A stretch of DNA of 64,000 nucleotides, from the IMG/VR virus record IMGVR_UViG_3300031994_000064, positions 18,984 through 82,983 of that record, one strand, 5' to 3'. The position numbers and the translations under genes were made by a program. The DNA is from a virus. Its lineage: Duplodnaviria; Caudoviricetes. Every line of letters starts with the position of its first letter. Positions within the stretch are counted from its first letter, which is position 1. Shown one piece after another: positions 1 through 64,000 of the stretch. Under the pieces are notes generated by a model, which saw nothing but the letters and a program-made list of their open reading frames with translations, was not told where the DNA came from and did no database searches.

Positions 1-93
1 ACCTTACGTGGTATGGGTAGAGGACGTGGAATGGTCGGCATTGGCTGACACGTTGAAGCGTCAATCTATTTAACAAAAAAAATAAAACAACGT
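1..93 (+). mobile_element. Right end of an IS200/IS605-type TnpB element (copy 1, truncated by window edge)
   Basis: Aligns by eye with the 3' ends of the TnpB elements at 6228-7498 and 58322-59582 (CTACGTGGTA..GTAGAGGAC..GTCGGC-loop-GCTGAC..ACGTCAATCTATTT), then A-rich tract ending CAACGT at 93. Confidence 0.85.
2..73 (+). CDS. tnpB: C-terminal end of a TnpB (partial)
   Basis: Frame reads PYVVWVEDVEWSALADTLKRQSI*, nearly identical to the C-terminus of the TnpB at 58367-59560. Confidence 0.75.
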   Translation, partial: PYVVWVEDVEWSALADTLKRQSI

Positions 94-101
94 AGAACAA
101 T

Positions 102-602
102 ATGTTTCAGATAGAAGGCATTTTAAGAGAAATCACGCCGGTGCAGTCCGGCACATCGGCACAAGGAAACTCGTGGCAACGCTGCGAGGCAATCGTAGAA
201 GCACAAGACGGTCAATATGTCACAACCTACGTCTTCACCGTCTTCAACAAAGACATCACAATCCACGTAGGCTCTACCGTGGTATGCGACTTTTATGTAA
301 AATCACAGAACTACAACGGAAAGTGGTTCACAAATCTGAATTTGTTTAAGATGGAGCCAAGCGTCCAACAGCCGACATACCAACCTCCGGCACAGCCGCA
401 GTACAACAACCAAGGCTATCAGCAGCCGATGCAGCAGCAACCGAGACGGCAACCCGCACCGCAGATGCCCGCGCAACCCGTAAGACCGACACCCGCACCA
501 GCACCGCAGCAATACCAGCAACCGCAGATGCCGCCGATGCCGACTGCACCCGTGCCGAAACAAGGCGCGTCCGTTGAGGAGGTCAACGACCTGCCGTTCT
601 AA
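102..602 (+). CDS. Single-stranded DNA-binding protein-like (DUF3127-type OB fold)
   Basis: OB-fold-like N-terminus (GNSWQR, KWFTNLNLFK), Q/P-rich linker, acidic DLPF tail; next to recT. Confidence 0.75.
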   Translation: MFQIEGILREITPVQSGTSAQGNSWQRCEAIVEAQDGQYVTTYVFTVFNKDITIHVGSTVVCDFYVKSQNYNGKWFTNLNLFKMEPSVQQPTYQPPAQPQYNNQGYQQPMQQQPRRQPAPQMPAQPVRPTPAPAPQQYQQPQMPPMPTAPVPKQGASVEEVNDLPF

Positions 603-645
603 AATCAGTAACCAATTCATTTTCAAACCTTAAATTATCACAATT

Positions 646-1560
646 ATGGTACAACAACAAAACCAAATCCAACAGCAGCAGCCGAAACTCGGCATCGCCG
701 CACTCAAAAACGTCCTCAACAACGACGCTATCAAACAGAAATTTGCAGATATGCTCGGCAAAGAATCGCAAGGGTTTATAACGAGCGTTATTGCTGTTTG
801 CTCAAACAACCAGCTTCTTGCAAAAGCAGACGCTAACAGTATTGTTCTTGCGGCTTCTCTTGCGGCAGGAATGAAGCTACCGATAAACCCAAATCTGGGT
901 TATGCGGCTATTGTTCCGTTTAGAGACGGCAAAACAGGAATCACTACAGGAACCATGCAAATAATGCGCAATGGTTGGGTAGAGCTTGCTTTGCGTACTG
1001 GAAAAGTTGCGAAAATAACCAACGAACTCGTTTACGAGGGAGAACTTGTCAGCAAAAACCGCTTTACCGATGAGTATGTGTTTGACGAAACAAAGCGCGT
1101 GTCAGACAAGGTTATAGGCGCGATGGCATACGTTAAATTGACGAAAGAAATGGGAGGTCTTGAAAAGACCGTTTACTGGACTACCGAACAGTGCTTAAAA
1201 CACGGCAAGAGATATTCGCAAACATTCAGAAAAGGCTACGGACTTTGGGTTTCCGACCCGGAAAGTATGTTTTTGAAAAGCGTGCTAAAGCATTTGATTG
1301 TCAAATATGTTCCAAAATCTATCGAGCTACAAAAAGCTATTGATTCAGACCAAGCCGCGTTCACTGGCGACATCGACAACCCGAAACCTGTTTACGTTGA
1401 CAATCCGCACGAGGAGGAGGTCGGCGAACCAGTCGATTTCGAGGAGGTCGATACCGAAAGCGGCGAGGTTCAGCAAGAGGAAGAACCCAAAACAACCATC
1501 GTTGTCGAGGATGACGAGCCGACCAACGGCGAACTTTTCAACGAAAAAGAACAACAATAG
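646..1560 (+). CDS. recT: RecT-family single-strand annealing protein
   Basis: LPINPNLGYAAIVPF and downstream RecT-like motifs, acidic C-terminus. Confidence 0.9.
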   Translation: MVQQQNQIQQQQPKLGIAALKNVLNNDAIKQKFADMLGKESQGFITSVIAVCSNNQLLAKADANSIVLAASLAAGMKLPINPNLGYAAIVPFRDGKTGITTGTMQIMRNGWVELALRTGKVAKITNELVYEGELVSKNRFTDEYVFDETKRVSDKVIGAMAYVKLTKEMGGLEKTVYWTTEQCLKHGKRYSQTFRKGYGLWVSDPESMFLKSVLKHLIVKYVPKSIELQKAIDSDQAAFTGDIDNPKPVYVDNPHEEEVGEPVDFEEVDTESGEVQQEEEPKTTIVVEDDEPTNGELFNEKEQQ

Positions 1561-1618
1561 GAGGGCGATTTGTTCTTTCATAATTTGGTTATTTTTGATT
1601 TGTTGATATTGTTTGACA

Positions 1619-1781
1619 GTCACCGCCTCACAAAGCCCTCCGGCGGTGACGATGCTCCGCGCAAGCGAGCGCATCTTGCCTTATATGGGCAGCGATAGCC
1701 ACCAGCCCGCAACTGGGGCGGAGCACGAGGACGGGTCGCGCCCGTATATGCCGAGTATAAACATGAGGGACAACCTCGGCA
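1619..1781 (+). ncRNA. Putative structured non-coding RNA, unassigned
   Basis: GC-rich intergenic stretch with stems 1619-27/1642-50, 1653-60/1718-25, 1731-35/1741-45, 1749-55/1775-81. Confidence 0.55.
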
Positions 1782-1807
1782 GAAATAAACAATAAAACCC
1801 TCAAACA

Positions 1808-1894
1808 AGAGAGGTGGCCGAGTGGCTGAAGGCGGCGGTCTTGAAAACCGTTGGGGTGTAACAATCTCCGTGGGTTCGAATCCCACTCTCTCTG
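1808..1894 (+). tRNA. tRNA-Ser(TGA)
   Basis: Acceptor AGAGAGG/TCTCTCT, discriminator G, anticodon loop CTTGAAA, long variable arm, GTGGGTTCGAATCCCAC T-arm; CCA not encoded. Confidence 0.93.
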
Positions 1895-1921
1895 CAAAGA
1901 AAAATAAAAAAAAACGACAGA

Positions 1922-2647
1922 ATGGCGAAAATAAAGATTTTAGGAAGCGGCAGCAGCGGTAACGGCTACATCATCGAGGCGGGCGGTCAATCGCTTATCC
2001 TTGAACTCGGCATGCCGTATGAAGACTACATCGTGAACGCCGATTTTTCAAGCATCGTGGCTTGCATCGTGTCTCACAGACACCGCGACCACTACCGCGA
2101 GAAAGTGGCTAAAAGGTTCGCCAAAATGGGCGTTAACGTGTTCGCCAACCAAGACGTTCACGATGCCTACACGGGCAAAGACAACCCTATAAAGGTGCTT
2201 GAGAAAGGCAAAGCCAACTTTTTCGGCGACTTTGTTGTGCAAGCGATTCCGCTGTCGCACAGCGTCCCGAATTTCGGCTACCTAATAAAACACCCGAATA
2301 TCGGTCGCCTCGTGTTCGCCACCGACACCAACGAGTTCAACTACAAGTTCAAGGAGATAAACCACTGGCTCATCGAATGCAACTACGACCCGAACATCGT
2401 TGTTGACACAAAACTATCCGGAGAAGACGTGAGAAGCAACTACGGCGACCACCTCTCAAAACAGAAATGCTTCGAGGTGCTGCAAAACAACTACGGCGTG
2501 TTCACGAAGACCATCACGCTCATCCATTTGAGCGACAGCAACAGCAACGCAAAAGCTTTCAAACAAGAACTGCAAGACCTTCTGAACTACGACAAAATAG
2601 AGGTCGCGGGGCTTACCAAAGACGTTCAAGTCATTAACCTACTTTGA
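1922..2647 (+). CDS. Metallo-beta-lactamase-fold hydrolase (putative exonuclease)
   Basis: LGSGSSGN, SHRHRDH, FATDT, IECNY, LIHLS motifs. Confidence 0.88.
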   Translation: MAKIKILGSGSSGNGYIIEAGGQSLILELGMPYEDYIVNADFSSIVACIVSHRHRDHYREKVAKRFAKMGVNVFANQDVHDAYTGKDNPIKVLEKGKANFFGDFVVQAIPLSHSVPNFGYLIKHPNIGRLVFATDTNEFNYKFKEINHWLIECNYDPNIVVDTKLSGEDVRSNYGDHLSKQKCFEVLQNNYGVFTKTITLIHLSDSNSNAKAFKQELQDLLNYDKIEVAGLTKDVQVINLL

Positions 2648-2654
2648 TTCGCAA

Positions 2655-2935
2655 ATAAAACGTCGCGCTGACTGACGTGCGAAGCGGGTTAGCCAAAGCC
2701 CCTGTCAGCAATAGGGAGCTACGTTGCGGGAGAATGAAACAATAGGCACTTCGGGGCGGTCGCCCTAACCCCGAACTCTGCGGACAGTGGTTAAAAAAAG
2801 CGAAAGCGACGGTGCTGCTGCCAAGCAAACCTCCCGACAACATTGGCGAAGGGCGCACAACGCGGGCAACCGCGACTTATACCGAAAAGGTATCACGGGC
2901 AACGCAGACGAACTGCGGAAACGATTAAAACATTG
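2655..2935 (+). ncRNA. IscB omegaRNA (HEARO-like), boundaries approximate
   Basis: Characteristic segments CTACGTT..ATAGGCACTTCGGG..CCCGAACTCTGCG..GGTTAAA..AAACC..AACATTGGCGAAGGG directly upstream of iscB. Confidence 0.8.
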
Positions 2936-2939
2936 AACT

Positions 2940-4178
2940 ATGGTGTATGTTTTAGACAAAGACGGCAGACCTTTGATGCCGACAAAGCGACACAGAAAAG
3001 TCAGACGGCTTCTTCGTGACGGTCTTGCTGTTGTCGTGAGACGAACACCGTTCACCATCAGACTTCTGTTTGACACGACCCATTACAAGCAGAATGTCAC
3101 TCTTGGAATTGATGCAGGGTCTAAACACGTAGGTGTCAGCGCATCAACGAAAAACGAAGAACTCTTCAGTTCAGAGGTATTGCTACGCAATGATATTGTG
3201 AATTTATTAAGTACGAGACGCGAGGCACGCAGAACAAGAAGAAGCAGAAAATTACGTCACAGAGCTGCAAGATTCAACAACAGACGAAAAGAAGATGGAT
3301 GGCTTGCTCCGTCTGTAATGCAGAAGGTTGACAGCCATATCAAGATTGCGAACCTTGTATGCTCAATTCTGCCTATTGATACAATTGTGATAGAGACAGC
3401 GCAGTTTGATACGCAGAAAATCAAAAATCCAGATATTAGCGGAGAAGAGTATCATCACGGAGAACAAGAAGGCTTTTGGAACGTGCGCGAATATGTTTTG
3501 TGGCGAGACGGTCACGTTTGCCAACACTGCAAAGGCAAAAGCGGCGACAAGATTTTGAACGTGCATCATCTTGAAAGCCGAAAGACGGGCGGCGACAGTC
3601 CAAACAATCTCATAACGCTTTGCGAAACGTGTCACAAATCATATCACAAAGGCGAGATTGAACTAAAATTCAAACACCGTTCAAATTCTTTGCGCGACGC
3701 GGCGTTTATGAATGTTATGCGGTGGCGCGTGTATGAATTGATGAAAAAGATGTTTGCGGACAAGACCGTGAAGATTACTTATGGCTATCAGACAAAGCGC
3801 AAGCGCATTGAAAACGTAATAGAAAAGACGCATTGCGCGGACGCTTTTTGCATTGCTGGTAATTTAACTGCAAGACGCACAGACAGACTTTATAAAGGTC
3901 GTTTTGTCGCACGTCACGCGAGAAGCCTTCACGTGTTTGTGCCAAAGAAAGGCGGAGTACGCAGAAGCACTATTGCAAACCATTGGATAGGGAAAAACAG
4001 ATTGCAACGGTTTGATACGGTTCGATACAACGGTGCTGATTGTTTTATTTCTGGAAGCTCAAACGGAATACCGTTTTTGCGTGATGCTGATTGGAAAAAA
4101 GTTACAAAAACATCAATAGTAAATGCAAAATATGTCAAATTTATGTCTCGTAAGCATAGTTCTTTGTTGATTTTGTAA
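2940..4178 (+). CDS. iscB: IscB RNA-guided endonuclease
   Basis: PLMP motif, RuvC-I GIDAG, Arg-rich bridge helix RRTRRSR, RuvC-II IETA, HNH with Cys pairs, RuvC-III HCADA. Confidence 0.95.
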   Translation: MVYVLDKDGRPLMPTKRHRKVRRLLRDGLAVVVRRTPFTIRLLFDTTHYKQNVTLGIDAGSKHVGVSASTKNEELFSSEVLLRNDIVNLLSTRREARRTRRSRKLRHRAARFNNRRKEDGWLAPSVMQKVDSHIKIANLVCSILPIDTIVIETAQFDTQKIKNPDISGEEYHHGEQEGFWNVREYVLWRDGHVCQHCKGKSGDKILNVHHLESRKTGGDSPNNLITLCETCHKSYHKGEIELKFKHRSNSLRDAAFMNVMRWRVYELMKKMFADKTVKITYGYQTKRKRIENVIEKTHCADAFCIAGNLTARRTDRLYKGRFVARHARSLHVFVPKKGGVRRSTIANHWIGKNRLQRFDTVRYNGADCFISGSSNGIPFLRDADWKKVTKTSIVNAKYVKFMSRKHSSLLIL

Positions 4179-4212
4179 TATAATAAAATTTAGTAATATA
4201 ACCTTTAATATT

Positions 4213-4671
4213 ATGTGCATTATGAGTTGGTTCAACAAAAAACAAAACAAGCAGAGCAAGTGGCACAACACCCCTTGCGAGTACAACGGCATCAAATTCG
4301 ACTCCCACAAGGAGCGCGACCGTTACATCTTTCTCAAGTCTTTGGAAGACAAAGGCGTTATCAGCGACTTGAAACGGCAAGTCAGATACACCGTCTGCCC
4401 AGCTGTCTATGGAGAGCGTGAGGTGCAGCTCAAGACAAAGACCAAGATTGAGAAATACACGCGCCAAATCGCCTCGTACTACTATGCGGATTTTACCTAT
4501 ATGTTAAACGGCGAACTTGTCGTTGAGGACATAAAAGGAGCGGAAGGTACTGAAACAGAGGTATTTAGGCTAAAAGCCAAACTGATGTTGGCTCACAACG
4601 GAATCGAAGTTAAAAAAGTTTATAACCCTACGGAATGGAATCACGTGAACTACGGAAAGACCCCGAGATAA
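4213..4671 (+). CDS. DUF1064-like putative endonuclease (start may be 4222)
   Basis: YNGIKFDSHKE, YYADFTY, VVEDIKG PD-(D/E)xK-like motifs. Confidence 0.8.
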   Translation: MCIMSWFNKKQNKQSKWHNTPCEYNGIKFDSHKERDRYIFLKSLEDKGVISDLKRQVRYTVCPAVYGEREVQLKTKTKIEKYTRQIASYYYADFTYMLNGELVVEDIKGAEGTETEVFRLKAKLMLAHNGIEVKKVYNPTEWNHVNYGKTPR

Positions 4672-4958
4672 CCGGCATCGCAGAGGCGATAGCATCGCAG
4701 TTCGGCTACAAGTTCGAGAATCTTCTTGAAAAAGGCAACAGCAACCACCTCACATCGGCGAGGAACTTCGCGTATTATATCCTGCACTACGACTACGGGG
4801 TATCTCTCAACGACCTATGCGCAATGTTCCAACGCTCGAACAGGGAGGTCTGTTACCGCATTAAGAAAGTGCGCGACAAACACGAGAAAGAAAACGCTTT
4901 CAGACTGCGTTGCGAAAGCATAAAGAAAAAACTTGAAGCATCGCTGTCGGAAGAATAG
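4635..4958 (+). CDS. Small helix-turn-helix protein (DnaA C-terminal-like)
   Basis: ARNFAYYIL..SLNDLCAMFQRS pattern. Confidence 0.55.
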   Translation: MESRELRKDPEITGIAEAIASQFGYKFENLLEKGNSNHLTSARNFAYYILHYDYGVSLNDLCAMFQRSNREVCYRIKKVRDKHEKENAFRLRCESIKKKLEASLSEE

Positions 4959-4968
4959 TAAAAAATCG

Positions 4969-4976
4969 TATTTTTG
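4969..4976 (+). promoter_or_regulatory. Bacteroidota -7 promoter box for the tRNA-Met
   Basis: TATTTTTG matches TAnnTTTG, 16 nt before the tRNA. Confidence 0.65.
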
Positions 4977-4992
4977 CCGCGTGAAAGACGAT

Positions 4993-5066
4993 GGCGGGGT
5001 GGCGCAGATGGTAGCGCGTGAGAATCATAGTCTCAAGGTCAGTGTGTTCAAGTCCACTCCCCGCTA
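4993..5066 (+). tRNA. tRNA with CAT anticodon (Met-like), atypical
   Basis: Acceptor GGCGGGG/CCCCGCT, D-arm GCGC/GCGC, anticodon stem TGAGA/TCTCA with loop ATCATAG, T-loop TTCAAGT with bulged T-stem. Confidence 0.82.
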
Positions 5067-5137
5067 CAAACCATGCGGATTGAAACCATACCATATTTGG
5101 TGATTTTTTTGGATTTATTTAGTGAATTGTGTGAAGA

Positions 5138-5163
5138 AGGGCGACTGTTAATTCAGCCGCCCT
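5138..5163. terminator. Probable terminator hairpin at convergent junction
   Basis: AGGGCGACTG/CAGCCGCCCT stem between converging transcription units. Confidence 0.6.
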
Positions 5164-5220
5164 CTCTTCTTCTAACTAAAACACCTAAAAATTAAAAATT
5201 ATGGAAAAAAACAACACTGC

Positions 5221-5787
5221 TCATTTCCCAATGAGCAGGTTTCTCTTTATAGCCATCGTGTCGCCGGTGCAGCCGCTTATGGCAATCGCTTTCACACGCC
5301 TTTTGCCGAACAAGCATTTGCGCTTCTCTTTGTACAAAGAAACAAGAATCTCGTCTTGAGCTGTAAACCCGCTTATTTCAAGCGTATCGTCAATGATTTG
5401 ACCATCTATACTATAACAATCGGTTTGAACGCAAAAATCGGCTTTGTGGGCTTTTCTGACGGTATCGTAAACATACACCAATGTGTCGCGGTAAACAGTC
5501 GTGTCGTGAACGTAATAAGTGACCTCGACAATGTTCTCCACATCACGAGGCTTTATGCCGTGCTCTTTCAGCGTGGCGACCTCCTTGCTGAAATAGTCTT
5601 TCAGCTCTTGAACGTCAATCGTCTGCTGCCGAGAGTGGTCTTTGCTTAACTCGATGTCGTAGTTTTCCTTGAGCCTCCGTTTTTCATCGCCCTGCTTTTT
5701 AAGGCACACCGCCATTATCACAATCGCAGCCACCATCAGCACAAAGATGGCAATCTTCGCTACCGTTATCCAAATGTTTTTTGTCAT
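5221..5787 (-). CDS. Membrane-anchored coiled-coil protein, spanin (Rz)-like
   Basis: N-terminal TM helix then soluble domain; last gene of lysis cassette. Confidence 0.5.
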   Translation of the reverse strand: MTKNIWITVAKIAIFVLMVAAIVIMAVCLKKQGDEKRRLKENYDIELSKDHSRQQTIDVQELKDYFSKEVATLKEHGIKPRDVENIVEVTYYVHDTTVYRDTLVYVYDTVRKAHKADFCVQTDCYSIDGQIIDDTLEISGFTAQDEILVSLYKEKRKCLFGKRRVKAIAISGCTGDTMAIKRNLLIGK

Positions 5788-5932
5788 CTTTTTTGATTTT
5801 CTTTGTTTTTCTTATACAAACCCCGTATTGCTCCTCGAAATAAAGCGCAATCACATCGTAGAACATATACACCGCAAGCGCGACAATCGCCGCGATAAAA
5901 AGAAATTGCACGATAATTGACAAAAATTTCAT
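5699..5932 (-). CDS. Small membrane protein
   Basis: Hydrophobic N-terminal helix, charged and Cys-rich tail; overlaps next gene by 89 nt. Confidence 0.45.
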   Translation of the reverse strand: MKFLSIIVQFLFIAAIVALAVYMFYDVIALYFEEQYGVCIRKTKKIKKDDKKHLDNGSEDCHLCADGGCDCDNGGVP

Positions 5933-5938
5933 ATAAAT

Positions 5939-6229
5939 TTATCTTTGTGTTTCAATCTTTATTCCGAGTTTAAGCGCGATGAAATGCTCAAGTTTCGCAC
6001 CATGAGAGGCTTTCCACCCTTTGAGCATATAGATGCCGTCGCAATTGACGAGCAAAGGAATCACTGTCTGCATACATTTCTTCCAAGACCATGACACATT
6101 GCAGTGCTTTGTAGGGTTCACGGGTTCGTCTCCGCGAGAATACAAGAACTCTTCTGCTTTTGCGAAATTGTCCATCGCCTGCTCATAGGGCAAACCGCTG
6201 ACTTGACCTGCAATATAAATTTTACTCAC
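5939..6229 (-). CDS. DUF4406-like protein (GTG start)
   Basis: KIYIAGQVSG..CDGIYMLKGWKASHGAKLE pattern. Confidence 0.8.
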   Translation of the reverse strand: MSKIYIAGQVSGLPYEQAMDNFAKAEEFLYSRGDEPVNPTKHCNVSWSWKKCMQTVIPLLVNCDGIYMLKGWKASHGAKLEHFIALKLGIKIETQR

Positions 6230-6244
6230 GTGATTTCTCCTTTC

Positions 6245-7453
6245 TTATTTTGTTAATAATGAAATAGATTGACGTTTCATCGTGTCAGCCAATTCCGACC
6301 ACTCCGCGTCCTCTACCCCTACCACGTAGGGTGATTTATTGTTGTTTGTTAAATTCTGTTCTTGCAAACCGAATCTTAGAATGTTCACGGCGGCGAGCAA
6401 GTCCCTGTCATTGTCGCGACCGCATGACGGGCACACCCATCTTCGCTGTGACAGCTTCAAGTCTTTGTAAACGCTACCGCACAAGCACATCTTTGAACTC
6501 GGCTCGAAACGCCCGATGCGCACAAGGTTTTTGCCGTACCAATCGCATTTATATTGCAACTGTCTGAAAAATTCAGACCACGCAACAGAGCTTATGCTTT
6601 TGGCGAGGCAATGGTTTTTAAGCATTCCGTCCACATTCAAGTCCTCAACGACTATGGTTTGGTTCTCACGCACAATCTTCGATGTTACTTGGTGAATAAA
6701 ATTGGTACGCTTGTTTCTTATGCGCTCATGCTGTTTTGCGACTGCAAGTTTTGCGCGTTCTCTGCGTTTGCTGCCTTTCTGCTTTTTCGCAAGCCGTCTT
6801 TGCAGCACTTTGAGACGCTTTTCCTCTTTTTCAAGAAATTTAGGATTCTCGAACACTTGACCGTTTGAAAGCACGGCAAAATCCTTGATGCCAACGTCTA
6901 TACCAACCGATGTATTAAAATCAATCATCGGCTTTTCGGGCATCGGCTTGCCGTCATCAACGGTTATAGATATATAGTATTTGTTAGTCGGCGATTTAGA
7001 AACGGTGCAAGTACCAATTTTTCCTACAAAAGTTCTGTCGCAGGCAAACTTCACCTTGCCGACTTTTGGCATCTTAACACGCTTATTATCAAAATCAACG
7101 AATACGCAGTCAACAAACTGAAACGAGTTTCTGTTTCTTTTCTTTGACTTGAATTTCGGGAAACCTTTCTTTTCTCTGAAAAAGCGGGTAAACGCGGCAT
7201 CCATATTGCGTATTGACGATTGCAGAGATTGATTTGAAACCTCGGACAGCCATTCTGTCTCTTCTTGTTTTTTAAGGCTTGTGAGTTCTTTTGCGATAGA
7301 CACATAGCTGAGCCTTTCGCCGCTGTTTTGGTATGTTTCAATCCTTCTCTGCAACGCCCAATTATAGACATATCGGCAGCAGCCAAACGATTTCTCAAAA
7401 AAAGTCGCTTGTTCCGCTGTTGGGTATAGCCTATATTTGTACGATTTAATCAT
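6245..7453 (-). CDS. tnpB: TnpB RNA-guided endonuclease
   Basis: YKYRLYPT HTH, RuvC GIDVG / VVEDL / DRDLLAA, Zn-finger CLCG..CPSCG; ATG at 7453 preferred over TTG 7483. Confidence 0.95.
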   Translation of the reverse strand: MIKSYKYRLYPTAEQATFFEKSFGCCRYVYNWALQRRIETYQNSGERLSYVSIAKELTSLKKQEETEWLSEVSNQSLQSSIRNMDAAFTRFFREKKGFPKFKSKKRNRNSFQFVDCVFVDFDNKRVKMPKVGKVKFACDRTFVGKIGTCTVSKSPTNKYYISITVDDGKPMPEKPMIDFNTSVGIDVGIKDFAVLSNGQVFENPKFLEKEEKRLKVLQRRLAKKQKGSKRRERAKLAVAKQHERIRNKRTNFIHQVTSKIVRENQTIVVEDLNVDGMLKNHCLAKSISSVAWSEFFRQLQYKCDWYGKNLVRIGRFEPSSKMCLCGSVYKDLKLSQRRWVCPSCGRDNDRDLLAAVNILRFGLQEQNLTNNNKSPYVVGVEDAEWSELADTMKRQSISLLTK

Positions 7454-7457
7454 GCCG

Positions 7458-7465
7458 CAAATATA
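7458..7465 (-). promoter_or_regulatory. -7 promoter box of tnpB
   Basis: TATATTTG, 4 nt before ATG. Confidence 0.7.
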
Positions 7466-7591
7466 CAAAAAAATTAAATACAAACGGGCTTAATTTTTAT
7501 AAAAGCTTTTTTTTAAAAATATCAAAATAGTTGTATCAACATATTGATTTTTCATTTATAAAAAATCATGAGCCTTTGCCATACTATTTTT

Positions 7592-8122
7592 CTATTTCAC
7601 TTCGGTTTTCTTTTCAGCACAAGCAGCTTTGCGAGATTTCGGAACTTGCTTTTTGCGGCGACGCTTCCATTCGGCAAAGTCTCCGTTGAGAAACCCGCTT
7701 ACTTGCCCAACCTCCTCGGTGAGCGACGCTACTTGGTTGTCCATCTTTGTGACGCGCTTGTCAACCGATGTGACGCGTTTGTCCAAATTGTCAACCTTGT
7801 CGTTTAGGTTTCCCACAAGACCGCGCAATTCATTCATTGTCTCCTCTTGCTTTGCCCAGTACTCGTCACGCTCTTTGTTGCTGTTGAGCATCATCTCCTG
7901 CATCCTCTGCGTTATTTCAAGGGTGCTTTCAAGATACTTTTTGCCGAGGTCTATCTGCTTGTCGTCGTTGTCGATTTCCTTGCCCTCAACGTCTGCGTTT
8001 GACGATTTTACCTCGTTTCTTTTCAACTGCCTGTTCTCGCGGAAGAAAAACACACCCGTAATTAGTCCTCCGATGCCCGTGCCGCCGAACAAAAACCCCA
8101 AAATCAAATTCCAATCCATCAT
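7592..8122 (-). CDS. Holin-like membrane protein with coiled-coil tail
   Basis: Single N-terminal TM segment, heptad-rich C-terminus; follows endolysin. Confidence 0.5.
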   Translation of the reverse strand: MMDWNLILGFLFGGTGIGGLITGVFFFRENRQLKRNEVKSSNADVEGKEIDNDDKQIDLGKKYLESTLEITQRMQEMMLNSNKERDEYWAKQEETMNELRGLVGNLNDKVDNLDKRVTSVDKRVTKMDNQVASLTEEVGQVSGFLNGDFAEWKRRRKKQVPKSRKAACAEKKTEVK

Positions 8123-8123
8123 T

Positions 8124-8612
8124 CTACTTTTTTACAATTATTTTATTCTCAACTTTGACTTTGTTATAAGTCTTGAAATCTTTCGTCCATAACAATTTCA
8201 TACGGTTACCAGTGCTTCTGTATGCAACGTGAATCCATTGAGCCGAGACAATCTCGCCGTTGGTGTTGAACTTCGCGCCCTCGATGATGCACTCGTCATA
8301 AGGTATTTTCAGTTCAAGCAAAGATTTGACTATAAGGATGTTGTCCGTGCTGTCGTTACCAATATGAATGTCCGCCGCACAAGCTATTTTGTGGTTCGAT
8401 GTCGGGCTGCCACCAACAGCTTTGTTCAAAGCGTCAGGTCTGTACCCGCTCGTCACCCTTATCGGTCTTCCGAGTTTAACCCGCAATGGGTCAAGCAGTT
8501 TCTCGATAAGCGCGACAATGTTTCTGTACTCTGCCGTGCCTTGTTTCGGCACTTGCACAAGTTTTGGATGAGACCCCGACACACACAACTCTTGAACCGA
8601 AAAATACAACAT
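8124..8612 (-). CDS. Endolysin, peptidase M15A family
   Basis: PIRVTSGYR, SNHKIACAADI, WIHV zinc-peptidase motifs. Confidence 0.9.
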   Translation of the reverse strand: MLYFSVQELCVSGSHPKLVQVPKQGTAEYRNIVALIEKLLDPLRVKLGRPIRVTSGYRPDALNKAVGGSPTSNHKIACAADIHIGNDSTDNILIVKSLLELKIPYDECIIEGAKFNTNGEIVSAQWIHVAYRSTGNRMKLLWTKDFKTYNKVKVENKIIVKK

Positions 8613-8635
8613 CCTTACAAATCTTTTTCTCGTTG

Positions 8636-8643
8636 CAAAAATA
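8636..8643 (-). promoter_or_regulatory. -7 promoter box of lysis cassette
   Basis: TATTTTTG upstream of endolysin. Confidence 0.6.
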
Positions 8644-8666
8644 CGATTTTTATGATAACAAAAATA

Positions 8667-11600
8667 TTATGACTCCAAAATTGCGTGTACTTTCAGATAG
8701 CTGCCTCCGCCGTTGCCTTGGTAACCTCCGGAATGCACAACGCTGTCGAGCAACAAGTTAATTGACGTGGTTTGCGCCGCCACGATTTTCAGCTGCTGCA
8801 ACATCGGGTTGCTGTTGTTGTCTATCGTCAGACCGTTAAGCAGGTTCTGCAACAGCTGGTTGTTGTCGGCAACGTAAAACCTCACGCTGTTCAAATACGC
8901 GGCGAGAATGTCTGCGGTTTCCTCGGTCATGCCTTGCAAACCTGCTTGCAGACCCTCAAGACCGCCACCGATGCCAGTGACACTCTGAATCGCGTTAACG
9001 GCAGCCTGCATCTCTTCGTCGGCTTGCACAGCCAAATCGTGGTATTGGTTAATCCAGTCGTTTAGAGCGTCAAGGTTGCCCATAACACCTCCCTCAGTGC
9101 CGAGAATCTTGTCCAAACCGCTTAAAAAGTTATCGCCGAAATACTTTGTCATAATGTTGTTCATCAAATGTTTTTTGACAATATTCTCAAAAAATTCTTC
9201 AAACGAATCTTCAAGACCGCTAAGACCGTCACCTGTCTCTTTGAAAGCCTCGTACCAAGCGTCAGTCCACTCTTCAACGGTTGATTTCATGTTCGCCGCG
9301 CTGCCGAAACCTCCGAGAGCCTCGTAGAAATTCTCTATGCCCTCTTGCATCTCCTTGTTTAAGCTGTCTATTTGGTTTTGGTAATCATCAATGACGGCTT
9401 GGTCGGACTTTTTCTTCGCTTCTTCGGCTTCTTTCATGTCTTCAAGAGTGGCAATGGCAAGTTCACGTGTCCTTATAAGAGCAGCGTCAAGTTGGCGCAA
9501 TTCTTCTTCGGCATAAGAGCTTTCAAATGCTTCTGACAAGTCTTCGGCAGTTTTTTCAAGCTTGTCAAGGCTTTTTTGCAGTTTCTCTATTTCTGCTTGT
9601 TTGTAAGAATCGTGAAGCCCCGAAATCGCTTTTATTCCAGACATAATCAGCGTAATAGCCTCGGCAATAAGACCAATCCAGCCAGCCGCCGCATTGATAG
9701 CCGTTTCAGCGGTTGTAATAGACGCAACCATCGCAGGTAACATCTGAAGCGCACGGGATATTGTGTCAAACATTTCATCTCCGAACTCTTTCCACGCTTG
9801 ACCTATTGTGTCAGTGCCGACACCTATGCTTTCAAGACCTTCGTAAATAGAGTCAAAAGACTCTTTTGCCTTTTGAGTCCAATCACCGAGCAATTCGCCC
9901 ATTGCCTTCACCGCTTTTGCCCAATCGTCAAGTCTCTTTTTTGTGTCTGCGAGCTGGTTTGCTTGACTTGTTACTTTTTTTAAGCTTTCGTTAGCTTTGT
10001 CAAGATTGATTTGCAAATCTTCAAATTCCGCGAACGGGTCTCCGCCGTTTTCTTCAAATTTCTTACGAGCAGAAAACAATTTTCCGATAGATTTTGCAAG
10101 TTTGTCGTACTTCAAGTATTCTTGTTCGTTTTCTGACAAACCAAGTCTGTCTTCTTCTCCGCTCAATATTTTTGCAAGACGGTCGTTGCTTATTTTATTT
10201 GCGGCTTCTTCTCTCTTTTTTTCAACGTCTTTTAATGTGTTTTCAAGTTCTTCTGAATTGTATATATCTCTCCAATCAACGCCTTGCTCTTCAAGCATTT
10301 TTTTCGCCTCGTCGCGTTCTTTCCCAGCACCGAGCAATGTTTCTTTTAAGTCAACATCTCTTTTTGCTTCATACTGCTTTTGGCGGGCAATGTTTACTGC
10401 TTCGTCAAGTGTTTTTCTGAAATTCTTGATGGGGGCGTTCAAATCTTTTTCGCCTAAAACTTCATTGATAAGATTTCTTGTCTTCAAATCTTTAGTTGCC
10501 GATTTATATTCTTTTATAGAATCAGCCAAAGATTTGAACGGGTTTCTCTTAATCATCTCGTCACGCAGTTTCTGCATTTGCTCTGTGATGGCTTTCAAAT
10601 CCGACGGAGATAAGTTTTTCAAAGAAGATTTCAGCTCTTCCAAATGTCTCAACATTGACTCTATCGCTTTGTTTGACACACGCTCCAAATCTTCAAACAC
10701 CTCAATGTACATGTCTGAACTTGTGAACGTCTTCCAATCTATCTCGTCAAGTTTTTTCTGCGTCTCTTTCTGCAAGTTGTCAAGTATGCGCATCGTTTCG
10801 TTTTCGTCAAACGGCAAAGCGTAAATTTCGGCACGCTGACGCATATATTCCAACTCAACCTTTGCACGCTCGCCATATTCTTCACGCAGATATTTGACGT
10901 ATTTCTTTGCCATCTCAAGGTTCGCCTTGTCATTGATTTCGACAATCTTGCGCATAAATTGGCGGTACTCCTTCTCCATATTGCGACCGACAAACTCTTC
11001 TTTCATGGATTCGAGCTTCTTTTCAAGCGTCAGCAAATCCTTCGTGTCAATGTTGAACAGCTTGCCAACCTCTTCAGCGTCAACACCGAGTTTTCCAAGC
11101 TCGATGGTCAGATTGTAGTCGTCAAACATCTTCTGCACCTGCGCCTTGAGGCGTTCGTCCTCGCGGGCTTTCAATTCGAGTTCGGCTTCGAGTTTTATTT
11201 GTCCGACAGCCTCTCCCCATGCACGCTGCAACTCTTCTTTTTCTTTCTTTGTCAAATCCTTCGCGCTGTCAATAAGACCTTTGACAATGTTTTCGGCTTC
11301 TACAGTGCCTTCTTTCGTTGTGAAATCAATGCTTCTTAACGTGTTTTGGAAAGCCTTCTTGAACTTTGTCGGCATCGCGCCGAATTTCGCCTCAAACGAT
11401 GACAGAATGCGGTTTGTCGCGCCTGCCCATTTTGCGGAATCTTTCTCGTTGAAATTCTTTCTCAACGTGTCGAACTCCCTGTTCAGCTCACGCACAAAGT
11501 CAATCATAGACTGATATTCGGACTTCATGCTTTTTGCCCTTGTAGAAGAACTTTTATCTTCTGGCCATTCATAAAGCATCCTGTCACCAAAAATCTTTGC

Positions 11601-14600
11601 GTTAGAAAGCTCTGTGTTGATATAATTTATCATATCTTGAAGAGTGTGGAACTGAGTACCCATCAACTGATTCATTCTCGTCTTAATAACCTCTTCTTCG
11701 ATTTGATTCTTCTTTCCTCTTTCTATAAGTTTTAAGTATTCTTGGTACTTCTGAACCTCGTCTTTGAAAGTTTTTTCTTTCTCTTTTTCTCCTCCGACGG
11801 CATCTTGGACGGCTTTTACTATTCTCATTGCCGTTTCAAGTTCGTTTTTTCGTTCTTCGTTGACTTGTTGCAGCGGGTCTATCAATGCCTGTTCTGCCTC
11901 TACTTGAGTTCCTATAAAGTCGGGTAAATCGCCAGTTCTTTTTATTTCAACATCATATACAAGTGTTCTTACATATCCGTTTTCGTCTGAATTTGCTATA
12001 TCGTCAATAAGACGCTGAAGGTTTGTGTTTGTTGCATCCGTTTTTGCTTTCTGCGCTTCAAATATAATAGTAGCGGTGTATGACTTGTCAAGATCTAATA
12101 TGTCAGAAACAAGGTCTGGCATATTTTGTTTTGCAAATTCACCAGCGTCTGCGAAAGCATCAATCACAGCGGATATTTTTGTTTGTACTGCTTTTTTGTA
12201 TTCTTCTTCTGTTCCAACAAAATCGTCTGGGCTTATAACTTTTTTGATTGCTGGTTCAAGTTCTTTTTTTGCGTTTGCAAGTGCTTTCTTGTAAGAACTT
12301 GTAAACTTTGTCAAATCTGTTACTGCGTTTTTTAGAAACGTATTTTCTGCCTCAGAAAGACCTTGAACGCTTCTGCCTCCAAGTGTTATGTTTTGAGCAT
12401 TTGTGGTTATTCCAGCCATAATTTGCATTCGCTCAAGTCTGGCAATCTTCCATTGCTCGTTTGTCATTTTGTATTTTTTGACAGCTTCTTCTTCGTTTTT
12501 TGAGAAAGCCTCATCTATTTCACGAAGGTTATCTACCATCTTTTTTTGCTCGTCTGAAAGATGCTCATAGTCACCTATGAGCATATTCATCATATTTTGG
12601 TATCCCAAAGAAGCGTTTGCAAACTCAAGGTTTGTTGCGTTTAGCTTTTCAAGAGCCTCGTTTACATCAACAGAATATAATGCTGATTTGTACAAAAGAA
12701 CTTGATGTGTGTATTCTTCAATCTGCTTACTCGCGCTTTCAAAATTCTTGTCTATGTTAGATTGAGTTATGTTTTCGTCTATCTCCAAAGCCATCTTATA
12801 CTCTTTGGCTTTTTCGATAAGTTGTTGTAACAAAGCAATACGACCGCTAAATGTTTTGTCTTTGCTATATGCTTGTTCAATCGTTTTCATTTCAGACATC
12901 CTTTTGTTGTACTCGGAAATCTCTTCAACAAGAGAACGCTGTATTTCTTCTCTTTTTGCTTTTGCCTCCTGATGTCTTGCCAAAAAGAAAGCAAAAGCTG
13001 CGGCGGCTGCTTGTATCCCTATTGTGAGCGCGTTCATCCCAATTTTTGCATTCCATATAGATGTAGTCAGTGCTGTAAATCTTGTGGAACCTAACGCACG
13101 TGCAACGACCCATCCTTCTTTTAATGAAATAGCTAAACTTTTTGCTCCACTTGTAATAGCCGCAAAATTACGAATCAGTTTTACAAACAAAGCAGAACCA
13201 GCCCAAGCCACCATTATTGAAATTACTTCACGTAAATGTCTAATAAAAAACTGAATTGTAGTTATCACTTTTAGAAGCACCCCAGATGTAGATGTTCCGA
13301 TTTTGTTCATCGAAATCTGGAACAAGTCTCCGAGTTTCTGCAACTGCCCGTAAAGCGTCTGTGACTGAATCAGCTGCATATTGTAGAACTCGCCACCGCT
13401 TTGAGTCATGCGTTTCAGCACCGCGTCAACGTCTTCAAACAGCACTTTTCGCTTTGAAACGCTGTCGAAAATCTCGTTGATAGACATGTTGATGTTCTTT
13501 GTTTCGCGGTAATACTCTTGCAGTCCGCCGAGAATGTTCACACCCGCTTCGGAGAACTGACGCAACTCTTGACCGCGCAGATAGTTTGCCGCTTTTACCT
13601 GCCCATAAGCAAGGATAAGTCTGTCCATATCAACACCGACACCGACAGCAATATCTCCAAGCATCTTCAAAGAATCATACAAATTGGTTGTTTCAATACG
13701 GAAAGCCGCCAACTGCTTTGCATAGCGGTTCAAGTCCATGAATTTCATTGGAGATTCGACCGCCAAAGACTGCATTTGCTTGAACAACACGTTCGCCTCT
13801 CTCGTGTTTTGAATAATTGCACCCAATGCGCGTTGTTGCAACTGAAACTCTGCTGTTATTTTGTAAAGCTGCTTGACAAAGTTTGTAGCACCAAACACAC
13901 CTGTCATAACTCCGAAAGACATTGCGAGTTGTTCAACCATGCTTTTTGACTTTGAAAAAGCGGATGAAAGCCTGTCTGCAATGTTGGCGTTTCTGCCAAG
14001 CATAAACTCCAAACTTTTGATTTGCTGACCGAGTTTAGCGTATTCTTGCTGACCTTTTTTCGTTGCAAGATTGCAGTTCTCTTGGGCGGCACGAAGCCCA
14101 GCAAGCGCGTTGTTAATGCGCTTGATAGATTTTTCTTGCTTAAGGTACTCTTGAATCGCAGATTTGTCTCCTGTCAAAACTTTTTCTTCTTGTATTTGCT
14201 CAAGAGTCTTTTGAAGAGACTTTGCGTTTTTTAATATTTGTTCTTCGTTTTTTAATGTTTTTGACGCTTCGTCTGACGCTTTTTTTTGAGCATCAGCTTG
14301 ACCTTTTGTTGCGCTTGCGGCTTGCGATGCGCTTTGTGCCGTATGCTGTTGGGCGTTTGCGGTTTGTTGAGCGTAAACAGAACTTTGTTTTAACGAATTT
14401 AAGATTGTGGTTGCAGCAATAGCACCTGCTTGCGCACTTGCGTTTTGAACTTTGTTTAACTGTTCAATTACGTTTGTCATTCCAAGTTCGCTTGCCGTAC
14501 CTTTAAGCGTCCTTAACTGCTCAATAAGAGCTTGAAAACTTTTAACAGCTTCGGCGTTCCCACTACCAATTTGTTTTCTAAAATCTTCAAGTATTTTGCT

Positions 14601-14777
14601 CGTGGACTGAAGGTCGCTTTTAAAAACATTCACGTTTGTTTTTTCAGACAAATCTCCAAATCTTTGAATGTTTTTTGAGGCTATGTCAAAACTTCTGCCA
14701 AGTTTTTGTATGTCGTTTTGAACGTCTTTTATCTGTTTGTCAAGACCTGTCAAATCAATCTCTTCTCCTGCACCCAT
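8667..14777 (-). CDS. Tail tape measure protein (2036 aa)
   Basis: Long helical K/E/A-rich protein with tape-measure domain (ESPMKFMDL..AYGQVKA..ELRQFSEAG) and TM segments; follows chaperones. Confidence 0.93.
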   Translation of the reverse strand: MGAGEEIDLTGLDKQIKDVQNDIQKLGRSFDIASKNIQRFGDLSEKTNVNVFKSDLQSTSKILEDFRKQIGSGNAEAVKSFQALIEQLRTLKGTASELGMTNVIEQLNKVQNASAQAGAIAATTILNSLKQSSVYAQQTANAQQHTAQSASQAASATKGQADAQKKASDEASKTLKNEEQILKNAKSLQKTLEQIQEEKVLTGDKSAIQEYLKQEKSIKRINNALAGLRAAQENCNLATKKGQQEYAKLGQQIKSLEFMLGRNANIADRLSSAFSKSKSMVEQLAMSFGVMTGVFGATNFVKQLYKITAEFQLQQRALGAIIQNTREANVLFKQMQSLAVESPMKFMDLNRYAKQLAAFRIETTNLYDSLKMLGDIAVGVGVDMDRLILAYGQVKAANYLRGQELRQFSEAGVNILGGLQEYYRETKNINMSINEIFDSVSKRKVLFEDVDAVLKRMTQSGGEFYNMQLIQSQTLYGQLQKLGDLFQISMNKIGTSTSGVLLKVITTIQFFIRHLREVISIMVAWAGSALFVKLIRNFAAITSGAKSLAISLKEGWVVARALGSTRFTALTTSIWNAKIGMNALTIGIQAAAAAFAFFLARHQEAKAKREEIQRSLVEEISEYNKRMSEMKTIEQAYSKDKTFSGRIALLQQLIEKAKEYKMALEIDENITQSNIDKNFESASKQIEEYTHQVLLYKSALYSVDVNEALEKLNATNLEFANASLGYQNMMNMLIGDYEHLSDEQKKMVDNLREIDEAFSKNEEEAVKKYKMTNEQWKIARLERMQIMAGITTNAQNITLGGRSVQGLSEAENTFLKNAVTDLTKFTSSYKKALANAKKELEPAIKKVISPDDFVGTEEEYKKAVQTKISAVIDAFADAGEFAKQNMPDLVSDILDLDKSYTATIIFEAQKAKTDATNTNLQRLIDDIANSDENGYVRTLVYDVEIKRTGDLPDFIGTQVEAEQALIDPLQQVNEERKNELETAMRIVKAVQDAVGGEKEKEKTFKDEVQKYQEYLKLIERGKKNQIEEEVIKTRMNQLMGTQFHTLQDMINYINTELSNAKIFGDRMLYEWPEDKSSSTRAKSMKSEYQSMIDFVRELNREFDTLRKNFNEKDSAKWAGATNRILSSFEAKFGAMPTKFKKAFQNTLRSIDFTTKEGTVEAENIVKGLIDSAKDLTKKEKEELQRAWGEAVGQIKLEAELELKAREDERLKAQVQKMFDDYNLTIELGKLGVDAEEVGKLFNIDTKDLLTLEKKLESMKEEFVGRNMEKEYRQFMRKIVEINDKANLEMAKKYVKYLREEYGERAKVELEYMRQRAEIYALPFDENETMRILDNLQKETQKKLDEIDWKTFTSSDMYIEVFEDLERVSNKAIESMLRHLEELKSSLKNLSPSDLKAITEQMQKLRDEMIKRNPFKSLADSIKEYKSATKDLKTRNLINEVLGEKDLNAPIKNFRKTLDEAVNIARQKQYEAKRDVDLKETLLGAGKERDEAKKMLEEQGVDWRDIYNSEELENTLKDVEKKREEAANKISNDRLAKILSGEEDRLGLSENEQEYLKYDKLAKSIGKLFSARKKFEENGGDPFAEFEDLQINLDKANESLKKVTSQANQLADTKKRLDDWAKAVKAMGELLGDWTQKAKESFDSIYEGLESIGVGTDTIGQAWKEFGDEMFDTISRALQMLPAMVASITTAETAINAAAGWIGLIAEAITLIMSGIKAISGLHDSYKQAEIEKLQKSLDKLEKTAEDLSEAFESSYAEEELRQLDAALIRTRELAIATLEDMKEAEEAKKKSDQAVIDDYQNQIDSLNKEMQEGIENFYEALGGFGSAANMKSTVEEWTDAWYEAFKETGDGLSGLEDSFEEFFENIVKKHLMNNIMTKYFGDNFLSGLDKILGTEGGVMGNLDALNDWINQYHDLAVQADEEMQAAVNAIQSVTGIGGGLEGLQAGLQGMTEETADILAAYLNSVRFYVADNNQLLQNLLNGLTIDNNSNPMLQQLKIVAAQTTSINLLLDSVVHSGGYQGNGGGSYLKVHAILES

Positions 14778-14809
14778 AATAATCTATGTTTTTATCGTTA
14801 ATACTCTTG

Positions 14810-15061
14810 TTAAAAACCCATCGGCTGACCCAAATCGTTCAACCAGTCAAAACCGTATTCGCCTCCTATCTGAACGGCATCGCGCTCGGCTTTCCTGCGC
14901 TTCGCCTCTTTCTCGCTCAAATGCTCCAAATGCGTGTTGTCGAACCGCATCAGCTGTATCATCGGCACACTCAACCTCCACAAGTAATCGTCAACACTCA
15001 CAGAAGGAAACGCCTTGATGAAATCAACCATGTCGCCGATTTCACTCACAGCGTATATCAT
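14810..15061 (-). CDS. Tail assembly chaperone, downstream part (gpT-like)
   Basis: ATG overlaps upstream TGA (ATGA); frame also open back to a T9 run. Confidence 0.6.
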   Translation of the reverse strand: MIYAVSEIGDMVDFIKAFPSVSVDDYLWRLSVPMIQLMRFDNTHLEHLSEKEAKRRKAERDAVQIGGEYGFDWLNDLGQPMGF

Positions 15062-15633
15062 TTCTGTTCTTTCGTCTTCGTCCTCATCCTCTTCTTCTTC
15101 GTCACCGCTTGTCTGAATACGTCCAGCATATCCAGACTCTGCAAAAAAAAACTTATGTCGAGAAGGCTCAATGTCTCTATCAGTATCTTGCCGAACTGCT
15201 TCGGGTCGCAATCCCACATAAGCGTGTTATAAGTAGCCTCGTAAAGCTCAGAAAACCCTTTTGACGGGTCTCCGTCTTCGTATATCTTGTTCTTGTCGTT
15301 AAGCAAAGCCAACGTGAAAATATGAATCGTAGCAGGCACGCTTTTGGCAAAATGCTTTACAGTACCGCCGAAAGCGTCTTGCTTTTCGCCGTCAGAATCT
15401 TCTTTCGGCGCGTTTGCGTTGATTTCAAGAACCTTTTCCGCTATCAGGTTCTGAGTTCCAGCCCTCAACGGACGTATCGCCCATTCAGTGCCCTCCAACG
15501 CAACAATTGTCGGCGTGTCGTTCAATATTTTCGCAAGCCGCATCTGGTCTTCAAGGCTCACATCGGGGCAACCTTTGCGCTTTTCCTCGGCAAGCCGCTG
15601 TTTTTTGTCGCTTTTTACTTTTTCAATAGCCAC
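15058..15633 (-). CDS. Tail assembly chaperone (gpG-like)
   Basis: Position between major tail and tape measure genes. Confidence 0.65.
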   Translation of the reverse strand: MAIEKVKSDKKQRLAEEKRKGCPDVSLEDQMRLAKILNDTPTIVALEGTEWAIRPLRAGTQNLIAEKVLEINANAPKEDSDGEKQDAFGGTVKHFAKSVPATIHIFTLALLNDKNKIYEDGDPSKGFSELYEATYNTLMWDCDPKQFGKILIETLSLLDISFFLQSLDMLDVFRQAVTKKKRMRTKTKEQK

Positions 15634-15657
15634 TTTTTCAAGTTTTTATATTCGGTG

Positions 15658-15665
15658 CAAAAATA
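15658..15665 (-). promoter_or_regulatory. -7 promoter box
   Basis: TATTTTTG upstream of chaperone gene. Confidence 0.6.
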
Positions 15666-15677
15666 CAAAAAAAATGC

Positions 15678-15707
15678 AAAAAGAAAGGCGGGGCATATCA
15701 CCCCGCC
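15678..15707 (-). terminator. Intrinsic terminator after major tail gene
   Basis: GGCGGGG/CCCCGCC stem followed by T-rich tract on minus strand. Confidence 0.75.
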
Positions 15708-15742
15708 AATCCCACAATTATGAAAAAACTTACCAATTAAGG

Positions 15743-16420
15743 TTAAGAAAGATAGAACTCGCCGTTTGTGGCTGCCGTAACAGAACCGACAGCGACAAGG
15801 TTTGCAGCGGTAGCCGCATCGGTCGCGCTGTTTGCAACGCTGATGGCTTGCGAGGTAATCGGGTTCAAGTACGCGATTTCGGTTTCGGCGTTCTTGTTCG
15901 AGTAGTCGATGTAGCCTTGCATTGCCGTGCCGGAAATCTGCGCCGAGCCAGTGGAGGTCTTGAACGTGCCAAGCGTGGTCTTCGCGCTCATTGAGACCTT
16001 GGGCAACACGATGATGGGTGCGCTCGTCGGGTGGAACGTGATGACGATGGTGGCATAGCTTTCTGCAGATGCCGCCTCGGAAACCATCACGTCAACAGGC
16101 GTAGAGCCGGAGGTGTCGATTTCGCGAGTCCAACCAAACACGCGCTGCATAATGTCAAACGACATATCAACGCAGTCTGCGGTGACCGTGCGCTCGCCTT
16201 TGGTGGAAGAACTCATCAGAGGGGTGTCGCCAAATTCCCAATCAACGGTCTCGGTGGTCGGGTCACCCTGCTCGATGCTGATGGAGTCGGCAAGAATCTC
16301 AACGATGTCGTAAGTGCTCGTGCCGGGCTTCCATACATTGTTGGTGAACACCCAAGGGGTGTAGTACATGTGGGAGGCTTTGTGAACAAAGACGCTGCCC
16401 TTTAATTGTGTAACTGCCAT
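15743..16420 (-). CDS. Major tail tube protein
   Basis: Size, beta-rich T/S/A composition, position, strong codon bias. Confidence 0.7.
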   Translation of the reverse strand: MAVTQLKGSVFVHKASHMYYTPWVFTNNVWKPGTSTYDIVEILADSISIEQGDPTTETVDWEFGDTPLMSSSTKGERTVTADCVDMSFDIMQRVFGWTREIDTSGSTPVDVMVSEAASAESYATIVITFHPTSAPIIVLPKVSMSAKTTLGTFKTSTGSAQISGTAMQGYIDYSNKNAETEIAYLNPITSQAISVANSATDAATAANLVAVGSVTAATNGEFYLS

Positions 16421-16458
16421 AATGTAAAGATTTTAATTGTTAATGATAAAATTTCTTG

Positions 16459-16857
16459 TTAAAAAACCATGATGTTAAGCTCTACGATGTTGTAGTGCCA
16501 GTTTCTTTTGGTATCGTAGTCGGTGTAGGTCGCTCTTCTTGAGATTTGGTAGTGCGGGTTGTTGGCGTTTCTGATGATTTCGTTCAGACGCTGCTCCAAC
16601 TGGCTCATCTTCGGAACGTTCTTGCTGCCGTCGGTGTTCGGTCTTGCGTACAAGAGTATCATTACCGTGCCGCTCGCCCTTGCATCCTCGTCAACAATGC
16701 TGCTGCCGCAGTCTATAAGGCACATTTCCTGCCACGTGTCCTTGATGGTTTCGGGCAGCGTGCCTACAAAAGTCTGCTGCGTCAGCGTTCCGTAAAGTTC
16801 GCCGTAAAGATAGCTTTCTATCTTCGATATGTTGAATTTGTCGTCTGCTACATTCAT
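16459..16857 (-). CDS. Tail terminator/completion protein
   Basis: Synteny, size. Confidence 0.5.
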   Translation of the reverse strand: MNVADDKFNISKIESYLYGELYGTLTQQTFVGTLPETIKDTWQEMCLIDCGSSIVDEDARASGTVMILLYARPNTDGSKNVPKMSQLEQRLNEIIRNANNPHYQISRRATYTDYDTKRNWHYNIVELNIMVF

Positions 16858-16859
16858 AG

Positions 16860-17477
16860 TTAATAAGTTGTCGTTCCTACTTCAATTCCTATCATTTTGA
16901 TTGCGCTTTTGCCCTTACCGAGATAACTGTTGACAGCATCTTCAATAAGGTTGATTGTACGATAGCGCATATTGCCCCTTTTAAACCAAGCGTAAGGCAT
17001 ACCAACCGTAAGCACAATTTCGTAGCCTTTCTTTACTTTCAGTATTTTCTTGGCTTCTCTTGCAGCGTAAACAGCATAGTCTCTGCCCGTTTTTCTCGCC
17101 ATGTTTTGATTCACGGCGTATTTCCAAGGTCTGTCGCCTTTGCCGTTTAAATCAAAGCCGTAAACGGGGTTTTTCTTGACAAACGGGTTGCCGTATAAAG
17201 CTCTGTTTTTAGAGCCGTGCTTTGTGCTTGTCACAAAATGCGCACCGTCAGTCTCAACACCGAGAACCTTTCCGTTGTAGAACAAGATTCCGACCACGCT
17301 TGCCGCATAGTTCCACGTTCGGTATTTCATGAACCTGCTGCCCATGAACTGTGCATAGTCAACAGCTTCAATCAATCTTCTCAACCATAGCGATTCGGTT
17401 TGTCGCAGCCGTCTTTCGGCGGTGTCAACAACCGCGTTCATCACGTTCTCACGCCATTGTGAAATTTTGAACCCCAT
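16860..17477 (-). CDS. Basic neck/tail completion protein
   Basis: Synteny; RTWNYAASVVG motif, basic composition. Confidence 0.45.
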   Translation of the reverse strand: MGFKISQWRENVMNAVVDTAERRLRQTESLWLRRLIEAVDYAQFMGSRFMKYRTWNYAASVVGILFYNGKVLGVETDGAHFVTSTKHGSKNRALYGNPFVKKNPVYGFDLNGKGDRPWKYAVNQNMARKTGRDYAVYAAREAKKILKVKKGYEIVLTVGMPYAWFKRGNMRYRTINLIEDAVNSYLGKGKSAIKMIGIEVGTTTY

Positions 17478-17479
17478 CG

Positions 17480-17830
17480 CTACACGTCGTTAGCCTGCAC
17501 GTAGGCGACAAAACCGCCGAGCTGCGAGGGGAAAACCCCCTCTACCTTGCCCTCTATCAGCAAACCGTACATGTTGGCGCGAAACATCACACCTCGGTTC
17601 ACCTCTATCGGATTCACCGACTCCTTGTCGAAAGGGACGAAAATGGAGTACACCGCCTTGATGAACTCACCAACCCTCGAATGGCTTGCCTCGGTGATGT
17701 CGCATTTCGTCTCCAACAAAACAACCTCACTCTCAACCTGCAACTCAAGAGGCAAGCTCTTGTCTATTTCTGACGTGTAAAAAACCCCATCAAACGGGTA
17801 CTCCTGTATTTCGTCTCTGTCTATGTGCAT
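17480..17830 (-). CDS. Head closure protein
   Basis: Synteny, size. Confidence 0.5.
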   Translation of the reverse strand: MHIDRDEIQEYPFDGVFYTSEIDKSLPLELQVESEVVLLETKCDITEASHSRVGEFIKAVYSIFVPFDKESVNPIEVNRGVMFRANMYGLLIEGKVEGVFPSQLGGFVAYVQANDV

Positions 17831-17849
17831 CGTACTATTTATTCAAAAA

Positions 17850-18218
17850 CTAAAAGAACTTTCCTTCGTCAATCCACTTGACACGACCAGCGATACCGTC
17901 AAGCAACTCGTCTTCACCATAGCGTCTGTATATGCCCATGAATATCTGATACAACTCATCGCGGTTGATGGTCTGCGACCCGACAGTTTTCGAGTAAGAG
18001 CCGTGCTGGTGCGTGTGGTTAGCCATCATGTTCGGCGAACAATACGCGGTGTACAGCAAGTCAGCCAACAACAAATCCTTGTCGCGCTGCGTAAGAGAAT
18101 CGTATGACGTGACCTCGGACACGCCTCTGTCAAGGGCTATGCGCTCGATGACGGTCTTGTCGAACACGAATCCCGTCAACCCCTCGATGTACTTGTATAT
18201 GTCAAATTCATCAGCCAT
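17850..18218 (-). CDS. Head-tail adaptor protein
   Basis: Directly after major capsid gene; helical. Confidence 0.55.
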   Translation of the reverse strand: MADEFDIYKYIEGLTGFVFDKTVIERIALDRGVSEVTSYDSLTQRDKDLLLADLLYTAYCSPNMMANHTHQHGSYSKTVGSQTINRDELYQIFMGIYRRYGEDELLDGIAGRVKWIDEGKFF

Positions 18219-18229
18219 GATTCAGACGT

Positions 18230-19408
18230 TTAGAAAGTGGTTGAAGACGTTTGCGTGGTGTCGATGATGTAATGGTACAGGAACTTGTCAAGCACCGGAA
18301 TTGCGCTCATCATCAAGTCGCTGTGCCACTCTTTGAGGTTGCCGTTGGCGATGACAGAGTTCATCACAAGGGCGAGTCCGTTCAACGCGCTGGAGAATGT
18401 TCTGTCAATCAGCTTGTTGCCGTATTTCTTGTAGATTTCCTCGTCAAGAATGTTGGTTCTCAACACTTGACCGGCTTTGCCGACAGGACGCAGAACGGCG
18501 GTGTTGTCGTTCCAACCGTGAACAGTCTGACCGGCGAAAGAGTCGTACTGGCTCTCTTCTACAATCACGATTTCGGGCATGTCGTCGCCGAAATTGTACT
18601 GACGGATGGCGTTCAAAGCCATTTCGGTGTTGGCTTGGAAGACCTGCGGCAGAAGCACGTTGTTGAGGCTGTTGTAGTAACGGATAACCTCAAGCACCTG
18701 CGCGTTCTTGAGCCAGTTGTTGAGCCACTGGTTGCGGGTGATTTCAAGCTGCATCTTAATTTCCATGCCGAGATGTTCGCGCACATCGGCGTAAATCTTG
18801 CGCACTTGGTCGAGAATCTTGCAGTTCGTGGTGTCAGACCAAACGACAGCACCGGCTTTCAAGAAGTTCTCGGTTGGGATGTTAGCCTTGTACAGAGGGG
18901 AGCGGACACCATGCTCGTAGTTCCAAAGCACTTGACCCGTTGAAATGGCTTGAGCAGCCATGTTGGAAAGGGTCTGGTTTGCTTGGTCGAGAGCGGGTTG
19001 CAGCCACTCGGTGACGTAGGCTTTGATGAGGTCGCTGTCCTCGAACTGCGAGAACAGTTTTTCGCGCTGGTCTCTCTCCATGGCGGTTTCCACATAACCC
19101 TTGGCGATGAAATCGGGAATCGTGCCCGTATAGTAAGCCAAGTTACCCTTTTCTTGAGGGATGGAATCACCGAGAGGTCCGCGCATATCCATCATGCCGC
19201 CGCTTTCGACTTTCGTCATTTCCTGCACGAAGGTTGCTCTGCCCTTTGGGTTTGTCGGGATGATGGAAGAAGACACCGTGAACTTCTGTCTCCAGAAGCC
19301 GTGGTTGGCGTGTACAAGGTTGGGGTCTTGAAGGATGGTAGAGGTAATCAGCTTGCCTTCCTTGCTGTCCCATAATTTTGCAAATAACGTATTTTCAAAT
19401 TTAGCCAT
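18230..19408 (-). CDS. Major capsid protein
   Basis: 392 aa, strong codon bias, preceded by scaffold and decoration genes. Confidence 0.85.
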   Translation of the reverse strand: MAKFENTLFAKLWDSKEGKLITSTILQDPNLVHANHGFWRQKFTVSSSIIPTNPKGRATFVQEMTKVESGGMMDMRGPLGDSIPQEKGNLAYYTGTIPDFIAKGYVETAMERDQREKLFSQFEDSDLIKAYVTEWLQPALDQANQTLSNMAAQAISTGQVLWNYEHGVRSPLYKANIPTENFLKAGAVVWSDTTNCKILDQVRKIYADVREHLGMEIKMQLEITRNQWLNNWLKNAQVLEVIRYYNSLNNVLLPQVFQANTEMALNAIRQYNFGDDMPEIVIVEESQYDSFAGQTVHGWNDNTAVLRPVGKAGQVLRTNILDEEIYKKYGNKLIDRTFSSALNGLALVMNSVIANGNLKEWHSDLMMSAIPVLDKFLYHYIIDTTQTSSTTF

Positions 19409-19428
19409 ATCTTACTCCTTTCTTGTTT

Positions 19429-20250
19429 TTATGCTTCAAGTGTGTCAATTCTTGCCTCGTGGTCTGCGGTGGTGACGGCAACCTTGTTCAAGAAATCAAC
19501 CTTGAACCATCCGTTCACGTTGGCGAGGTTGAGGTCAAGCACACATTGCGGCATAGGTGACATTTTGTGAATGTACATCAGACCGCCAAGAGCGGGGGTA
19601 TAGATGTATCTTGCAGAATCGTAGTCCATGCTCGTGACAGCCTTGACGGTGTTCTTGCCGGTGTCTATGACGGGGTAGTCGAAGAAATCGCAGTCGCAAT
19701 CGACAACGGAGTTGACGGTTTCGACAAGCATCTTCTTGCTTGCACCCGCTTCGGTGGCTTCGACAAGAATCGTGCCCTTGCTGATAGAAGAGGCGATGTT
19801 CGCGCTCACGGTCAAAGCCCACACTGGGTAGTCAACGCTGCTGACGGTGGCTGTCGTCTCGGTGATTGCGGTCACGGTGACACCCGTGCCGGTTCCGCCC
19901 ATGACGGCGGGGGCAACCATGAGGATGTCTCCTACAAACGGCTTGTGATGATAGCCGTCACGAAGGATGTTGATGGTGGTGGTGGCTGCGCTTACAGCCT
20001 CGTAGGTCTTCAGAATGTAGATTTCGGGGCGAACGCCTTGGGCGTTGGTCTTGTACCAGCAAAGGTCGCCTGCGAACATCTTGGCAGGGCCTTTGAAGGG
20101 GTTCATAATCATGCCGCCGAACGTGGGGTAAACAAGTTCGTTCTTGATACCCTGCAATTTGACGAACACGTTTCTTGAACCGCCTACTTCGCCTCTCTTT
20201 TGGATAAGCTCTCGACCTCTGAATGTTCCGACTTCGTTTTCGTAAATCAT
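19429..20250 (-). CDS. Capsid decoration/auxiliary protein
   Basis: Between scaffold and capsid genes; T/V/A-rich. Confidence 0.6.
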   Translation of the reverse strand: MIYENEVGTFRGRELIQKRGEVGGSRNVFVKLQGIKNELVYPTFGGMIMNPFKGPAKMFAGDLCWYKTNAQGVRPEIYILKTYEAVSAATTTINILRDGYHHKPFVGDILMVAPAVMGGTGTGVTVTAITETTATVSSVDYPVWALTVSANIASSISKGTILVEATEAGASKKMLVETVNSVVDCDCDFFDYPVIDTGKNTVKAVTSMDYDSARYIYTPALGGLMYIHKMSPMPQCVLDLNLANVNGWFKVDFLNKVAVTTADHEARIDTLEA

Positions 20251-20290
20251 AATGTAAAGGTTTTAATGTTAATAAAAAGTTAGTTCATCT

Positions 20291-20974
20291 CTACTCGCCT
20301 TGTTCGGCTTTCAAGGCTTCTCCTGCGGCTTTGATGGTTTCCTTGATTTTTTCAAGGTGGCTTGCCGAGCCTGCGCCGCGAGGTGTCAAGTCGTCGTCTT
20401 CGGGCATTTCCGAGAAGAACTCGTTGTACATCTCAAGGTAGCTTTCGGCTTCCGCTTCGATGTCGGTGTTCTCGTCAATCTTCGCCTTGTCGAGCATTGA
20501 TTTCACCCATTTGTCGTTCTTGACACCTTTCTTCTTGATTTCGGCGGCAAGCTGTTCGCGTTTCTGACCAATGGTCTTTTTCGTTTCTTCGGCTTGCTTT
20601 TCGTCCTCAAGCTTTTTCAAGCGTTCTTCCAACTTGGCGATGGTCTCGTCTTTCTTGCCGTCATCGTTGCCGACCTCGTCTTTTTTTTTCTTTTTCGCAG
20701 GCTCTTCGATTTGCTTTTTCAGCTCCTCGATTTGCTTGTTAAAATTCTCGGCGAGGGTCGAATTGGCTTTGTTAATGTGACCTTTCTGCGTTTCAAGCAT
20801 TTTAACGGCTTTTTCCGCAAAAGCGTCAAGTTCGATTTCGCTGTCTTCACCAACAAGTTCGCATAGGGTCTCTACGTGTTCCTTGATGGTTCGTTCCCAA
20901 TCGGCGATTTTTTCTACCTTTTTTGAGAACATTGCCGTGATTTTTTCACGGGCTTCCTCTTTTGTGAATTTCAC
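20291..20974 (-). CDS. Capsid scaffolding protein (GTG start)
   Basis: Highly charged coiled-coil protein heading the head operon. Confidence 0.7.
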   Translation of the reverse strand: MKFTKEEAREKITAMFSKKVEKIADWERTIKEHVETLCELVGEDSEIELDAFAEKAVKMLETQKGHINKANSTLAENFNKQIEELKKQIEEPAKKKKKDEVGNDDGKKDETIAKLEERLKKLEDEKQAEETKKTIGQKREQLAAEIKKKGVKNDKWVKSMLDKAKIDENTDIEAEAESYLEMYNEFFSEMPEDDDLTPRGAGSASHLEKIKETIKAAGEALKAEQGE

Positions 20975-21090
20975 GTTGTTCTATTTTTTTTAAGTTAAAT
21001 AGATTGACGCTTCATCGTATCAACCAATGTTGACTACTCCACGTCCTCTACCCCTACCACGTAGGGTGATTTAAGTTAGTTTATGTTTTT
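20973..21090 (-). mobile_element. Orphan TnpB right-end/omegaRNA module without tnpB (copy 3)
   Basis: About 75 nt (20998-21072) homologous to the tnpB 3' ends, then A-rich tract ending CAACGT; left boundary uncertain (21082 or 21090). Confidence 0.8.
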
Positions 21091-21129
21091 ATCTTTTTTC
21101 AATTTCCTGTTCGTTTTGGATTAACGCGG

Positions 21130-21137
21130 CAAAAATA
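21130..21137 (-). promoter_or_regulatory. -7 box of head/tail operon
   Basis: TATTTTTG on minus strand, divergent from terminase promoter. Confidence 0.7.
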
Positions 21138-21198
21138 ACAATTATTTTGTATTTTTTTATTATTCGGAGGGAAAAATCGTCCTATGACGTTTTTTTTG

Positions 21199-21206
21199 TA
21201 TTTTTG
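21199..21206 (+). promoter_or_regulatory. -7 box of terminase-portal operon
   Basis: TATTTTTG 19 nt before terL ATG. Confidence 0.7.
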
Positions 21207-21225
21207 CGGCTGTAAATAATACCGA

Positions 21226-22830
21226 ATGTCCGAGATAAAAATCATACGACCGCAAGCTGGATTTCAGGAGAAGTTCTGCCGTACCAATGTGGATTTCTGC
21301 ATTGGCGGCGGCTTATTGAACTCTGGCAAGTCGTATGCTTCCGTTTTGGCTTGCGCACAAGCGGTTTCAGACCCGAATTTCCGCGCTTTGTACTTGCGTA
21401 ACAACCTCGGCGACTTGAAGGCAGGCGGCGGTATCGCCGATACGTTCAGAGAGATTTTCGGCGAAAGCATAAAGATTGTCGAGTCCGGCGACCCGCACAT
21501 CAATTTCCCAAGCGGGGCGGTCATAGACCTCACGCACGTCGCCAACCAAAGCAGAGAAGCAATACGACAGCGTTTCAAAGGACGTCAGTACGATTTGATT
21601 GTGTTCGACGAAGGAACGGGTTACACTTGGGAATGTCTTACCGAGATTATGACACGTAACCGTGGCAAGGGAAGCTGGACGGGTCACGTGCTTATGACCA
21701 CCAACCCCGAAAAAGACCATTGGATTCGCACGTTCATAGACTGGTACATCGGCGAAGACGGCTACATCAGAGAAGACCGAAACGGTGTGGTGCGCTATTT
21801 CTACATCAACGGCGAAACCGTCAACGATGTTGTGTGGGGCGACACGAAAGAGGATGTATTCAACAAGTGCCGTGTCGAAATATCGCAGCGTCTGCGCAAA
21901 ATGAACGGCAAGAAAGAGATTTTCAAGTGGCAAGACCTCATAAAGTCTTTCACATTCTATCTTGGCAGTATGTCCGAGAACGTAGCGTCCATCAGCGGCA
22001 ATAGCGGTTATGCGGCATCAGTGGCGATGGTCGGCGGTCGTGCCGCCCAGCAATACCTTGAGGGCAACTGGAACGTCAGCACCAAAGGCGACCTAAACTC
22101 ACCGATACCGCAGGCACTCGCAGAATCCGTGTTTGACAACGACCCAATGACCAACGGCGACCGATGGATTACCGCAGACCTCGCCGATACTGGGACAGAC
22201 AACTTCATTGCGCTTGTATGGGACGGCTTTCACGTCTTTGACATGGTTGTAGCAGGAAGAACAACGCCAAGAGAAAATGCGGATATTCTCAAAAACCTGT
22301 GCAGCAAACACAAGATACCAGAAACAAATGTGATTTTCGACGCGACTGGAGGCGTTTATCTGAAAGACTACATGCCTACCGCGATTGCATATTACTCTAA
22401 CGCTTCTCCGATGGGCGTGTACATGAACCGCTATATGAAGCTGAAAGACGAATGCTACGGGCGTTTGTGCACTCTGATAAAAGAACACAGCATTTCTTTC
22501 TCCGAAGACCTCGCCAACAAGATATACTCGCATCCGCTTTTGAGCGACAAGATAACCATCAAGGAAGAGTTCAAAGAGGAATGCGCGTGCGTGAAGTTCA
22601 AGGACGACACCGGCATACGCAGGTCGCTGATTACGAAACGAGAGATGAGAAAGCTGCTCGGCAAGTTCCGTTCGCCCGACTTGTTAGACCCTTGCGCGAT
22701 GCGGATGATGCCCATATTGAGATACGCGAACGGCGAGGAACTGATAAAGACAAGCGCGTACCGAAAAGACGATGAAGATGAAATGGATGGACTTACTGTC
22801 AACGTGTTCGACGATACAACTTGGTGTTAA
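21226..22830 (+). CDS. terL: Terminase large subunit
   Basis: Walker A NSGKS, Walker B VFDEG, MTTNP, nuclease ITADLA and SPDLLD. Confidence 0.92.
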   Translation: MSEIKIIRPQAGFQEKFCRTNVDFCIGGGLLNSGKSYASVLACAQAVSDPNFRALYLRNNLGDLKAGGGIADTFREIFGESIKIVESGDPHINFPSGAVIDLTHVANQSREAIRQRFKGRQYDLIVFDEGTGYTWECLTEIMTRNRGKGSWTGHVLMTTNPEKDHWIRTFIDWYIGEDGYIREDRNGVVRYFYINGETVNDVVWGDTKEDVFNKCRVEISQRLRKMNGKKEIFKWQDLIKSFTFYLGSMSENVASISGNSGYAASVAMVGGRAAQQYLEGNWNVSTKGDLNSPIPQALAESVFDNDPMTNGDRWITADLADTGTDNFIALVWDGFHVFDMVVAGRTTPRENADILKNLCSKHKIPETNVIFDATGGVYLKDYMPTAIAYYSNASPMGVYMNRYMKLKDECYGRLCTLIKEHSISFSEDLANKIYSHPLLSDKITIKEEFKEECACVKFKDDTGIRRSLITKREMRKLLGKFRSPDLLDPCAMRMMPILRYANGEELIKTSAYRKDDEDEMDGLTVNVFDDTTWC

Positions 22831-22847
22831 ACATATATTTAACCACA

Positions 22848-23372
22848 ATGATAAGCAAATCGAAACTTAAAAAGATAATCGAAGATGCAGAGAGAAAAGG
22901 TTACAAACTGAAAGTCAGAGATGTGGCTTACGCTTACCTTTGCACACATTTCGAGGACAGCGCGATAGCGTACAAGGTCGTTTACGGCGAAGACGTGCTT
23001 GACACGGCTGCTTTTGACGCGAAGCCAGCAATCGCGTACATCAAAGACCAAATCAAATACTCGCTTGTCACGGATGCCTCTGAAAGTGCCGACAAAATGT
23101 CTTTTGATGAAAACAAGAAAGAGATGATTAAGCTCATCAAAAGAACAGAAAAAGGCATGGAAGAAGGCAGAATTGACGAAGATAAAGGTCTTAACATAAT
23201 AAAAGACATCCGTGTGAAACTGAACGACAAGTTCAACGTAAGCGACAAGTCGAAGAGCGGAATCGTAATAGTAGAGCCGAAGTTTTCAAAAATCTGCGAG
23301 TGTGGCAGGGAAATATACGTACCGAGCAAACAAGAGTTGATGGCGCAATACGGGCTGGTTGAAAAAGAATAA
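22848..23372 (+). CDS. Hypothetical protein (possible packaging accessory)
   Basis: ORF between terL and portal; CECG motif. Confidence 0.5.
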   Translation: MISKSKLKKIIEDAERKGYKLKVRDVAYAYLCTHFEDSAIAYKVVYGEDVLDTAAFDAKPAIAYIKDQIKYSLVTDASESADKMSFDENKKEMIKLIKRTEKGMEEGRIDEDKGLNIIKDIRVKLNDKFNVSDKSKSGIVIVEPKFSKICECGREIYVPSKQELMAQYGLVEKE

Positions 23373-23402
23373 CGTACAATAATATAATATATACTATATA
23401 CT

Positions 23403-24932
23403 ATGGGTTACGAAGAAATGAAAAAAGAGCTTTTGGCAAGTCCCGAAAAGCTCATGCAGAAAAAGCCGTTTTACAGAGAGGTTTACGAAACGAAGGGTGT
23501 GGCGAACTGCGGCTTTCTCTCTGAACAATATATAAACGAGACGATAACCGCAGAGCCTACGTCGCTGAAGGTCACCCCCGTCTCGCAGGACAGGTTCTTG
23601 ATGGAACTCAACCCAGACTCTCACGATGTCTTGTTTGACGAGAACATCCCGTCAATCACGATGAAGCTGAAAAACGGCGGTTGGGCTGACTTGAAATTCA
23701 AAAGGGTGGCTGTGCCTTTCCAACGCCTCATCAAGAACAAGCAAGTGCTTCACGCGACCGGCAATCCGCTGAACCACACACTGCTGATTGAAAACCCGAC
23801 AGAAACGCAATCCGACAGCTTCATTCTTGTAAAGCAGTATTGGAAGATGCGCAACCAAGACGGAATGTTCAAGAAGATGGTCGAAACGCAGAAGTCGATG
23901 GGCGATGTGGGGTTGCTCTACTATTACGACTACAAAGGTCAAATCAAGTGCCGTGTGCTTTCGTACAAAGACGGCTACGCGATATGCACACACCGAGACA
24001 ACAACGGCGATGTGATACTTGAAAGCGTTGTGTACGAAAAAGACAACGTGAAATACATAGACAGTTACGATGACCTGTATATGTACCGCTACAAGAACGA
24101 CACGAACGTCACAAAGTCCGAAGAAGACGGATGGGTGCTTGAAAAGCGAGTAAGGCACGGCTTTGACGAAATACCGCTCATCTCAAAACGCGGAGAGGTC
24201 GCTTGGAACGCCGTGCAAAGCGCGATTGACGTTTACGAGGTCATCTACAACGTGTTTCTCGCCATTCAGAAAAAACACGGCTGGGGCGTTCTCTACATCA
24301 AGGGCAACTTTGACGAGAACGGCAAGAAACTCGCGGGAAACATCATTCTGAACGACAACAGCATAGACGGAAAAGGCGATGCCAAGTTCTTGACACCGCC
24401 ATCTCCAGAACATATCATAGAGACCTTGCAAAGCATCGAGGACAACATTCAGAAAGGTGCTGGCACGACGTTCATTCTGCCGAAAGACATCAGATTGAGC
24501 GGCGACATCAGCGGCATAGCAATCGCACTCACAATGTCTCTTGACATCGAGACCGCGGAGCAAGACAGAATAGACTGGCAGAACGTGACGTGCAAGATGA
24601 TGCGTCTGTTCAAGTTCGGTCTTGCCAAGGAGTTGTACAACAAAGACAAGAAGAAATACAAAAGCGTCATTTCCGATTTCGAGGACATCGACATCTACTC
24701 TGAAATCAAGGTTTGGAGACCGATGAATGAATACGAATACAACCAGATGATTCAGATGATGACCCAAGGCGGTGTGCTTTCGTTCGAGACCGGCACTGAA
24801 CTCTGCACATTGAGCAAACCCGATGAAAAGGCACGGCTTGCAAGAGAAGAAAAAGCAGAAGAAGAGAAAGAGCAGCGCAAAGAAGAACGTGAGTTTCAAG
24901 TAAAAGGTTTTACAAACCCACAAAACGAATAG
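23403..24932 (+). CDS. Portal protein (SPP1 gp6-like)
   Basis: 509 aa, IDVYE..LSGDISGIAI pattern, after terminase. Confidence 0.8.
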   Translation: MGYEEMKKELLASPEKLMQKKPFYREVYETKGVANCGFLSEQYINETITAEPTSLKVTPVSQDRFLMELNPDSHDVLFDENIPSITMKLKNGGWADLKFKRVAVPFQRLIKNKQVLHATGNPLNHTLLIENPTETQSDSFILVKQYWKMRNQDGMFKKMVETQKSMGDVGLLYYYDYKGQIKCRVLSYKDGYAICTHRDNNGDVILESVVYEKDNVKYIDSYDDLYMYRYKNDTNVTKSEEDGWVLEKRVRHGFDEIPLISKRGEVAWNAVQSAIDVYEVIYNVFLAIQKKHGWGVLYIKGNFDENGKKLAGNIILNDNSIDGKGDAKFLTPPSPEHIIETLQSIEDNIQKGAGTTFILPKDIRLSGDISGIAIALTMSLDIETAEQDRIDWQNVTCKMMRLFKFGLAKELYNKDKKKYKSVISDFEDIDIYSEIKVWRPMNEYEYNQMIQMMTQGGVLSFETGTELCTLSKPDEKARLAREEKAEEEKEQRKEEREFQVKGFTNPQNE

Positions 24933-24935
24933 TGT

Positions 24936-27900
24936 ATGGAAAAGGTGTTGCGATTATACGAGATACCCGATGTCGAGAACATAGTTACCGTTCTCGGCTC
25001 TGGGGATTCTCTGCCAGAAAGCGGGTTTTCGGAAAACGACTTGTTCATAAATCTTAACACCGACGGCTTGTACAAAGCGGTTGAAAACCAATCGCAACAG
25101 CTGCAATGGGTGCAGATTCAGTTTGACGAAACAAAATACTACCGCGACAAGTCTGCGGAAACACCGCTGTTTTTCAATTTCAGCCAGCAATACGGGTTGA
25201 ATGAATACGATGTTTCGTTCCCTCAAAACGCCGAAAGAGCCGCTGAAATCACGTCTTTCACATACAGCGCGACAAGAATGGGCAACGCGCCCACAATATC
25301 GGGAACGCTCATGTACCGCCAATGCCTTGACGAGCTTTGGACTGACCGCGTGTGCGTTTTTTTCAACAAAAAGTTCTATTTCATAGACAAGATACCGACA
25401 AGCGAGTACAACAACACCGATGAGCGGTACAAACACTCTTGCGAGTTCGTGAGCGAGAACAAGCTGCTTGAAAACGTATATTTCACAAACGTGGTTGATG
25501 TAGAGCATTCAGGCGAAGACGAGGCGATGCTACCGATGCAATGGCTTGATTTCACGTTTTTCGGCGGTATAAGCGAGTTTGTTTCACGTTTGAACCTTTC
25601 TCTTGAATACAGCGGTCTTGACGCACAACACGTCGGGTTCAGAGTCGTGAAAGACTATCTTGAACCAGTAGAGGAAAAACTGATTACAATATCTGAAACA
25701 ACGCTCAAAGCGGCTCTTGACTTGATTTACGAAACGTGGGAGATTCCTTATTGGTTTGACGGTTACACAATACACATCGGTTACTCAAACGAGCAGCAGA
25801 TGCAGCAAGCTGGCATAACGATGCCAACATTCCAATACGGGGCGGTGCAAAGCCTTCTTTCTTTGCAGAAAAGCCAAAGCAACGACATTGTGAACAGAAT
25901 AACGGGTTTTGGCTCGGAAGAAAACATACCGACATTCTATCCAAACAAAAACCCGAACGCCATAGAGTTGCAATACCAGCGCAACCAAACGCTGATGGTG
26001 GATTATGCAAAGATAGTGAACCCGTACAAGACTGTGAAACTCAAACCTTCCGAATCGGTACACCAAGGCGTGCCAAGCGGCTCGTATTTCAAGTACATGC
26101 CGATAACAAAGACGTACAACTATGACCAGTTCATGTCGGTGAACACTCATGCAAAACCTAAAGTGGTTGATGAAGACGGCGATCCATCTCTTGTTTTGAC
26201 GGCAATAGAAGACTACAACTGCCAAAGCAGGTATTTTGTGCAAGGACACGGAGGAACGCCCTCTATTATAGGGCATTCAAACGCCCACCCCGAATACAAC
26301 ATCATATGCAAAAGAATATGGGTGTGGCTTCGCGAGGGCACTTTTGAAAGCTTGTCGATAAAAGACGAGATGGACGCAGTTGAAATGTTCAAAAAAAGCG
26401 GTGCTTCGCAAGTTCTTTTCTATGACACGAACGCGCCGAAATTCTTTGTCAAAGCGCAGTCGTACACTTACACAAGAGAGCAGTACGAAACGGTAATAGG
26501 CAACAACCAAGGGTTCAATCAAAATTCATCGGCAAACCTAATAGACAAATATTTCACTTTGCGCACAGAGAGCAACGATGTCGTTTATGTATGGGATGAC
26601 GGAACAGAGACGGACACTTACAACGAGGTGTTCCCGATAGACATTCAGAGTTTTCCCGCAGGCACAACTTGTCTGTCTTTCACGGTAGGATTGATGGCGA
26701 AATACAACGATGCCACAGCACCTACGTCTTACGTGCAGACACAGTTCAAGACAAAAACGCAGACCGTTATAACGCACACTCTTTTATCTACGCCGGACTG
26801 GTCTTTGAACGCCGACGGTAACGTCGCTCATCTTTGGCGGTATGGCATACGCCTGAACAGCGATGTGACACCTCTTGAAAACGACATCATCTATTTCACG
26901 AAAGAAACTGGTGCTTTGCCTTATTATTGCGGAATGCTCATGCCTTATTCTTTCAGACTGACAAACGACATTTGGATTAATGCAAAAAACAACGAATATC
27001 TGAAAGAAAACGGCACTGATTATTACTCTTTTGAAAATCTTTACAAGATTTCGTGCGCAAAAGAACACGTTGAGAATTTCGACGACATCAAGCCTACGAT
27101 AAAAGGCATGATGAACAACGACACGCCATCGAAACGCATAGACCAAATAATTGATGTTGCCTTCGACCAAGACGACAACAACGACTTGCAAGAAAACGGC
27201 ACTGATTACCAACACCCGTATTTCTTTGTCAAGCTTGCCAAGACAAGCCTTGATGACGGCTACGGCTTCAACTTGTTCGACTGCGCCATAGACGGCGACA
27301 CGATGAAACTTAACATGGCTGACGGCAACTGCGGCGGATGCACGTTTGAAGTCATGGTTGACTACAACGACGGCGTTGCTGTAAACCCGATAGGTGTGTT
27401 TACCGAAGCGAAAACGATAAACGGAGTGACCTACGCTGCCGGCACGCCATACCGAAACGCAAACGGTGATGTGATGACAAGCAATGCGCCGAACACAAGC
27501 GGTCAGCAAGACACATCGGCCGCAGAGGTGTGGATTGCGTTGAGAAAAGACAACGAGACTTTCGGCAGCTACGCAAACGGTGCGGAAGTCGTGCTTCCAG
27601 ACAGCAAACGCGGGGAGAATTTCATACCGCAAGAGGGTGACAGCTTTACAATCATCAACATTTGTCTGCCTTACGCTTACATTATCGCGGCTGAACAACG
27701 GCTTTATTATGCGATTCTCGACTATATGGAGAGAAACAACCCCCGCACTTGGTCTTTTTCTGTCAAATTCTCGTCAATCTACTACAAAAAACACTACGAG
27801 TTCATGGACAAATGGCTCAACGAATCATCTCAATTGCCTTTTGTCTATAACGACATTGAAAGAAAATACTTTGTGCAGTCGTACTCGTACAAGATGAGCA

Positions 27901-28625
27901 ACAACTCGGCACTGCCGGAGGTTACCGTTGAATTGAACGAAAAAGTCAAAAAAAGAAACTTGTTCTACCCGATACCGTACAACCCTTACCAAAACACAGA
28001 ATACGTGGAATCGCAGAACAAAATGGCTGTGATGAAAATCGTGAAAGAAATGATTGGCGACACTGCTTCTCCGATAAACCAAAACGTAAATGACTTGAAA
28101 GTCAGCGGTGACATAACATTGTCAAACGGCGTTTCTTTGAACTCGCAGATAGCCGCCATAAACGCACAGATTTTCACCAACGACAACATTCAGACAAAAT
28201 ACAATATATGGGCTAAAATCAAAGATGTTGCAGAAGCCGAAAACCTTTTCAAAGACGGTGTTTTTGCGACAGAATACAACAGCATTTCACCGACAAACTC
28301 TGCTGTTTCAAAACTTGAAAACGGCGTGTTCGGCAAAGACGGCTTGCACGTGGAGTTTTCAGACACCATCGCTGGAATCTCTTTCGAGCAAAAGATTTTT
28401 GTCGAAGAAGAAACGGCATACACAATCGTCTTTTACGCTAAATCCGACGACAATGTGAACATAGACACTAAAATATATTATTTTGACGAAGACGACAAAT
28501 CGTTGTCTTATGACACGTTTGAAAACAGAGAGCTGACAACAGAGTGGCAAAAAATTGTTTTCTTGATAAACACGCCACAAGCGACAAATTACCTTACTAT
28601 AAAAATCAACAAGTCCGCATCTTAG
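24936..28625 (+). CDS. Large tail hub/tail tip protein with C-terminal carbohydrate-binding-like domain
   Basis: VNRITGFGSEENIP tail-protein pattern; C-terminal YTIVFYAKS..EWQKI beta-sandwich motif. Confidence 0.65.
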   Translation: MEKVLRLYEIPDVENIVTVLGSGDSLPESGFSENDLFINLNTDGLYKAVENQSQQLQWVQIQFDETKYYRDKSAETPLFFNFSQQYGLNEYDVSFPQNAERAAEITSFTYSATRMGNAPTISGTLMYRQCLDELWTDRVCVFFNKKFYFIDKIPTSEYNNTDERYKHSCEFVSENKLLENVYFTNVVDVEHSGEDEAMLPMQWLDFTFFGGISEFVSRLNLSLEYSGLDAQHVGFRVVKDYLEPVEEKLITISETTLKAALDLIYETWEIPYWFDGYTIHIGYSNEQQMQQAGITMPTFQYGAVQSLLSLQKSQSNDIVNRITGFGSEENIPTFYPNKNPNAIELQYQRNQTLMVDYAKIVNPYKTVKLKPSESVHQGVPSGSYFKYMPITKTYNYDQFMSVNTHAKPKVVDEDGDPSLVLTAIEDYNCQSRYFVQGHGGTPSIIGHSNAHPEYNIICKRIWVWLREGTFESLSIKDEMDAVEMFKKSGASQVLFYDTNAPKFFVKAQSYTYTREQYETVIGNNQGFNQNSSANLIDKYFTLRTESNDVVYVWDDGTETDTYNEVFPIDIQSFPAGTTCLSFTVGLMAKYNDATAPTSYVQTQFKTKTQTVITHTLLSTPDWSLNADGNVAHLWRYGIRLNSDVTPLENDIIYFTKETGALPYYCGMLMPYSFRLTNDIWINAKNNEYLKENGTDYYSFENLYKISCAKEHVENFDDIKPTIKGMMNNDTPSKRIDQIIDVAFDQDDNNDLQENGTDYQHPYFFVKLAKTSLDDGYGFNLFDCAIDGDTMKLNMADGNCGGCTFEVMVDYNDGVAVNPIGVFTEAKTINGVTYAAGTPYRNANGDVMTSNAPNTSGQQDTSAAEVWIALRKDNETFGSYANGAEVVLPDSKRGENFIPQEGDSFTIINICLPYAYIIAAEQRLYYAILDYMERNNPRTWSFSVKFSSIYYKKHYEFMDKWLNESSQLPFVYNDIERKYFVQSYSYKMSNNSALPEVTVELNEKVKKRNLFYPIPYNPYQNTEYVESQNKMAVMKIVKEMIGDTASPINQNVNDLKVSGDITLSNGVSLNSQIAAINAQIFTNDNIQTKYNIWAKIKDVAEAENLFKDGVFATEYNSISPTNSAVSKLENGVFGKDGLHVEFSDTIAGISFEQKIFVEEETAYTIVFYAKSDDNVNIDTKIYYFDEDDKSLSYDTFENRELTTEWQKIVFLINTPQATNYLTIKINKSAS

Positions 28626-28693
28626 TGAACTACCGCTTGGCTAAAGACCAATGGGTTTTCTTGGCAAATTAATTATAAAATGCGGACTTTTCT

Positions 28694-29635
28694 TTATCCT
28701 TTCAAGTACAGCGCATTTGGGTCGAACATCGCCGACTTGTCTTGCTCTTCCCATGCTCCGTTAGCTTTTTTATACGCTTTGTTTACTGACTGCCATGTGC
28801 CGTTGACCTTGACCTTTATATCAGACGCTTCAACCCAGTTGCCGTTGCGCTTCACGAATATCTTGTTTCCTCGAAGATAAAAGTGAATGAAATGGTCTTC
28901 CGACACATTTGTCAAAGAGTATGTTGCGCTTACGCTGCCACCTGCCTGTGGCTCAAGCTGCGACGTGACATCAATGCCGTTATCCTCAATGATGACGTTT
29001 GTAAGGTCACCTAAAATGTCAAATGTCCTCCCGCCTCCAGCAACTATGTCAGCTCTACTCGGAGACATGAGCACTCCTGACACGTTGCTGACGGCCGCAA
29101 CCTCATACACAACCTGGTTGTAAGTGTAATTTACCGTCAGTGTAGCACCGTAAAAGCGGAAATTTGTAGTTGAATTAGCATTATTAGCATTGGTTGACCT
29201 TTTTGCATATAATCTTATACTAAGATTGTTAACTTCTTGAGCCGTCCACGAATCAGTATTGTTACTTAAAGTGGATATTGTTGACGTTGATGTTGTTACA
29301 GTTATTTCAGTTCCTTTCCCGACACCATTTGCGAACATCTGCATCTTTCTTTGTCCAGAAAGCAAAGTTGAAGTTTGTGTTGTAGAAATATATGCTTTTG
29401 CTTGACAAGTCAATGAATTTATCGTTGCTCCGGAAGGGACCAAATCGCTTGCAAAATCAAAATACATATATGTCTCGGCACTTACTCCGCGAGCAAGATA
29501 TATAGTTGCGTAAGTGGTGCTATCCGCTTCAGTATATCCTCTTGTCACGTTTGACACGGAATAAACTTCTGCCGAATCATAATGGTTAGACGATGGGTTA
29601 ACCGACTTGCTGTCTGTTATTGTCTCTGTTCTCAT
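28694..29635 (-). CDS. Virion-associated beta-rich protein
   Basis: ATG at 29635 overlaps upstream TAA (TAATG); T/S/N-rich. Confidence 0.55.
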   Translation of the reverse strand: MRTETITDSKSVNPSSNHYDSAEVYSVSNVTRGYTEADSTTYATIYLARGVSAETYMYFDFASDLVPSGATINSLTCQAKAYISTTQTSTLLSGQRKMQMFANGVGKGTEITVTTSTSTISTLSNNTDSWTAQEVNNLSIRLYAKRSTNANNANSTTNFRFYGATLTVNYTYNQVVYEVAAVSNVSGVLMSPSRADIVAGGGRTFDILGDLTNVIIEDNGIDVTSQLEPQAGGSVSATYSLTNVSEDHFIHFYLRGNKIFVKRNGNWVEASDIKVKVNGTWQSVNKAYKKANGAWEEQDKSAMFDPNALYLKG

Positions 29636-32103
29636 TACGATTGTATTTGTATATAAATGTCGCCGTCGGCACCAAGCGAGCTTGACGGTGCTGATGTCCC
29701 GCTGTAAATGGTAACAGGTTTTGTCCACTCGACATCGGTTTCTGTACTGTTCACGGTAAGCACTTTGCCAGCGTTGTTGTCTAAAGACGGCAGCTCAAAC
29801 TCGTCCGTTATGCCGATACCGGTCATGTATATATGCGCGGCTTTGGCTTCACCGTTGTTGCCTGTGTTAAGGTACATGAACATCGCACCTTCCGGGACTT
29901 TGAACGTTCTCTTTCCGCCAACGGCGACAGACACGGTAGTTTCCCACCCGTCTGAATAATCGGGCGTTGTGCCGTATGTTGTGGATTCATAGCTGTCGAG
30001 AAAAGCTATATATGCCGCAGTTGACGAATTTGACTCCACAGTGACTTCCCTTATGTCAGCGACAGGCACAATCCAATGTTTGTAAGTCGATGATGACACC
30101 CATTTTCCAGACGCTGTAGCTATATAGTTGTTATGCGATTCATATTCGTTGTCAAGCCGCGAAACGATGTCTTTCTTGTTCCAAAGTTTGCGTAATTCAA
30201 TTCCAATCGTTTTGTTTTGAACAGGATTAGTGCTTGTTTCGGATATTTCTGTGTCAACGACAAGCCGTTGCTGAATATCAAATGTGAAAAATTTCCAGCC
30301 ATCTGTAGTTGTATATCTTAACACGTGATATTTTACTGTTAAAACTGATGTTGAAGATGTGGTTTGCGAAAATCCAGTGAAAACAACAAACGGATTAGAA
30401 TTTGCTTGATTCAAAAGCAAAAAGTCTGTCGTAGGATACGATAGTTTGCAAATGACAATTTTGTTCGCATCTTTCGCTTCCACAATTTCAGCTGGTGTTT
30501 TGTCCATCGTGTTGTTTGAAATGTCATAATTGCATACAAACACTTCTTCTGTGTCGCCCCCACTTTGCTCTACCCATTCAACTCCAGTAGCTTCGCTGTT
30601 GACTGCAAGGACCTTGCCAGAGTTGTCGTCAATTGACGGATAATCCGACAAGTCATCAAGTTTGTTGGTTATTCCGATGCCTGTAAACAACAAAGAGACG
30701 GGTGTCGATCCAAAACCAAGATATAGATATTGTGCATCTTTAGGTACTTTATAAGTATGCGTACCTAAACGGTAATCCTTTCTTCCAGAATAACCTTCTG
30801 CATAAGTTGATGACGGCGGTGTACCTTCCGTATAAGTTTTTAGAAATGTGTAGTGACTACTTACGTTTGGGTCTGATGTAATTGTAAATTCTTTAATGTC
30901 GTTACACGGTATTATACAATGTTTGATTGTTGTGCTGTTTGTCCAAGTGCCGCTGGAGTTTATATACCCATTCTTTTTTTGATATTCATTATCGATTCTT
31001 CCAACTATTTCTTTCTTGTTCCACAGCTTTCTCAACTCAATACCGATTACTTGGTTTTGCACAGGATTTGTGCTTGTTTCGGATATTTCTGTGTCAACTG
31101 TCACATTGTCGCCTATTGTCAAATCACCGCTACCAAGAAGGCTGTTGCCGTTGATGGTTTTAATGTTCTGACCTGTGCCAGTCCCAATGAGTAATTCTTG
31201 AGCACGGAATTTGAAATAATTCCATTTTGATGAAGAATCATAATAAAGACTATATACGTCACTACCATCAATATGGGTAAAAAACAATTGAAATGTGCCT
31301 TCTTTTGAATCCTCAACATAACCAATACAGTGATATAGTAGACGTTCATTCTTGCTTGACTGAATTATTGGATTAATTCCAATAACACACTTTGTCTCCG
31401 TTTTCAAAGCCGCAAGAATATTTGCTGGTGTCATGCTTGACGTGTACAAACCTCCAGATAAAGTCCAAGTAAAATAAACCACTTCTGTCGGAACATCGTT
31501 CAGCGTAATAAAATTAGTGTCATTGGTGAAGTAACTCAAAGCAGCTGGCAACCCAATCAAATCGGAATATGTACCTGTCTTCGCTACTTTGTGCAAATTG
31601 ACCGTTCCGCTCAACGCTTCTGACGAGCTTGTTGACTGCGCTGTTGTGTTTGTCGTGTTCAACGTGCCGGGTGCGGAAGGTATTGTCGGCTTGTTCTTGA
31701 TATAGTCGTCTTTGGTGTTGTCGCTCTGGTTCCAGTCTGATTGTACGTTCTTCTCCGCACCCGCTTCGATGTCCGCCAACTTGCTTTTCTCTGTTGTGGT
31801 GTAGTTGTTGTCGGTATGAACGTATCCCGCATCAGTTACGATATTCTGCGGCTTGTTCTTGATGTATGCGGGGTCTGTCGCGTCAGTTTCGCTCCAATCG
31901 GACTGTTCTTGCTCGGGTATGTTTTGCAAAGCATTGTACACGCCGCCGCTTGTTATCGGGTTTGTGCTGCCGCTCGTGGGTGTGGTGTCAACTGTTTCTG
32001 GGACAAGGTACATTTCCGTGTCTGACGGAGATTGTATCTGTTCGTACTGCGCTTCTGACAGCACGTTTATTTTTAAATCGTTTACTTGGGTGTCTGTGGG
32101 CAT
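29635..32103 (-). CDS. Tail fibre-like protein with internal repeats
   Basis: DYIKNKP repeats, NIKTING motif, duplicated VDTEISETSTNPVQN module. Confidence 0.7.
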   Translation of the reverse strand: MPTDTQVNDLKINVLSEAQYEQIQSPSDTEMYLVPETVDTTPTSGSTNPITSGGVYNALQNIPEQEQSDWSETDATDPAYIKNKPQNIVTDAGYVHTDNNYTTTEKSKLADIEAGAEKNVQSDWNQSDNTKDDYIKNKPTIPSAPGTLNTTNTTAQSTSSSEALSGTVNLHKVAKTGTYSDLIGLPAALSYFTNDTNFITLNDVPTEVVYFTWTLSGGLYTSSMTPANILAALKTETKCVIGINPIIQSSKNERLLYHCIGYVEDSKEGTFQLFFTHIDGSDVYSLYYDSSSKWNYFKFRAQELLIGTGTGQNIKTINGNSLLGSGDLTIGDNVTVDTEISETSTNPVQNQVIGIELRKLWNKKEIVGRIDNEYQKKNGYINSSGTWTNSTTIKHCIIPCNDIKEFTITSDPNVSSHYTFLKTYTEGTPPSSTYAEGYSGRKDYRLGTHTYKVPKDAQYLYLGFGSTPVSLLFTGIGITNKLDDLSDYPSIDDNSGKVLAVNSEATGVEWVEQSGGDTEEVFVCNYDISNNTMDKTPAEIVEAKDANKIVICKLSYPTTDFLLLNQANSNPFVVFTGFSQTTSSTSVLTVKYHVLRYTTTDGWKFFTFDIQQRLVVDTEISETSTNPVQNKTIGIELRKLWNKKDIVSRLDNEYESHNNYIATASGKWVSSSTYKHWIVPVADIREVTVESNSSTAAYIAFLDSYESTTYGTTPDYSDGWETTVSVAVGGKRTFKVPEGAMFMYLNTGNNGEAKAAHIYMTGIGITDEFELPSLDNNAGKVLTVNSTETDVEWTKPVTIYSGTSAPSSSLGADGDIYIQIQS
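30230..30258. repeat. 29-nt exact direct repeat (second copy 31070-31098)
   Basis: GTGCTTGTTTCGGATATTTCTGTGTCAAC at both positions. Confidence 0.9.
31700..31725. repeat. 26-nt exact repeat shared by two fibre genes (second copy 33051-33076)
   Basis: ATATAGTCGTCTTTGGTGTTGTCGCT at both positions. Confidence 0.9.
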
Positions 32104-32130
32104 ATATTTGTGTTTTTTATATTTTATTCG

Positions 32131-32790
32131 TCAATTCGGCATAACGGTGATATTGAATGAAGCTATGGCTGTTTCATCGCAATCATTCTCCGCAAACAAA
32201 CTGATGTTGTGCGGAACATAATGACCGTCTATTAATACCGATTCTTGGTAATGGTCGTCTGGTGTTTTCCCCGCTATATTCTCGAAATAACCGTTCGCCC
32301 TTGTGCTTGGGTGTATCATCGACAAATCAACAGTGGCATAATTCTGCCCTGCGTCACAATACACGGTTATATCATTCGGCACGTTCAGCCACTCAAGTTC
32401 AACGGGCGATTTCAATTCCACGTCCACGTGCCCAATCCTGCCGTTAGCATCCTTTGCGTATATCGTCTTGTGGCACACGACAATGCCTCCGTATTGGTCT
32501 GTGCTTTCGTATACAGTACCCGAAACGGAAAGCCCGCTGAAAACACCCGTGCTGTTCGTGGTTGTGAAATTCGGTTCTAACGAATAGACATAAGGTGCTG
32601 TACCGCCGCTCGCGGAAACAGTTATGCTTCCATCCGCACCGTCAAAGCAGGTCACGTCTTTATGCGCAGATACGTTTTCTGTCACAGTCAATGCGACACC
32701 AAGCACAAAAGAGCCTTTACCGCTGAACGATGGGCTTTTCAGCTTGTATCTGTTGCTTCCGTTATATAGTTTGTATCTTATCAGTGCCAT
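32131..32790 (-). CDS. SprB-repeat/Ig-like domain protein
   Basis: [26 protein letters not shown] motif. Confidence 0.65.
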
Positions 32791-32791
32791 G

Positions 32792-34081
32792 TCACCAATG
32801 TCTGAATGTTACTGTCGTGAGTGTCGGCTTGTTTGACAAATCGTCATAGTCCCCGCTCGTGGCTACATTTGCCAAATTCGGCTTGTTGTTCAGTTGATTG
32901 TAATTTCCAGTAAACGCAACGGTGTTTAACGCTCCGTTTTCCCAGCATCGGTGTAGCTCGCTGTAAACAAGCACATCATAATCATCGGGAAGATAAATGT
33001 CTGTATCATTTAAATCTTCAATGGAGGCTGGTATAGTCGGTTTGTTCTTTATATAGTCGTCTTTGGTGTTGTCGCTTTGATTCCAGTCAGACTGTACGTT
33101 TTTTTCCGCTCCCACCTCTATGCCGTCAAGTTTGGTTTTCATCGTCAACGTGAAAACCTTGTTGACATTCCCGTCAACGACCAAATCCGCTGACAGCGGG
33201 TTCTGTGGCGTTATCTCGCTCTGCAAGCCGGCAACCAGGTCTGCGACGGAAAACTCGATCGTGCTGCCGTTCTGAAGCGTCAAAACAACCTTCTTCGTGC
33301 TGTCGTCATAATAACCGCTGACTACAACGCTCTCCAACGGCAAGTCTATTGTCCCAGCACTACCGAGGTTGTTCCCGTCTTGGTCTTTCAGTTGGGCTGT
33401 CACGACAAAAGAAGAACTGTTCACGGACAGCGACAATGACGCACCATATTTCGTGCTTGACGGCAAGGCAGACACATCGTTTGCCGTAGTAGGAACAGTG
33501 ATGTTTATGGTTTTGTCAACAGACGCATTTGCCGTGAACGTGTCTATCGTAGTACTGTTTTTCTGAATGGTAAGCACTGCGTTGTTGACGGTCGGTATCG
33601 TCGGCTTGTTGAGCAAATCATCGTAGCTTCCAGTCTTTGAAACTTTATGCAGATTAACATCGCCGCTCAAAGATTCGCTTGCGGATGGAGTCTGTGCGGA
33701 TGTATTCGTGGTGTCCAGCGTACCCGCCATGCCTTGCCGCGTGTCGCTGTCCGTGAACGGAAGATTCCCGACGGTTGTAACACCGTCGCCGACCTTGTAT
33801 TTCGGGACAGGAATTGTCTGCCCGCCTTGTGTTATAGTTCCGCCGTCGGAATATATTATCTCCTCGCCTTTCTTCGGTATGTATGTCGCATGCTCCTCCC
33901 AATAGGCGGAGGTGTTTGTGTATCTGCCTATCTGTTCTCCAGAAAGCGGCTCTTTCAAAGAAGGCACATATTTGTCCGGCGTTGTCACGCTTGCAACAAT
34001 GTTGCCGTCTTGGTCAACGGCTGTCAAGTCGCTTCTGAACACCATCAAGCCGTCTATGTCAAAAGATTCTTTCGTCGGCAT
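32792..34081 (-). CDS. Tail fibre-like protein
   Basis: [34 protein letters not shown] motifs. Confidence 0.7.
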
Positions 34082-34111
34082 ATACTGTTTTTGAAAGGTT
34101 GTTGAAAAAAA

Positions 34112-34948
34112 TTATTGATTATCTCCGCCGAATCCGTTTGTGTTGCCCATCCATTCCGCGATTTCGTAGGCATCGTCGTAGGTCGTTTCGCCTGCCGTGA
34201 TAGGAGGTGTCGGGAATGCGAAGTTGAGCGTTGTGCCGTCGTCGGACATGTCGAATGTGCAGCCCGAGTACATGCTGTCGCAGCCGCCGTAGCCGATGGT
34301 GGTCAGTTGTGGAATATTAGCCGCAGCTGTGAGGGAGGTGCAGCCCGAGTACATGAAGTCGCAGCCGTAGTCGCCAATAGAGGTGATAGTGTCCATCGCA
34401 GGAGGCGTGAGCAGGACAGGCTCAACGTCTTCACCAATGATTGCAAACAAGTTCATAAAACCGTAATCAGGAACTTCCGTTAATTCCATTGTCTTGTCAA
34501 GAAGCGACATTATATTCCCGCCTGCTGAAACGCTGCCATCAATGACAAAATTGGTGAAACTCGGCGTTTCTTGTCCTTCAACAATAGCTCCTAATCCATT
34601 CGGGTTGTTGCCTCTGATGAAAAGTCTTTCCCCGACAGAATACAACAACTTTCCATCAAATCTATGAACTCCATCTATTGTTGTATAGTGCCACTGATGC
34701 CATTCTTTTCTGTCCCAGCTCCACTCAAAGTTCGGTGCGGTTTCAAGCGTTGAAACAAAGCCTACATGACTGTTGATTGCAAGATTATCAAAATAAAGCG
34801 GCAACATTTCCGGCTCTGGTTCTACTGGCGTAAAACTGCCATCGTGAATCGTTTTCATCAGCTTGCCGTCTTCCAAGTAAACGGTCTTGTGCCATTTGCA
34901 TTTCGGGTTTTCTATGTCAAGTCTTCCGACCTCTTTTCTGCGTTCCAT
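34112..34948 (-). CDS. BspA-like leucine-rich-repeat protein
   Basis: GGNIMSLLD and MYSGCTSLTAA repeat motifs. Confidence 0.65.
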   Translation of the reverse strand: MERRKEVGRLDIENPKCKWHKTVYLEDGKLMKTIHDGSFTPVEPEPEMLPLYFDNLAINSHVGFVSTLETAPNFEWSWDRKEWHQWHYTTIDGVHRFDGKLLYSVGERLFIRGNNPNGLGAIVEGQETPSFTNFVIDGSVSAGGNIMSLLDKTMELTEVPDYGFMNLFAIIGEDVEPVLLTPPAMDTITSIGDYGCDFMYSGCTSLTAAANIPQLTTIGYGGCDSMYSGCTFDMSDDGTTLNFAFPTPPITAGETTYDDAYEIAEWMGNTNGFGGDNQ

Positions 34949-35077
34949 ATTCTCGGTTTTATAAAACTAAAATCTTTTTCTCTGCGCTCTGTGTCGCGGG
35001 TTTCTTGACTCTCTTTGTTTGATTTTCCTTATGTGGTTTGACTTTCCCATTGAAACATCCGCAAAACAAAAACACCG

Positions 35078-35085
35078 CAAAAATA
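35078..35085 (-). promoter_or_regulatory. -7 box of tail fibre operon
   Basis: TATTTTTG. Confidence 0.6.
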
Positions 35086-35135
35086 CAAAAATATTGTATA
35101 ATCGCGGTGTTGTAACACAAAAAAACTGTTTTCCG

Positions 35136-35534
35136 TCAAAATTCCCTTGCCACTTCAAGAACTGAATCCGACATTTCAGCCATCAAGTCGCCAAGCATAT
35201 AGCAGAATTCCTCTTCGGTCAGCTTTATAACAAAAGCTTTCGTGATGTGGGAGCATATATGGGCGACCTCGTGGCTTAACGTGTTTATGAACTCTTTGAA
35301 GCTTGTAGTCTTGTAAACGACAGCCACGGACGAGCGGTATTCGGGCGAGGAATACGTAAGACCCGTGTCTTTCGCGCAGTTCATCATGCTGTATTCGGCA
35401 TCAAGAAGATGATGCTTGTCGCAGCCTATCTGCTCAAGAGCGTCAAGAACCAAGTCTGTCTTCTCGCAATCGAAATCCACAAACACATCTACACGCCATC
35501 CGTAGCGCGGTATGAAAACGGTTTCTTTTGTCAT
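35136..35534 (-). CDS. Small protein with HExxH zinc-binding motif
   Basis: TLSHEVAHIC. Confidence 0.55.
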   Translation of the reverse strand: MTKETVFIPRYGWRVDVFVDFDCEKTDLVLDALEQIGCDKHHLLDAEYSMMNCAKDTGLTYSSPEYRSSVAVVYKTTSFKEFINTLSHEVAHICSHITKAFVIKLTEEEFCYMLGDLMAEMSDSVLEVAREF

Positions 35535-35965
35535 AGCATTTCCTCCCATTCGATAGGTTCGCCGTTGTTCACGCAATCGTAGAAAAATCTGCTGAATACA
35601 TGACCGTCAGCTTGGTCGGGGTCGTCAACATAATCCTTGACGAAAAGAGCAAGGTGCTGCTCGTCGGGAACAGAACTGCCGAGGTAATCGGCTGTCCCCA
35701 TGCTCCATGTATAGACACCATCGTACATCACATCGTTGTCTAAAACGATGCCGTACTTGGTCATAACACTGTCGAAAACCTCTTTCGTGACGGGTGCAAC
35801 CTTCTCTTTCTTGCCGTTGGCTTTGTTGACCTTGTACATCTTCGACACGGCAAACTCATACATCTTCTTGTTGAAATGCTTGCCGTAATGCCGCAGATAG
35901 TTTATCATCTCGGTCGGAAATTCATCGTATAAATCAAGCGGTTGTCTGTTCTTTGCCATATCCAA
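35531..35965 (-). CDS. Hypothetical protein
   Basis: ORF in co-oriented cassette. Confidence 0.6.
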   Translation of the reverse strand: MDMAKNRQPLDLYDEFPTEMINYLRHYGKHFNKKMYEFAVSKMYKVNKANGKKEKVAPVTKEVFDSVMTKYGIVLDNDVMYDGVYTWSMGTADYLGSSVPDEQHLALFVKDYVDDPDQADGHVFSRFFYDCVNNGEPIEWEEML

Positions 35966-35978
35966 GACTTTTTGATGT

Positions 35979-36263
35979 TTAGTACATGCCTCCGCGTCTG
36001 CGCCGTCTCTCGCTAATCATGTGGCGGATTTCGTCGCCTTCGTCCATGTCACGGTTGCGGTCGGAATCGTCATCGCGCATACCGACATTCATCGGCATAC
36101 GTCTGCCGTATCTGCCTCCATCAGAACCTCTGCGCTCGCCGTAGAACTCATCTTCCATTTTAGAGATGCAGTGCATCAGCTCGCCGCCAGCCAAAAGCAT
36201 GTCTTCTACAAGGCTCGAAAGCTTGTCAATCTTCTTTTCGCTTATTTCAATGACTCTTGCCAT
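35979..36263 (-). CDS. Hypothetical protein with R/G/D/M-rich tail
   Basis: ORF in cassette. Confidence 0.6.
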   Translation of the reverse strand: MARVIEISEKKIDKLSSLVEDMLLAGGELMHCISKMEDEFYGERRGSDGGRYGRRMPMNVGMRDDDSDRNRDMDEGDEIRHMISERRRRRGGMY

Positions 36264-36282
36264 ATTTTACTCCTTTCTTGTT

Positions 36283-36792
36283 TTAAGAAACCAAAGACTT
36301 GATGTTCTTGCTCATCTCGGCAAGCATCGCCTCCATACTGTTCATCCTTGTTTCAAGGGTGTTCATCTTGTTCTCCCTCTCCTGCTCTTTGGCGATAGAT
36401 GGGTTCAGCTGTGCGCTTATCAAGTCGCACTGTTCGATGATTTTTCGGTCGTTGTCTATGCCCTCGATGCGCTTGCGGCTACTGTCGCGCATAGCGTCAA
36501 TCTCGGCGCATACAGCGTCTTTGCTCTCTGAAATCAAGATGCCGTTCTCTCCGTAAATCGAAAGGTTCGATGGCACTTTCTTGAAATCCACGTTCTGCCC
36601 GTCAATGTCAACTGTGATGTCAACCGTGGTTTCGACGCCGTTAATTAACGGGTTCAGCGGGTTCACGTTCGGCGAGTATTTAGGCACGGGGGTCGTGACC
36701 GCCGACACTCTGCCGGTCTTGAATACGATGTTGGGCAACGCCCTTTTGTCCAATATGTAGATTAAATTTGTCTGCCTTAAAGTGCTAAACAT
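36283..36792 (-). CDS. Hypothetical protein with C-terminal coiled coil
   Basis: ORF in cassette. Confidence 0.6.
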   Translation of the reverse strand: MFSTLRQTNLIYILDKRALPNIVFKTGRVSAVTTPVPKYSPNVNPLNPLINGVETTVDITVDIDGQNVDFKKVPSNLSIYGENGILISESKDAVCAEIDAMRDSSRKRIEGIDNDRKIIEQCDLISAQLNPSIAKEQERENKMNTLETRMNSMEAMLAEMSKNIKSLVS

Positions 36793-36844
36793 AGTCTTTG
36801 GTTTTTTTGTTAATAATTAGGTTTGTTTGTTTTGAAATTTTTTG

Positions 36845-36852
36845 TATCTTTG
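36845..36852 (+). promoter_or_regulatory. -7 box of HNH gene, followed by structured leader (GGGTCGA 36864-70 / TCGACCC 36920-26)
   Basis: TATCTTTG. Confidence 0.65.
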
Positions 36853-36963
36853 CACCCATAATTGGGTCGATAGTTCAGACTTGCAAACTGAATGACAAGG
36901 AGATAAGTCAACGGCTCTTTCGACCCTCTATTTTATCGTTGGCATCATCAAAATCGTTGACAA

Positions 36964-37614
36964 ATGACAAACGAAGAATTTATTGAGAGCATCAGACTCC
37001 CGAATGAGGAGTGGAGATACGTTGTTGGCTATGAAGACCGCTACATGGTATCGTCTTTTGGTAGAGTTGCAAGAAAAATGATAGTGTATAATCAATGCAA
37101 CAAATATCATACAGTTGTCCTTAATCAAAAAATTTTGAAACCTTTCATTAAAACAACAAGGAACAACCAATATGAAGAAATAGGTTTAACCGTATCAAGA
37201 AAAAAGACAAACCTTAAAGTGCATAGACTTGTTGCAATGGCTTTTATCGAAAATCAAGACAACAAACCAAAAATAGACCATATAGACGGAAACGGGCTAA
37301 ACAATCACGTTGAAAATCTTCGTTGGTGCACTCATCTTGAAAATGTTAACAACCCTATCACAAAAAAAAGACAATCTGAAGCTCGAAAAAACAGAAGATT
37401 TCCTGTTTATTGGAAAGCAGTTGTTTGTGTATTCAAAGATGGCAGCACAAAACAATTCAATTCTATTACAGACGCGGAAAAAGAAGGTTATCAAAGGGCT
37501 TCAATTATACATTCTTGCAAAAGAAAAGATATAATTCCGAGAAAATTCAAATGGTATTATTTAGACGATTACCAAAAACTCATATCATCCAGCGATGTCA
37601 AAGAACTATCGTAA
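36964..37614 (+). CDS. NUMOD4-HNH homing endonuclease
   Basis: EEWRYVVGYEDRYMVSSFGRV, VHRLVAMAFI, IDHIDGNGLNNHVENLRW, C-terminal NUMOD1-like; low GC, antisense to neighbours. Confidence 0.9.
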   Translation: MTNEEFIESIRLPNEEWRYVVGYEDRYMVSSFGRVARKMIVYNQCNKYHTVVLNQKILKPFIKTTRNNQYEEIGLTVSRKKTNLKVHRLVAMAFIENQDNKPKIDHIDGNGLNNHVENLRWCTHLENVNNPITKKRQSEARKNRRFPVYWKAVVCVFKDGSTKQFNSITDAEKEGYQRASIIHSCKRKDIIPRKFKWYYLDDYQKLISSSDVKELS

Positions 37615-37625
37615 AATGGCTAATA

Positions 37626-37958
37626 CTACGCCGTCAGCGGTGATGTAAGTTGCAAGATATTGTTGAACTTGTCGTTAAACAATTGCAAAATACCTGTGCC
37701 GTCCAAATCGGCAGCGGTCACGGCTACACCGTTGAAATAGGTCAGCGGTCTTGTAATTCCGTTAAGCGTCAAAGTTATCGGAAGTGTGCCAGTAGTACCA
37801 GTAGGAATAGCATCCGTGATACGTATGGTCAAATATCCAACAGGAGGTATGCGACGGAAACCAAGCGCAAAATTGACAGCCGTGTCACTTACCGTAGTGT
37901 TAAATGTCGGCAAGTAGCTTATGCCTTGAACATTAGTGGTTACGTTTACGCATCCCAT
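37626..37958 (-). CDS. Hypothetical beta-rich protein
   Basis: ORF in cassette. Confidence 0.6.
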   Translation of the reverse strand: MGCVNVTTNVQGISYLPTFNTTVSDTAVNFALGFRRIPPVGYLTIRITDAIPTGTTGTLPITLTLNGITRPLTYFNGVAVTAADLDGTGILQLFNDKFNNILQLTSPLTA

Positions 37959-37973
37959 ATCAAACCTCCCTTC

Positions 37974-38954
37974 TTAAAACGCGATACCGTTGTTCCAGCC
38001 GTTACCGAAGAATCCGCCGTTCCAACCGAAATTATTCATATTCGGTGTTGCATTGTAAACCCCAACTTGTGGGTACTCCACGTTAATAGTCGCGGGTAAT
38101 TTGCATTTAATGTCGTCAACCTCGCGGGCGATGCCGTTGATTGCGGCGTTCAGCGGGGCGACAGCCTGTTGCACGATACCTGCGGTGAAGTTCTGCGACT
38201 CAAGTTTGGCGACCTGTGCCGTGAGAGCGGTGATTTCGCGGTCTTTGCGGCTTGATTCAAGAGCGTCAATCTTGTTGTCAAGCAACTGATAGTTGCGGTT
38301 CATCGTGTCAACGAGCAACTGGCTTTGTTTGCAGTCAGACAGTTCCTGCGCGGCTTTGGTGGCTGCGATATTCTGGTTGACTGCGGCAAAACCGTTGTTG
38401 ATAGCACCCGTCTGTTCCACGGTGCGCAACTGTGACTGGTAGCCTTGTTCGGTGACGAGCAGTTTATTTTCGCAACAGCACTGGGCAAAGGTCGCTGCGA
38501 GGTCTTTGTTGCCGCTGCAAATCTGATTGATAATTTGCAACGGAGTTGTTGCGTTCTGAATTGCCATGTTGTTCAAGATTCCGTTGATAGCACCGAACTG
38601 TGCGCTGACGGTTGCGAAGTCTTGACCGAGCATATTGCTTACTGTCTGGATAGCTTGACGGCTCTGCTCTCCGTTAGAGCTGATGGCTTGAATAAGCAAA
38701 TCAGTGTTGTTGTTTGCGGTCGCCTGTGCGCCAAGAGCAGCAGCGGCAGCACCGCCACCGTTCATGCCAAAGCCATTTCCACCAATCCAGTTGCCGAGTG
38801 CGCTACCGAGAAAACCGCCGATGCCTGCTCCCCAGAAGTTTCCGCCTCCGAAACCGTTACCCCAGCCACCGTTGTTGCCATAAGCCAACCATGCGGGAAC
38901 GGAGTTGTTTCCTTCGTTGCCGAAAACATAAGTTTTTGAAGTTTCACTTTCCAT
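37974..38954 (-). CDS. G/N-rich low-complexity protein with CCC motif
   Basis: GGWGNGFGGG repeats, AQCCCEN, C-terminal FGWNGGFFGNGW; ATG 38954 preferred. Confidence 0.7.
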   Translation of the reverse strand: MESETSKTYVFGNEGNNSVPAWLAYGNNGGWGNGFGGGNFWGAGIGGFLGSALGNWIGGNGFGMNGGGAAAAALGAQATANNNTDLLIQAISSNGEQSRQAIQTVSNMLGQDFATVSAQFGAINGILNNMAIQNATTPLQIINQICSGNKDLAATFAQCCCENKLLVTEQGYQSQLRTVEQTGAINNGFAAVNQNIAATKAAQELSDCKQSQLLVDTMNRNYQLLDNKIDALESSRKDREITALTAQVAKLESQNFTAGIVQQAVAPLNAAINGIAREVDDIKCKLPATINVEYPQVGVYNATPNMNNFGWNGGFFGNGWNNGIAF

Positions 38955-39034
38955 ATTATTTACTATTAAAAGGTTAAATCGCCCTCTTTCGCCTTCGGGC
39001 ATTGGCTGTAAGCTTACGGATGCAAAGAAAATAC

Positions 39035-39067
39035 AAAAAACCCGCGACGAAAAATTATCGACGCGGG
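39035..39067 (-). terminator. Probable terminator or operator hairpin
   Basis: CCCGCG..CGCGGG stem followed by T6 on minus strand. Confidence 0.55.
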
Positions 39068-39096
39068 AAAAATACAAAGTAATGAGATAGAAAAAG

Positions 39097-39408
39097 TTAA
39101 AAGTCTTTCCGAGCGGAAAGTTTGTCAATATAGTCTTTGTCCCAATAGAGGGATGTTATGCCTCTGATTTTTCGACCGTTGCGGATTTCGCCTTTGCGTA
39201 TTTTGCGGTCAAATTGTCTAACTGACAGACCGAGCAAGTCAGACGCTTCTTTCTTGGTGTAGCCGTACATTTCGCGTGAATCGACCAATTTGAAGTCGCC
39301 TTTGATGGGTTGGTCGCAAACACCGCTTTCATACATTTTGAAGCCGAAAGAGAGGTATTTGATGGCGTTTTTCATAAACACCTTAAAACTTGTATTTGAA
39401 TCTGTCAT
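39097..39408 (-). CDS. Small HTH (excisionase/MerR-like) DNA-binding protein
   Basis: YTKKEASDLLGLSVRQFDRKIRKGEI. Confidence 0.65.
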   Translation of the reverse strand: MTDSNTSFKVFMKNAIKYLSFGFKMYESGVCDQPIKGDFKLVDSREMYGYTKKEASDLLGLSVRQFDRKIRKGEIRNGRKIRGITSLYWDKDYIDKLSARKDF

Positions 39409-39778
39409 ATATATAAGTGCAAAGTGATGAAACGACAACGGCGATGAATATCGAAAACACAAACTCTTGCAGAGTGGCGAACTTTTTAGAAAACTTGAAT
39501 ATGCTGTCAAGAAAATCAACAAGAGACACCATTATCAAATTAAGATAAAGTATTCTTGACCAAAGAGAAACATACAGCCTTCTGCTGATGAAATAAAGCA
39601 TCGCAAGAATGTAGATTGAAAAGCCCGCTATCGGGCAAAGATACCAGCAAATCTCTAAATCATAGGTGTCACAAAGAAAACCTATTACCACAACAAGAGA
39701 CAAGACTATCGGTATTTGTTGCAAAACACGGATAGCCTTTCTCAAGTTGTTCACACGTCTGTTACTTTTTTGACGCAC
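39383..39778 (-). CDS. Multi-pass membrane protein
   Basis: Three to four hydrophobic segments. Confidence 0.55.
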   Translation of the reverse strand: MRQKSNRRVNNLRKAIRVLQQIPIVLSLVVVIGFLCDTYDLEICWYLCPIAGFSIYILAMLYFISRRLYVSLWSRILYLNLIMVSLVDFLDSIFKFSKKFATLQEFVFSIFIAVVVSSLCTYIYDRFKYKF

Positions 39779-39865
39779 CTCTTTTTCTTCTTTGACGGCT
39801 TTTAGTCAGCCCCGTCGTACCAGAAATTTTCTTTGCCATAGCCGTGAAATTTGATTGGTTAAACA

Positions 39866-40387
39866 CTATTGTTGATTATCAGTTTCTTCGGGCAAAGCGT
39901 CTGCAATGCCTTTCAGATTTTCCACTAATTCTTCTGCGGATTTCACCGAGCTCTCGAAGTCGTTGTTCGCATCGAAATCCTCTTTCTGCAAGGTTTCCGT
40001 ACTCTTGTTCATCAACTCTTCGGTGAACTTTTGTATGCTCTCGAAAGCCTTGAACATAAAATCTTCGTTAGAGAAGATGATTGTCGGTGCGAAAAGGATG
40101 GCTGACACGAAATCGGCGATGTTCTGAAGGTTCTCTTTCTCCTCGCCTTTCTTGTCCTTGCCGTCGATAAGAACGTCAAGCAGTATTTCAAGCGTGTCGT
40201 ACAGCGACTTGTAGTCGGGCTTCACGAAAACGTGATAGCCGCCTTTGGTCATATAGTGCATAAAGCCACCAGCTTTGTACAAGCAAAACGATTCGCAGTC
40301 AAACTGCTTCTCAACGTCTTTCTCCTCGATGCAGAAGTGCATCGGGGTTACTTTCTCGGTTTTCTCTTTCTTTTTTGTGTTCGCCAT
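39866..40387 (-). CDS. Hypothetical protein
   Basis: ORF with genome-typical codon usage. Confidence 0.6.
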   Translation of the reverse strand: MANTKKKEKTEKVTPMHFCIEEKDVEKQFDCESFCLYKAGGFMHYMTKGGYHVFVKPDYKSLYDTLEILLDVLIDGKDKKGEEKENLQNIADFVSAILFAPTIIFSNEDFMFKAFESIQKFTEELMNKSTETLQKEDFDANNDFESSVKSAEELVENLKGIADALPEETDNQQ

Positions 40388-40389
40388 AA

Positions 40390-41085
40390 CTATTCAATTC
40401 TTGTTTTTTCGTTTTTGTAAATGTCCTCGTAGTACATCTTGATTTGCAGGTCAAGCATCATGTCGGTAAGTTCCTCGTAGGTTTTGTGCTGCAACTCGTC
40501 AACGGTCAGCTCGGAGTAGTTTGCGATGAATTTCGCCATCTCGTATGTGCTGTTCTGCGGAAACGCAGCGCTGTAGTTGTACGGAATCACCTCGATGGGT
40601 ATTGGCGTGCCGACTTTCTTGATGGCGGCGCAATGACCGAAAATCTTCTCGATGTTGTGCGTTTTAGCGCCCGTGCGTTTCAGCACCACCCAAGAGACGG
40701 AGGTGTCTATCTTCAGCACTTTGGCGATTGCTCTCACCCACACAGCGCTCTTTTGGAATTTCGGTATGCTTGAGATGCCGACAAAATCAAGCATCTCGCG
40801 TGTGTCGTTTTCCGACGGGTTGTACTTGACCTCTATTTCTTCTTCTTTAGGCAAGTCTGCGGGCTTGATTTCTTGAATTGTCTGTTGAGGTTGAGGTTCT
40901 TGAACTTGCTTTTCAATTTCTGCCGCTTGTTCTTGCTGCGTCTGCTCAAGCCCGATTTCGGGCAGTTGCTCTACGGTTTCAGCCGTTTGCACCGTTTCGT
41001 TGGTGTCAACGAACTGCTCTTGTTTTTCCTCGGCTTTCTTAGTGGTTATCTTTGCGGTGTTGCCGCTTTTGCGTGGTCTTCCCAT
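40390..41085 (-). CDS. Hypothetical protein with Q/E-rich N-terminus
   Basis: MGRPRK start, low-complexity linker. Confidence 0.6.
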   Translation of the reverse strand: MGRPRKSGNTAKITTKKAEEKQEQFVDTNETVQTAETVEQLPEIGLEQTQQEQAAEIEKQVQEPQPQQTIQEIKPADLPKEEEIEVKYNPSENDTREMLDFVGISSIPKFQKSAVWVRAIAKVLKIDTSVSWVVLKRTGAKTHNIEKIFGHCAAIKKVGTPIPIEVIPYNYSAAFPQNSTYEMAKFIANYSELTVDELQHKTYEELTDMMLDLQIKMYYEDIYKNEKTRIE

Positions 41086-41098
41086 AGTAGAATGTATT

Positions 41099-41647
41099 TT
41101 AACTTAAAACTTTCGTGATTATCGGCAAGGCTGCGTATTCAACAGCCTGCAACTGGTTAGGTATCTGCGAATCGTACACGTAAGGGCAATGACCAATCAG
41201 GTTGTTGAACTTTAGCTCAATCTCGATGTATTTCATGCCCTTGTAGTTGTCTTCTTTGACCTCGACCGCGCTTATGAGCGTCATCACAGCCATCTTGCGG
41301 CGAACGTTGTCCCAAAAGACGACTGGCAGTGTGCCGGAGACAAGCCCTATCACGGTGTTCATATCGTCATTGCCATTGGCTATTGACGGGTCTCTTCTTA
41401 CCACAAGGTCTAAGGTTATGGTTGTCGCCTCTCTCGTGATTACTTCGGGGAAGTCGGCTCTCACCGTATCACTGTCGGCGTATGTCTCTGTGTATATGTT
41501 CTTCACTTTTCCGAAATCCTCAAGACCAGTGCATTTTCGGTAAAGCAGCGTTCTGCCAGTCCCGAGAACGTAGTTGTTGATGTCAGTCCAAGTCCAAGAA
41601 CTGTTTGCGTATTTTCCTATATATACGTGTACGTCTTGTATTTCCAC
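41099..41647 (-). CDS. Distal-tail-like protein (GTG start)
   Basis: KVKNIYTETYADSD..REATTITLDL pattern recalls distal tail proteins; recognition only. Confidence 0.4.
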   Translation of the reverse strand: MEIQDVHVYIGKYANSSWTWTDINNYVLGTGRTLLYRKCTGLEDFGKVKNIYTETYADSDTVRADFPEVITREATTITLDLVVRRDPSIANGNDDMNTVIGLVSGTLPVVFWDNVRRKMAVMTLISAVEVKEDNYKGMKYIEIELKFNNLIGHCPYVYDSQIPNQLQAVEYAALPIITKVLS

Positions 41648-41670
41648 GTGATTTCTATTTTAATTGTTAA

Positions 41671-41985
41671 TCAGTATTTTCGTTTCGACACGGGTCTTAG
41701 CCTTCCTATAAACCTTGTCGGCGGGCAGCCCATCTCTTTTCTTCTCTTGAAATTCTCCTCGTTGTATATCGGCTTGAGTATGTGAGAAATCCTCTCTGTC
41801 GGTTTGCTCAACTGCGATGCGTAGAACGACAGATAGCAGTAGTTCTTGTCGGTCTTGTATATGTTCGCAGACTGCAATGGCAGGAACATTCCGAGTTCCT
41901 GCTTGCAAGTGTATGGGTTCTCGTCCCACAGCAGACGCGCACCTTCGAGGTTGCTCAACGATATTGTGACTAAAAAATCCTGCAC
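41671..41985 (-). CDS. Hypothetical protein
   Basis: ORF downstream of promoter at 42007. Confidence 0.5.
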   Translation of the reverse strand: MQDFLVTISLSNLEGARLLWDENPYTCKQELGMFLPLQSANIYKTDKNYCYLSFYASQLSKPTERISHILKPIYNEENFKRRKEMGCPPTRFIGRLRPVSKRKY

Positions 41986-42006
41986 AACAATTCAAATTTT
42001 CGGTTG

Positions 42007-42014
42007 CAAAAATA
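42007..42014 (-). promoter_or_regulatory. -7 promoter box
   Basis: TATTTTTG. Confidence 0.55.
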
Positions 42015-42021
42015 AAAAAAA

Positions 42022-42468
42022 TTATAAAACAACGGCGTTTTGACCTTGAAAATCGACAATGGCGTTGCCATTGCCCTTGATTTCAACGTGCGAGTCCCCC
42101 ACAACGTAAAGCTTGCAGAGCCGCCACTCCTCTTCAAGGTTGAGAGTGCAGTTGCAGTCTATGAGGCAATATACGGTCGATTTGGCTTTTATCTCGCCGT
42201 TAAAGCGGCAATAAAGCTCGGAGGTGTACTTTCCATCATAAACGCAATTGCCGTTCAAATAAGGCGCAAAATCACGGCAAATCTCGTCAGATGTCATGCC
42301 CCACCCCTCGTCTATCGCCTTGCACAAAAACTCTATAGACTGGATTTCAAGAGCCGCCTTGAAAATCTCCATCTTGCTCTTGGCGTGCATTATCTTCAAA
42401 GAATACTCTTTGCAAGCTGGCGTGTTCGCCTTTGCACGCTCGAAAAAAGACTCTACGCTCTTAATCAT
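42022..42468 (-). CDS. Hypothetical protein
   Basis: ORF, ATG 42468 preferred. Confidence 0.55.
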   Translation of the reverse strand: MIKSVESFFERAKANTPACKEYSLKIMHAKSKMEIFKAALEIQSIEFLCKAIDEGWGMTSDEICRDFAPYLNGNCVYDGKYTSELYCRFNGEIKAKSTVYCLIDCNCTLNLEEEWRLCKLYVVGDSHVEIKGNGNAIVDFQGQNAVVL

Positions 42469-43144
42469 TCTCGCCTCCTTCCTTGATACGGTCACCAAAA
42501 TGATACTTGAAATCGCGTTCAATGCAAACGTTCTCTATCACCGTCACGAACGGAGCCGGTTTCGGATCACCTGCTTTATGATAATACTCGGTTCGCAAGC
42601 AACTGTCGGCCTTGTCGCATCCAATTCCTCTGCAATGACAATTATAATAGATGAATTGGTCACGCTCCCGAAGATATCGGTTACTTTTCCTATCCTTGAA
42701 CATTTCCATCGCCAGCTTTCTGTGCAAAAACCGCTGGTAGCGTGCAGGCTCTTTAAGTAGGCGATTGTAGTCAAAGTCGTATTTATTCAATATGCCTGCA
42801 TGGAACACAAATGAATCTGTGAGTGCTTCCTGAGCCGATTTTAGCTCATGAACCAAATCGAAATCATCGCCGTACTTGCTAATGATGAGTTCCGTGATGA
42901 AGTCAATGTTGCAACCGTGTTTACCGTTCTTTACATTTTTCTGGTCATAAGTAAGGCCTTTCGAAAGCCCGAGCACCCACACAGCAGAATCCCATTTAAT
43001 CAGATACTTGCCGTATCTTAACCATGAAGACAAATGCTTGCAGGCGTAGAGATGCAAGCCTCCGATTGTATGTTTTGATTCGGTCGCCATATCGCGCATG
43101 GCATCCCGGTCTTTTTTGTCGAACTTATGAATAAATATTTCCAT
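42461..43144 (-). CDS. Hypothetical protein with C-terminal Cys cluster
   Basis: CHCRGIGCDKADSCLR. Confidence 0.5.
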   Translation of the reverse strand: MEIFIHKFDKKDRDAMRDMATESKHTIGGLHLYACKHLSSWLRYGKYLIKWDSAVWVLGLSKGLTYDQKNVKNGKHGCNIDFITELIISKYGDDFDLVHELKSAQEALTDSFVFHAGILNKYDFDYNRLLKEPARYQRFLHRKLAMEMFKDRKSNRYLRERDQFIYYNCHCRGIGCDKADSCLRTEYYHKAGDPKPAPFVTVIENVCIERDFKYHFGDRIKEGGEND

Positions 43145-43166
43145 TATTTTCAAGCTATATAACAAC

Positions 43167-43553
43167 TTATCGAATAATATCATACATACCTTCTGGTGCT
43201 TCGATGGCGAGCCCTTTTTCAAGAAGGCCACGGTAGTCGAAATGGTGGGCGTTCATCCAATCATAGAACTCTGTGGTTTTGTCATAGAACCTCTCTCCGA
43301 ATGATTCAACCCATTCCAACTCTTCTCTCATATCGTCCCTTTCGTCATCGGTCATACTTGACATAGGGCGGATATAAGGTTTGACTGAAAATTTCTCGTC
43401 ATCTATTAACCTAATGTAAGTGCTAACTGTGTCATATTTTACATTATCCACAGATTTTATATCTTTGTCTTTTATACAGACTTCTACTTTAATGCCATAC
43501 GGCAACCTGCAGCAAAGGTCTTTCGTTAAAATGTCTTTATCTTTAGTCGTCAT
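43167..43553 (-). CDS. Hypothetical protein, paralog of 43565-43975
   Basis: KDLCxRLPY..KPxLRPxSSMT..WxNAHHFDYRGL shared. Confidence 0.7.
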   Translation of the reverse strand: MTTKDKDILTKDLCCRLPYGIKVEVCIKDKDIKSVDNVKYDTVSTYIRLIDDEKFSVKPYIRPMSSMTDDERDDMREELEWVESFGERFYDKTTEFYDWMNAHHFDYRGLLEKGLAIEAPEGMYDIIR

Positions 43554-43564
43554 AATTTCCGAAT

Positions 43565-43975
43565 TTATTCATACATACCTTTTGGCGATTCAAGTGCCAA
43601 TCCCTTTTCTATTAATCCACGGTAGTCGAAGTGGTGTGCGTTGAGCCAATCAAACATTTTGATTTCATCTTTCAATGTAAGCATTTCGTCTATTATAATA
43701 GGGCATAAGTTTACACAATGAAATCCTACAAACTCTTTCTGTTCTTCTTCGGTCATGCTTGAAATCGGACGCAAGAATGGCTTAACTTTTTCAATTAAAA
43801 ATCCGTATTGGAACACATCAACAGTAGGCATTCCTTTATATCCATCCAGTGTCACACCCATTGCAATATCAGAATCCAATCTGTTATCTTCAAGGTCAAG
43901 GTATTGAACCTTCACCTTATATGGCAATCTCGCACAAAGGTCTTTCAGTAATAATTGTTTGTCTTCGTTATTCAT
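43565..43975 (-). CDS. Hypothetical protein, paralog of 43167-43553
   Basis: Same shared motifs. Confidence 0.7.
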   Translation of the reverse strand: MNNEDKQLLLKDLCARLPYKVKVQYLDLEDNRLDSDIAMGVTLDGYKGMPTVDVFQYGFLIEKVKPFLRPISSMTEEEQKEFVGFHCVNLCPIIIDEMLTLKDEIKMFDWLNAHHFDYRGLIEKGLALESPKGMYE

Positions 43976-44375
43976 TGTCGCCTCCTTTCAAAAGCTGTTT
44001 ATCGTCAAAAATGTTACCAATGACTACAACATCAACCATACTTAAATGGTTATGCAATACGTTGTGCATAAACTTTTCGCCGCATTTAAGTTCAAAACGA
44101 CATCTTTCTTCTTTATAGACAACAACACTTCTGTATTGTTTCCAAAATTCATCAGGATAAAAAGATACAATATCTCCTTCAAATATCTCTTTGCCGTTTT
44201 TGTCAACAAGACCCGTAAATTGACCGACGGTATCTGGAACAACTTGAAACAAATCGTCTGTTTCGTCATCGTAGTGAACGCAAATCTGAGCAAACTTTTC
44301 ATAATGGTACAGATCGCCGTACACCCACTCGCCGTTGTCGATGCGTTTGCCGCGAAACTTTATAACTCTATTCAT
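43968..44375 (-). CDS. YopX-family protein
   Basis: IKFRGK..GEWVYG..VGQFTGLVDKNGKEIFEGDI..VIGNIFD. Confidence 0.85.
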   Translation of the reverse strand: MNRVIKFRGKRIDNGEWVYGDLYHYEKFAQICVHYDDETDDLFQVVPDTVGQFTGLVDKNGKEIFEGDIVSFYPDEFWKQYRSVVVYKEERCRFELKCGEKFMHNVLHNHLSMVDVVVIGNIFDDKQLLKGGDNE

Positions 44376-45087
44376 TGTTTGCCTCCTCCCCGATGATAAG
44401 TTCTTTTGCGTAAGGCAACTCTTCGATGAACTTGCAAAACGCGCCCCAATCCTCTTTCAGCTTGTGGCTCTTGCGCTGTTTGTAGATGGTCGCCAATTGC
44501 TCGTAGTTGGTCGAAACGTGAACCGTCAGCTCCGCACCCATCGGGCAGTTGCTGATGATGCGCATATAACAATCGTAAAGAAAATTTGCGCGGTCAACAA
44601 ACACATCATCATCTAACGTGAAATTGTTGTCATCCTCAAGGTATGAAAGATAGCTGCAATACGCTTCAACTGTTTCGTTCCACTCTTTGATGTGGTAAAA
44701 GTATTTTTGAAACATATTGTAATAATGAACAAGGCGGTTCACGATGTTCTTGACCGCTTTCGACACATATTTGTTGCAGCACTTGTCAAAGTCCATCTTC
44801 GTGATGCGGTGCATCATAGACGTGCTGCTCACGTATTGAAGAAAATGGTATCTCTGTATCTGCTTCGAGAAATACTGCGGGTATTTCAAGTCGAAAGTCA
44901 CCAAGATGCCCGTTCTGAAATTCGAGTTCCCCGTTCCTCCTCCGAGTTTCGCCAGCTTCTTGCACCTTTCAAGACCTCTCTCAAACTCTTCTTTCGTGCA
45001 TTCGGCGGGCTCAAGCCGCATAGCGTTGCCGCTCGCAACCACCGCCCTTTCAAGGTTGTAAACCTCTATGTTTGTAATTTCTACCAT
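44368..45087 (-). CDS. ThyX-like (flavin-dependent thymidylate synthase-related) protein
   Basis: QIQRYHF..SSTSMMH..TNYEQLATIYKQRKSHKLKEDW resembles ThyX fold motifs. Confidence 0.5.
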   Translation of the reverse strand: MVEITNIEVYNLERAVVASGNAMRLEPAECTKEEFERGLERCKKLAKLGGGTGNSNFRTGILVTFDLKYPQYFSKQIQRYHFLQYVSSTSMMHRITKMDFDKCCNKYVSKAVKNIVNRLVHYYNMFQKYFYHIKEWNETVEAYCSYLSYLEDDNNFTLDDDVFVDRANFLYDCYMRIISNCPMGAELTVHVSTNYEQLATIYKQRKSHKLKEDWGAFCKFIEELPYAKELIIGEEANNE

Positions 45088-45089
45088 AA

Positions 45090-45422
45090 CTATTTGATTT
45101 TTATAATGTTTTCTAAAAGTTCAGACTCTTCTACTTCATATCCGCCATCCCAGTCGGTGCATTGTATTTCGATTACCGCTTCACCGCTCAAAATCTTATC
45201 TGCAAGAATTTGTCTCATTTTCTCAACAACCTCTTTTGTAAAGTACAAATTCTGCACTTCTTGTTCTGTGCACGCAAGTACCTTAAATCTTTCTTCTTCC
45301 TTAGTAAATAGGTTGTCATACTTCTTTGAGAAATCTATGTTTGTATAGACAGTCTTGTTTATAGACAATCCTGGAACAGAAACACTGAACTTAAATACGT
45401 GGTTTGCTTCTACTTTTGCCAT
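45090..45422 (-). CDS. Hypothetical protein
   Basis: Low-GC ORF. Confidence 0.5.
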   Translation of the reverse strand: MAKVEANHVFKFSVSVPGLSINKTVYTNIDFSKKYDNLFTKEEERFKVLACTEQEVQNLYFTKEVVEKMRQILADKILSGEAVIEIQCTDWDGGYEVEESELLENIIKIK

Positions 45423-45473
45423 AACTTTCTATGTTAATTTTTCATTTTTTGGACGCATTATATTTACCATTGC

Positions 45474-46409
45474 TTAAAAGGCGTATGATAGCGCATAAAT
45501 GTTGTAAGGGTTATATACGTATATATTACTACGTACAAGGAATAGTTTAATTCTATCTTTAATAGAATCATAGAAATGATAAGTATATTTATCAGTAATA
45601 GAAGATAAAAACTTTCCTATTTTCAAAAACCATCTGCTCGCTGGGCTGTACGCTTCTTTGTATCTGCGCTTGAATTTCCTTACAATTCCGCTTTCTTCGC
45701 ACCTTTTGACAATTTCAATAACGTAGCTTCTTGATGTGTTGAGCCTCTTTGCAATGGTTGAGTATGAAACGCCGTTGTCGCGGAATCGCTCGATGTCGAA
45801 ATTCAGTCTCTTTGCTCTGCTTTGGGTGTGTTTGAGTTCGTCAAAGTCTTTCGGGTCTTGGAGTCTGCGTTTCAGCTCCCAAATATACCCTATCGCCCTC
45901 ATCGGTGCGGAGACCACGTGTTCTGCAATTTTGCGACCAATGGTTTTGATACTGTCGCCTCGCTTGTACTCTATCTTGAAATTACGTGTCTTTGAGTTGC
46001 TTCTAATCTTTGAAAAGTAAAGCGTGCCATCAATGATTCTGCAAAGGTCGAATGTCTGCAACACGTAGATGTATCCTTCGATAGTACGTGTGTTAAGACG
46101 AACGCCAGAAACACGCTCGTAGGCATTCCGCAGTTTGCAAGGGTTGTAGTTTTCGATTTTTGCGCAACTGTTGTTTCTCAAAATGAAAAGAAACGCCACC
46201 GAATCGCAAAGTTTGATGCAGGAGATGTCTTTGTTGTTCTTGAATACGTGTTCGCGGTCTTGACCCCAAGACTGGGCAAGGCGTTTGGACAAATTGAATG
46301 TGATGGTTTGCGGCTGATTTAAACAACGAACGGCAGTCACCCCGTCCGAGTTTCCCCGAACAAAAGGCGTTCTGCCGTTATCGTTAATATTTGCTGTCGC
46401 AGTCATCAT
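45474..46409 (-). CDS. HTH DNA-binding protein, possible replication initiator or regulator
   Basis: C-terminal SYSTIAKRLNTSRSYVIEIVKR HTH; basic; own promoter and structured leader. Confidence 0.5.
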   Translation of the reverse strand: MMTATANINDNGRTPFVRGNSDGVTAVRCLNQPQTITFNLSKRLAQSWGQDREHVFKNNKDISCIKLCDSVAFLFILRNNSCAKIENYNPCKLRNAYERVSGVRLNTRTIEGYIYVLQTFDLCRIIDGTLYFSKIRSNSKTRNFKIEYKRGDSIKTIGRKIAEHVVSAPMRAIGYIWELKRRLQDPKDFDELKHTQSRAKRLNFDIERFRDNGVSYSTIAKRLNTSRSYVIEIVKRCEESGIVRKFKRRYKEAYSPASRWFLKIGKFLSSITDKYTYHFYDSIKDRIKLFLVRSNIYVYNPYNIYALSYAF

Positions 46410-46544
46410 ATTCACATTCACTTTACTTAATATGTTGTCCTCTTTCTGCAAAAGCAGTTAAAAGCAAAGCGGCAGCATTAGACGGCTGCGACCAAACAAT
46501 ATTCGTTCAAAGAGCGCACTGCTTTCAGCAGAAAGAGAACGCTG

Positions 46545-46552
46545 CAAAAATA
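46545..46552 (-). promoter_or_regulatory. -7 box, leftward half of divergent promoter pair
   Basis: TATTTTTG. Confidence 0.65.
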
Positions 46553-46683
46553 CAAATTATTTCGTTCGCTCGGCACGAAAAGTGAAAAAAATTTTTTTGT
46601 TGTGTGTAATTATCTGACTATTAGAGAGAAAAAATTTTTTTTGAAAAAAACCATTTTTTTGTCGAACATATTGATAAAATTGT

Positions 46684-46691
46684 TATCTTTG
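46684..46691 (+). promoter_or_regulatory. -7 box, rightward half of divergent promoter pair
   Basis: TATCTTTG 28 nt before dnaN ATG. Confidence 0.7.
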
Positions 46692-46719
46692 CCGCAGATT
46701 TGAATACCAATTAAGATTT

Positions 46720-47862
46720 ATGAGTAATACACTGATTTTCAACAAGAAGAATTTGATTAGAGCTCTTTCGTTCGGCGCGAGCTGCGCGGGTGTCAACAAG
46801 ATGCTGCACATCACCGACTATATACATATATATGTAGAGGGCGGCGAAACAAAAGTGAAGATAGAGAGCAACAGCGCGAGCATCGCCGCAAAGACGTTTG
46901 TAGAGGCTGAACAGCCCGCATTTGATAAAATAGACGTGTGCGTTCCGGCTGACGGCTTGCAGAAGATTCTCGCCACGCTGACCGACTACAACGTCACGCT
47001 TGATTTCAAAGATTCTTTCTTTGAGGTGGTTTACGGCAGCGGCAAGGCTAAATTCCCGTTTGTTTCGTCAGACGAGTTTCCCACGAACTTCAACTCCGAG
47101 AAAGAGAACATGCTCAACAAGTGCGTGATGCCGTCGCAGACGCTCAAGTACATCATCAACTCCACGAAAAACTTTGTCGGCAGCGATGAGTTGAGACCGA
47201 CGATGATGGCGGTTTGCCTCACGTTCTTGGAAGACGGCTTGGAGTATTGCGCCACCGATGCCCACAAGATGATTTGCGAGAAAATAAAGACCGAAGGAGT
47301 TGTCGGCGCAGGAACGCAGCTTCTGATACCGAAGACGACAAACCGCGCACTTGTTGGTCTTGTCGGAGACGGCGAACTTCCTCTTGAAATAAGGACATAC
47401 GACAAGTTCGCGTCTTTCAAGGTCGGCGAGAACGAGGTGTGCTTCACGCTGCAAGAGGGGAAATACCCGAACTACCGCAGCGTGATACCGTCAAGCACAG
47501 TTGAGCATTTCAGTGTCGTCAAAGACGAGATTTTGGCAACCACAAAGAGAATGGAAAACCTCGCGAGCGCGTCTACGAAGACCGTTGTGCTTGAATGCTC
47601 TCAAAGCGAAATCAACATTCACGCAGAAGACGCGGATTTCGGCACGGGCGGCAACGAGAAGATAAACGTGAAAAGCTACCAAGGCGAGAACGGCGATGTG
47701 CAAATAGGTTTCAACGCTTATTTTCTCAACATGTGCCTTTCTGAAATCACGAGCCACGATGTGGTAATCAACATCAACTCTTCGAACAAGGCTGCCACGC
47801 TCACTGACGCGAACAGACCCGACAAGACACTGCTTATCATGCCCGTGATGATTAACGGATAA
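46720..47862 (+). CDS. dnaN: DNA polymerase III beta sliding clamp
   Basis: 380 aa; DELRPTMM, ATDAHK, EGKYPNYRSVIP, IGFNAYFL, LLIMPV. Confidence 0.92.
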   Translation: MSNTLIFNKKNLIRALSFGASCAGVNKMLHITDYIHIYVEGGETKVKIESNSASIAAKTFVEAEQPAFDKIDVCVPADGLQKILATLTDYNVTLDFKDSFFEVVYGSGKAKFPFVSSDEFPTNFNSEKENMLNKCVMPSQTLKYIINSTKNFVGSDELRPTMMAVCLTFLEDGLEYCATDAHKMICEKIKTEGVVGAGTQLLIPKTTNRALVGLVGDGELPLEIRTYDKFASFKVGENEVCFTLQEGKYPNYRSVIPSSTVEHFSVVKDEILATTKRMENLASASTKTVVLECSQSEINIHAEDADFGTGGNEKINVKSYQGENGDVQIGFNAYFLNMCLSEITSHDVVININSSNKAATLTDANRPDKTLLIMPVMING

Positions 47863-47872
47863 TAATTACGAC

Positions 47873-47949
47873 AAGCGCGGCGGAAAAATTCCGTATTATA
47901 TTTTTTTTCATATTTTTTTGTATTTATAACATTTATCACCGCCGCGCTT
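47873..47949. repeat. 11-bp inverted repeat around a 55-nt AT-rich spacer
   Basis: AAGCGCGGCGG 47873-83 / CCGCCGCGCTT 47939-49, followed by T tract. Confidence 0.8.
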
Positions 47950-47976
47950 TTTTTCAAATAATCAAATCATTAGAAA

Positions 47977-48177
47977 ATGTATAACAACAAGATAACAGAT
48001 TACCAAAAAAACATCAGAGAGCGCGACAAGAAAATCGTTGCACGCTACGAGGCTTTGGTTGCCGAAGGGTATATGAAGACTATCGCCATGCGCACCGTTG
48101 CCGAGGAATACGGCTTCTACAGCACCGCCGGCATCAACAGAATCATCAAGAAATACAAAAGAGACAATGCCGAGTAA
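47977..48177 (+). CDS. Small HTH-like protein
   Basis: ERDKKIVARY..VAEEYGFYSTAGINRII. Confidence 0.55.
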   Translation: MYNNKITDYQKNIRERDKKIVARYEALVAEGYMKTIAMRTVAEEYGFYSTAGINRIIKKYKRDNAE

Positions 48178-48854
48178 CTATCGATACGTGTGCAAGCCGT
48201 CTGTCAGCGGAAGCTACAAAGTGACCGTCAGACCGTACAGCGAACAAGAGGTGATTCACGAGCGTCTTGTGCTTGTCGCCGAAATGTGCATAATGAACCA
48301 GATTGCCGAGGATTTCGCCATACGTCTGACCAACATACCGTTTGTGATGGGGCATTACAAGATGTATGCTAAAAACATGCAGTACCGTTTCAACGATGTG
48401 AAAAGAAAGATAAACCGCAAAGTGCCTTAACAAAAGCATACAGGCGCATTTCAACAAAAGCGTGTGCGAGATTGTAGACGGTCTTGAAGACCACACCAAA
48501 TGGGTCGAGAACCTAATGAAAGGTGAATTGATAAACAACGTCAAGTACGAGTTTGTCGATTGCGTTTTCTGTGTCGGTTTTCTCGGCGGTCTTGTCGATA
48601 TTCTGAACACGATTCACAGAAAGATGTACGGCAAATGGTGCGAAGAGTACGATTCGGTAAAAGAAAGTTTGTGCTATATTGACGACTACGTGTCTTCGCA
48701 GCTGCTCAACGGCGAGAAAAAGCCAAAACTCAACGGCATCAGCGAAGCTTTGACAAAGTTCTTCACGCTGATACACGAAGAAAGCGTGAAATTTGTGGAA
48801 AAGTCAAAACAAGAAAGGAAGATGTTATGTTCAAAAGAGACGATTACGGCTTGA
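48167..48854 (+). pseudogene. Probably one gene split by a 1-nt frameshift near 48419-48421 (ORFs 48167-48430 and 48462-48854)
   Basis: Removing one A from CGCAAAGTGC joins KINR to KCLNKSIQAHFNKSVCEIV in an open frame. Confidence 0.5.
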
Positions 48855-49129
48855 AACAAGCCAAAAGAGAGCAAGCGTACATGCTTATAGTCTCCGTTGA
48901 CGGGAAAATAGCGGGTTATTACAAATACTCGACAGATGTACGAATCTTTGACACGAGGCATTTCGCTTCTTTGCAAAAACGGATGCTGATGATGAACATC
49001 AACGAGTACGAATGGATGACAGACGAAACACGAGAGACAAAAATCACGACAGCTGCTGATTTGTACGACAAGATACAATGGACAAGCAAAGGTTTCAAAA
49101 TAGACGGAGAAAACGTGCCGATAAACTAA
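48827..49129 (+). CDS. Hypothetical protein
   Basis: Overlapping ORF chain. Confidence 0.55.
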   Translation: MFKRDDYGLKQAKREQAYMLIVSVDGKIAGYYKYSTDVRIFDTRHFASLQKRMLMMNINEYEWMTDETRETKITTAADLYDKIQWTSKGFKIDGENVPIN

Positions 49130-49336
49130 CGGAACGCGCCAGCCACAAAGAGGCGCAAGATGTAAAATTTGTCATGATACTATCGCACGCCGGAGCGGAT
49201 AAGTCCGGCAAACATACGGTGACAACAGAGACGGTCACACCGCAAAAAAGACGCAGCGTTCTTTAACCCAAAATTAAACAATAAAAACAAGCAGCCGTGA
49301 GCAATCATATCCACGAGCATTTTCACGGCTGCACAC

Positions 49337-49401
49337 GGTGGTGAGGCTTGCGACGGAGCAAGATGTAACAATAGGACGCGGTTCGACCCCGCACACCACC
49401 G
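49337..49401 (+). ncRNA. 65-nt tRNA-like RNA lacking an anticodon arm
   Basis: Acceptor GGTGGTG/CACCACC, CTTGC/GCAAG arm with GG loop, T-arm GCGG-TTCGACC-CCGC. Confidence 0.6.
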
Positions 49402-49486
49402 CAAAGGTTCTCGACAACCGAAATTCGGCAAAACCAAGGCTCGCCAAAACTCTGGACTGCCTTACAAACAAGAAGGCTCAAACGAC

Positions 49487-49595
49487 ACGTGCGATAGGGT
49501 GCTAAACGGATAGTCACCATGAACGGCGCAGACGGCAGAAATGCCGTTGAACTCGGAACGTAGGACATTAGTCGGTTCGACTCCGACCGCACGTG
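49487..49595 (+). ncRNA. 109-nt tRNA-like RNA with non-canonical anticodon region
   Basis: Acceptor ACGTGCG/CGCACGT, D-like GGTG/CACC arm, T-arm GTCGG-TTCGACT-CCGAC; middle is a GAAA-capped hairpin. Confidence 0.6.
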
Positions 49596-49620
49596 CAAAA
49601 ACACAAAAGCAAAAAAGCAA

Positions 49621-49926
49621 ATGGAGAATTTACTTGAATGGCAAAAAATGATTAGAAAAAACAACAGAAGAAGATGGAACGAACCGAAAAAGATAGAAAA
49701 AGACGTTTCGGGTCTTACATACGCCAAGCGCAAAGGCGTGACGTGCGTCTATGTTGACACCGAAACGGGCGAAATCATGCAGTTCGGCACGAGCAAGTCG
49801 CTTGCAAACAACTCTATATTGTGGGAAGGAATGTTCCCGACACGCAAGATGCAGGCGATTTACACAAAAGATTATGAAAAATTTATAGAAGAGTTAATTT
49901 TCAAACAAAAAAACAACAAGTCATGA
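49621..49926 (+). CDS. Hypothetical protein
   Basis: ORF chain. Confidence 0.55.
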   Translation: MENLLEWQKMIRKNNRRRWNEPKKIEKDVSGLTYAKRKGVTCVYVDTETGEIMQFGTSKSLANNSILWEGMFPTRKMQAIYTKDYEKFIEELIFKQKNNKS

Positions 49927-50177
49927 GCAGAAGCAGAAGTTTAAGAAGATTTCAGAAAAGGCACATTTCAGATGCACTCGGTCTTGAAACGGTCATAAAC
50001 CCGCACAAAAGACAACAGCCGAGAAAAGGTTACCACTTGCAAGAAATACCGATTTTCGTTGACGAAAACGGAGACGTGGTGAAAAACCAGTTCAAAGCAT
50101 ACAAGGTGCTTGATGTTTGGAAACACGCTGACCGTCACCAATATGTTGGCAGCAAATTCATTTTTCACGAAAAATAA
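49923..50177 (+). CDS. Hypothetical protein
   Basis: ORF chain. Confidence 0.5.
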   Translation: MSRSRSLRRFQKRHISDALGLETVINPHKRQQPRKGYHLQEIPIFVDENGDVVKNQFKAYKVLDVWKHADRHQYVGSKFIFHEK

Positions 50178-50185
50178 TCGAAGCG

Positions 50186-50665
50186 ATGAAAATACGATAC
50201 AGAAGAATCAAGAACAGCGACGGCAGCGTTGTTGACAAAATCGAAAGACTGCCTCAAGGCGATTGGATAGACCTGCGCACCCGTGAAAGAATCAGTGTTT
50301 TGAGCGGCGAATACCACGAGATAACGCTTGGCATTGCAATGGAGCTGCCCGCAGGGTTCGAGGCTGTTGTTTTGCCGAGAAGCAGCACATATAGAAAATA
50401 CGGAATGCTGCTCGCCAACGGTCAAGGGGTAATTGACGAAAGCTATAGAGCAGACACAGACGAATGGCATTTTCTCGCCGTTTGCCAAAAAGCCGTAGAG
50501 ATACCATCTAACACCCGTATCTGCCAATTCAGAATACAACCCAACCAGTTCGCGACACCATGGCAGAAAATCAAATGGTTGTTCACGCGCAAAATCGAGT
50601 TTATAGAGGTTGACTGTCTTGGCAACGTGGCACGAGGCGGTCTTGGTTCAACTGGTAGTAACTAA
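50186..50665 (+). CDS. dut: dUTPase
   Basis: DWIDL, LPRSST, GVIDESYR, ICQF, RGGLGSTG motifs. Confidence 0.92.
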   Translation: MKIRYRRIKNSDGSVVDKIERLPQGDWIDLRTRERISVLSGEYHEITLGIAMELPAGFEAVVLPRSSTYRKYGMLLANGQGVIDESYRADTDEWHFLAVCQKAVEIPSNTRICQFRIQPNQFATPWQKIKWLFTRKIEFIEVDCLGNVARGGLGSTGSN

Positions 50666-50675
50666 AACAATAATT

Positions 50676-51005
50676 ATGGGAAGGATTGTTTCAAAGCAGC
50701 CAAACGGATTGTATTGTGTTTTTAGCACAATCGTTGACAATTTCACAATCTGCGACTTGACAGAGGAGGAATATATTGAATATCGAGTAGAAAAAGCAAA
50801 AGAGGAGGCAATGGAAGACGCAAAGCGTGTTCTGAAAAAACATTTGCAACCTTTTGAATCTGTGATAAATAATTTTAATCCTTCAAGCAATGAAGATTTA
50901 CAAGATTTTATAAAACTTTTGAAACTTGTTGGTTGCGCCGATGACAAAATAAAAGAATTTGAAGAAAAAAAAATAAAACGGCTTGAAGAATATGACAAAG
51001 AGTGA
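50676..51005 (+). CDS. Hypothetical protein
   Basis: KQPNGLYCVFSTIVD start. Confidence 0.55.
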   Translation: MGRIVSKQPNGLYCVFSTIVDNFTICDLTEEEYIEYRVEKAKEEAMEDAKRVLKKHLQPFESVINNFNPSSNEDLQDFIKLLKLVGCADDKIKEFEEKKIKRLEEYDKE

Positions 51006-51204
51006 TTTAGACACCGCAATTACGATGGTTTACGGCAACCTCGGTCACATCAAGGACGTGACGAATGTGACTATTGACGATTTCAAAGACGAGATTGTCT
51101 GCACGGTTTCGGGTCACACATCCCACAATTCGGCGAAGACACCGATGCTTGCCCAGATGACACTCACCTTTGACAAACAAGAGGGTTGCTGGCGAATTTC
51201 GTAA
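50992..51204 (+). CDS. Hypothetical protein
   Basis: Overlapping ORF chain. Confidence 0.45.
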   Translation: MTKSDLDTAITMVYGNLGHIKDVTNVTIDDFKDEIVCTVSGHTSHNSAKTPMLAQMTLTFDKQEGCWRIS

Positions 51205-51221
51205 ACAAAAACATCAAAATT

Positions 51222-52238
51222 ATGAAAGAGAAGGATTTTGTTGATAAAATTTTCTGTTGTGACGTAGTACAAGGTCTTAAAGAACTTCCCGACAATTCTG
51301 TTGATTGCTGCGTGACATCTCCGCCTTATTACAACGTTAGAGACTATGGTGTTGACGGTCAAATCGGGCTCGAACAAACACCTGCTGAATATGTTGAACG
51401 AATAACACAAGTGTTTTCAGAAGTTTTTAGAGTGCTTAAACCAACAGGTACGCTCTGGTTGAATATTGGAGACACATACAATGGCACAAAACTTGGAAAC
51501 ACAAACGCAAAATTCAAACAAGTAAATTCAAAAGATTTTAACAAAAAGCAATGGTGCGGGGCAAAAAACAAAGATTTGCTTGGTATTCCGTGGATGGTTG
51601 CTTTTGCGCTTCGTGACAAAGTTGGTTTTTATCTTCGTAACGACATTATTTGGGAAAAACCGAATTGTATGCCAGAATCGGTAACAGACCGATGCACAAG
51701 GGCGCACGAGTACATTTTTTTGATGTCTAAATCGCAAAAGTATTATTTTGACTACGAGTCCATAAGCGAGCCTTGTTCTGACCAAAAAAGAACAAATTTT
51801 CAGAGTGGAAGTCGCAGCAATGGTAAAAACAAAGACAGAAACGATAACGATTTAGGAGAACGCATCAAAACGTGGCAACCTCGCACTAAAACTTGCAATA
51901 TGACGGTCAACCACCGCATACCCATGCACATAAATAGAGAGCTTGGCATACCCGACAAAGAATATACGGTAAGAAACAAGCGAACTGTTTGGCACGTGAA
52001 CAGTTGCCCCGACCCGTGCGCCCATTTTGCCGTTTACCCCGAAAAACTGATAGAACCTTGCATTCTCGCTGGTTGCCCGAAAGACGGCGTTGTTTTAGAC
52101 CCGTTTATGGGCAGCGGTACAACTGCAAAAGTTGCACAAAGGTTTGACCGCCATTATGTCGGTTTTGAAATCAACCCCGAATATGTAGAGATTGCAAAAA
52201 AGAAACTTTCGGCTGTTCAGAAAGAACTGTTTGTGTAA
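51222..52238 (+). CDS. Site-specific DNA methyltransferase, N4/N6 beta class
   Basis: Catalytic TSPPYY precedes SAM-binding VLDPFMGSGTT. Confidence 0.92.
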   Translation: MKEKDFVDKIFCCDVVQGLKELPDNSVDCCVTSPPYYNVRDYGVDGQIGLEQTPAEYVERITQVFSEVFRVLKPTGTLWLNIGDTYNGTKLGNTNAKFKQVNSKDFNKKQWCGAKNKDLLGIPWMVAFALRDKVGFYLRNDIIWEKPNCMPESVTDRCTRAHEYIFLMSKSQKYYFDYESISEPCSDQKRTNFQSGSRSNGKNKDRNDNDLGERIKTWQPRTKTCNMTVNHRIPMHINRELGIPDKEYTVRNKRTVWHVNSCPDPCAHFAVYPEKLIEPCILAGCPKDGVVLDPFMGSGTTAKVAQRFDRHYVGFEINPEYVEIAKKKLSAVQKELFV

Positions 52239-52388
52239 AAGCCAATCAAATTCTTGCGAAAAAACGAAGAGAATCGGGCTGGTTTGCCATAACAGAATTT
52301 GCCATAAATTTTTCAACCGTCTGATTCTCTTTTTGTTATGAAAGAAAATTTATTTTTATAAAAATGTTCAGCGTATTGGTATTTTTTG

Positions 52389-52396
52389 TATCTTTG
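52389..52396 (+). promoter_or_regulatory. -7 promoter box
   Basis: TATCTTTG. Confidence 0.65.
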
Positions 52397-52421
52397 TCAC
52401 ATCAAATTAAAACAAACAGTT

Positions 52422-53586
52422 ATGAAAGAAATGAAATTTGAAATCCCCGCTGGATATGAGGTTGACAAAATCGAAACGCAAGACGGCCACATAGTGGTCA
52501 CGTTCAAGGAAAAAGAGCGGGAACTGCCGAAATCTTGGGAGGAGTTCTGCGAAATGAACCCGATAAAAGACGGAGAGTGTTATATTGGAATTTCCTCAAA
52601 TATCGTTGAAATTGACGAGCCTCTTGATAAAAGGCAACCTGAAGAAGACTGCAACATACTCCCCGACTACGCCACCGCAGAGGCCGTCCTAGCGCTGTGC
52701 CAGCTCATCCAGCTGCGCAACTGCTATAACGGCGACTGGGTGCCGGATTGGAACAAAAATGAAACAAAAGTTGTGATTGATTTCTGCCGTGATGGAGATT
52801 TAAGAACTTTTTACGCGCAAGGTGAGGTTTCATTACTTGCTTTCAAAGACAAAGAAACTGCTGAAGAGTTCCTGCGCTACTTCCGCGACCTCATCGAAAA
52901 ATTGAAACCGCTGTACGGCATCAAGGAAGGAGGCGAGGAATGTTAAAAGAGACAAAAGACAGTTATGAAGGTATGCTTGAAAGCGCAATTTCTTGGTTCG
53001 AGGACATCGCAGAGATGTGTGCAAAACTCACAAGCGGCAATGTCTCGCATCAAGGCGCATCTATAAGAGGTAAAGCGATAAGAGCGGCAGAATATATAAA
53101 GAAAAGAATGAAAGGAGGTTTCTGATGGCAAAGAAAAAGCAAGAAAGCAAACACGTCTATCAGCTTGAATTAACCGAGCGACAGGCAAGGATATTGTCTT
53201 ATGCATGTGACCAGTTCTCACGCCTTATCTGTGGGCAAGACTGGTCTTACCAAGAACTCTTTGAGGCTGCTTGGGAGAAACGCTGCAAAGAAGCCACCGG
53301 AAATATGATGGACAAAGAGTTTGAAGGCGGTTGGTATGAGATGAGAGCCGACGCGGAAGATATTTGCAAGCAGGCAAAGAAAAGATTTTGGGGTTGCGAA
53401 TCAAACGCCATGTATGGAGTCAATTATGACGACACGGCAGATATTCTTTTCAGTATGCATCAAGTTTTAAGGCATCAATTATGGATTGACCGTCCAGAAG
53501 ACCAAAAGTCACATATTACAGTTGATTCTAACGAAGCAATGCAGTATGGCAGCGAACCTTTGGCAAAAATCAAAAAAATCAAATAG
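52422..53586 (+). other. Three small hypothetical genes (52422-52946, 52940-53125, 53125-53586)
   Basis: Abutting or overlapping co-oriented ORFs. Confidence 0.55.
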
Positions 53587-53588
53587 TT

Positions 53589-53990
53589 ATGCGTGAAATT
53601 AAATTTCGAGGAAAAAGCATAAAAGACGGCGAATTTGAATACGGAAGTTTACTAACTTATCAAAGAAGCATAGATATTGAAGGAGACGACCGCGTTTTTT
53701 CCGCAATAAGTTACGAAGGACTTGAACCAATAGAAGTTGAGCCAAATACCGTTGGACAGTTTACGGGTCTGTACGACAAGAACGGCAAGGAAATTTACGA
53801 AGGAGACATCGTTAAGGTGGATTCATTATGGTGCGAAAAAAAATGCACTATGATAGTATCGTGGATGGAAGATATGGGAAGATGGTTTATGTATTACACA
53901 AAAAACCACGGGTATCTTTATCCGCAAGATTTAGAAGAAATTGAAGTAATTGGAAACATTCATGAAAAAAAACAAGAAGATGAACAGTGA
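53589..53990 (+). CDS. YopX-family protein
   Basis: MREIKFRGK..VGQFTGLYDKNGKEIYEGDIV..EVIGNIHE. Confidence 0.85.
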   Translation: MREIKFRGKSIKDGEFEYGSLLTYQRSIDIEGDDRVFSAISYEGLEPIEVEPNTVGQFTGLYDKNGKEIYEGDIVKVDSLWCEKKCTMIVSWMEDMGRWFMYYTKNHGYLYPQDLEEIEVIGNIHEKKQEDEQ

Positions 53991-55799
53991 TTTCGCATAT
54001 TGTAAAGGTAAAATATTTCAGCAAGGAGTACTTGAAATGAAAGATTGCCCGAAAAGAAACACCTGTAAACGATACTTGCCGGTATTGCACGACGTTCATT
54101 TTACAGTACCGTCTATACCGCCAAAAAACGATTATCTTTGTTGGGTGCAAGCACACGAATGCGAGAAAAGAGATTACATTTTATATTTGAAATACAATGA
54201 AAAAAGTGAATAAAGACCCGTTCAGCAACGGTACGGAATATATGATGTTTGAAGACGCTTGCTGCTGCAAGTGCGTAAAGGCAAGTATGCCAAAAGGTGA
54301 TTATACCTATACGAATTGCGACGAAAACAATATGCCGAACCGTTGCTCAATCCAACGCGATATTTTCACGCGAATGCACTCTTATGAACCTATCAAAGAG
54401 CTCACAATCCAAATCTGTCACGATTTCATTATGAAAGGCACACTTTGTCCGTATATGCAGACCGAACGTAAAAAGTACACAAAGAGAGACAAGAACCAAT
54501 TAAATTTAGAGTTATGAGCGAATATCACGTAAGGACAGACAAGAAAACAGGAATGCTTTCAACTCAAGTAAAGTCTATGCTTGAATCTCTCGGTTATGAG
54601 TTGCAAAAGCGCGGTTCGTTTTACTACATTGACCTCTGCCCGTGGAGCCATGAACGAATAGCAAGAGAACTAAACTGCTGCGTTACATCAGATTGGTGCG
54701 TTGAACCACATACATTAACAATTGAAAATTTAGATTTATGAAAGACCAGACATTTTACATTATTGAACTTGACGGAGTGCTGCAACCCACGCACTACGAC
54801 ACCTATGACGAAGCCTACAAAGGCATAATCGCCGCTTTCAAAGAAAATCCAGAAACCAAGTGCGGCGGCATCGCCAAATGCACCTACAAAGACCTAAACG
54901 TGACAATAAAAAACAAAAAGTAAACGATATGAGTAGAAGGTTTTATGTCATAATGTGTATATTCACGAGCTGCGTTATGCTTGCGTGCTTGATAAAATCT
55001 TTTATTGAAAAAGAATATTTTTTAGTTTTTTGCAATACGTTGTGGATTGTGGTAAACATTCAAGCCTTTGCAATATACAACAGAGCGGAAACAATCAAGA
55101 ATTTCATAGAAGAAAGGTTAGATGAACATGAAAAAAGAAACAATGAAAGTGAGAATTAAAGACACAGACGAAATTGTCGAGGTGCGCAAAGTCGGCACAA
55201 ACACCTACCTTGACGAAACAAACAAGGAAATCTACAATAGCGAAGATTTCGACATTATCGAAGACACAAACAACGGCGGCAATATGCCCTTTGGCGTTGT
55301 GCCGCCCGAAGAGTTCTTCAAAGGTCTAAAAGAGGTCATCGGCACACGTGAAAAGCAGATGAAAGACGAATACGCGAAGATGATACTCTCTTACGAGATG
55401 TCGCTGACAATAGAGGTGGTCAAGAAAAGACCTTTCATGTCGCCCGAGAGAGTGTACAAGAAGGTGTCGCAAATCGTCAAAAACACCCTTAAAAGACTTG
55501 ATTAGGATATGAACACGCAAGAACCGCTGCCGAGCATAAAAGAGGTCAATATCGCGGCTTTCCGGCTTGAAGAAAAGTACATGGCAGAAGAGAGAAGAAA
55601 AGCCGAAGACCTCAACGACAAGAAAGCCGCGTGGATGTCGGTGGCTCTCGAAAAAGGTTTGCAGAACCTCAATTCACGCGACAGAAAGTTTGCCGAACAG
55701 TACCTAAAAGAGAATGTTCACTACTCTCTGCACTTCATGTTCAAGCCGTGGCTTGGTCAATTTATTGAACAGCAAAGAGTTAGATACGGGCTTAAATAA
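53980..55799 (+). other. Run of small hypothetical genes (53980-54213, 54197-54517, 54514-54741, 54738-54923, 54929-55159, 55122-55505, 55509-55799)
   Basis: Tightly packed co-oriented ORFs. Confidence 0.55.
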
Positions 55800-55846
55800 G
55801 CGAAAAAATATTTTTATAAAAGTGTTGAACGTATAGAAATATTTTG

Positions 55847-55854
55847 TATCTTTG
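55847..55854 (+). promoter_or_regulatory. -7 box of replication operon, followed by leader hairpin 55880-55929
   Basis: TATCTTTG; TCGGTCGGG/CCCGACCGA stem. Confidence 0.65.
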
Positions 55855-55981
55855 CGGTCGAAAAAGGTAATTTAAGTTCATCGGTCGGGCGGTGGTGTCA
55901 ACCGTCTCTTCACCGCCTCAACCCGACCGATTGATTTTCAAAAAAAAAACAAAGAGACGGACAACAAAAAGAGACGGAATT

Positions 55982-56467
55982 ATGGACAAACAAGACAAAG
56001 CGTTCAGAGAGGCTTGCAAGCATTTCTTTGATGACAACTGGGACAAGCCGCTCGAAAAAGAGAAAAAGAAACGCAAAACAGAGAAATTCGACTTCACAAA
56101 GGCTCTTGTCGAAATCGGAGTCAACGAAGAGGTTGCAAACGACTGGATGACTGTCCGCAAACAGAAGAAAGCTGCCAACACACGCACGGCGTTCAATATG
56201 CTGCTCGGTCAGCTCTCGAAAATCAGAGAGAAATACAAGATTACCAACAACGACATCATCATGGTCTGCGTGGCTCGTGATTGGCGCGGCTGCGCGGCTT
56301 CGTGGTTTGACAACATCAACTTCGCAGACTACGGCATAGATACCGCTGTACAAAACAACAATTTACCGAATATCAACCAAAACATACCGAATTATGGAAG
56401 AACAAGACATCAAGAGGCTTTTGTCAGAACTTTCACTGAGGAAGACCAACAGAACCAAGTCTTTTAA
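55982..56467 (+). CDS. Putative replication initiator C-terminal-type protein
   Basis: DWMTVRKQKKAANTRTAF..RDWRG pattern; precedes DnaC-like ATPase. Confidence 0.55.
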   Translation: MDKQDKAFREACKHFFDDNWDKPLEKEKKKRKTEKFDFTKALVEIGVNEEVANDWMTVRKQKKAANTRTAFNMLLGQLSKIREKYKITNNDIIMVCVARDWRGCAASWFDNINFADYGIDTAVQNNNLPNINQNIPNYGRTRHQEAFVRTFTEEDQQNQVF

Positions 56468-57077
56468 GCCCAAGTACGATTCGCCCGCCATAGCCACGGA
56501 AGAACTTTCCTACGCCGTGCAAGTCGAGGTGGAGACACTCGGTCACAAAATCATAGTTGACGAAGACCTTATGAAACGCTTGTCGGAGATTGGCAGATGG
56601 CTTGCAGACCCCGACGACACGGGCTTGCTTCTCTACGGCAATGTCGGGAGCGGCAAAACGACGGTTATGGACGCTATCTCTAACTTATTTTCTACCAAAA
56701 ACATACAGCACAAAGGCGTGAACATCGGATTCAAACGGCTTGAAAGCGTGGAACTGTACCAGATGTACAAGTTCAAGTACTCCGAGTTCGACGAAATCAA
56801 GAAATGCCCGCTGCTCGCCATCGACGACTTCGGCATTGAGCCCGTCTATATCAACGTCTTCGGCACGGACATCTCGCCCATCAGCGAACTGCTCTACCAC
56901 CGCTACCAGAACCGCCTGACCACAATCATCACCACCAACCTCGCCGTTGACGAGATACGCAAACGCTACGGCGACCGCATTGCCGACAGATTCAACGAGA
57001 TGATGCACCCAGTGTTGTTTGCCAACGGGTCATATCGACAACTCAACAAAAAGAACCAGCAAAACCAGCAGCAATGA
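56394..57077 (+). CDS. DnaC/IstB-like AAA+ ATPase (helicase loader)
   Basis: Walker A GNVGSGKT, Walker B LAIDDFG, TIITTNL, RYGDRIADRF. Confidence 0.88.
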   Translation: MEEQDIKRLLSELSLRKTNRTKSFKPKYDSPAIATEELSYAVQVEVETLGHKIIVDEDLMKRLSEIGRWLADPDDTGLLLYGNVGSGKTTVMDAISNLFSTKNIQHKGVNIGFKRLESVELYQMYKFKYSEFDEIKKCPLLAIDDFGIEPVYINVFGTDISPISELLYHRYQNRLTTIITTNLAVDEIRKRYGDRIADRFNEMMHPVLFANGSYRQLNKKNQQNQQQ

Positions 57078-58275
57078 GAGAAAAACAACCAAAAATCGCA
57101 ATGGAAGCTATCAGAGAGCAGATAGAGAAAACAGACGGTGTTGAATGCAGATTGAAACCGATGTTCAAACCTCAAGTGCTGATACAGCTTTATGACAAAT
57201 ACAAAACAGAAATTGATATTTACGAATATGCGTCGCCAATATTCAATGTTTTCACAGGGGGTGAATCTATAAGCACGGTAATTTTTCATTTGTCTGTGTT
57301 GCCAAAAGAACTTAAACCTCTTATGATAGACAGAATGATGTGCAACGCTGTTATCGTCACTCCTTGGTACAGTCACACGATTTTAGGCGCGATGGCAGAA
57401 GTTAGAGAGGCAAAATTGTTGATTTATGTTGAAAACCACGATGCGGAAAAATTGATTATAAAACACATAAAGCAATGAATAAACGTATCAAAGCAAAAAG
57501 AAAAACACGTCTGACAGACAACGAGGTCAGAGAGGTGGCGAAAATGCAGCAAGAGATTGACGCGATGTACTATATGCTGTTCCACCTCGCGGCTTTCGCA
57601 AGAGGTGACGGAGATGGCTACGCGCTGCTTGCTTCATCAGACGATGCCGTAAACCACAGCGTCAGAACACTTTACAATTTCATCAAAGAACACAGAGAAA
57701 CCAAAAACGAGTAAAAATGAAAGAAATCAAGGTACAATTAAAGCACGCACAGATAGATGCGCCGCTCGAATGCACGATGAAGTTGAACGACGAGTTTTTC
57801 TTTGTCGATAACTACCATTTTGCGCCAATCATCATACACGAAGAAAGATACATTCCTGTAGAGATGAAATACTACAATTTGATGTGCGGATTTTTGCGAA
57901 CACATCACAAAGAATGGCAAGAGTACATCAAAAAAGCGAAATTCGACCCTACAAACAACAAGGTTTACGACCTAATCAGAGCAAACAACGTGAGAGAATG
58001 GCAAAATAAAGAATCAAAAACTAAATGATATGTTACTTAAAATAACAACAGACGCAACGTGCGTTCCAAAAAAAACAGCGTTAAAACTTGAAACGTACGG
58101 CTTTGACGTTGTATATAAGAAAGACGAATACCGACACAAGAGATATTTTGTCAATATAGACAATATTGAGCAAATTATCAACATCAGAAATATTCTTCAA
58201 TGCGGTATAGAAATTATTGACACCGTTGGAGAAGGGAAAAACATACTGAACATCGAAAGAACAGACTTGTATTAG
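57074..58275 (+). other. Four small hypothetical genes (57074-57478, 57475-57714, 57717-58028, 58030-58275)
   Basis: Abutting co-oriented ORFs. Confidence 0.55.
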
Positions 58276-58354
58276 AAAATGAGTGAAAGAATCAGAGAGG
58301 AAAAGAAATGACAATTTTCATAAAAATTAAAACCAATCGTATTTAATAATTTTG

Positions 58355-58362
58355 TATCTTTG
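58355..58362 (+). promoter_or_regulatory. -7 promoter box of tnpB
   Basis: TATCTTTG, 4 nt before ATG. Confidence 0.7.
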
Positions 58363-58366
58363 CGGC

Positions 58367-59560
58367 ATGATTAAAGCGTACAAATATAGGCTATACCCGA
58401 CAGCGGAGCAAACGACTTTCTTTGAGAAATCGTTTGGCTGCTGCCGATATGTCTATAATTGGGCGTTGCAGAGAAGAATTGAAACATACCAAAACAGCGG
58501 CGAAAGACTAAGTTATGTGTCTATCGCAAAAGAACTCACAAGCCTCAAAAAACAAGAGGAGACAGAATGGCTGTCCGAGGTTTCAACACAATCTCTGCAA
58601 TCGTCAATACGCAATATGGATGCCGCGTTTACCCGCTTTTTCAGAGAAAAGAAAGGTTTCCCGAAATTCAAGTCAAAGAAAAGAAACAAAAGCTCGTTTC
58701 AGTTTGTTCAACAAGTGTATGTTGATTTTGAAAGCAAACGCATTCAAATGCCAAAAGTAGGCAAAGTGAAGTTTGCCTGCGATAGAACATTTGTTGGCAA
58801 AATCGGCACGTGTACCGTGTCTAAATCACCGACTAACAAATACTATATATCCATAACCGTTGATGACGGCGAACCAATGCCAGAGAAGCCGATGATTGAA
58901 TTTAACACGTCGGTTGGTATTGATGTCGGCATCAAGGATTTTGCCGTTATTTCAAACGGCCAAGTGTTCGATAATCCTAAATTTCTTGAAAAATCGGAAA
59001 AGCGTCTAAAAGTGCTGCAAAGACGGCTTGCGAAAAAGAAGAAAGGCAGCAAACGCAGAGAACGCGCAAAACTTGCAGTCGCAAAACAGCATGAGCGCAT
59101 AAGAAACAAGCGTACCAATTTTATTCACCAAGTAACATCGAAGATTGTGCGTGAGAACCAAACCATAGTCGTAGAGGACTTGAATGTGGACGGTATGCTT
59201 AAAAACCATTGCCTTGCCAAAAGCATAAGTTCTGTTGCGTGGTATGAATTTTTCAGACAGTTGCAGTATAAATGCGATTGGTACGGAAAAAACCTTGTGC
59301 GCATTGGGCGTTTCGAGCCGAGTTCAAAGATGTGTTTATGTGGCAATGTTTACAAGGATTTGAAACTGTCACAACGAAGATGGGTGTGCCCGTCTTGCGG
59401 TCGCGACAATGACAGGGACTTACTTGCCGCAGTGAACATTCTACGATTCGGCTTGCAGGAACAGAATTTAATAAACAACAATAAATCACCCTACGTGGTA
59501 GGGGTAGAGGACGCGGAGTGGTCGGCACTGGCCGACACGTTGAAACGTCAATCTATTTAA
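58367..59560 (+). CDS. tnpB: TnpB RNA-guided endonuclease
   Basis: Same motifs as copy 2, RuvC D/E/D intact; near-identical protein. Confidence 0.95.
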   Translation: MIKAYKYRLYPTAEQTTFFEKSFGCCRYVYNWALQRRIETYQNSGERLSYVSIAKELTSLKKQEETEWLSEVSTQSLQSSIRNMDAAFTRFFREKKGFPKFKSKKRNKSSFQFVQQVYVDFESKRIQMPKVGKVKFACDRTFVGKIGTCTVSKSPTNKYYISITVDDGEPMPEKPMIEFNTSVGIDVGIKDFAVISNGQVFDNPKFLEKSEKRLKVLQRRLAKKKKGSKRRERAKLAVAKQHERIRNKRTNFIHQVTSKIVRENQTIVVEDLNVDGMLKNHCLAKSISSVAWYEFFRQLQYKCDWYGKNLVRIGRFEPSSKMCLCGNVYKDLKLSQRRWVCPSCGRDNDRDLLAAVNILRFGLQEQNLINNNKSPYVVGVEDAEWSALADTLKRQSI

Positions 59561-59580
59561 TCTTAAAAAATAGAAATCAC

Positions 59581-60501
59581 GTGACGAAAAGTACACAAAA
59601 ATACGGTTTGCCATATATGGGCAGCAAATCGACCATCGCGGAATGGGTCATAAGCCATCTTCCGAAAGCGGACACGCTTGTCGATGCTTTTGCGGGCGGT
59701 TGCGCACTAACGCACGCGGCAATGCTGTCACGTAAGTTCAAACGCATAATAGCAAACGACATCACAGACGCGCCGAAACTGTTCATTGACGCTTGCAACG
59801 GCTTATACAAAGACGAGAAACGGTGGGTTTCACGCGAATATTTTGAAGCAAACAAAGACAACGACCCGTTTGTCCGTCTGATTTGGTCTTTCGGCAACAA
59901 CCAGAGATACTACATCTACGCGAAAGACATCGAAGAGCGCAAACACGCCATCCACAACGCCGTACACGACCGAAAAACGGCTCAACTGTCGGCAATAGGG
60001 CTGATAGACCAAGAAGACGCAGAACCTATTGAAAAACGGCTTGAAAGCATTGACGACACGATGCAAAGATACCAGCTTGTCAAGCGCACCATCATCAAAC
60101 ACTCGAAAAACATAGACGCACGGTGCGAGACACTTGAGCGCACCGCGAGGCTGCAACACTTGGAGCGCACCGAGAGGCTGCAACACTTGGAAATCACACA
60201 AAAAGACTATAGAGATGTCGAGATACCGAAAGGAAATACAATCATATTGGCGGATATTCCTTACCGCAAAACAGCCAAATACCTCAACGACTTTGACCAC
60301 GAGGCATTCTACGAATGGGCGTTGGCGCAGAAACACCCAGTGTTCGTCTGCGAGTACGACATGCCGACACCGCCGTTCACGCTTATAGACCAAACATTAA
60401 AAAACAGCCAACTTTCGGCGACCACAACAAAAAAAGCGACCGAAAAGCTGTTTGCTTGCAATTTAACCGACAAAACAGAAGGTCAGATGAAACTTTTTTA
60501 G
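59581..60501 (+). CDS. DNA adenine methyltransferase, Dam/D12-like (GTG start)
   Basis: PYMGSKS, VDAFAGG SAM-binding motif, LADIPY catalytic variant. Confidence 0.85.
   Translation: MTKSTQKYGLPYMGSKSTIAEWVISHLPKADTLVDAFAGGCALTHAAMLSRKFKRIIANDITDAPKLFIDACNGLYKDEKRWVSREYFEANKDNDPFVRLIWSFGNNQRYYIYAKDIEERKHAIHNAVHDRKTAQLSAIGLIDQEDAEPIEKRLESIDDTMQRYQLVKRTIIKHSKNIDARCETLERTARLQHLERTERLQHLEITQKDYRDVEIPKGNTIILADIPYRKTAKYLNDFDHEAFYEWALAQKHPVFVCEYDMPTPPFTLIDQTLKNSQLSATTTKKATEKLFACNLTDKTEGQMKLF
60136..60189 (+). repeat. 27-nt tandem duplication (ERTARLQHL / ERTERLQHL)
   Basis: Two units with one mismatch. Confidence 0.9.
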
Positions 60502-60514
60502 AAAAACACAGATT

Positions 60515-63075
60515 ATGGAAGAGGTAAAAACAACAAAAAGAACACCAGAGGCAATAAGAATGTACAACGACATCAGCGAGGATTTTCACGTGATTGATGT
60601 CATTGTTGACAAACTTTCTGTTTTGCGTGAGATTTCAAGCACCTATGGCAAAGACACGACTTTGAAAGCGGCAATCGAAACACTTGAAGACCAGCAGTTG
60701 AGAATAACCAACGGAATATTCACCAAATTATCCAATAAACGATGAACGAAATCGCCACTTTAGCCACCATCGCGGCACTGTTCGCGCTGATAGTGAAGAA
60801 AAACAACAAGAAATCTTAACAAAATTGCAAAATTATGAAAATCGAACAAGAAATTTATCTTAAAGAAGAAGGTTTTAGTCCAGAAAAGTGTACCGCATCG
60901 CTTGAATCGCCCGTATCATCAAAATTTGTGTCTGTAAGGATAAACGGTGAAAGACACGAATATTTCAACCTGCGCAAAACATCGCTTAATGAAATCGTGG
61001 ATATAATGCTTTTGCGCACCACGTCGGAAAAAGTGCTTGAAGAGCTGAAAGAAATTGTGAAAAAACTTGAAAAAGACACACAAGACAAAGAACTGCTCGA
61101 CAAACTCAAAAACCCGCCGCAATTCTCACCTTTTGACAGCGACTTGTTCACCGAAAAGATTGCAGAAACAGCAAACAAGACCGCGAAAGTCAGCCACGAC
61201 CTCGAAATGAAGAGGATAAAAGCCAAACTCATCGCCGACATCTGCACAGAACTCGTCAAAACGCCAATCCGACACGAAGACGTGCCGCAAATAGCGCGCG
61301 AAATAGCAGACAAAGCATTGCAAAACCTCTAAAAACCCAGAAATTATGAAAGAAAACACCACAATATTCGTCGTCATGACCGGCGACACCCCGGAAGCCG
61401 CATTCTCGTCAGAAGAACTCGCGGATATGTTTGTCGCCACCCACGAAAGAGACTACCACACATATATACAACCCCTCGAACTCGACAAAGCCGACAGATA
61501 CTTCGACCCCGAACAACACAGGAGACACAAAGAAGACTTTGACGAAATCCAAAAAGCCGTACTGCGAAAAATAAACAACGAAGAAAAAAGCGCGGAGAAC
61601 ACACGGCAAGAAGCAGACAAAGTTACGCCGATAACATCTTACGGCGAATACAAACAAGTGCGCGTGACGTGGGTCGATTCAATTACGGGCGACTGTGCTT
61701 GGCAGCTGACAGAAGGCTTTGAGGACTTTCCGCCCGTGACGGCTGTGACGCTCGGATTCGTGGTCGCGGAAGACGATAACCACATCACGATAGCACAAAG
61801 CCTCGCATCTCCACCTCAACAGGTCTGCAACACCATGTCGATACCGAAATGCTCAATAATAAAAACAGAACAGTTATGACAAAAGAAGAAATCGAACAAA
61901 AAGCATTGGATTTATATCCAATAAAACGAGAATACACGTCTTTTGGTTTGGAAGAAGATGTAAACCGCGAAAAAAGAAACGTTTTTATATTTGGTTTTAC
62001 AAAAGGCTTGACCGCCAATTGGATTAGCACAAAAGAACGACTGCCAGAACCGACAGCGGTTTCAAGAAAAACTTATCTTTGTAGAGACGACAAAGGCTAT
62101 TACTATGTAATGGCAAGAAATGTTGACGGCTGGTCTTGCCCAAGCCGCTGGTGCGCAGAAAATGTGATAACTCACTGGATGGAAATTCCCGATTTAGAAT
62201 AAAACAACAAAAATCAATAGCAATGAAAGAGATTATCAAACAAGGAAACCCCAAAAAGTACATACACACTTGCACCGAATGCGGCTGCGTGTTTACCTAC
62301 GAACCCAGCGACTTGTCTGGCTTTCGCATTGTCGATTGCCCATGTTGCAAAGCAAAACAATCAACAGCAAAAGACACTTTGTATGAAAAACACAGCGAAC
62401 AACAAACATCAAGACATACTTCGTGCGAAAACGCAGGCGTAAGCCAAATCGCCAAAATGCAACGGAAAATAGACACCTTCAAAGCCGCACTGCTGCATAT
62501 AAGCGAGAGAATCACACACGGCAACAAATGCAACATGGTCGTTTTGGAACCAATTGACGAAACAGACCGCGCGTTCATCAACAAAATCATTGAGTTTATC
62601 GACGAACATCAAGAAAAATGTTGAAAAGTATCGACACAAACGGCAAAAGCTACGTAATTGTGGCTGAATACAGAAAATACGAAGACCTCGCGACGGCTAT
62701 CGACATTCTTTTTTCTTATTGCAAACTGACAACAAGGGGAGAAATCTTTGACCAAAACGGGAAAATGACGAAATTCGCCGTCAAAAAGGTGAATTTCAAG
62801 CATTGCCTGATATACGAGGCGTAAAAAAACGAATGACTATGAAGATTGCAACACTTACGATAATCGCGCTCGCTTGGGTGCTCGTTTCGGGTCTGTACTA
62901 CGCCTTTTTCAAAGACGACTACATAGACAGAATTTCAACAGTCAGAATGCTCAAGGAGTTTGGAAAGAAGCCGGACTTCGAGGATATTGCCTATTTTGTC
63001 CTCGTACCGATCGGCTTTGTGTTTTTTACGCTGCTTTTCGCAACAATGTTCGCCGGAACACTTATAAATTGTTGA
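60515..63075 (+). other. Run of small hypothetical genes (60515-60745, 60835-61332, 61346-61879, 61876-62202 DUF551-like, 62223-62624, 62618-62824, 62833-63075)
   Basis: Co-oriented ORFs; WISTKERLPE..ITHWMEIP in 61876-62202; CTECG..CPCC in 62223-62624. Confidence 0.6.
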
Positions 63076-63079
63076 CAGT

Positions 63080-63295
63080 ATGCAAAAGTTCGGAATACCC
63101 TACATGGGGTCAAAATCGACAATAGCGGAGTGGGTAATCAGCCACCTGCCGCCAGCCGACAACCTCGTTGACCTCTGCGCTGGCGTGAACACAATGTTCC
63201 TGTGTATGCTCGTAAAGTCTGTCAAATACATCGCCGCCTCTTACCGATGGTACTTCGGATTAGACAAAGACAAATCAAAACAGAAAGAACTTTAA
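63080..63295 (+). pseudogene. Truncated paralog of the Dam-like methyltransferase N-terminus
   Basis: KFGIPYMGSKSTIAEWVISHLPPADNLVDLCAG matches the 59581 gene, then diverges and stops. Confidence 0.7.
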
Positions 63296-63306
63296 CCTCT
63301 ACCAAC

Positions 63307-63339
63307 AAAGACCCTTACTCATCAAGGGTCTTTTTTTTT
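63307..63339 (+). terminator. Intrinsic terminator
   Basis: AGACCCTT/AAGGGTCT stem followed by T run. Confidence 0.8.
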
Positions 63340-63753
63340 AACCATAACAACAACTACTGAATGACCTTTGAAACGGGAAAATTATAAAAAAGGTACTGAA
63401 TAAGTTTTAACTCGTGAAAAACCAATGTCGTAATAACTACTGAATAGGTTGAAAACTGAAAAATCCTGCGGGGTGACGGTCGGTCGCTGGTCGGTGGTCG
63501 CTGGGGTGGGTCCCCACCCCGTGTCATCATTGCAAAATTGTAGAATCTTACATGGTGCAAAAATACGCTTTTTTGCGCCGGAAACGCGGCAAAAATAAAC
63601 TATCATATTAAAACCTATATAAATATACATTTGCCGCAAAAAACGCGCCAAAAAACGGCTGTTTGAAAAAAGTATATTGATTTTCAACACGTTACAAAAT
63701 ATTATTAAAATTTTGCTTTTTGATAGCTTTTTGTTAACTGTTTTGCGTGGTGC

Positions 63754-63787
63754 AAAAAAAAACGGCAAAGATATAAACCTTTGCCGT
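63754..63787 (-). terminator. Intrinsic terminator containing a TATCTTTG box
   Basis: ACGGCAAAG/CTTTGCCGT stem then T8 on minus strand. Confidence 0.7.
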
Positions 63788-63813
63788 CCTGCTGGTTTTT
63801 TTTGTCGCTGCTG

Positions 63814-63999
63814 TTACGCCGTCTGTTTTTGCTCTTTGTAAATTTTTGTTGCAACTTCGTAACTAACATTAAGCGCGGCGGCGATTGCTGCTATTTTTTC
63901 GCTGTCTGTTCCTGCTGCAATTTTTTCACCTACTTTTTTTGTGGCTCTCTCTTTTGCTGCTGCTTCTCTTGCGGCTTTTGCGGCGGCTGCGGCTCTCTC
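63814..63999 (-). CDS. C-terminal part of an Ala/Lys-rich protein (partial)
   Basis: Open frame ERAAAAAKAAREAAAKE..KQTA* from window end. Confidence 0.55.
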   Translation of the reverse strand, partial: ERAAAAAKAAREAAAKERATKKVGEKIAAGTDSEKIAAIAAALNVSYEVATKIYKEQKQTA

Positions 64000-64000
64000 T

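Follow-up and report, generated by a model that had tools for sequence, protein, structure and literature searches.

The locus analysed lies on the minus strand of a 64,000-nt stretch (hereafter the window) of the 82,983-bp genome of a Bacteroidota phage from the rumen of sheep. There, an endolysin gene and a gene for a protein with an N-terminal TM helix and a coiled coil are followed by an A/T-rich spacer, by a segment carrying tnpB and by a small DUF4406/nucleoside 2-deoxyribosyltransferase-like gene (Table 1). The site had been described preliminarily as part of a lysis cassette, which fits the flanking endolysin and membrane-protein genes, whereas the interrupted gene itself is nucleotide-metabolism-like. 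In the related phage loci L005, L108 and L109, the orthologue of the gene upstream of the spacer overlaps the ATG of the DUF4406 gene.

Table 1. Features of the tnpB locus and of related ends elsewhere in the window.
Feature	Position	Strand	Remarks
DUF4406 / nucleoside 2-deoxyribosyltransferase-like gene, 96 aa	5939..6229	-	phrog_355
Predicted 20-nt guide GAGTAAAATTTATATTGCAG	6208..6227	-	from last base of GTG start through codon 7
TnpB element copy A, 1271 nt	6228..7498	-	delimited by homology to copy B; left end, tnpB and omegaRNA/right end
Predicted omegaRNA scaffold/right end	6228..6342	-	overlaps tnpB 3' end; subterminal hairpin, then AAATCACGT
tnpB, 402 aa, intact	6245..7453	-	domain matches (see text)
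Left end	7454..7498	-	A/T hairpin AAAAATTAA...TTAATTTTT and Bacteroidota-type promoter box
Promoter box TTTGTATATTTG	7458-7469	-	ends 4 nt before tnpB ATG
TTTAT, putative target/TAM	7499..7503	-	directly 5' of left end
A/T-rich spacer, 93 nt	7499..7591	-	between upstream gene's stop and left end
Upstream gene, 176 aa	7592..8122	-	N-terminal TM helix and coiled coil
Endolysin (Peptidase_M15_3)	8124..8612	-	phrog_894 endolysin
Solo right end ending AAAACAACGT	1..93	+	begins 12-13 nt before the window; 10 nt 5' of SSB gene ATG
Solo right end/omegaRNA scaffold ending AACAACGT	20973..21102	-	GTG start of 227-aa ORF 20291-20974
Right-end scar, 25 nt	41646..41670	-	25/25 identical to L023 end
Copy B	58317..59582	+	its GT + G = GTG start of Dam-type methyltransferase gene

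The tnpB product of copy A matches the domains HTH_OrfB_IS605 (E 1e-21), OrfB_IS605 (6e-28) and Cas12f1-like_TNB, a Zn-ribbon/TNB domain (4e-19). Its best natural structural relative is the TnpB protein of ISDra2 (8BF8/8EXA/8H1J; E=1e-79, residues 3-368), while the best hit overall, 9yyg, is an AI-designed TnpB-like nuclease, whose motifs GVDLGIKNF, AVEDLN and HDRDENAALNI align with the RuvC motifs GIDVGIKDF, VVEDLN and NDRDLLAAVNI. With the catalytic D/E/D residues being presumably those familiar from TnpB proteins, the RuvC D-E-D triad appears intact, as predicted for a nuclease and not for a TldR-like repressor. All three full-length tnpB copies, i.e. copies A and B and the copy at locus L023, are under purifying selection (dN/dS 0.08-0.09 for copy A versus copy B and versus L023). 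No match to the Y1 HUH transposase TnpA (PF01797) was obtained in the complete phage genome, in which positive controls were detected. The closest TnpB proteins among cellular genomes are at most 49% identical, so that no host and no TnpA partner could be deduced from them. Segment 6228-7498 is probably a transposase-less, TnpB-only and non-autonomous element of the IS200/IS605 family (IS1341 type).

On the minus strand, the element begins at 7498 with AAAAATTAA, following GCTTTTAT at 7506-7499, and ends with ...GGAGAAATCACGT at 6228, followed by GAGTAAAATTTATATTGCAGGT from 6227. Homology between copies A and B is limited by TTTYAT|AAAAATTAA at the left boundary and by ...ATCACGT|GA at the right one, with an ambiguity of one base, a T that is assignable to the flank or to the element end. 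The right end of copy A reads ...GAAATCACGT, and its final GT adjoins the G that opens the DUF4406 gene, i.e. the GTG start (6229-6227) of the 96-aa ORF is composed of the element's GT and a flanking G. In-silico removal of the element generates ...TTTTAT|GAGTAAA and thereby ATG-S-K-I-Y-I-A-G, so that all sequence statements of the preliminary description on an AT|G split were borne out. The motif 5' of the left end is TTTAT in copy A and in L023 and TTCAT in copy B; TTTAT is the experimentally determined TAM of ISGst2 TnpB2 and TTCAT that of ISGst5 IscB (bioRxiv 10.1101/2023.03.14.532601). Flanking direct repeats were found at none of these three full copies.

Only ~45 nt separate the boundary at 7498 from the tnpB ATG. 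This stretch contains the promoter box, a motif present nine times in the window versus 0.09 times expected, and A/T hairpins, which fold, though no better than shuffled sequence. A sigma-70 promoter scan was uninformative, the phage being of the Bacteroidota type. No terminator was detected between tnpB and the DUF4406 gene, the first terminator-like site on the minus strand being located at 5238-5217. At the other end of the element, the aligned sequences point to a structured omegaRNA, which would overlap the 3' end of tnpB and extend to the right end. Indeed, the consensus structure from 17 aligned family members exhibits compensatory changes at 9 of 18 pairs, and a 7-bp hairpin (CTATTT/AAATAG) 9-10 nt from the tip reaches z scores of -2.3 to -3.1; in copy A this hairpin is changed yet foldable. 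Rfam searches for omegaRNA, HEARO or intron families gave no match at gathering or permissive thresholds, and no intron family in Rfam matched the 5' part of the element, where a group I intron was looked for. By analogy with other TnpB systems, the flank 3' of the right end would serve as guide; the guide proposed in the preliminary description agrees with this biology (the 16-20 nt that follow the right end), and the predicted TnpB-omegaRNA target of copy A would be TTTAT followed by GAGTAAAATTTATATT.

The left boundary is less sharply defined, as position 7498 is merely the point where copies A and B cease to be alike. Between copy A and the L023 element, a similarity of ~80% extends over another 55-65 nt, up to about 7557-7566, and the part of the spacer from ~7507 to 7566 is common to the flank of the L023 element. 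A search of viral contigs for this shared left extension returned L023 and otherwise coincidental coding matches. The 93-nt spacer is missing from all relatives with an empty site, in which the stop codon of the upstream gene overlaps the ATG (ATGAGTAA). Consequently, the left junction is not clean and the AT at 7500-7499 is only putatively the original AT. Both 7498 and about 7557-7566 are candidates for the left boundary, and the spacer may represent an extended left end or co-mobilised flank.

Eight related-phage loci (seven distinct) lack tnpB at this site. The DUF4406 gene starts with ATG in six of them (L005, L006/L111, L108, L109 and L112), which agrees with the proposed split of an ancestral ATG; in L110 the start is the locus's own GTG within a native GTGAGTAA stop/start overlap, and the start of L113, likewise counted among the eight, was not read. 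When GGAGAAATCACGTG was sought at the gene start of the tnpB-less loci, none was found to keep it, and the split remains unrefuted. The element is thus polymorphic for presence and absence among close relatives, whose empty sites match the predicted guide with 1-2 mismatches. They carry CTGAT, CCTAT or CCGAT and not TTTAT in front of the gene, which means either a loose target rule or insertion in an unsampled lineage. An exact search of viral contigs for the predicted empty junction TTTATGAGTAAAATTTATAT gave two unrelated chance matches only, and nothing related to positions 4200-9200 was detected at the nucleotide level in the GenBank phage collection.

The same arrangement recurs elsewhere in the phage. 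Copies A and B are 92% identical in nucleotide sequence, and the empty counterpart of copy B in L132 reads GCGATAT|GACGAAAAGC, again with ATG. From TCTATTT to the end, copy A has 34 nt and copy B 24 nt of different sequence, and the TnpB termini are ...RQSISLLTK* in A and ...RQSI* in B, while both copies retain GAAATCACGT; the longer spacer, the read-through of tnpB to a later stop and the retained end were therefore described correctly. That copy A is a second, independent insertion is likewise upheld by flanks unlike those of copy B and by a dS of 0.33 between the tnpB copies, which is lower than that of host genes (0.85-0.93). The solo end at 20973, whose ORF adjoins a 534-aa gene (21226-22830), has an empty counterpart in L134, CAATAT|GAAATTTAC (ATG), and its filled state is common to L104-L106. 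The 25-nt scar ends the upstream ORF with a stop codon and gives a 182-aa ORF (41099-41647) its GTG; the empty counterpart of the scar in L135, TGATTTAT|GGAGATT, has an ATG after a perfect TTTAT.

As an alternative, the element could be no longer transposing, with TnpB, led by the initial 20 nt of conserved genes, cutting co-infecting relatives that carry the ATG allele, upon which element and flanks are copied in through recombination or the rival is killed, and with solo ends acting as extra guide genes. The lack of TnpA in the phage and the strong purifying selection on tnpB in three copies speak for such homing or exclusion, as does the match of the guides to the relatives' empty alleles at the A, B and solo sites (1-2 mismatches each). 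In addition, the mosaic flanks of copy A, with an L112-like upstream gene and an L005/L108-like downstream gene, resemble co-conversion on the left side, and TnpA-independent spread of IS605 elements by TnpB has been discussed (PMC13565253). We regard this explanation as possible but rather doubtful: the empty alleles carry CTGAT, CCTAT, CCGAT, GATAT or AATAT in place of TTYAT, the single allele with TTTAT (L135) has a diverged target, and arrival at four different genes would be left unexplained.

Five right ends of this family are present in the 83-kb phage, and four of them coincide (offset 0) with the start of a gene whose product has 96 aa or more. In all four cases, the empty sites of relatives have ATG. 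With rough gene calls, the chance probability of at least three out of five such ends is ~5e-7 under uniform use of TTYAT sites and ~5e-5 when restricted to intergenic and start sites; the start-codon pattern is far from chance. It is also a property of one subclade: ends fall on a start codon in 4/6 cases with ...ACGT as compared to 0/13 with ...ACCT (Fisher p about 0.004, calculated by hand), and all six ...ACGT ends are located 0-12 nt before a co-oriented start, including the GAAATCACGT end in L023 (12 nt 5' of an ATG) and CAACGT 10 nt 5' of the SSB gene. In the clade with 61-72% identity, the end is ...TCACCT in 12 of 14 loci, and ...CACTT and ...ACACCT in L050 and L025, respectively.

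A juxtaposition without consequence, in which the GTG is unused and the DUF4406 gene silenced or dispensable, appears very improbable. Speaking for it, a GTG start is weaker than an ATG start, and the gene is small and accessory. However, the ORF shows no disruption and is under strong constraint (dN/dS 0.04-0.075 versus the empty-site orthologues), its Pfam domain spans residues 3-92 of 96, and no in-frame ATG follows before codon 19, which lies 3' of the conserved KIYIAG motif. Moreover, the exact juxtaposition occurs at four genes, among them the large Dam gene and the 227-aa ORF, with a chance probability of at most 5e-5. An SD-like AAGGAG in copy A was considered as ribosome-binding site, a role that found no support, as copy B is devoid of it. 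GGAG-type motifs precede 9% of the phage's genes as compared to 6% in the background, and given this lack of SD enrichment the motif is probably immaterial.

The start-codon pattern could also reflect specialised docking, in which the right end, putatively changed from C to G (...ACGT) and carrying an A-rich tail, is a portable translation-initiation region that is actively directed to starts. The distances of the six independent ...ACGT ends (0, 0, 0, 0, 10 and 12 nt), as opposed to 0/13 at offset 0 in the ...ACCT clade, are what docking would produce, the A-rich tract of the right end coincides with an A-rich signal at -14..-10 of the phage's genes, and the clade has no close cellular relatives. 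Nevertheless, we consider active docking unlikely, to about the same degree as homing. There is no known mechanism by which TnpA or TnpB could sense a start codon, the six sites come from two or three related phages, and the -1 T bias of the phage's starts (56%) already makes TATG-type starts target-like.

These ends also bear on the earlier proposal that the terminal bases are selected both as element end and as start codon. The first part stands: the same end is conserved at intergenic copies and ...ACCT is found in the wider family, which argues that it is conserved first as the end of the element. Since the needs of the element, i.e. cleavage site and omegaRNA 3' end, account for this conservation, the second part is not required; what favours it is confined to the remnants, namely the scar at 41646-41670 and the solo end at 20973, which have been retained after loss of tnpB. 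The start-codon role looks like a consequence, in that only GT-ended copies survive on AT|G.

Altogether, we favour as the probable explanation a TnpB-only element whose end rebuilds the start codon and which persists through survivorship. In this scenario, the element would sit 3' of TTTAT, co-oriented with the surrounding operon and equipped with its own promoter and a RuvC-active TnpB. Its last two bases and the G of the ancestral ATG would form GTG, with the native leader replaced by the A-rich tail of the right end, leaving the gene translatable; precise excision would yield TTTAT|G... and hence ATG again. The omegaRNA guide would correspond to ~20 nt at the beginning of the gene, counted from that G, and would specify, as in RNA-guided homing, the allele without the interruption. 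Most probably, the pattern has arisen in three steps: the target of the family ends in AT; the end of the subclade is GT; and in an 88%-coding genome an insertion would be tolerated only if it falls into one of the few intergenic gaps or precisely on AT|G. Loss of an end would then kill the gene, and solo ends and scars would outlast the decay of tnpB. Against this explanation stand the left junction, which is not clean, the empty A sites without TTTAT, the lack of a transposase partner in the phage, and the crudeness of the gene calls on which the chance estimates are based. The location of all six ...ACGT ends within 0-12 nt of a co-oriented start is also tighter than a pure filter predicts. 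A more far-reaching scenario, which we put forward tentatively as a rather improbable extension, sees the right end as a portable start-codon-and-leader module of a phage-restricted TnpB lineage, which colonises AT|G starts of compact phage genomes and directs guides against the conserved 5' ends of the uninterrupted genes of rivals for transposase-independent homing or exclusion between co-infecting phages. As the scaffold ends inside the start codon of the downstream gene, scaffold-bound TnpB could even gate translation of that gene.

Several known systems share features with this element. ISGst2 of Geobacillus stearothermophilus (Meers et al. 2023, bioRxiv 10.1101/2023.03.14.532601) likewise combines TnpB with a 3' omegaRNA and has TTTAT 5' of its left end, where it acts as target and TAM; in both elements, the guide would come from the right flank and a target duplication appears to be lacking, and re-cutting of the empty site is the expected role in both. 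In contrast to ISGst2, the phage element resides in a virus without TnpA, its right end completes a start codon as GTG and its TAM is putative. The TnpB-omegaRNA complex of ISDra2 (8EXA, 8BF8, 8H1J) has the same domain order, the RuvC D/E/D motifs and an omegaRNA overlapping the 3' end of tnpB, but ISDra2 uses TTGAT, has a TnpA partner and resides in a bacterial chromosome, and the omegaRNA sequences are not alignable. IStrons, which join a group I intron to an IS605/IS607 TnpB (bioRxiv 10.1101/2023.11.20.567912), are likewise TnpB elements that spare the interrupted gene; they restore it by RNA splicing, whereas the phage element is without intron and would act at translation initiation. The solo ends at 20973-21102 and 1-93 are scaffold-only like stand-alone omegaRNAs and PATEs, gene-less derivatives of IS200/IS605 elements, but, unlike PATEs, the solo ends and the 25-nt scar of the phage persist at precisely those sites to which they contribute a start codon or leader. 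Finally, the free-standing homing endonucleases Seg and Mob of T4-like phages (PMC13565253) are also selfish nuclease genes between conserved genes, polymorphic in presence and absence, and the mosaic flanks observed here are as expected from co-conversion; the phage element differs from them by its transposon ends and by target recognition, which would be RNA-guided.

Cas12 is descended from TnpB elements, which are mostly known as residents of bacterial chromosomes. To our knowledge, their persistence in viruses, in which nearly all bases are coding, has hardly been described. The present locus provides a natural case with full comparative controls, i.e. filled sites, empty sites, solo ends and a scar. 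For annotation, GTG starts are to be expected after ...ATCACGT in these phages, and the downstream genes should not be taken as truncated. As the predicted guides sit on conserved 5' ends of genes, RNA-guided homing between phages becomes testable with natural allele pairs. By completing the start codon that it splits, the element would spare its carrier, which may represent a route for selfish elements to persist in a tightly packed phage genome.

On the minus strand, copy A, the TnpB element abutting the DUF4406 gene, reads ...AAAAAAAAGCTTTTAT/AAAAATTAAGCC...(tnpB)...TCTATTTCATTATTAACAAAATAAGAAAGGAGAAATCACGT/GAGTAAAATTTATATTGCAGGT (slashes mark element ends), and its coordinates, the preceding GCTTTTAT and the following G agree exactly with the preliminary description. 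Homology to copy B, located at the Dam methyltransferase gene, is limited by TTTYAT/AAAAATTAA on the left and runs just past ...ATCACGT/GA on the right, confirming that the terminal sequence is kept in copy A. Likewise, the stretch 3' of TCTATTT is 10 nt longer than in copy B and different in sequence, and tnpB indeed reads to a later stop, TnpB A ending in ...RQSISLLTK and TnpB B in ...RQSI, i.e. five residues earlier. All sequence observations of that description thus proved correct. The 402-aa ORF carries all three TnpB Pfam domains, matches ISDra2 TnpB structures (E=1e-79) and has the RuvC motifs GIDVG, VVEDLN and NDRD in place when aligned to the best hit, 9yyg. Judged by covariation, the last ~115 nt of the element are structured RNA: when 17 family members are aligned, compensatory changes are seen at 9 of the 18 predicted pairs. 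The right-end tip is preceded, at a distance of 9-10 nt, by a 7-bp hairpin similar to the subterminal hairpin of IS200/IS605 right ends. No Y1 transposase was found in the phage, which makes this a non-autonomous TnpB-omegaRNA element of the IS1341 type.

Window features at and around the element ends
Feature	Position	Strand	Relation
M15 endolysin gene and gene for TM plus coiled-coil protein			upstream of copy A
GCTTTTAT	7506-7499	-	directly 5' of copy A
Copy A	7498-6228	-	followed by G 6227
Right end A			DUF4406 gene, offset 0
GTG	6229-6227	-	opens 96-aa ORF 5939-6229
Small membrane protein genes			downstream of DUF4406 site
Terminator-like site	5238-5217	-	nearest downstream
Copy B	58317-59582	+	92% identity to copy A
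Right end B			Dam methyltransferase gene, offset 0
Solo right end (scaffold without tnpB)	20973		227-aa ORF, offset 0
25-nt scar (right-end remnant)	41646-41670	-	GTG of 182-aa ORF 41099-41647, offset 0

The source record is a complete virus of 82,983 bp with direct terminal repeats, of which the window represents bases 18984-82983. The phage has Bacteroidota-type promoters, the box TTTGTATNTTTG occurring 9 times in the window versus 0.09 expected. Within the tnpB left ends this box (7458-7469, minus; 58351-58362, plus) is separated from the tnpB ATG by just 4 nt, implying that the mRNA is nearly leaderless. Similarity to the whole tnpB left end (60-83% over 53 nt) is seen at two ordinary promoters of the phage (52344-52396 and 55802-55854, plus). 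With endolysin and TM genes upstream, membrane-protein genes downstream and the first terminator-like site thereafter, copy A lies co-directionally inside an operon. In L005, a related phage locus, the orthologue (1929-3476) of the window endolysin (8124-8612) has 515 rather than 162 aa; its insert of ~350 aa, ending ...QGN/C and weakly matching LAGLIDADG_3, is probably an intein with homing endonuclease. An intact IscB (412 aa; 2940-4178, plus; 2650-4178 with its upstream region) with RRXRR and HNH domains places both OMEGA nuclease types in one phage. The GC-rich 280-nt region 5' of IscB, probably structured and likely its omegaRNA, gave no Rfam match at gathering score. Two tRNA genes (RF00005; 1808-1894 and 4993-5066, plus) adjoin IscB and the lysis region.

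The interrupted gene is DUF4406/nucleoside-2-deoxyribosyltransferase-like, and related phages were located by DUF4406 protein search. Empty sites, i.e. loci without tnpB, read ...AAAGCTGAT/GAGTAAAATTTATATCGCC in L005 (92% aa identity), ...TCCTAT/GAGTAAAATTTACATTGCAGG in L108 and ...GCCGAT/GAGTAAATTTTATATTGCAGG in L109. The start is also ATG in L112 and L006/L111 (a single contig found twice), while L110 uses its own GTG within the stop/start overlap GTGAGTAA; these six loci, leaving out L113, are the basis of the start-codon reading. Both tnpB and GGAGAAATCACGTG were absent from all DUF4406-related loci compared; tnpB-less homologues keeping GGAGAAATCACGTG at the start, the proposed counter-evidence, were looked for among them and not found. 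The window gene is collinear with the empty-site genes from codon 2 on and strongly constrained (dN/dS 0.04-0.075, dS about 0.9). Since the Pfam domain starts as early as residue 3 and no further ATG occurs before codon 19, GTG is the sole canonical start retaining the conserved KIYIAG motif.

A fuzzy search detected five right ends in this genome, four of which are followed by G and open a real ORF at offset 0. The scar, identical (25/25) to the element tip of L023, also provides ORF 41660-41995 with its final codons and stop. Empty-state relatives carry ATG at each of the four sites: GCGATAT/GACGAAAAGC in L132 (site B), CAATAT/GAAATTTAC in L134 (solo end) and TGATTTAT/GGAGATT in L135 (scar), the latter ATG following a perfect TTTAT. 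At each site, empty-state alleles are polymorphic with filled ones among close relatives. An ATG follows the fifth right end after 10 nt and that of L023, the only close copy found in another phage (94% aa), after 12 nt. With crude gene calls, a first-ATG start falls on only 2 of 556 TTYAT sites, and at least three of five ends at starts would arise by chance with P ~5e-7 (all TTYAT sites) or ~5e-5 (intergenic plus start sites). Directly 5' of the three full copies stand TTTAT, TTCAT and TTTAT; TTTAT/TTCAT have been determined by experiment as the TAMs of ISGst2 TnpB2 and ISGst5 IscB (bioRxiv 10.1101/2023.03.14.532601). The predicted guide, GAGTAAAATTTATATTGCAG, has 1-2 mismatches to L005, L108 and L109, in which the TAM position is CTGAT, CCTAT or CCGAT.

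The terminal bases had been proposed to be selected both as element end and as start codon. This proposal is only half right. Retention of solo end and scar after tnpB loss shows that the tip, once placed, is kept because the gene requires a start codon. In L023 an identical tip, GAAATCACGT, forms no start codon, and 61-72% relatives end in ...TCACCT at 12 of 14 loci (exceptions: L050 ...CACTT, L025 ...ACACCT). The tip is thus a family feature, presumably serving as TnpA cleavage site and scaffold 3' end. The ...ACGT and ...ACCT subclades differ in the penultimate base, and 4/6 versus 0/13 of their ends lie on start codons (hand-computed Fisher p ~0.004). This association fits a filter, in which AT/G would be the sole harmless insertion point within a gene for a GT-ended element at an AT-ended target. 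The AAGGAG of copy A probably plays no role, as GGAG-type motifs are found ahead of 9% of genes versus 6% background. The genes of this phage share an A-rich tract at -14..-10, and the right-end tail supplies one too.

The left junction is more complicated. At every empty site the upstream gene ends in a stop that overlaps the ATG (ATGAGTAA), whereas in the window this gene, whose C-terminus resembles the L112 variant, stops early at 7592 and is separated from the left end by a 93-nt A/T-rich spacer. About 55-65 nt of the spacer (to ~7557-7566), including a hairpin folding at the same place, share roughly 80% identity with the 5' flank of the L023 element, an element inserted at a different site. 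The true left end may lie near 7557, after another TTTAT (7562-7558), copy B being 5'-truncated; alternatively, flank DNA may have co-travelled with the element. With either left boundary, precise excision would yield TTTAT/G and hence ATG. The copy B left flank (58275-58316) lacks a ~270-nt small ORF present between the same neighbours in L132 (1745-1998), where this ORF and the Dam gene both begin ATGACGA.

Any two of the three tnpB copies are about equally distant (dS 0.32-0.36). The copies are strongly constrained (dN/dS 0.08-0.09) and have diverged less than host genes of their carrier phages (dS 0.85-0.93), and the nearest TnpB from a cellular genome reaches no more than 49% identity. 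By these comparisons, tnpB is a phage-resident lineage that moved among related phages; candidate routes without its own transposase may be host TnpA in trans or TnpB-driven homing. Full-text literature searches returned no description of a start codon completed by a TnpB/IS605 element. The nearest published concepts are IStrons, in which the interrupted gene is rescued by splicing, and transposon non-restorative homing. The present locus contributes the empty A sites, the scar site, a contrast between GT- and CT-ended clades, and the problem of the left junction.

What the first reader, a model, noticed from the sequence alone, without database searches (positions are those of the whole stretch)
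20960..21140. Orphan omegaRNA-like module in the 5' leader of the head operon, structure kept by compensatory changes
Seen: about 75 nt matching the tnpB 3' end sit between the head-operon promoter (21130-37) and the scaffold GTG, with no tnpB. The former reading frame has a TAG (21034-36, TGG in other copies). The main hairpin GTCGGC/GCCGAC has become GTCAAC/GTTGAT, so both strands changed and pairing is retained. Joining either upstream AT (21092-91 or 21084-83) to the G gives ATG-AAA-TTC. Inference: a guide RNA that could load the other TnpBs in trans and target ATG alleles of the scaffold gene in competing phages, or a module retained as a translational control element for virion genes.
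Basis: partly seen in the sequence, partly recalled or inferred. Interest (0 to 1): 0.85.

Follow-up and report, generated by a model that had tools for sequence, protein, structure and literature searches.

The report
Stand-alone TnpB guide-RNA scaffold as leader
A 128-base leftover of a TnpB jumping element, reduced to its intact guide-RNA scaffold, sits at the start codon of a rumen phage's head-scaffold gene and supplies its new GTG start. The phage's two TnpB nucleases might use it to cut rival phages that lack it, but stand-alone scaffolds of this kind are already known.

Summary
Window 21098-20971 (minus strand) is a 128-nt insertion. It is absent from at least 12 related phage loci, which read ATG where this phage reads GTG.

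The insertion is the right end of the phage's own ISDra2-like TnpB element without tnpB. It contains the complete structured core of the guide RNA (omegaRNA). A covariance model built only from 74 chromosomal tnpB 3' ends scores it at 51 bits, as high as the tnpB-linked copies.

The same insertion, with the same 15-nt variant left flank, occurs 100% identical in a second phage lineage that is about 80% identical elsewhere. So it moved by recombination.

The genome has two intact tnpB genes, an IscB and a RecT, but no TnpA.

- **Most likely (about 0.5):** a stand-alone omegaRNA, transcribed as the head-operon leader, loadable by TnpB in trans, that directs cuts to insertion-free alleles.
- **Main rival (about 0.3):** an inert relic kept because it now carries the start codon.

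Expression, TnpB binding and the TAM are untested. Stand-alone omegaRNAs are published, and this scan has noted similar phage cases.

The parts
21130..21137 (-). TAnnTTTG box (Bacteroidota-type -7 promoter motif) of the head operon. It is conserved in all related loci, with or without the insertion.
   Evidence: Promoter function is inferred. A mirror box at 21199-21206 (+) lies 20 nt before the terminase ATG.
21099..21113 (-). 15-nt variant of the leader that always accompanies the insertion and ends in TTGA. Insertion-free alleles have other sequences here that end in ATGA.
   Evidence: identical in the window and in the L018 lineage, absent from all 12 insertion-free locus groups.
20971..21098 (-). 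The 128-nt insertion: right end of a TnpB element without tnpB and without a left end.
   Evidence: The terminase-scaffold spacer is 251 nt here and 123 nt in insertion-free relatives. BLAST matches to tnpB 3' ends.
21073..21098 (-). 5' part of the insertion. It resembles the last tnpB codons only weakly and lies outside the structured core.
   Evidence: One natural variant (G>A at 21085, + strand) was seen in a DNA run.
20975..21072 (-). omegaRNA scaffold core. Helix H1 is 21066-21052. The outer stem is 21045-21041 with 21010-21006. H2 is 21037-21017. H3 is 21003-20997 with 20986-20980. The tail CAAC is 20978-20975.
   Evidence: Covariation in 81 sequences, 24 of 24 pairs with compensatory changes. 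Model R1, built without the phage copies, gives 51.4 bits, E 2e-15, full length. The minimum-energy fold of the sequence alone recovers H1, the outer stem and H2.
21017..21037 (-). Helix H2 carrying the five changes specific to this copy (21035, 21031, 21030, 21023, 21019). Three G-C or G.U pairs became A-U. 21036-21034 reads TAG.
   Evidence: The same five places appear as differences when other copies are laid on it (table 3).
20971..20974 (-). GTGA: last bases of the element, or first bases of the flank. GTG 20974-20972 is now the start codon. GUGA could pair with UCAC at 21069-21066 as a pseudoknot (inference).
   Evidence: the occupied sites of copies O, B and C all read ACGTGA where the empty sites read ATGA.
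20955..20974 (-). Stretch from which a 16-nt guide would be taken. The register is uncertain: it starts at 20974 by homology with relatives, or at 20970 if GTGA belongs to the scaffold.
   Evidence: alignment to the model; matching ATG alleles.
20291..20974 (-). Scaffold-like head gene (227 aa). It is followed by an unknown gene (19429-20250) and the major head protein (18230-19408).
58352..59584 (+). tnpB copy B (402 aa) with its omegaRNA (59483-59584). The RuvC D/E/D motifs are intact. It abuts the GTG of a Dam-like methylase gene.
   Evidence: Empty site in L028.
6226..7483 (-). tnpB copy C (412 aa) with its omegaRNA (6337-6226). It abuts the GTG of a DUF4406 gene.
   Evidence: Empty site in L030.
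1..93 (+). Second orphan module (copy A; it begins about 20 nt before the window). It lies 9 nt upstream of a DUF3127 (SSB-like) gene and RecT, and it is partly decayed.
   Evidence: (37.5 bits).

Best explanation
The stretch is a stand-alone omegaRNA. It is the right end of the phage's own ISDra2-like TnpB element, cut down to the complete guide-RNA scaffold. It is inserted at the start codon of the head-scaffold gene, so that its last bases rebuild the start as GTG.

Shown: its identity, its integrity, its presence or absence among close relatives, and its transfer between phage lineages together with a short piece of flank.

Inferred: every transcript of the head operon must begin upstream of it, so it is made as the 5' leader of that mRNA late in infection. 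The TnpB proteins of the two full elements bind it in trans and trim it to a scaffold plus about 16 nt of the gene's first codons. The complex cuts insertion-free (ATGA) alleles of co-infecting relatives. The phage's own copy is spared because the element end replaces the TAM. RecT-type repair from the occupied allele then copies the insertion with a few flanking bases. The result is a passenger of TnpB homing that may also hurt competitors.
For: - **It is an insertion.** It is absent from 12 related locus groups, which have ATG and a spacer 128 nt shorter.
- **It belongs to the RNA family.** Model R1, built only from 74 chromosomal tnpB 3' ends, finds it full length at 51.4 bits. The tnpB-linked copies score 52.0, 49.1 and 43.5. 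In the 81-sequence alignment, 24 of 24 pairs show compensatory changes.
- **Its own changes preserve pairing.** All five specific substitutions lie in helix H2 and none breaks a pair. Chance is 2e-4 to 7e-3 in simulations.
- **Both orphans in the genome keep the whole core** with only about 25 nt extra on the 5' side.
- **Effectors are present.** Two tnpB genes have conserved D/E/D motifs and are close to ISDra2 TnpB (E 7e-81). RecT is present and there is no Y1 transposase.
- **It moved by recombination.** The insertion plus its 15-nt variant left flank is 100% identical in a lineage about 80% identical elsewhere. That lineage also has its own insertion-free relative, L154.
- **Matching targets exist.** Insertion-free alleles with exactly the downstream sequence occur in nature.
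- **Precedent.** Stand-alone omegaRNAs work in trans in other systems (PMC10691335, citing Altae-Tran 2021; PMC10055086). In ISDra2 a 116-nt scaffold suffices (PMC10097598).
Against: - There are no data on transcription, processing, binding or cleavage. The public RNA runs were uninformative.
- The family-invariant 3' UUCAC, which forms the pseudoknot in ISDra2, reads CAAC in both orphans.
- The TAM is unknown and the guide register is ambiguous.
- The sister orphan A has broken pairs and a mutated end. This suggests orphans can simply decay.
- The compensated changes may have arisen while a tnpB was still attached. The TAG would only shorten a dispensable C-terminal tail.
- The insertion is a minority allele, and perfectly matching empty alleles are common.
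- Ordinary mosaic recombination at the conserved promoter box occurs anyway, as in L160.
Confidence: 0.5

Rival explanations
1. It is an inert relic. A full TnpB element once sat at this start codon and lost its left end and tnpB. The right end persists because it now carries the only start codon and an A-rich, unstructured translation start region, so it cannot be lost without a precise replacement. The intact structure reflects youth, not function.
For: - The sister orphan A is decaying, with a U.U pair in H1, a C.A pair in H3, its end mutated, and a score of 37.5 bits.
- The two lineages that carry the insertion are 100% identical, so little time has passed.
- One contig already has a pair-breaking change in H3 (L015).
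- It is a minority allele with no sign of a sweep.
- The 3' invariant UUCAC is lost.
- Mosaic exchange at this promoter is common (L160).
Against: - Five of five specific changes are compensated within one helix.
- Its model score is as high as, or higher than, the tnpB-linked copies.
- Both orphans stop just upstream of the functional core.
- No tnpB-linked copy with this helix variant, and no full element at this site, was found in the IMG/VR virus contigs or the JGI metagenome contigs.
Confidence: 0.3
2. It is a cis-acting leader. The folded scaffold, alone or bound by TnpB, tunes translation or stability of the head-operon mRNA. The GTG lies at the scaffold-guide junction and would be buried in a TnpB complex.
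For: - The leader grows from about 20-27 nt to about 150 nt and folds as predicted.
- The start codon abuts the scaffold.
- Copies B and C stand in the same relation to their downstream genes.
Against: - Most relatives do without it.
- The folding z-score of the whole leader is modest, -1.67.
- There is no Rfam family or known regulator match.
- The arrangement follows directly from where the element lands, so no regulatory role is needed to explain it.
Confidence: 0.1

Closest known systems
Stand-alone (effector-less) omegaRNAs of OMEGA systems (Altae-Tran et al. 2021, as summarised in PMC10691335)
   Same: It is an omegaRNA scaffold next to a unique flank. It has no nuclease or transposase gene of its own and lies in a genome that also holds compatible effector loci. 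Such RNAs have been shown to work in trans.
   Different: - It is in a phage.
- It is fused to a start codon that it rebuilds as GTG.
- It is the obligatory 5' leader of an essential late gene.
- It was spread between phage lineages by recombination together with a flank piece.
- Trans activity was not tested here.
PATE-like protein-less IS200/IS605 derivatives (Meers et al. 2023, PMC10055086)
   Same: It is a non-autonomous, gene-less derivative that keeps the omegaRNA and would need TnpB in trans.
   Different: PATEs keep both ends. Here no left end is detectable (chance level), so TnpA could not move it. The genome has no TnpA.
ISDra2 TnpB omegaRNA (PMC8612924, PMC10097598)
   Same: The protein is a close relative (E 7e-81). 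The scaffold is of similar length and multi-stem, lies at the right end, and takes its guide from the flank.
   Different: It is not overlapped by tnpB. The 3' terminal UUCAC and its 5' partner are not kept in any of the phage copies. An alternative UCAC:GUGA pairing is possible but untested. The TAM may be WTGA rather than TTGAT.
TldR guide RNAs (PMC10705468)
   Same: It is a TnpB-family guide whose effect would fall on the 5' end of a gene, and that family also occurs in phage contexts.
   Different: The effectors here keep all RuvC catalytic residues. The guide matches its own flank, not a distant promoter.
Intronless homing by free-standing phage endonucleases (reviewed in PMC13565253)
   Same: The predicted outcome is the same: the rival's allele is cut, it is repaired from the donor, and short flanks are co-converted.
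   Different: Specificity would come from an RNA transcribed from the insertion itself, with the nuclease encoded elsewhere in the genome.

Membership tests
TnpB omegaRNA (ISDra2-like clade) | Matches a sequence-and-structure model built from tnpB-linked copies | tested here: met
   Model R1 was built from 74 chromosomal copies and none from the phage. It scores this copy at 51.4 bits, E 2e-15, model positions 1-109.
TnpB omegaRNA (ISDra2-like clade) | All covariation-supported helices present and paired | tested here: met
   26 of 26 pairs in H1, the outer stem, H2 and H3 are standard.
TnpB omegaRNA (ISDra2-like clade) | Pseudoknot between the last scaffold bases and a 5' segment (ISDra2 positions -5 to -3 with -103 to -105) | tested here: inconclusive
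   The family's UUCAC/UGAA is absent from all phage copies. Copies O and A read CAAC. UCAC:GUGA is possible but invariant, so it has no covariation support.
TnpB omegaRNA (ISDra2-like clade) | Overlaps or follows the 3' end of a tnpB gene | tested here: not met
   No tnpB lies within 14 kb. Upstream are a promoter-like box and the divergent terminase gene.
TnpB omegaRNA (ISDra2-like clade) | The guide equals the flank, and insertion-free alleles carry a TAM plus a matching target | tested here: inconclusive
   A matching target is present in L156, L157, L158 and L160. The TAM is not determined: ATGA is common to the three empty sites, but the register is ambiguous.
TnpB omegaRNA (ISDra2-like clade) | Transcribed, bound and processed by TnpB | not testable with these tools
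   Public RNA runs are held only as contigs that break at the repeat.
Stand-alone omegaRNA | No effector or transposase in the element, with a compatible effector elsewhere in the same genome | tested here: met
   Two tnpB genes have scaffolds 84-86% identical to this one and keep the D/E/D motifs.
Stand-alone omegaRNA | Evidence of mobility | tested here: met
   It is polymorphic among close relatives and present in two backgrounds with the same co-transferred flank. A second orphan lies at another site.
PATE (protein-less IS200/IS605 element) | Both left and right transposon ends | tested here: not met
   Similarity of the upstream region to the tnpB left ends is at chance level.
TldR-type guide | Nuclease-dead effector, with a guide matching a distant promoter | tested here: not met
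   The catalytic residues are conserved. There is no second match of the flank in the genome at 2 or fewer mismatches.
Curated cis-regulatory RNA (Rfam) | Match to any Rfam family | tested here: not met

The most novel reading that the evidence does not exclude
The phage runs a small multi-guide arsenal. Two TnpB nucleases are served by four guide scaffolds, two linked to tnpB and two stand-alone. Each scaffold is planted at or next to the start codon of a gene: scaffold, SSB-like, methylase and DUF4406. The element family is adapted to land on ATGA start codons and rebuild them as GTGA, so it is harmless to its carrier. It marks carriers as 'self' and directs cuts to the same genes of rival phages, acting as an RNA-guided drive and competition weapon that works without any transposase.
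Probability: 0.3. Interest if true: 0.75.

Novelty: new variant of a known kind. Interest (0 to 1): 0.5.

Why it matters
If the leader is loaded by TnpB, this is a natural case of one nuclease being given extra targets by gene-less guide cassettes. That step is often invoked on the road from transposon guides to CRISPR arrays. Here it occurs in a phage where the only plausible use is homing or competition between phages, because no transposase is present.

The locus is unusually testable. Nature supplies matched occupied and empty alleles in two genetic backgrounds, and some empty alleles carry the exact predicted target.

It also shows how a right end that finishes in GT(GA) lets an element sit inside a start codon of an essential gene without killing it.

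If it is only a relic, it is an ordinary footprint of TnpB element turnover.

Tried and rejected
- **GenBank phages:** a distant DNA search found no match.
- **Rfam:** nothing at the gathering threshold or at permissive thresholds.
- **Left-end remnant upstream of the module:** local alignment to the tnpB left ends is at chance level and resembles only the promoter consensus.
- **Relatives of the SSB-like gene, to find an empty site for orphan A:** none.
- **TAM from multi-copy archaeal relatives:** the left boundaries could not be placed cleanly.
- **A second target of the four flanks inside the genome:** none at 2 or fewer mismatches, apart from one 2-mismatch match to the flank of orphan A at genome 63706 that looks like chance.
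- **Codon 3 as an escape mutation.** I considered that empty alleles survive because TTT at codon 3 is a mismatch to the guide. Rejected: L156, L157, L158 and L160 are empty and match perfectly.
- **Short gene calls as a mark of occupied alleles.** Rejected: the 211-214 aa calls are empty alleles called from an internal ATG.
- **Decayed duplicate of the target at the left junction, as abortive gap repair would give.** 13 of 15 bases match, but shuffle p is about 0.03 in A-rich sequence, and a competing alignment to the empty leader exists. Left open.
- **Public sequencing runs.** The phage occurs in sheep and bovine gut samples. Two metatranscriptome runs hold parts of the region, but only as contigs that stop at the repeat, so nothing can be said about transcription of this copy.
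- **Further modules in about 40 other fetched loci:** none.

Full report
**Context.** The window is bases 18984-82983 of an 82,983-bp IMG/VR virus record with direct terminal repeats. Public runs place the phage in sheep and bovine gut samples. The finding lies in the 251-nt spacer between two divergent genes. One is the terminase large subunit (21226-22830, +). The other is a 227-aa gene (20291-20974, -) that opens an operon ending in the major head protein. Each side of the spacer has a TAnnTTTG box about 20-27 nt before the start codon in relatives. This fits a Bacteroidota-type host, which is an inference.

**Observation.** BLAST of 20901-21200 against the window finds three other copies of a roughly 100-nt segment at 84-88% identity. 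Two of them are the 3' ends of full tnpB genes, copies B and C, which are 91% identical to each other over 1285 nt. The third, at the window start, matches tnpB over only about 103 nt and is preceded by an unrelated gene, so it is a second orphan (copy A). The whole genome has two tnpB genes, no Y1 transposase, an IscB and a RecT.

**It is an insertion at a start codon.** Relatives of the scaffold-like protein were fetched from the IMG/VR virus contigs, ENA and Logan. Twelve locus groups, at 65-97% protein identity, share the same promoter box, a short leader and an ATG. Their terminase-scaffold spacer is 123 nt instead of 251 nt. The difference is the 128 nt at 21098-20971.
- The occupied allele reads ACGTGA where empty alleles read ATGA.
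- The same holds for the two full elements. Their empty sites in L028 and L030 read ATGA at the start codons of a Dam-like methylase gene and a DUF4406 gene.
- The left flanks of the occupied sites keep (A/T)TGA, so TGA stands on both sides and the junction cannot be placed more precisely.

**It is the omegaRNA scaffold, complete and intact.** TnpB copy B is a close relative of ISDra2 TnpB (E 7e-81), with the RuvC D, E and D motifs conserved in both phage copies.
- A scan of genome contigs gave 80 chromosomal relatives at about 50% identity, mostly in Methanosarcinales.
- Their 3' flanks align with the phage copies into four helices: H1, an outer stem, H2 and H3. All 24 predicted pairs show compensatory changes.
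- A covariance model built from the 74 chromosomal sequences alone finds the orphan over its full length at 51.4 bits, E 2e-15.
- For comparison, the tnpB-linked copies score 52.0 (D, in a relative), 49.1 (B) and 43.5 (C). Orphan A scores 37.5.
- In ISDra2 a 116-nt scaffold suffices, and the region 5' of it is dispensable (PMC10097598). The orphan keeps 124 nt of element sequence before GTGA.

**The compensated changes.** Against its nearest relatives (copies D and A), the orphan differs in the core by five transitions. All five lie in H2, at 21035, 21031, 21030, 23 and 19 of the 210xx series (that is, 21023 and 21019).
- They convert pairs G-C, G.U and G-C into three A-U pairs.
- The TGG to TAG change is one side of the first of these pairs. 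It is therefore not evidence of frame decay.
- With five random transitions on the 102-nt core, all five fall in paired positions without breaking a pair in 0.2% of trials, or 0.7% if only G/C to A/T changes are allowed.
- Two or more double-sided compensations with no break occur in 0.02-0.2% of trials.
- So pairing in H2 was under selection on this lineage. Whether that was before or after tnpB was lost cannot be told. The TAG would only have shortened a C-terminal tail that is dispensable in ISDra2.

**Spread.** Four contigs of a second lineage (L018, L010, L015, L058) are 78-82% identical to the window in the flanking genes. They are 100% identical (one contig 99.3%) from the promoter box through the insertion to codon 5.
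- In both lineages the insertion is preceded by the same 15-nt leader variant (21113-21099). None of the empty alleles has this variant.
- The second lineage has its own empty counterpart, L154.
- The insertion therefore has a single origin and moved by recombination with short co-converted flanks, not by fresh transposition.
- This is what nuclease-stimulated homing would produce. Ordinary mosaic exchange at the conserved promoter box also occurs, as L160 shows, so the pattern is suggestive rather than decisive.
- The insertion is a minority allele, and empty alleles that match its downstream sequence exactly are common.

**Points against function.**
- The 3' terminal UUCAC is invariant in the chromosomal family and forms the pseudoknot in ISDra2. 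It reads AUCAC in copies B, C and D and CAAC in both orphans.
- None of the phage copies has the usual 5' partner. UCAC just before H1 could pair with the terminal GUGA instead, but this is untested.
- Orphan A has a U.U pair in H1, a C.A pair in H3 and a mutated end.
- No expression data could be obtained.

**Comparison with the known.** Stand-alone omegaRNAs that lack effector and transposase, lie in genomes with compatible effectors and work in trans are published (PMC10691335, citing Altae-Tran 2021). PATE-like elements with omegaRNAs have been discussed in the same sense (PMC10055086). TnpB-dependent, TnpA-independent spread of IS605 among plasmids has been reported, as reviewed in PMC13565253. 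Earlier notes of this scan describe similar gene-less scaffolds as leaders of phage head genes on other DNA. What differs here:
- there is no left end;
- the module is fused to a rebuilt start codon of an essential late gene;
- matched occupied and empty alleles occur in two genetic backgrounds.

In four literature searches I found no paper describing this arrangement.

**Verdict.** The anatomy is secure. It is a gene-less right-end and omegaRNA module inserted at the scaffold start codon, structurally intact and recently exchanged between phages. Its activity as a trans guide is plausible, at about 0.5, but unproven. An inert relic is about 0.3 and a cis-regulatory leader about 0.1.

Noticed in passing
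window 1-93 (+), starting about 20 nt before the window (genome 18960-19076): A second orphan omegaRNA module (copy A) lies after an unrelated gene and 9 nt before the ATG of a DUF3127 (SSB-like) gene, which RecT follows. It shares the 3' CAACGT with the finding but has two broken pairs and GTAG instead of GTGA.
   Followed up: partly
window 58316-59584 (+) and 7540-6226 (-): Both full tnpB elements also sit at start codons. Relatives L028 and L030 read ATGA where these read ACGTGA, and the GTG starts a Dam-like methylase gene and a DUF4406 gene. The left end of copy B looks like that of copy C with an internal deletion of about 70 nt between short repeats.
   Followed up: partly
window 2940-4178 (+): A 412-aa protein with RRXRR and HNH domains (IscB-type) is encoded in the same phage as the two TnpBs, with no transposase anywhere in the genome.
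   Followed up: no
L018:5663-6708, equivalent to window 21327-21330; also L155 and L159: In some relatives the terminase large subunit carries an in-frame insertion of about 349 aa with LAGLIDADG homing-endonuclease domains (an intein), about 230 bp from the orphan module. The window's terminase lacks it.
   Followed up: partly
L160:440-545 against the window and L018: A mosaic relative combines L018-like sequence upstream of the TAnnTTTG box with window-like leader and gene downstream. The conserved promoter box is therefore a recombination joint between lineages.
   Followed up: no
window 21106-21092 against 20972-20958 (-): The left junction of the insertion resembles the first bases of the gene on the right (13 of 15 identical, shuffle p about 0.03). 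It could be a decayed target duplication from abortive gap repair, or chance in A-rich sequence.
   Followed up: partly
window 28621-28673 (-): A weak match to the omegaRNA model (15.1 bits, E 0.009) spans the model only through large deletions. It is probably noise.
   Followed up: no
L061-L140: The closest cellular relatives of the phage TnpB and its omegaRNA found by the scan are in Methanosarcinales and other methanogens, with a few in Bacteroidales and Cytophagales bins. The phage itself has Bacteroidota-type promoter boxes. The scan's peptide patterns may bias this list.
   Followed up: no

What the first reader, a model, noticed from the sequence alone, without database searches (positions are those of the whole stretch)
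58308..59600. TnpB elements appear to insert inside start codons and rebuild them as GTG
Seen: all four TnpB right-end modules continue past the usual-looking TCAATCTATTT through an A-rich tract and end in ACGT (copy 1 AAAACAACGT, copy 2 GAAATCACGT, copy 3 AGAACAACGT, copy 4 AGAAATCACGT). In copies 2, 3 and 4 the next base is G and GT+G is the in-frame start of the downstream gene (DUF4406-like, scaffold, methyltransferase). Both full elements have the left end AAAAATTAA preceded by AT. Joining the flanks gives TTTC-AT|G-ACG-AAA-AGT here (also in frame with ATG 58308) and TTTT-AT|G-AGT-AAA-ATT for copy 2. Established: IS200/IS605 elements insert 3' of a short motif without duplication, and the TnpB guide is the flank beyond the right end. 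Inference: the motif ends in AT, so insertion often splits AT|G, and the element supplies an A-rich initiation region plus GT to keep the gene translated. The guide would be the first codons of that gene. ATG (empty) alleles would keep the TAM and be cut; GTG (filled) alleles would not. I do not know of this being described.
Basis: partly seen in the sequence, partly recalled or inferred. Interest (0 to 1): 0.92.

Follow-up and report, generated by a model that had tools for sequence, protein, structure and literature searches.

The report
TnpB elements that rebuild start codons
A small selfish DNA element carrying an RNA-guided nuclease (TnpB) repeatedly sits exactly on the start codon of phage genes and replaces the lost ATG with its own ribosome-landing tract and a GTG, so the gene it hits stays usable; this shows how such elements survive in tightly packed phage genomes.

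Summary
Every right end runs about 30 nt past the canonical TCAA, through a hairpin, to ACGT.

In four of the five window copies the next base is G, and GTG is the in-frame start of the next gene. With close relatives from other assemblies there are 13 independent junctions; 9 are such GTG starts.

For six of these genes I found element-free alleles in related phages. All six have ATG and lack the A-rich tail, so the element supplies at least the first G. One variant of the tail carries AAGGAG seven bases before the GTG.

The left end of copy 2 lies about 70 nt further out, and copy 4 lost its left part and a neighbouring gene by deletion. The split may be A|TG rather than AT|G.

The guide and TAM claims remain untested. 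More distant relatives carry inverted-repeat ends and 8-bp target duplications, which does not fit classic IS200/IS605 behaviour.

This scan noted similar start-codon behaviour of TnpB elements in other phages. I found no paper describing it.

The parts
58316..59582 (+). Copy 4: tnpB element with a 5'-truncated left end; its right end abuts the methyltransferase gene
   Evidence: Homology with the element-free relative L081 stops at 58315 and resumes at 59582. Four relatives lack the element here.
58355..58362 (+). Bacteroidota-type -7 promoter box (TAnnTTTG) just upstream of tnpB, carried by the element
   Evidence: Read. Conserved in all subfamily copies. Assignment as a promoter rests on general knowledge of Bacteroidota promoters.
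58367..59560 (+). tnpB of copy 4 (397 aa), RuvC and zinc-finger motifs present
   Evidence: NCBIfam IS200_TnpB 434 bits against a cut-off of 425. Pfam HTH_OrfB_IS605, OrfB_IS605, Cas12f1-like_TNB.
59470..59551 (+). Canonical omegaRNA-like scaffold with two G+C hairpins, ending in TCAA
   Evidence: Repeat family D9. Fold z = -2.2. Distant relatives end their conserved right end at the homologous TCAA or TTCA(A/C).
59552..59582 (+). Right-end extension ('tail'): 7-bp A/T hairpin with a variable A-rich loop, then AATCACGT
   Evidence: Conserved across the clade. 6 of 7 pairs show compensatory changes in 34 members. Absent from all empty alleles.
59581..60501 (+). D12 adenine methyltransferase gene starting at the rebuilt GTG (59581-59583)
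   Evidence: Empty alleles read ATG. The 12 codons before the first internal Met differ from L081 only by synonymous changes.
58308..58315 (+). Remnant (first 8 nt) of orfX, an 87-89 codon gene present in relatives and deleted here
6228..7567 (-). Copy 2: full-length element (left end of about 115 nt, tnpB 7453-6245, scaffold, tail with an SD-like AAGGAG)
   Evidence: A simple insertion relative to the empty allele L106. The left end is shared with L001 and L214.
5942..6229 (-). DUF4406 gene starting at the rebuilt GTG (6229-6227)
   Evidence: Empty alleles L106 and L107 read ATG.
20973..21101 (-). Copy 3: tnpB-less right end (scaffold plus tail) in the leader of the scaffold-like gene
   Evidence: Empty allele L133. 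The same filled allele occurs in L090, L098 and L101. The second hairpin is kept by two compensatory pairs.
20291..20974 (-). Scaffold-like gene starting at the rebuilt GTG (20974-20972)
   Evidence: L133 reads ATG.
1..93 (+). Copy 1: tnpB-less right end (begins 15 nt before the window) ending 8 nt before the ATG of a DUF3127 gene (102-602)
41646..41667 (-). Copy 5: 22-nt tail-only remnant that supplies the GTG (41647-41645) of ORF 41647-41099
   Evidence: 25 of 25 identical to the L001 tail. Empty allele in L221/L222 reads ATG.

Best explanation
These are transposase-less tnpB elements of the IS200/IS605 protein family whose right end has been lengthened.

Structure of the right end: after the canonical omegaRNA end (TCAA) comes a conserved hairpin, then the bases AATCACG(T).

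What is shown:
- The elements enter DNA directly after a short motif ending in (A)T, usually TAT.
- When that motif is the beginning of a start codon, the last bases of the element plus the remaining (T)G of the codon make GTG.
- The A-rich, in one variant Shine-Dalgarno-bearing, tail sits where a translation initiation region should be.

What is inferred:
- In a phage genome that is almost all coding, most insertions are lethal. The downstream gene at a rebuilt start codon presumably stays translated, so those insertions survive and accumulate.
- Once a gene depends on the tail for its start codon, deletions can remove the left end, tnpB and even the scaffold, but not the tail. This would explain the tnpB-less right ends and the 22-nt remnant.
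- The omegaRNA runs to the element's end, so its guide is the first codons of the gene. TnpB would then cut ATG (empty) alleles of co-infecting phages but not GTG (filled) ones, and repair would copy the element in.
For: Empty alleles:
- Six filled/empty pairs have ATG and no tail in the empty allele: copy 4 vs L081, L083, L084, L085; copy 2 vs L106, L107; copy 3 vs L133; copy 5 vs L221/L222; the L214 site vs L084; the L218 site vs L217.
- One more empty methyltransferase allele joins at window 59582 in run X7.

Junction counts:
- 13 independent right-end junctions all end in ACGT, and 9 are in-frame GTG starts.
- The other 4 lie 8-49 nt upstream of ATG genes.
- The 4 junctions not followed by G show that the element ends at ACG(T), not at GTG.

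Simple insertion: copy 2 is a simple insertion without target duplication.

Insertion motif: it ends in AT in all 7 recovered empty sites, including the non-start insertion L217 vs L218.

The tail belongs to the element:
- It is conserved in relatives down to 52% protein identity.
- Its hairpin has compensatory changes in 6 of 7 pairs.

The GTG is used:
- Codons between GTG and the first internal Met differ from empty alleles only synonymously (copy 4: 12 codons; copies 2 and 3: 13 each).
- Copy 5's gene has no Met in its first 60 codons.
- Gene callers of other assemblies chose the GTG at the L214 and L218 sites.

Tail variant: AAGGAG lies 7 nt before the GTG in the copy 2 tail. It is also present in L221, where the element is not at a start codon, so it belongs to the element.

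Nuclease: TnpB looks catalytically intact, and NCBIfam IS200_TnpB scores above its cut-off.
Against: - No expression data: the RNA libraries that hold the phage are kept only as contigs, so neither translation from GTG nor the omegaRNA 3' end is shown.
- The canonical scaffold end (TCAA) lies about 30 nt inside the element. The guide could therefore be the tail itself, and the ATG/GTG discrimination would then not exist.
- No TnpA is in the complete genome, and most left ends are truncated. How new sites are reached is unknown.
- Relatives at 60-72% identity have inverted-repeat ends and 8-bp target duplications at several sites, which classic IS200/IS605 transposition does not produce.
- The left side of copy 4 needs an extra deletion to be explained.
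- The split position (A|TG or AT|G) cannot be resolved from sequence.
Confidence: 0.8

Rival explanations
1. The element really ends at TCAA. The A-rich tract and GTG are the native leader and start of the phage genes, and the elements simply insert in front of them.
For: More distant relatives end their conserved right end at the homologous TCAA. The tail's loop is more variable than the scaffold.
Against: Six element-free alleles have ATG and no tract. The tract is conserved with compensatory changes across elements at dozens of unrelated sites. The tnpB stop codon lies beyond TCAA.
Confidence: 0.02
2. There is no site-specific insertion. The tnpB-plus-tail cassette is moved about by rare illegitimate or short-homology recombination in phage genomes, and selection keeps only the events that land on a start codon.
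For: No transposase in the genome. Left ends are ragged and often abut the upstream stop codon. Copy 4 and copy 5 show deletions at short homologies. RecT is encoded in the window.
Against: The right junction is identical to the base in 13 independent sites. The non-start insertion in L217 also follows TAT. Copy 2 is a clean insertion with a full left end shared with L001 and L214.
Confidence: 0.1
3. The elements are moved by an enzyme that recognises inverted-repeat ends and makes staggered cuts, not by an IS200/IS605 TnpA. The TnpB cassette rides inside a small inverted-repeat element, and the TG of the start codon is part of that enzyme's target.
For: In relatives the first 13-23 nt of the left end are the reverse complement of the right terminus. 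Element-free alleles confirm 8-bp duplications at two sites, and several further sites show perfect 8-bp flanking repeats. Hairpin-only mini-elements with the same ends occur without tnpB. The window's own ends share TGATTT / AAATCA.
Against: Copy 2 (this subfamily) and L052 (relatives) are insertions without any duplication. No such transposase was identified. G-U pairs in the hairpin indicate a single-strand structure on the top strand, as in IS200/IS605.
Confidence: 0.15
4. The start-codon rebuild is real, but TnpB does not home into ATG alleles. Its guide is the constant tail after TCAA (or the RNA is not functional), so the nuclease has another target or none.
For: The scaffold/guide boundary of canonical relatives is at TCAA. 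An unpaired 7-8 nt plus a hairpin between scaffold and guide would be unusual for TnpB RNAs (general knowledge of ISDra2 structures).
Against: The tail differs between copies in the would-be guide positions 8-20, and no matching target was seen in the genome. The stem-conserved, loop-variable pattern fits a structural element. Filled and empty alleles are not distributed as flank similarity predicts: L133, 96% identical in the scaffold-like protein, is empty, while L090-type phages, whose printed first ~40 nt of that gene differ from the window at more positions, are filled.
Confidence: 0.35

Closest known systems
TnpB-only (IS1341-type) members of the IS200/IS605 family, with ISDra2 TnpB-omegaRNA as the studied model
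   Same: The protein passes the NCBIfam IS200_TnpB model and has the three Pfam domains. The RNA scaffold overlaps the 3' end of tnpB. Copy 2 inserted after a short motif without target duplication. There is no transposase gene of its own.
   Different: The right end extends about 30 nt past the canonical TCAA with an extra hairpin. The terminal bases rebuild a start codon, and the tail acts as a leader for the next gene. Relatives have inverted-repeat ends and 8-bp duplications. It lives in a virulent-looking phage genome.
IStrons (IS200/IS605 or IS607 element fused to a group I intron)
   Same: They solve the same problem, making an insertion in a gene harmless to the carrier.
   Different: IStrons remove themselves from the mRNA by splicing. 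Here nothing is removed: the element replaces the translation start. Rfam found no intron in the window.
Free-standing homing endonuclease genes of phages (intronless homing, e.g. Seg and Mob genes of T4-like phages)
   Same: They sit between genes of dense phage genomes, are present or absent among close relatives, and are thought to spread by cutting the empty allele during co-infection.
   Different: Recognition would be by guide RNA plus TAM rather than by protein. The element sits on the start codon itself and supplies a new one.
TnpB elements on start codons noted earlier in this scan (IS607-type element in a 394-kb wastewater phage; RNA-only mini-elements in another phage)
   Same: The right end offers a replacement ribosome site and start codon to the gene that was hit.
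   Different: Those were single cases of another TnpB lineage. Here one lineage shows it at nine sites, six of them with empty alleles, and always as GTG.

Membership tests
IS200/IS605-family TnpB (RNA-guided nuclease) | Protein matches the curated TnpB model above its cut-off and has the HTH, RuvC and zinc-ribbon domains | tested here: met
   NF038281 434 bits against a cut-off of 425. Pfam PF12323, PF01385 and PF07282 all above cut-off.
IS200/IS605-family TnpB (RNA-guided nuclease) | Catalytic RuvC Asp-Glu-Asp residues and zinc-finger cysteines present | tested here: met
   The motifs GIDVG, VVEDL, DRD and the two Cys pairs were read in the translation.
IS200/IS605-family TnpB (RNA-guided nuclease) | Structured omegaRNA scaffold overlapping the 3' end of tnpB | tested here: met
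   Two G+C hairpins are conserved in all copies. Copy 3 keeps hairpin 2 by two compensatory pairs. Fold z = -2.2. No Rfam model exists for it.
IS200/IS605-family TnpB (RNA-guided nuclease) | Guide is the flank just beyond the right end, and a TAM lies before the target | not testable with these tools
   Needs RNA 3'-end mapping and a TAM or cleavage assay. The RNA runs are available only as contigs.
IS200/IS605 insertion sequence (transposition mode) | Insertion 3' of a short specific motif, with no target duplication | tested here: met
   This holds for the window's own subfamily: copy 2 vs L106 is a clean insertion, and 7 empty sites end in (T/G)AT.
IS200/IS605 insertion sequence (transposition mode) | No terminal inverted repeats and no duplications anywhere in the lineage | tested here: not met
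   Relatives at 60-72% identity have ends that are reverse complements of each other. They have 8-bp duplications, confirmed against element-free alleles at two sites; a third site has none.
IS200/IS605 insertion sequence (transposition mode) | A Y1 (HUH) TnpA, in the element or available in trans | tested here: not met
   No PF01797 match in the complete 82,983-nt genome. A host copy could not be examined because the host is unknown.
IS607-family TnpB element | Protein matches the IS607_TnpB model above its cut-off | tested here: not met
   NF038280 200 bits against a cut-off of 350.
IStron | A group I intron fused to the element | tested here: not met
   The Rfam gathering scan of the window finds only two tRNAs.

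The most novel reading that the evidence does not exclude
Start-codon capture works as a combined stealth and addiction device for an RNA-guided homing element.
- The element lands on the A|TG or AT|G of a gene and makes that gene depend on its tail.
- It uses the gene's first codons as guide and the intact ATG context as TAM. Only uninvaded alleles are cut, and they are converted during co-infection.
- The tnpB-less right ends would then be non-autonomous homing elements, served in trans by the TnpB of the full copies.
Probability: 0.3. Interest if true: 0.88.

Novelty: new variant of a known kind. Interest (0 to 1): 0.74.

Why it matters
TnpB genes are very common in phage genomes, yet it is unclear how a 1.3-kb insertion is tolerated where almost every base is coding. 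This lineage gives a concrete answer, supported by natural filled and empty alleles: the element carries a portable translation start and is retained where it replaces a start codon.

It also explains orphan omegaRNA-like modules and short A-rich GTG leaders as footprints of such elements. It warns annotators that GTG starts behind these tails are real; gene callers truncated the methyltransferase by 12 codons.

Six filled/empty allele pairs are ready-made for testing RNA-guided homing between phages. The ATG-versus-GTG difference would be the simplest possible self/non-self mark.

The inverted-repeat ends and 8-bp duplications in relatives suggest that some TnpB elements move by a route other than the textbook one.

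Tried and rejected
- GenBank phage collection, distant mode, with the 4-kb region: only a 90-nt tnpB hit in a Klebsiella phage, no relatives.
- Rfam: no family for the scaffold, no intron.
- Metagenome contig scan with TnpB: 80 loci, none of the window's subfamily.
- Exact-pattern scan for the right end in IMG/VR: only copy 3 orthologues and L001 were real; the other 15 were chance hits.
- RNA evidence: two sheep-gut metatranscriptome runs hold about half of the sampled words, but only as contigs. No RNA ends, strand or level could be read, and the higher depth over the scaffold comes from several copies mapping there.
- One empty-allele look-up (P0008) returned no DNA.
- Search of the related IMG/VR record G001 for further right ends: only the one already known. 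The ENA records are not searchable by handle.
- Search for an 8-bp duplication at copy 2: none. The similar bases at the left junction are shared with L001 and L214, so they belong to the element.
- Stop codons in all three frames at the start of the left end were considered as a designed feature. I rejected this as not distinguishable from A/T richness.
- Literature: four full-text searches and two papers read found no description of TnpB elements rebuilding start codons.
- Structure prediction, complex prediction and the protein atlas were not used; they would not bear on the question.
Full report
WHAT IS THERE

The window is the last 64 kb of a complete 82,983-nt virus record with direct terminal repeats. 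It encodes a tape-measure protein, RecT and an IscB, and its promoters have the TAnnTTTG box typical of Bacteroidota. Sheep and bovine gut libraries hold it.

The genome has two full tnpB elements:
- copy 2, minus strand, 7567-6228;
- copy 4, 58316-59582.

It has two right ends without tnpB:
- copy 1, window 1-93;
- copy 3, minus strand, 21101-20973.

It is a 22-nt tail-only remnant at 41667-41646 on the minus strand.

The TnpB proteins (397 and 402 aa) pass the NCBIfam IS200_TnpB model and fail the IS607 model. They have the RuvC and zinc-finger motifs. No Y1 transposase is encoded anywhere in the genome.

THE OBSERVATION

Every right end continues past the conserved TCAATCTATTT, through an A-rich stretch, to ACGT.
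- In copies 2, 3, 4 and 5 the next base is G, and GTG is in frame with the downstream gene. These genes are DUF4406, a scaffold-like protein, a D12 adenine methyltransferase and a 182-codon ORF.
- In copy 1 the next base is A, and the gene's ATG lies 8 nt further on.

WHERE THE ELEMENT ENDS

Three lines of evidence place the end at ACG(T) and not at TCAA.

First, the tnpB stop codon lies after TCAA.

Second, in 80 homologous loci from IMG/VR and 80 from metagenomes, relatives down to 52% protein identity keep a 25-35 nt module after the homologous TCAA.
- The module is a hairpin followed by ATCACC or a variant, and the flanks diverge only after it.
- An alignment of 34 different tails gives a 7-pair hairpin in which 6 pairs show changes on both sides.
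- Only more distant relatives (51-55% identity) end at TCAA or TTCA(A/C), the canonical IS200/IS605 right end.

Third, and decisive, are the element-free alleles in related phages.

EMPTY ALLELES

- Methyltransferase (copy 4). Four relatives (L081 from IMG/VR; L083, L084, L085 from ENA) have no tnpB. Their ATG overlaps the stop codon of a small upstream gene, orfX. There is no A-rich tract, and homology with the window resumes at 59582, the T of GTG. A further such allele is seen in run X7.
- DUF4406 gene (copy 2). L106 (92% protein identity) and L107 read ATG. The window differs from L106 by a clean insertion of the element.
- Scaffold-like gene (copy 3). L133 (96% protein identity) reads ATG behind the same promoter. 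L090, L098 and L101 carry the same filled allele as the window.
- ORF behind the tail remnant (copy 5). L221 and L222 read ATG five bases after the upstream stop codon.
- L214 site. This insertion from the same subfamily (TnpB 91-96% identical) was found through ENA and Logan assemblies. It also ends ACGT followed by G, and gene callers took that GTG as the start. Its empty allele in L084 reads ATG.
- L218 site. The same applies here, with the empty allele in L217 reading ATG.

HOW GENERAL IT IS

I count 13 independent right-end junctions of this subfamily.
- Five are in the window.
- Five come from assemblies: L001, L214, L217, L218 and L221.
- Three come from contigs of runs X7 and X8. One of these sits on the start codon of orfX.

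All 13 end in ACGT, and nine are followed by G and are in-frame starts. The other four are followed by A or T and lie 8 to 49 nt upstream of an ATG gene. These four show that the element's constant end is ACG(T) and does not include the final G.

The motif before the insertion point ends in AT in all seven empty sites recovered: six TAT and one GAT. One of the TAT sites (L217 against L218) is not at a start codon.

IS THE GTG USED?

There are no expression data, but the sequence argues that it is.
- Between the GTG and the first internal Met, filled and empty alleles differ only by synonymous changes. Copy 4 has 12 codons with five differences. Copies 2 and 3 have 13 codons each.
- The gene behind copy 5 has no Met in its first 60 codons.
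- The Pfam domains of the DUF4406 and methyltransferase proteins begin before the first internal Met.
- The tail variant of copy 2 has AAGGAG seven bases before the GTG. The same variant occurs in L221, where the element is not on a start codon, so this is a property of the element and not a local adaptation.

The left boundary is not at AT followed by AAAAATTAA.
- Copy 2, L001 and L214 share about 115 nt upstream of the tnpB ATG.
- Compared with L106, the left junction of copy 2 is at window 7568/7567.

Other copies are cut back to different points of this left end, several directly after the stop codon of the upstream gene.

Copy 4 keeps only about 50 nt of the left end, and its flank keeps only the first 8 nt of orfX. 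The simplest history is insertion at the methyltransferase start followed by a deletion of orfX and about 75 nt of the left end (inference).

WHAT REMAINS OPEN

1. The split. Because the element ends in T and the codon has a T, the data allow A|TG or AT|G. In relatives the boundary is unambiguous (L052 against the empty L030) and falls right after ATCACC. By alignment this puts the window's end after CACG and the split at A|TG.

2. The mobilising enzyme.
 - The relatives at 60-72% identity have left termini that are the reverse complement of their right termini.
 - Several show perfect 8-bp flanking repeats, and comparison with empty alleles confirms the duplication at two sites. A third site has none.
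 - Hairpin-only mini-elements with the same ends occur without tnpB.
 - This does not fit textbook IS200/IS605 behaviour (PMC13565253), and I cannot explain it.

3. The guide. If the omegaRNA scaffold ends at TCAA as in canonical relatives, the guide would be the tail. The conserved-stem, variable-loop pattern favours a structural role for the tail, as does the lack of any matching target, but this is inference.

COMPARISON WITH WHAT IS KNOWN

The protein is an ordinary IS200/IS605-type TnpB, and the element is of the tnpB-only kind.

What is not described, as far as four full-text searches and two papers show, is a right end that replaces a start codon and carries a leader for the gene it hits. 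The nearest idea is the IStron, which makes insertions harmless by splicing. The nearest ecology is that of free-standing homing endonuclease genes in phages.

Earlier notes of this scan describe single, similar cases in other phages with other TnpB lineages. The phenomenon may therefore be widespread. Those notes are not independent evidence.

VERDICT

The start-codon rebuild is well supported by comparative data (confidence about 0.8 for the explanation as a whole, higher for the rebuild itself). The left-end anatomy is corrected. The guide and TAM part is open. I class it as a new variant of a known kind, of clear interest to people working on TnpB and on phage genome evolution.

Noticed in passing
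window 41646-41667 (-): A 22-nt tail-only remnant of a TnpB right end, identical to the tail of L001. It sits directly after the upstream stop codon and gives the next ORF its GTG. The relative L221 has ATG there.
   Followed up: yes
L002-L080, L134-L189 (relatives at 60-72% TnpB identity): These tnpB elements have left termini that are the reverse complement of their right termini. Many have perfect 8-bp direct repeats at the flanks. Empty alleles confirm a duplication at two sites, but a third site has none. This is not expected for IS200/IS605.
   Followed up: partly
L034:2150-2224, L035:2850-2893, L161 (-) near 1032, L037:1330-1383: Short hairpin-only elements (about 40-60 nt) with the same terminal sequences as the relatives' TnpB elements occur without any tnpB, like miniature inverted-repeat elements.
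   Followed up: no
window 2940-4178 (+) and 646-1560 (+): The same phage carries an intact-looking IscB (RRXRR plus HNH domains) and a RecT recombinase. So it has two kinds of RNA-guided nuclease and a recombinase, but no transposase.
   Followed up: partly
window 21040-21025 (-) versus 59521-59536 (+): The tnpB-less copy 3 keeps the second scaffold hairpin through two compensatory base-pair changes. This suggests the orphan RNA module is still under selection.
   Followed up: partly
window 52344-52396, 55802-55854, 36829-36853: Promoter regions of ordinary phage genes resemble the promoter-bearing inner part of the element's left end (same -7 box and spacing). Either the element copies the phage's promoter type, or these are old left-end remnants.
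   Followed up: no
window 59581-59616: Gene callers in public collections start the methyltransferase at the internal Met (294 aa) when the start is GTG, but at the true start (306 aa) in empty alleles. GTG starts behind these tails are systematically mis-annotated.
   Followed up: partly
runs X7 and X8 laid on window 59480-59585: Contigs from other animal-gut samples show three further right-end junctions followed by G. One is on the start codon of orfX, the small gene that is deleted in this window.
   Followed up: partly
window 6233-6250 (-) and L221:2700-2722: One tail variant contains a textbook Shine-Dalgarno sequence at ideal spacing, although Bacteroidota-type hosts are thought to rely little on such sites.
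   Followed up: no
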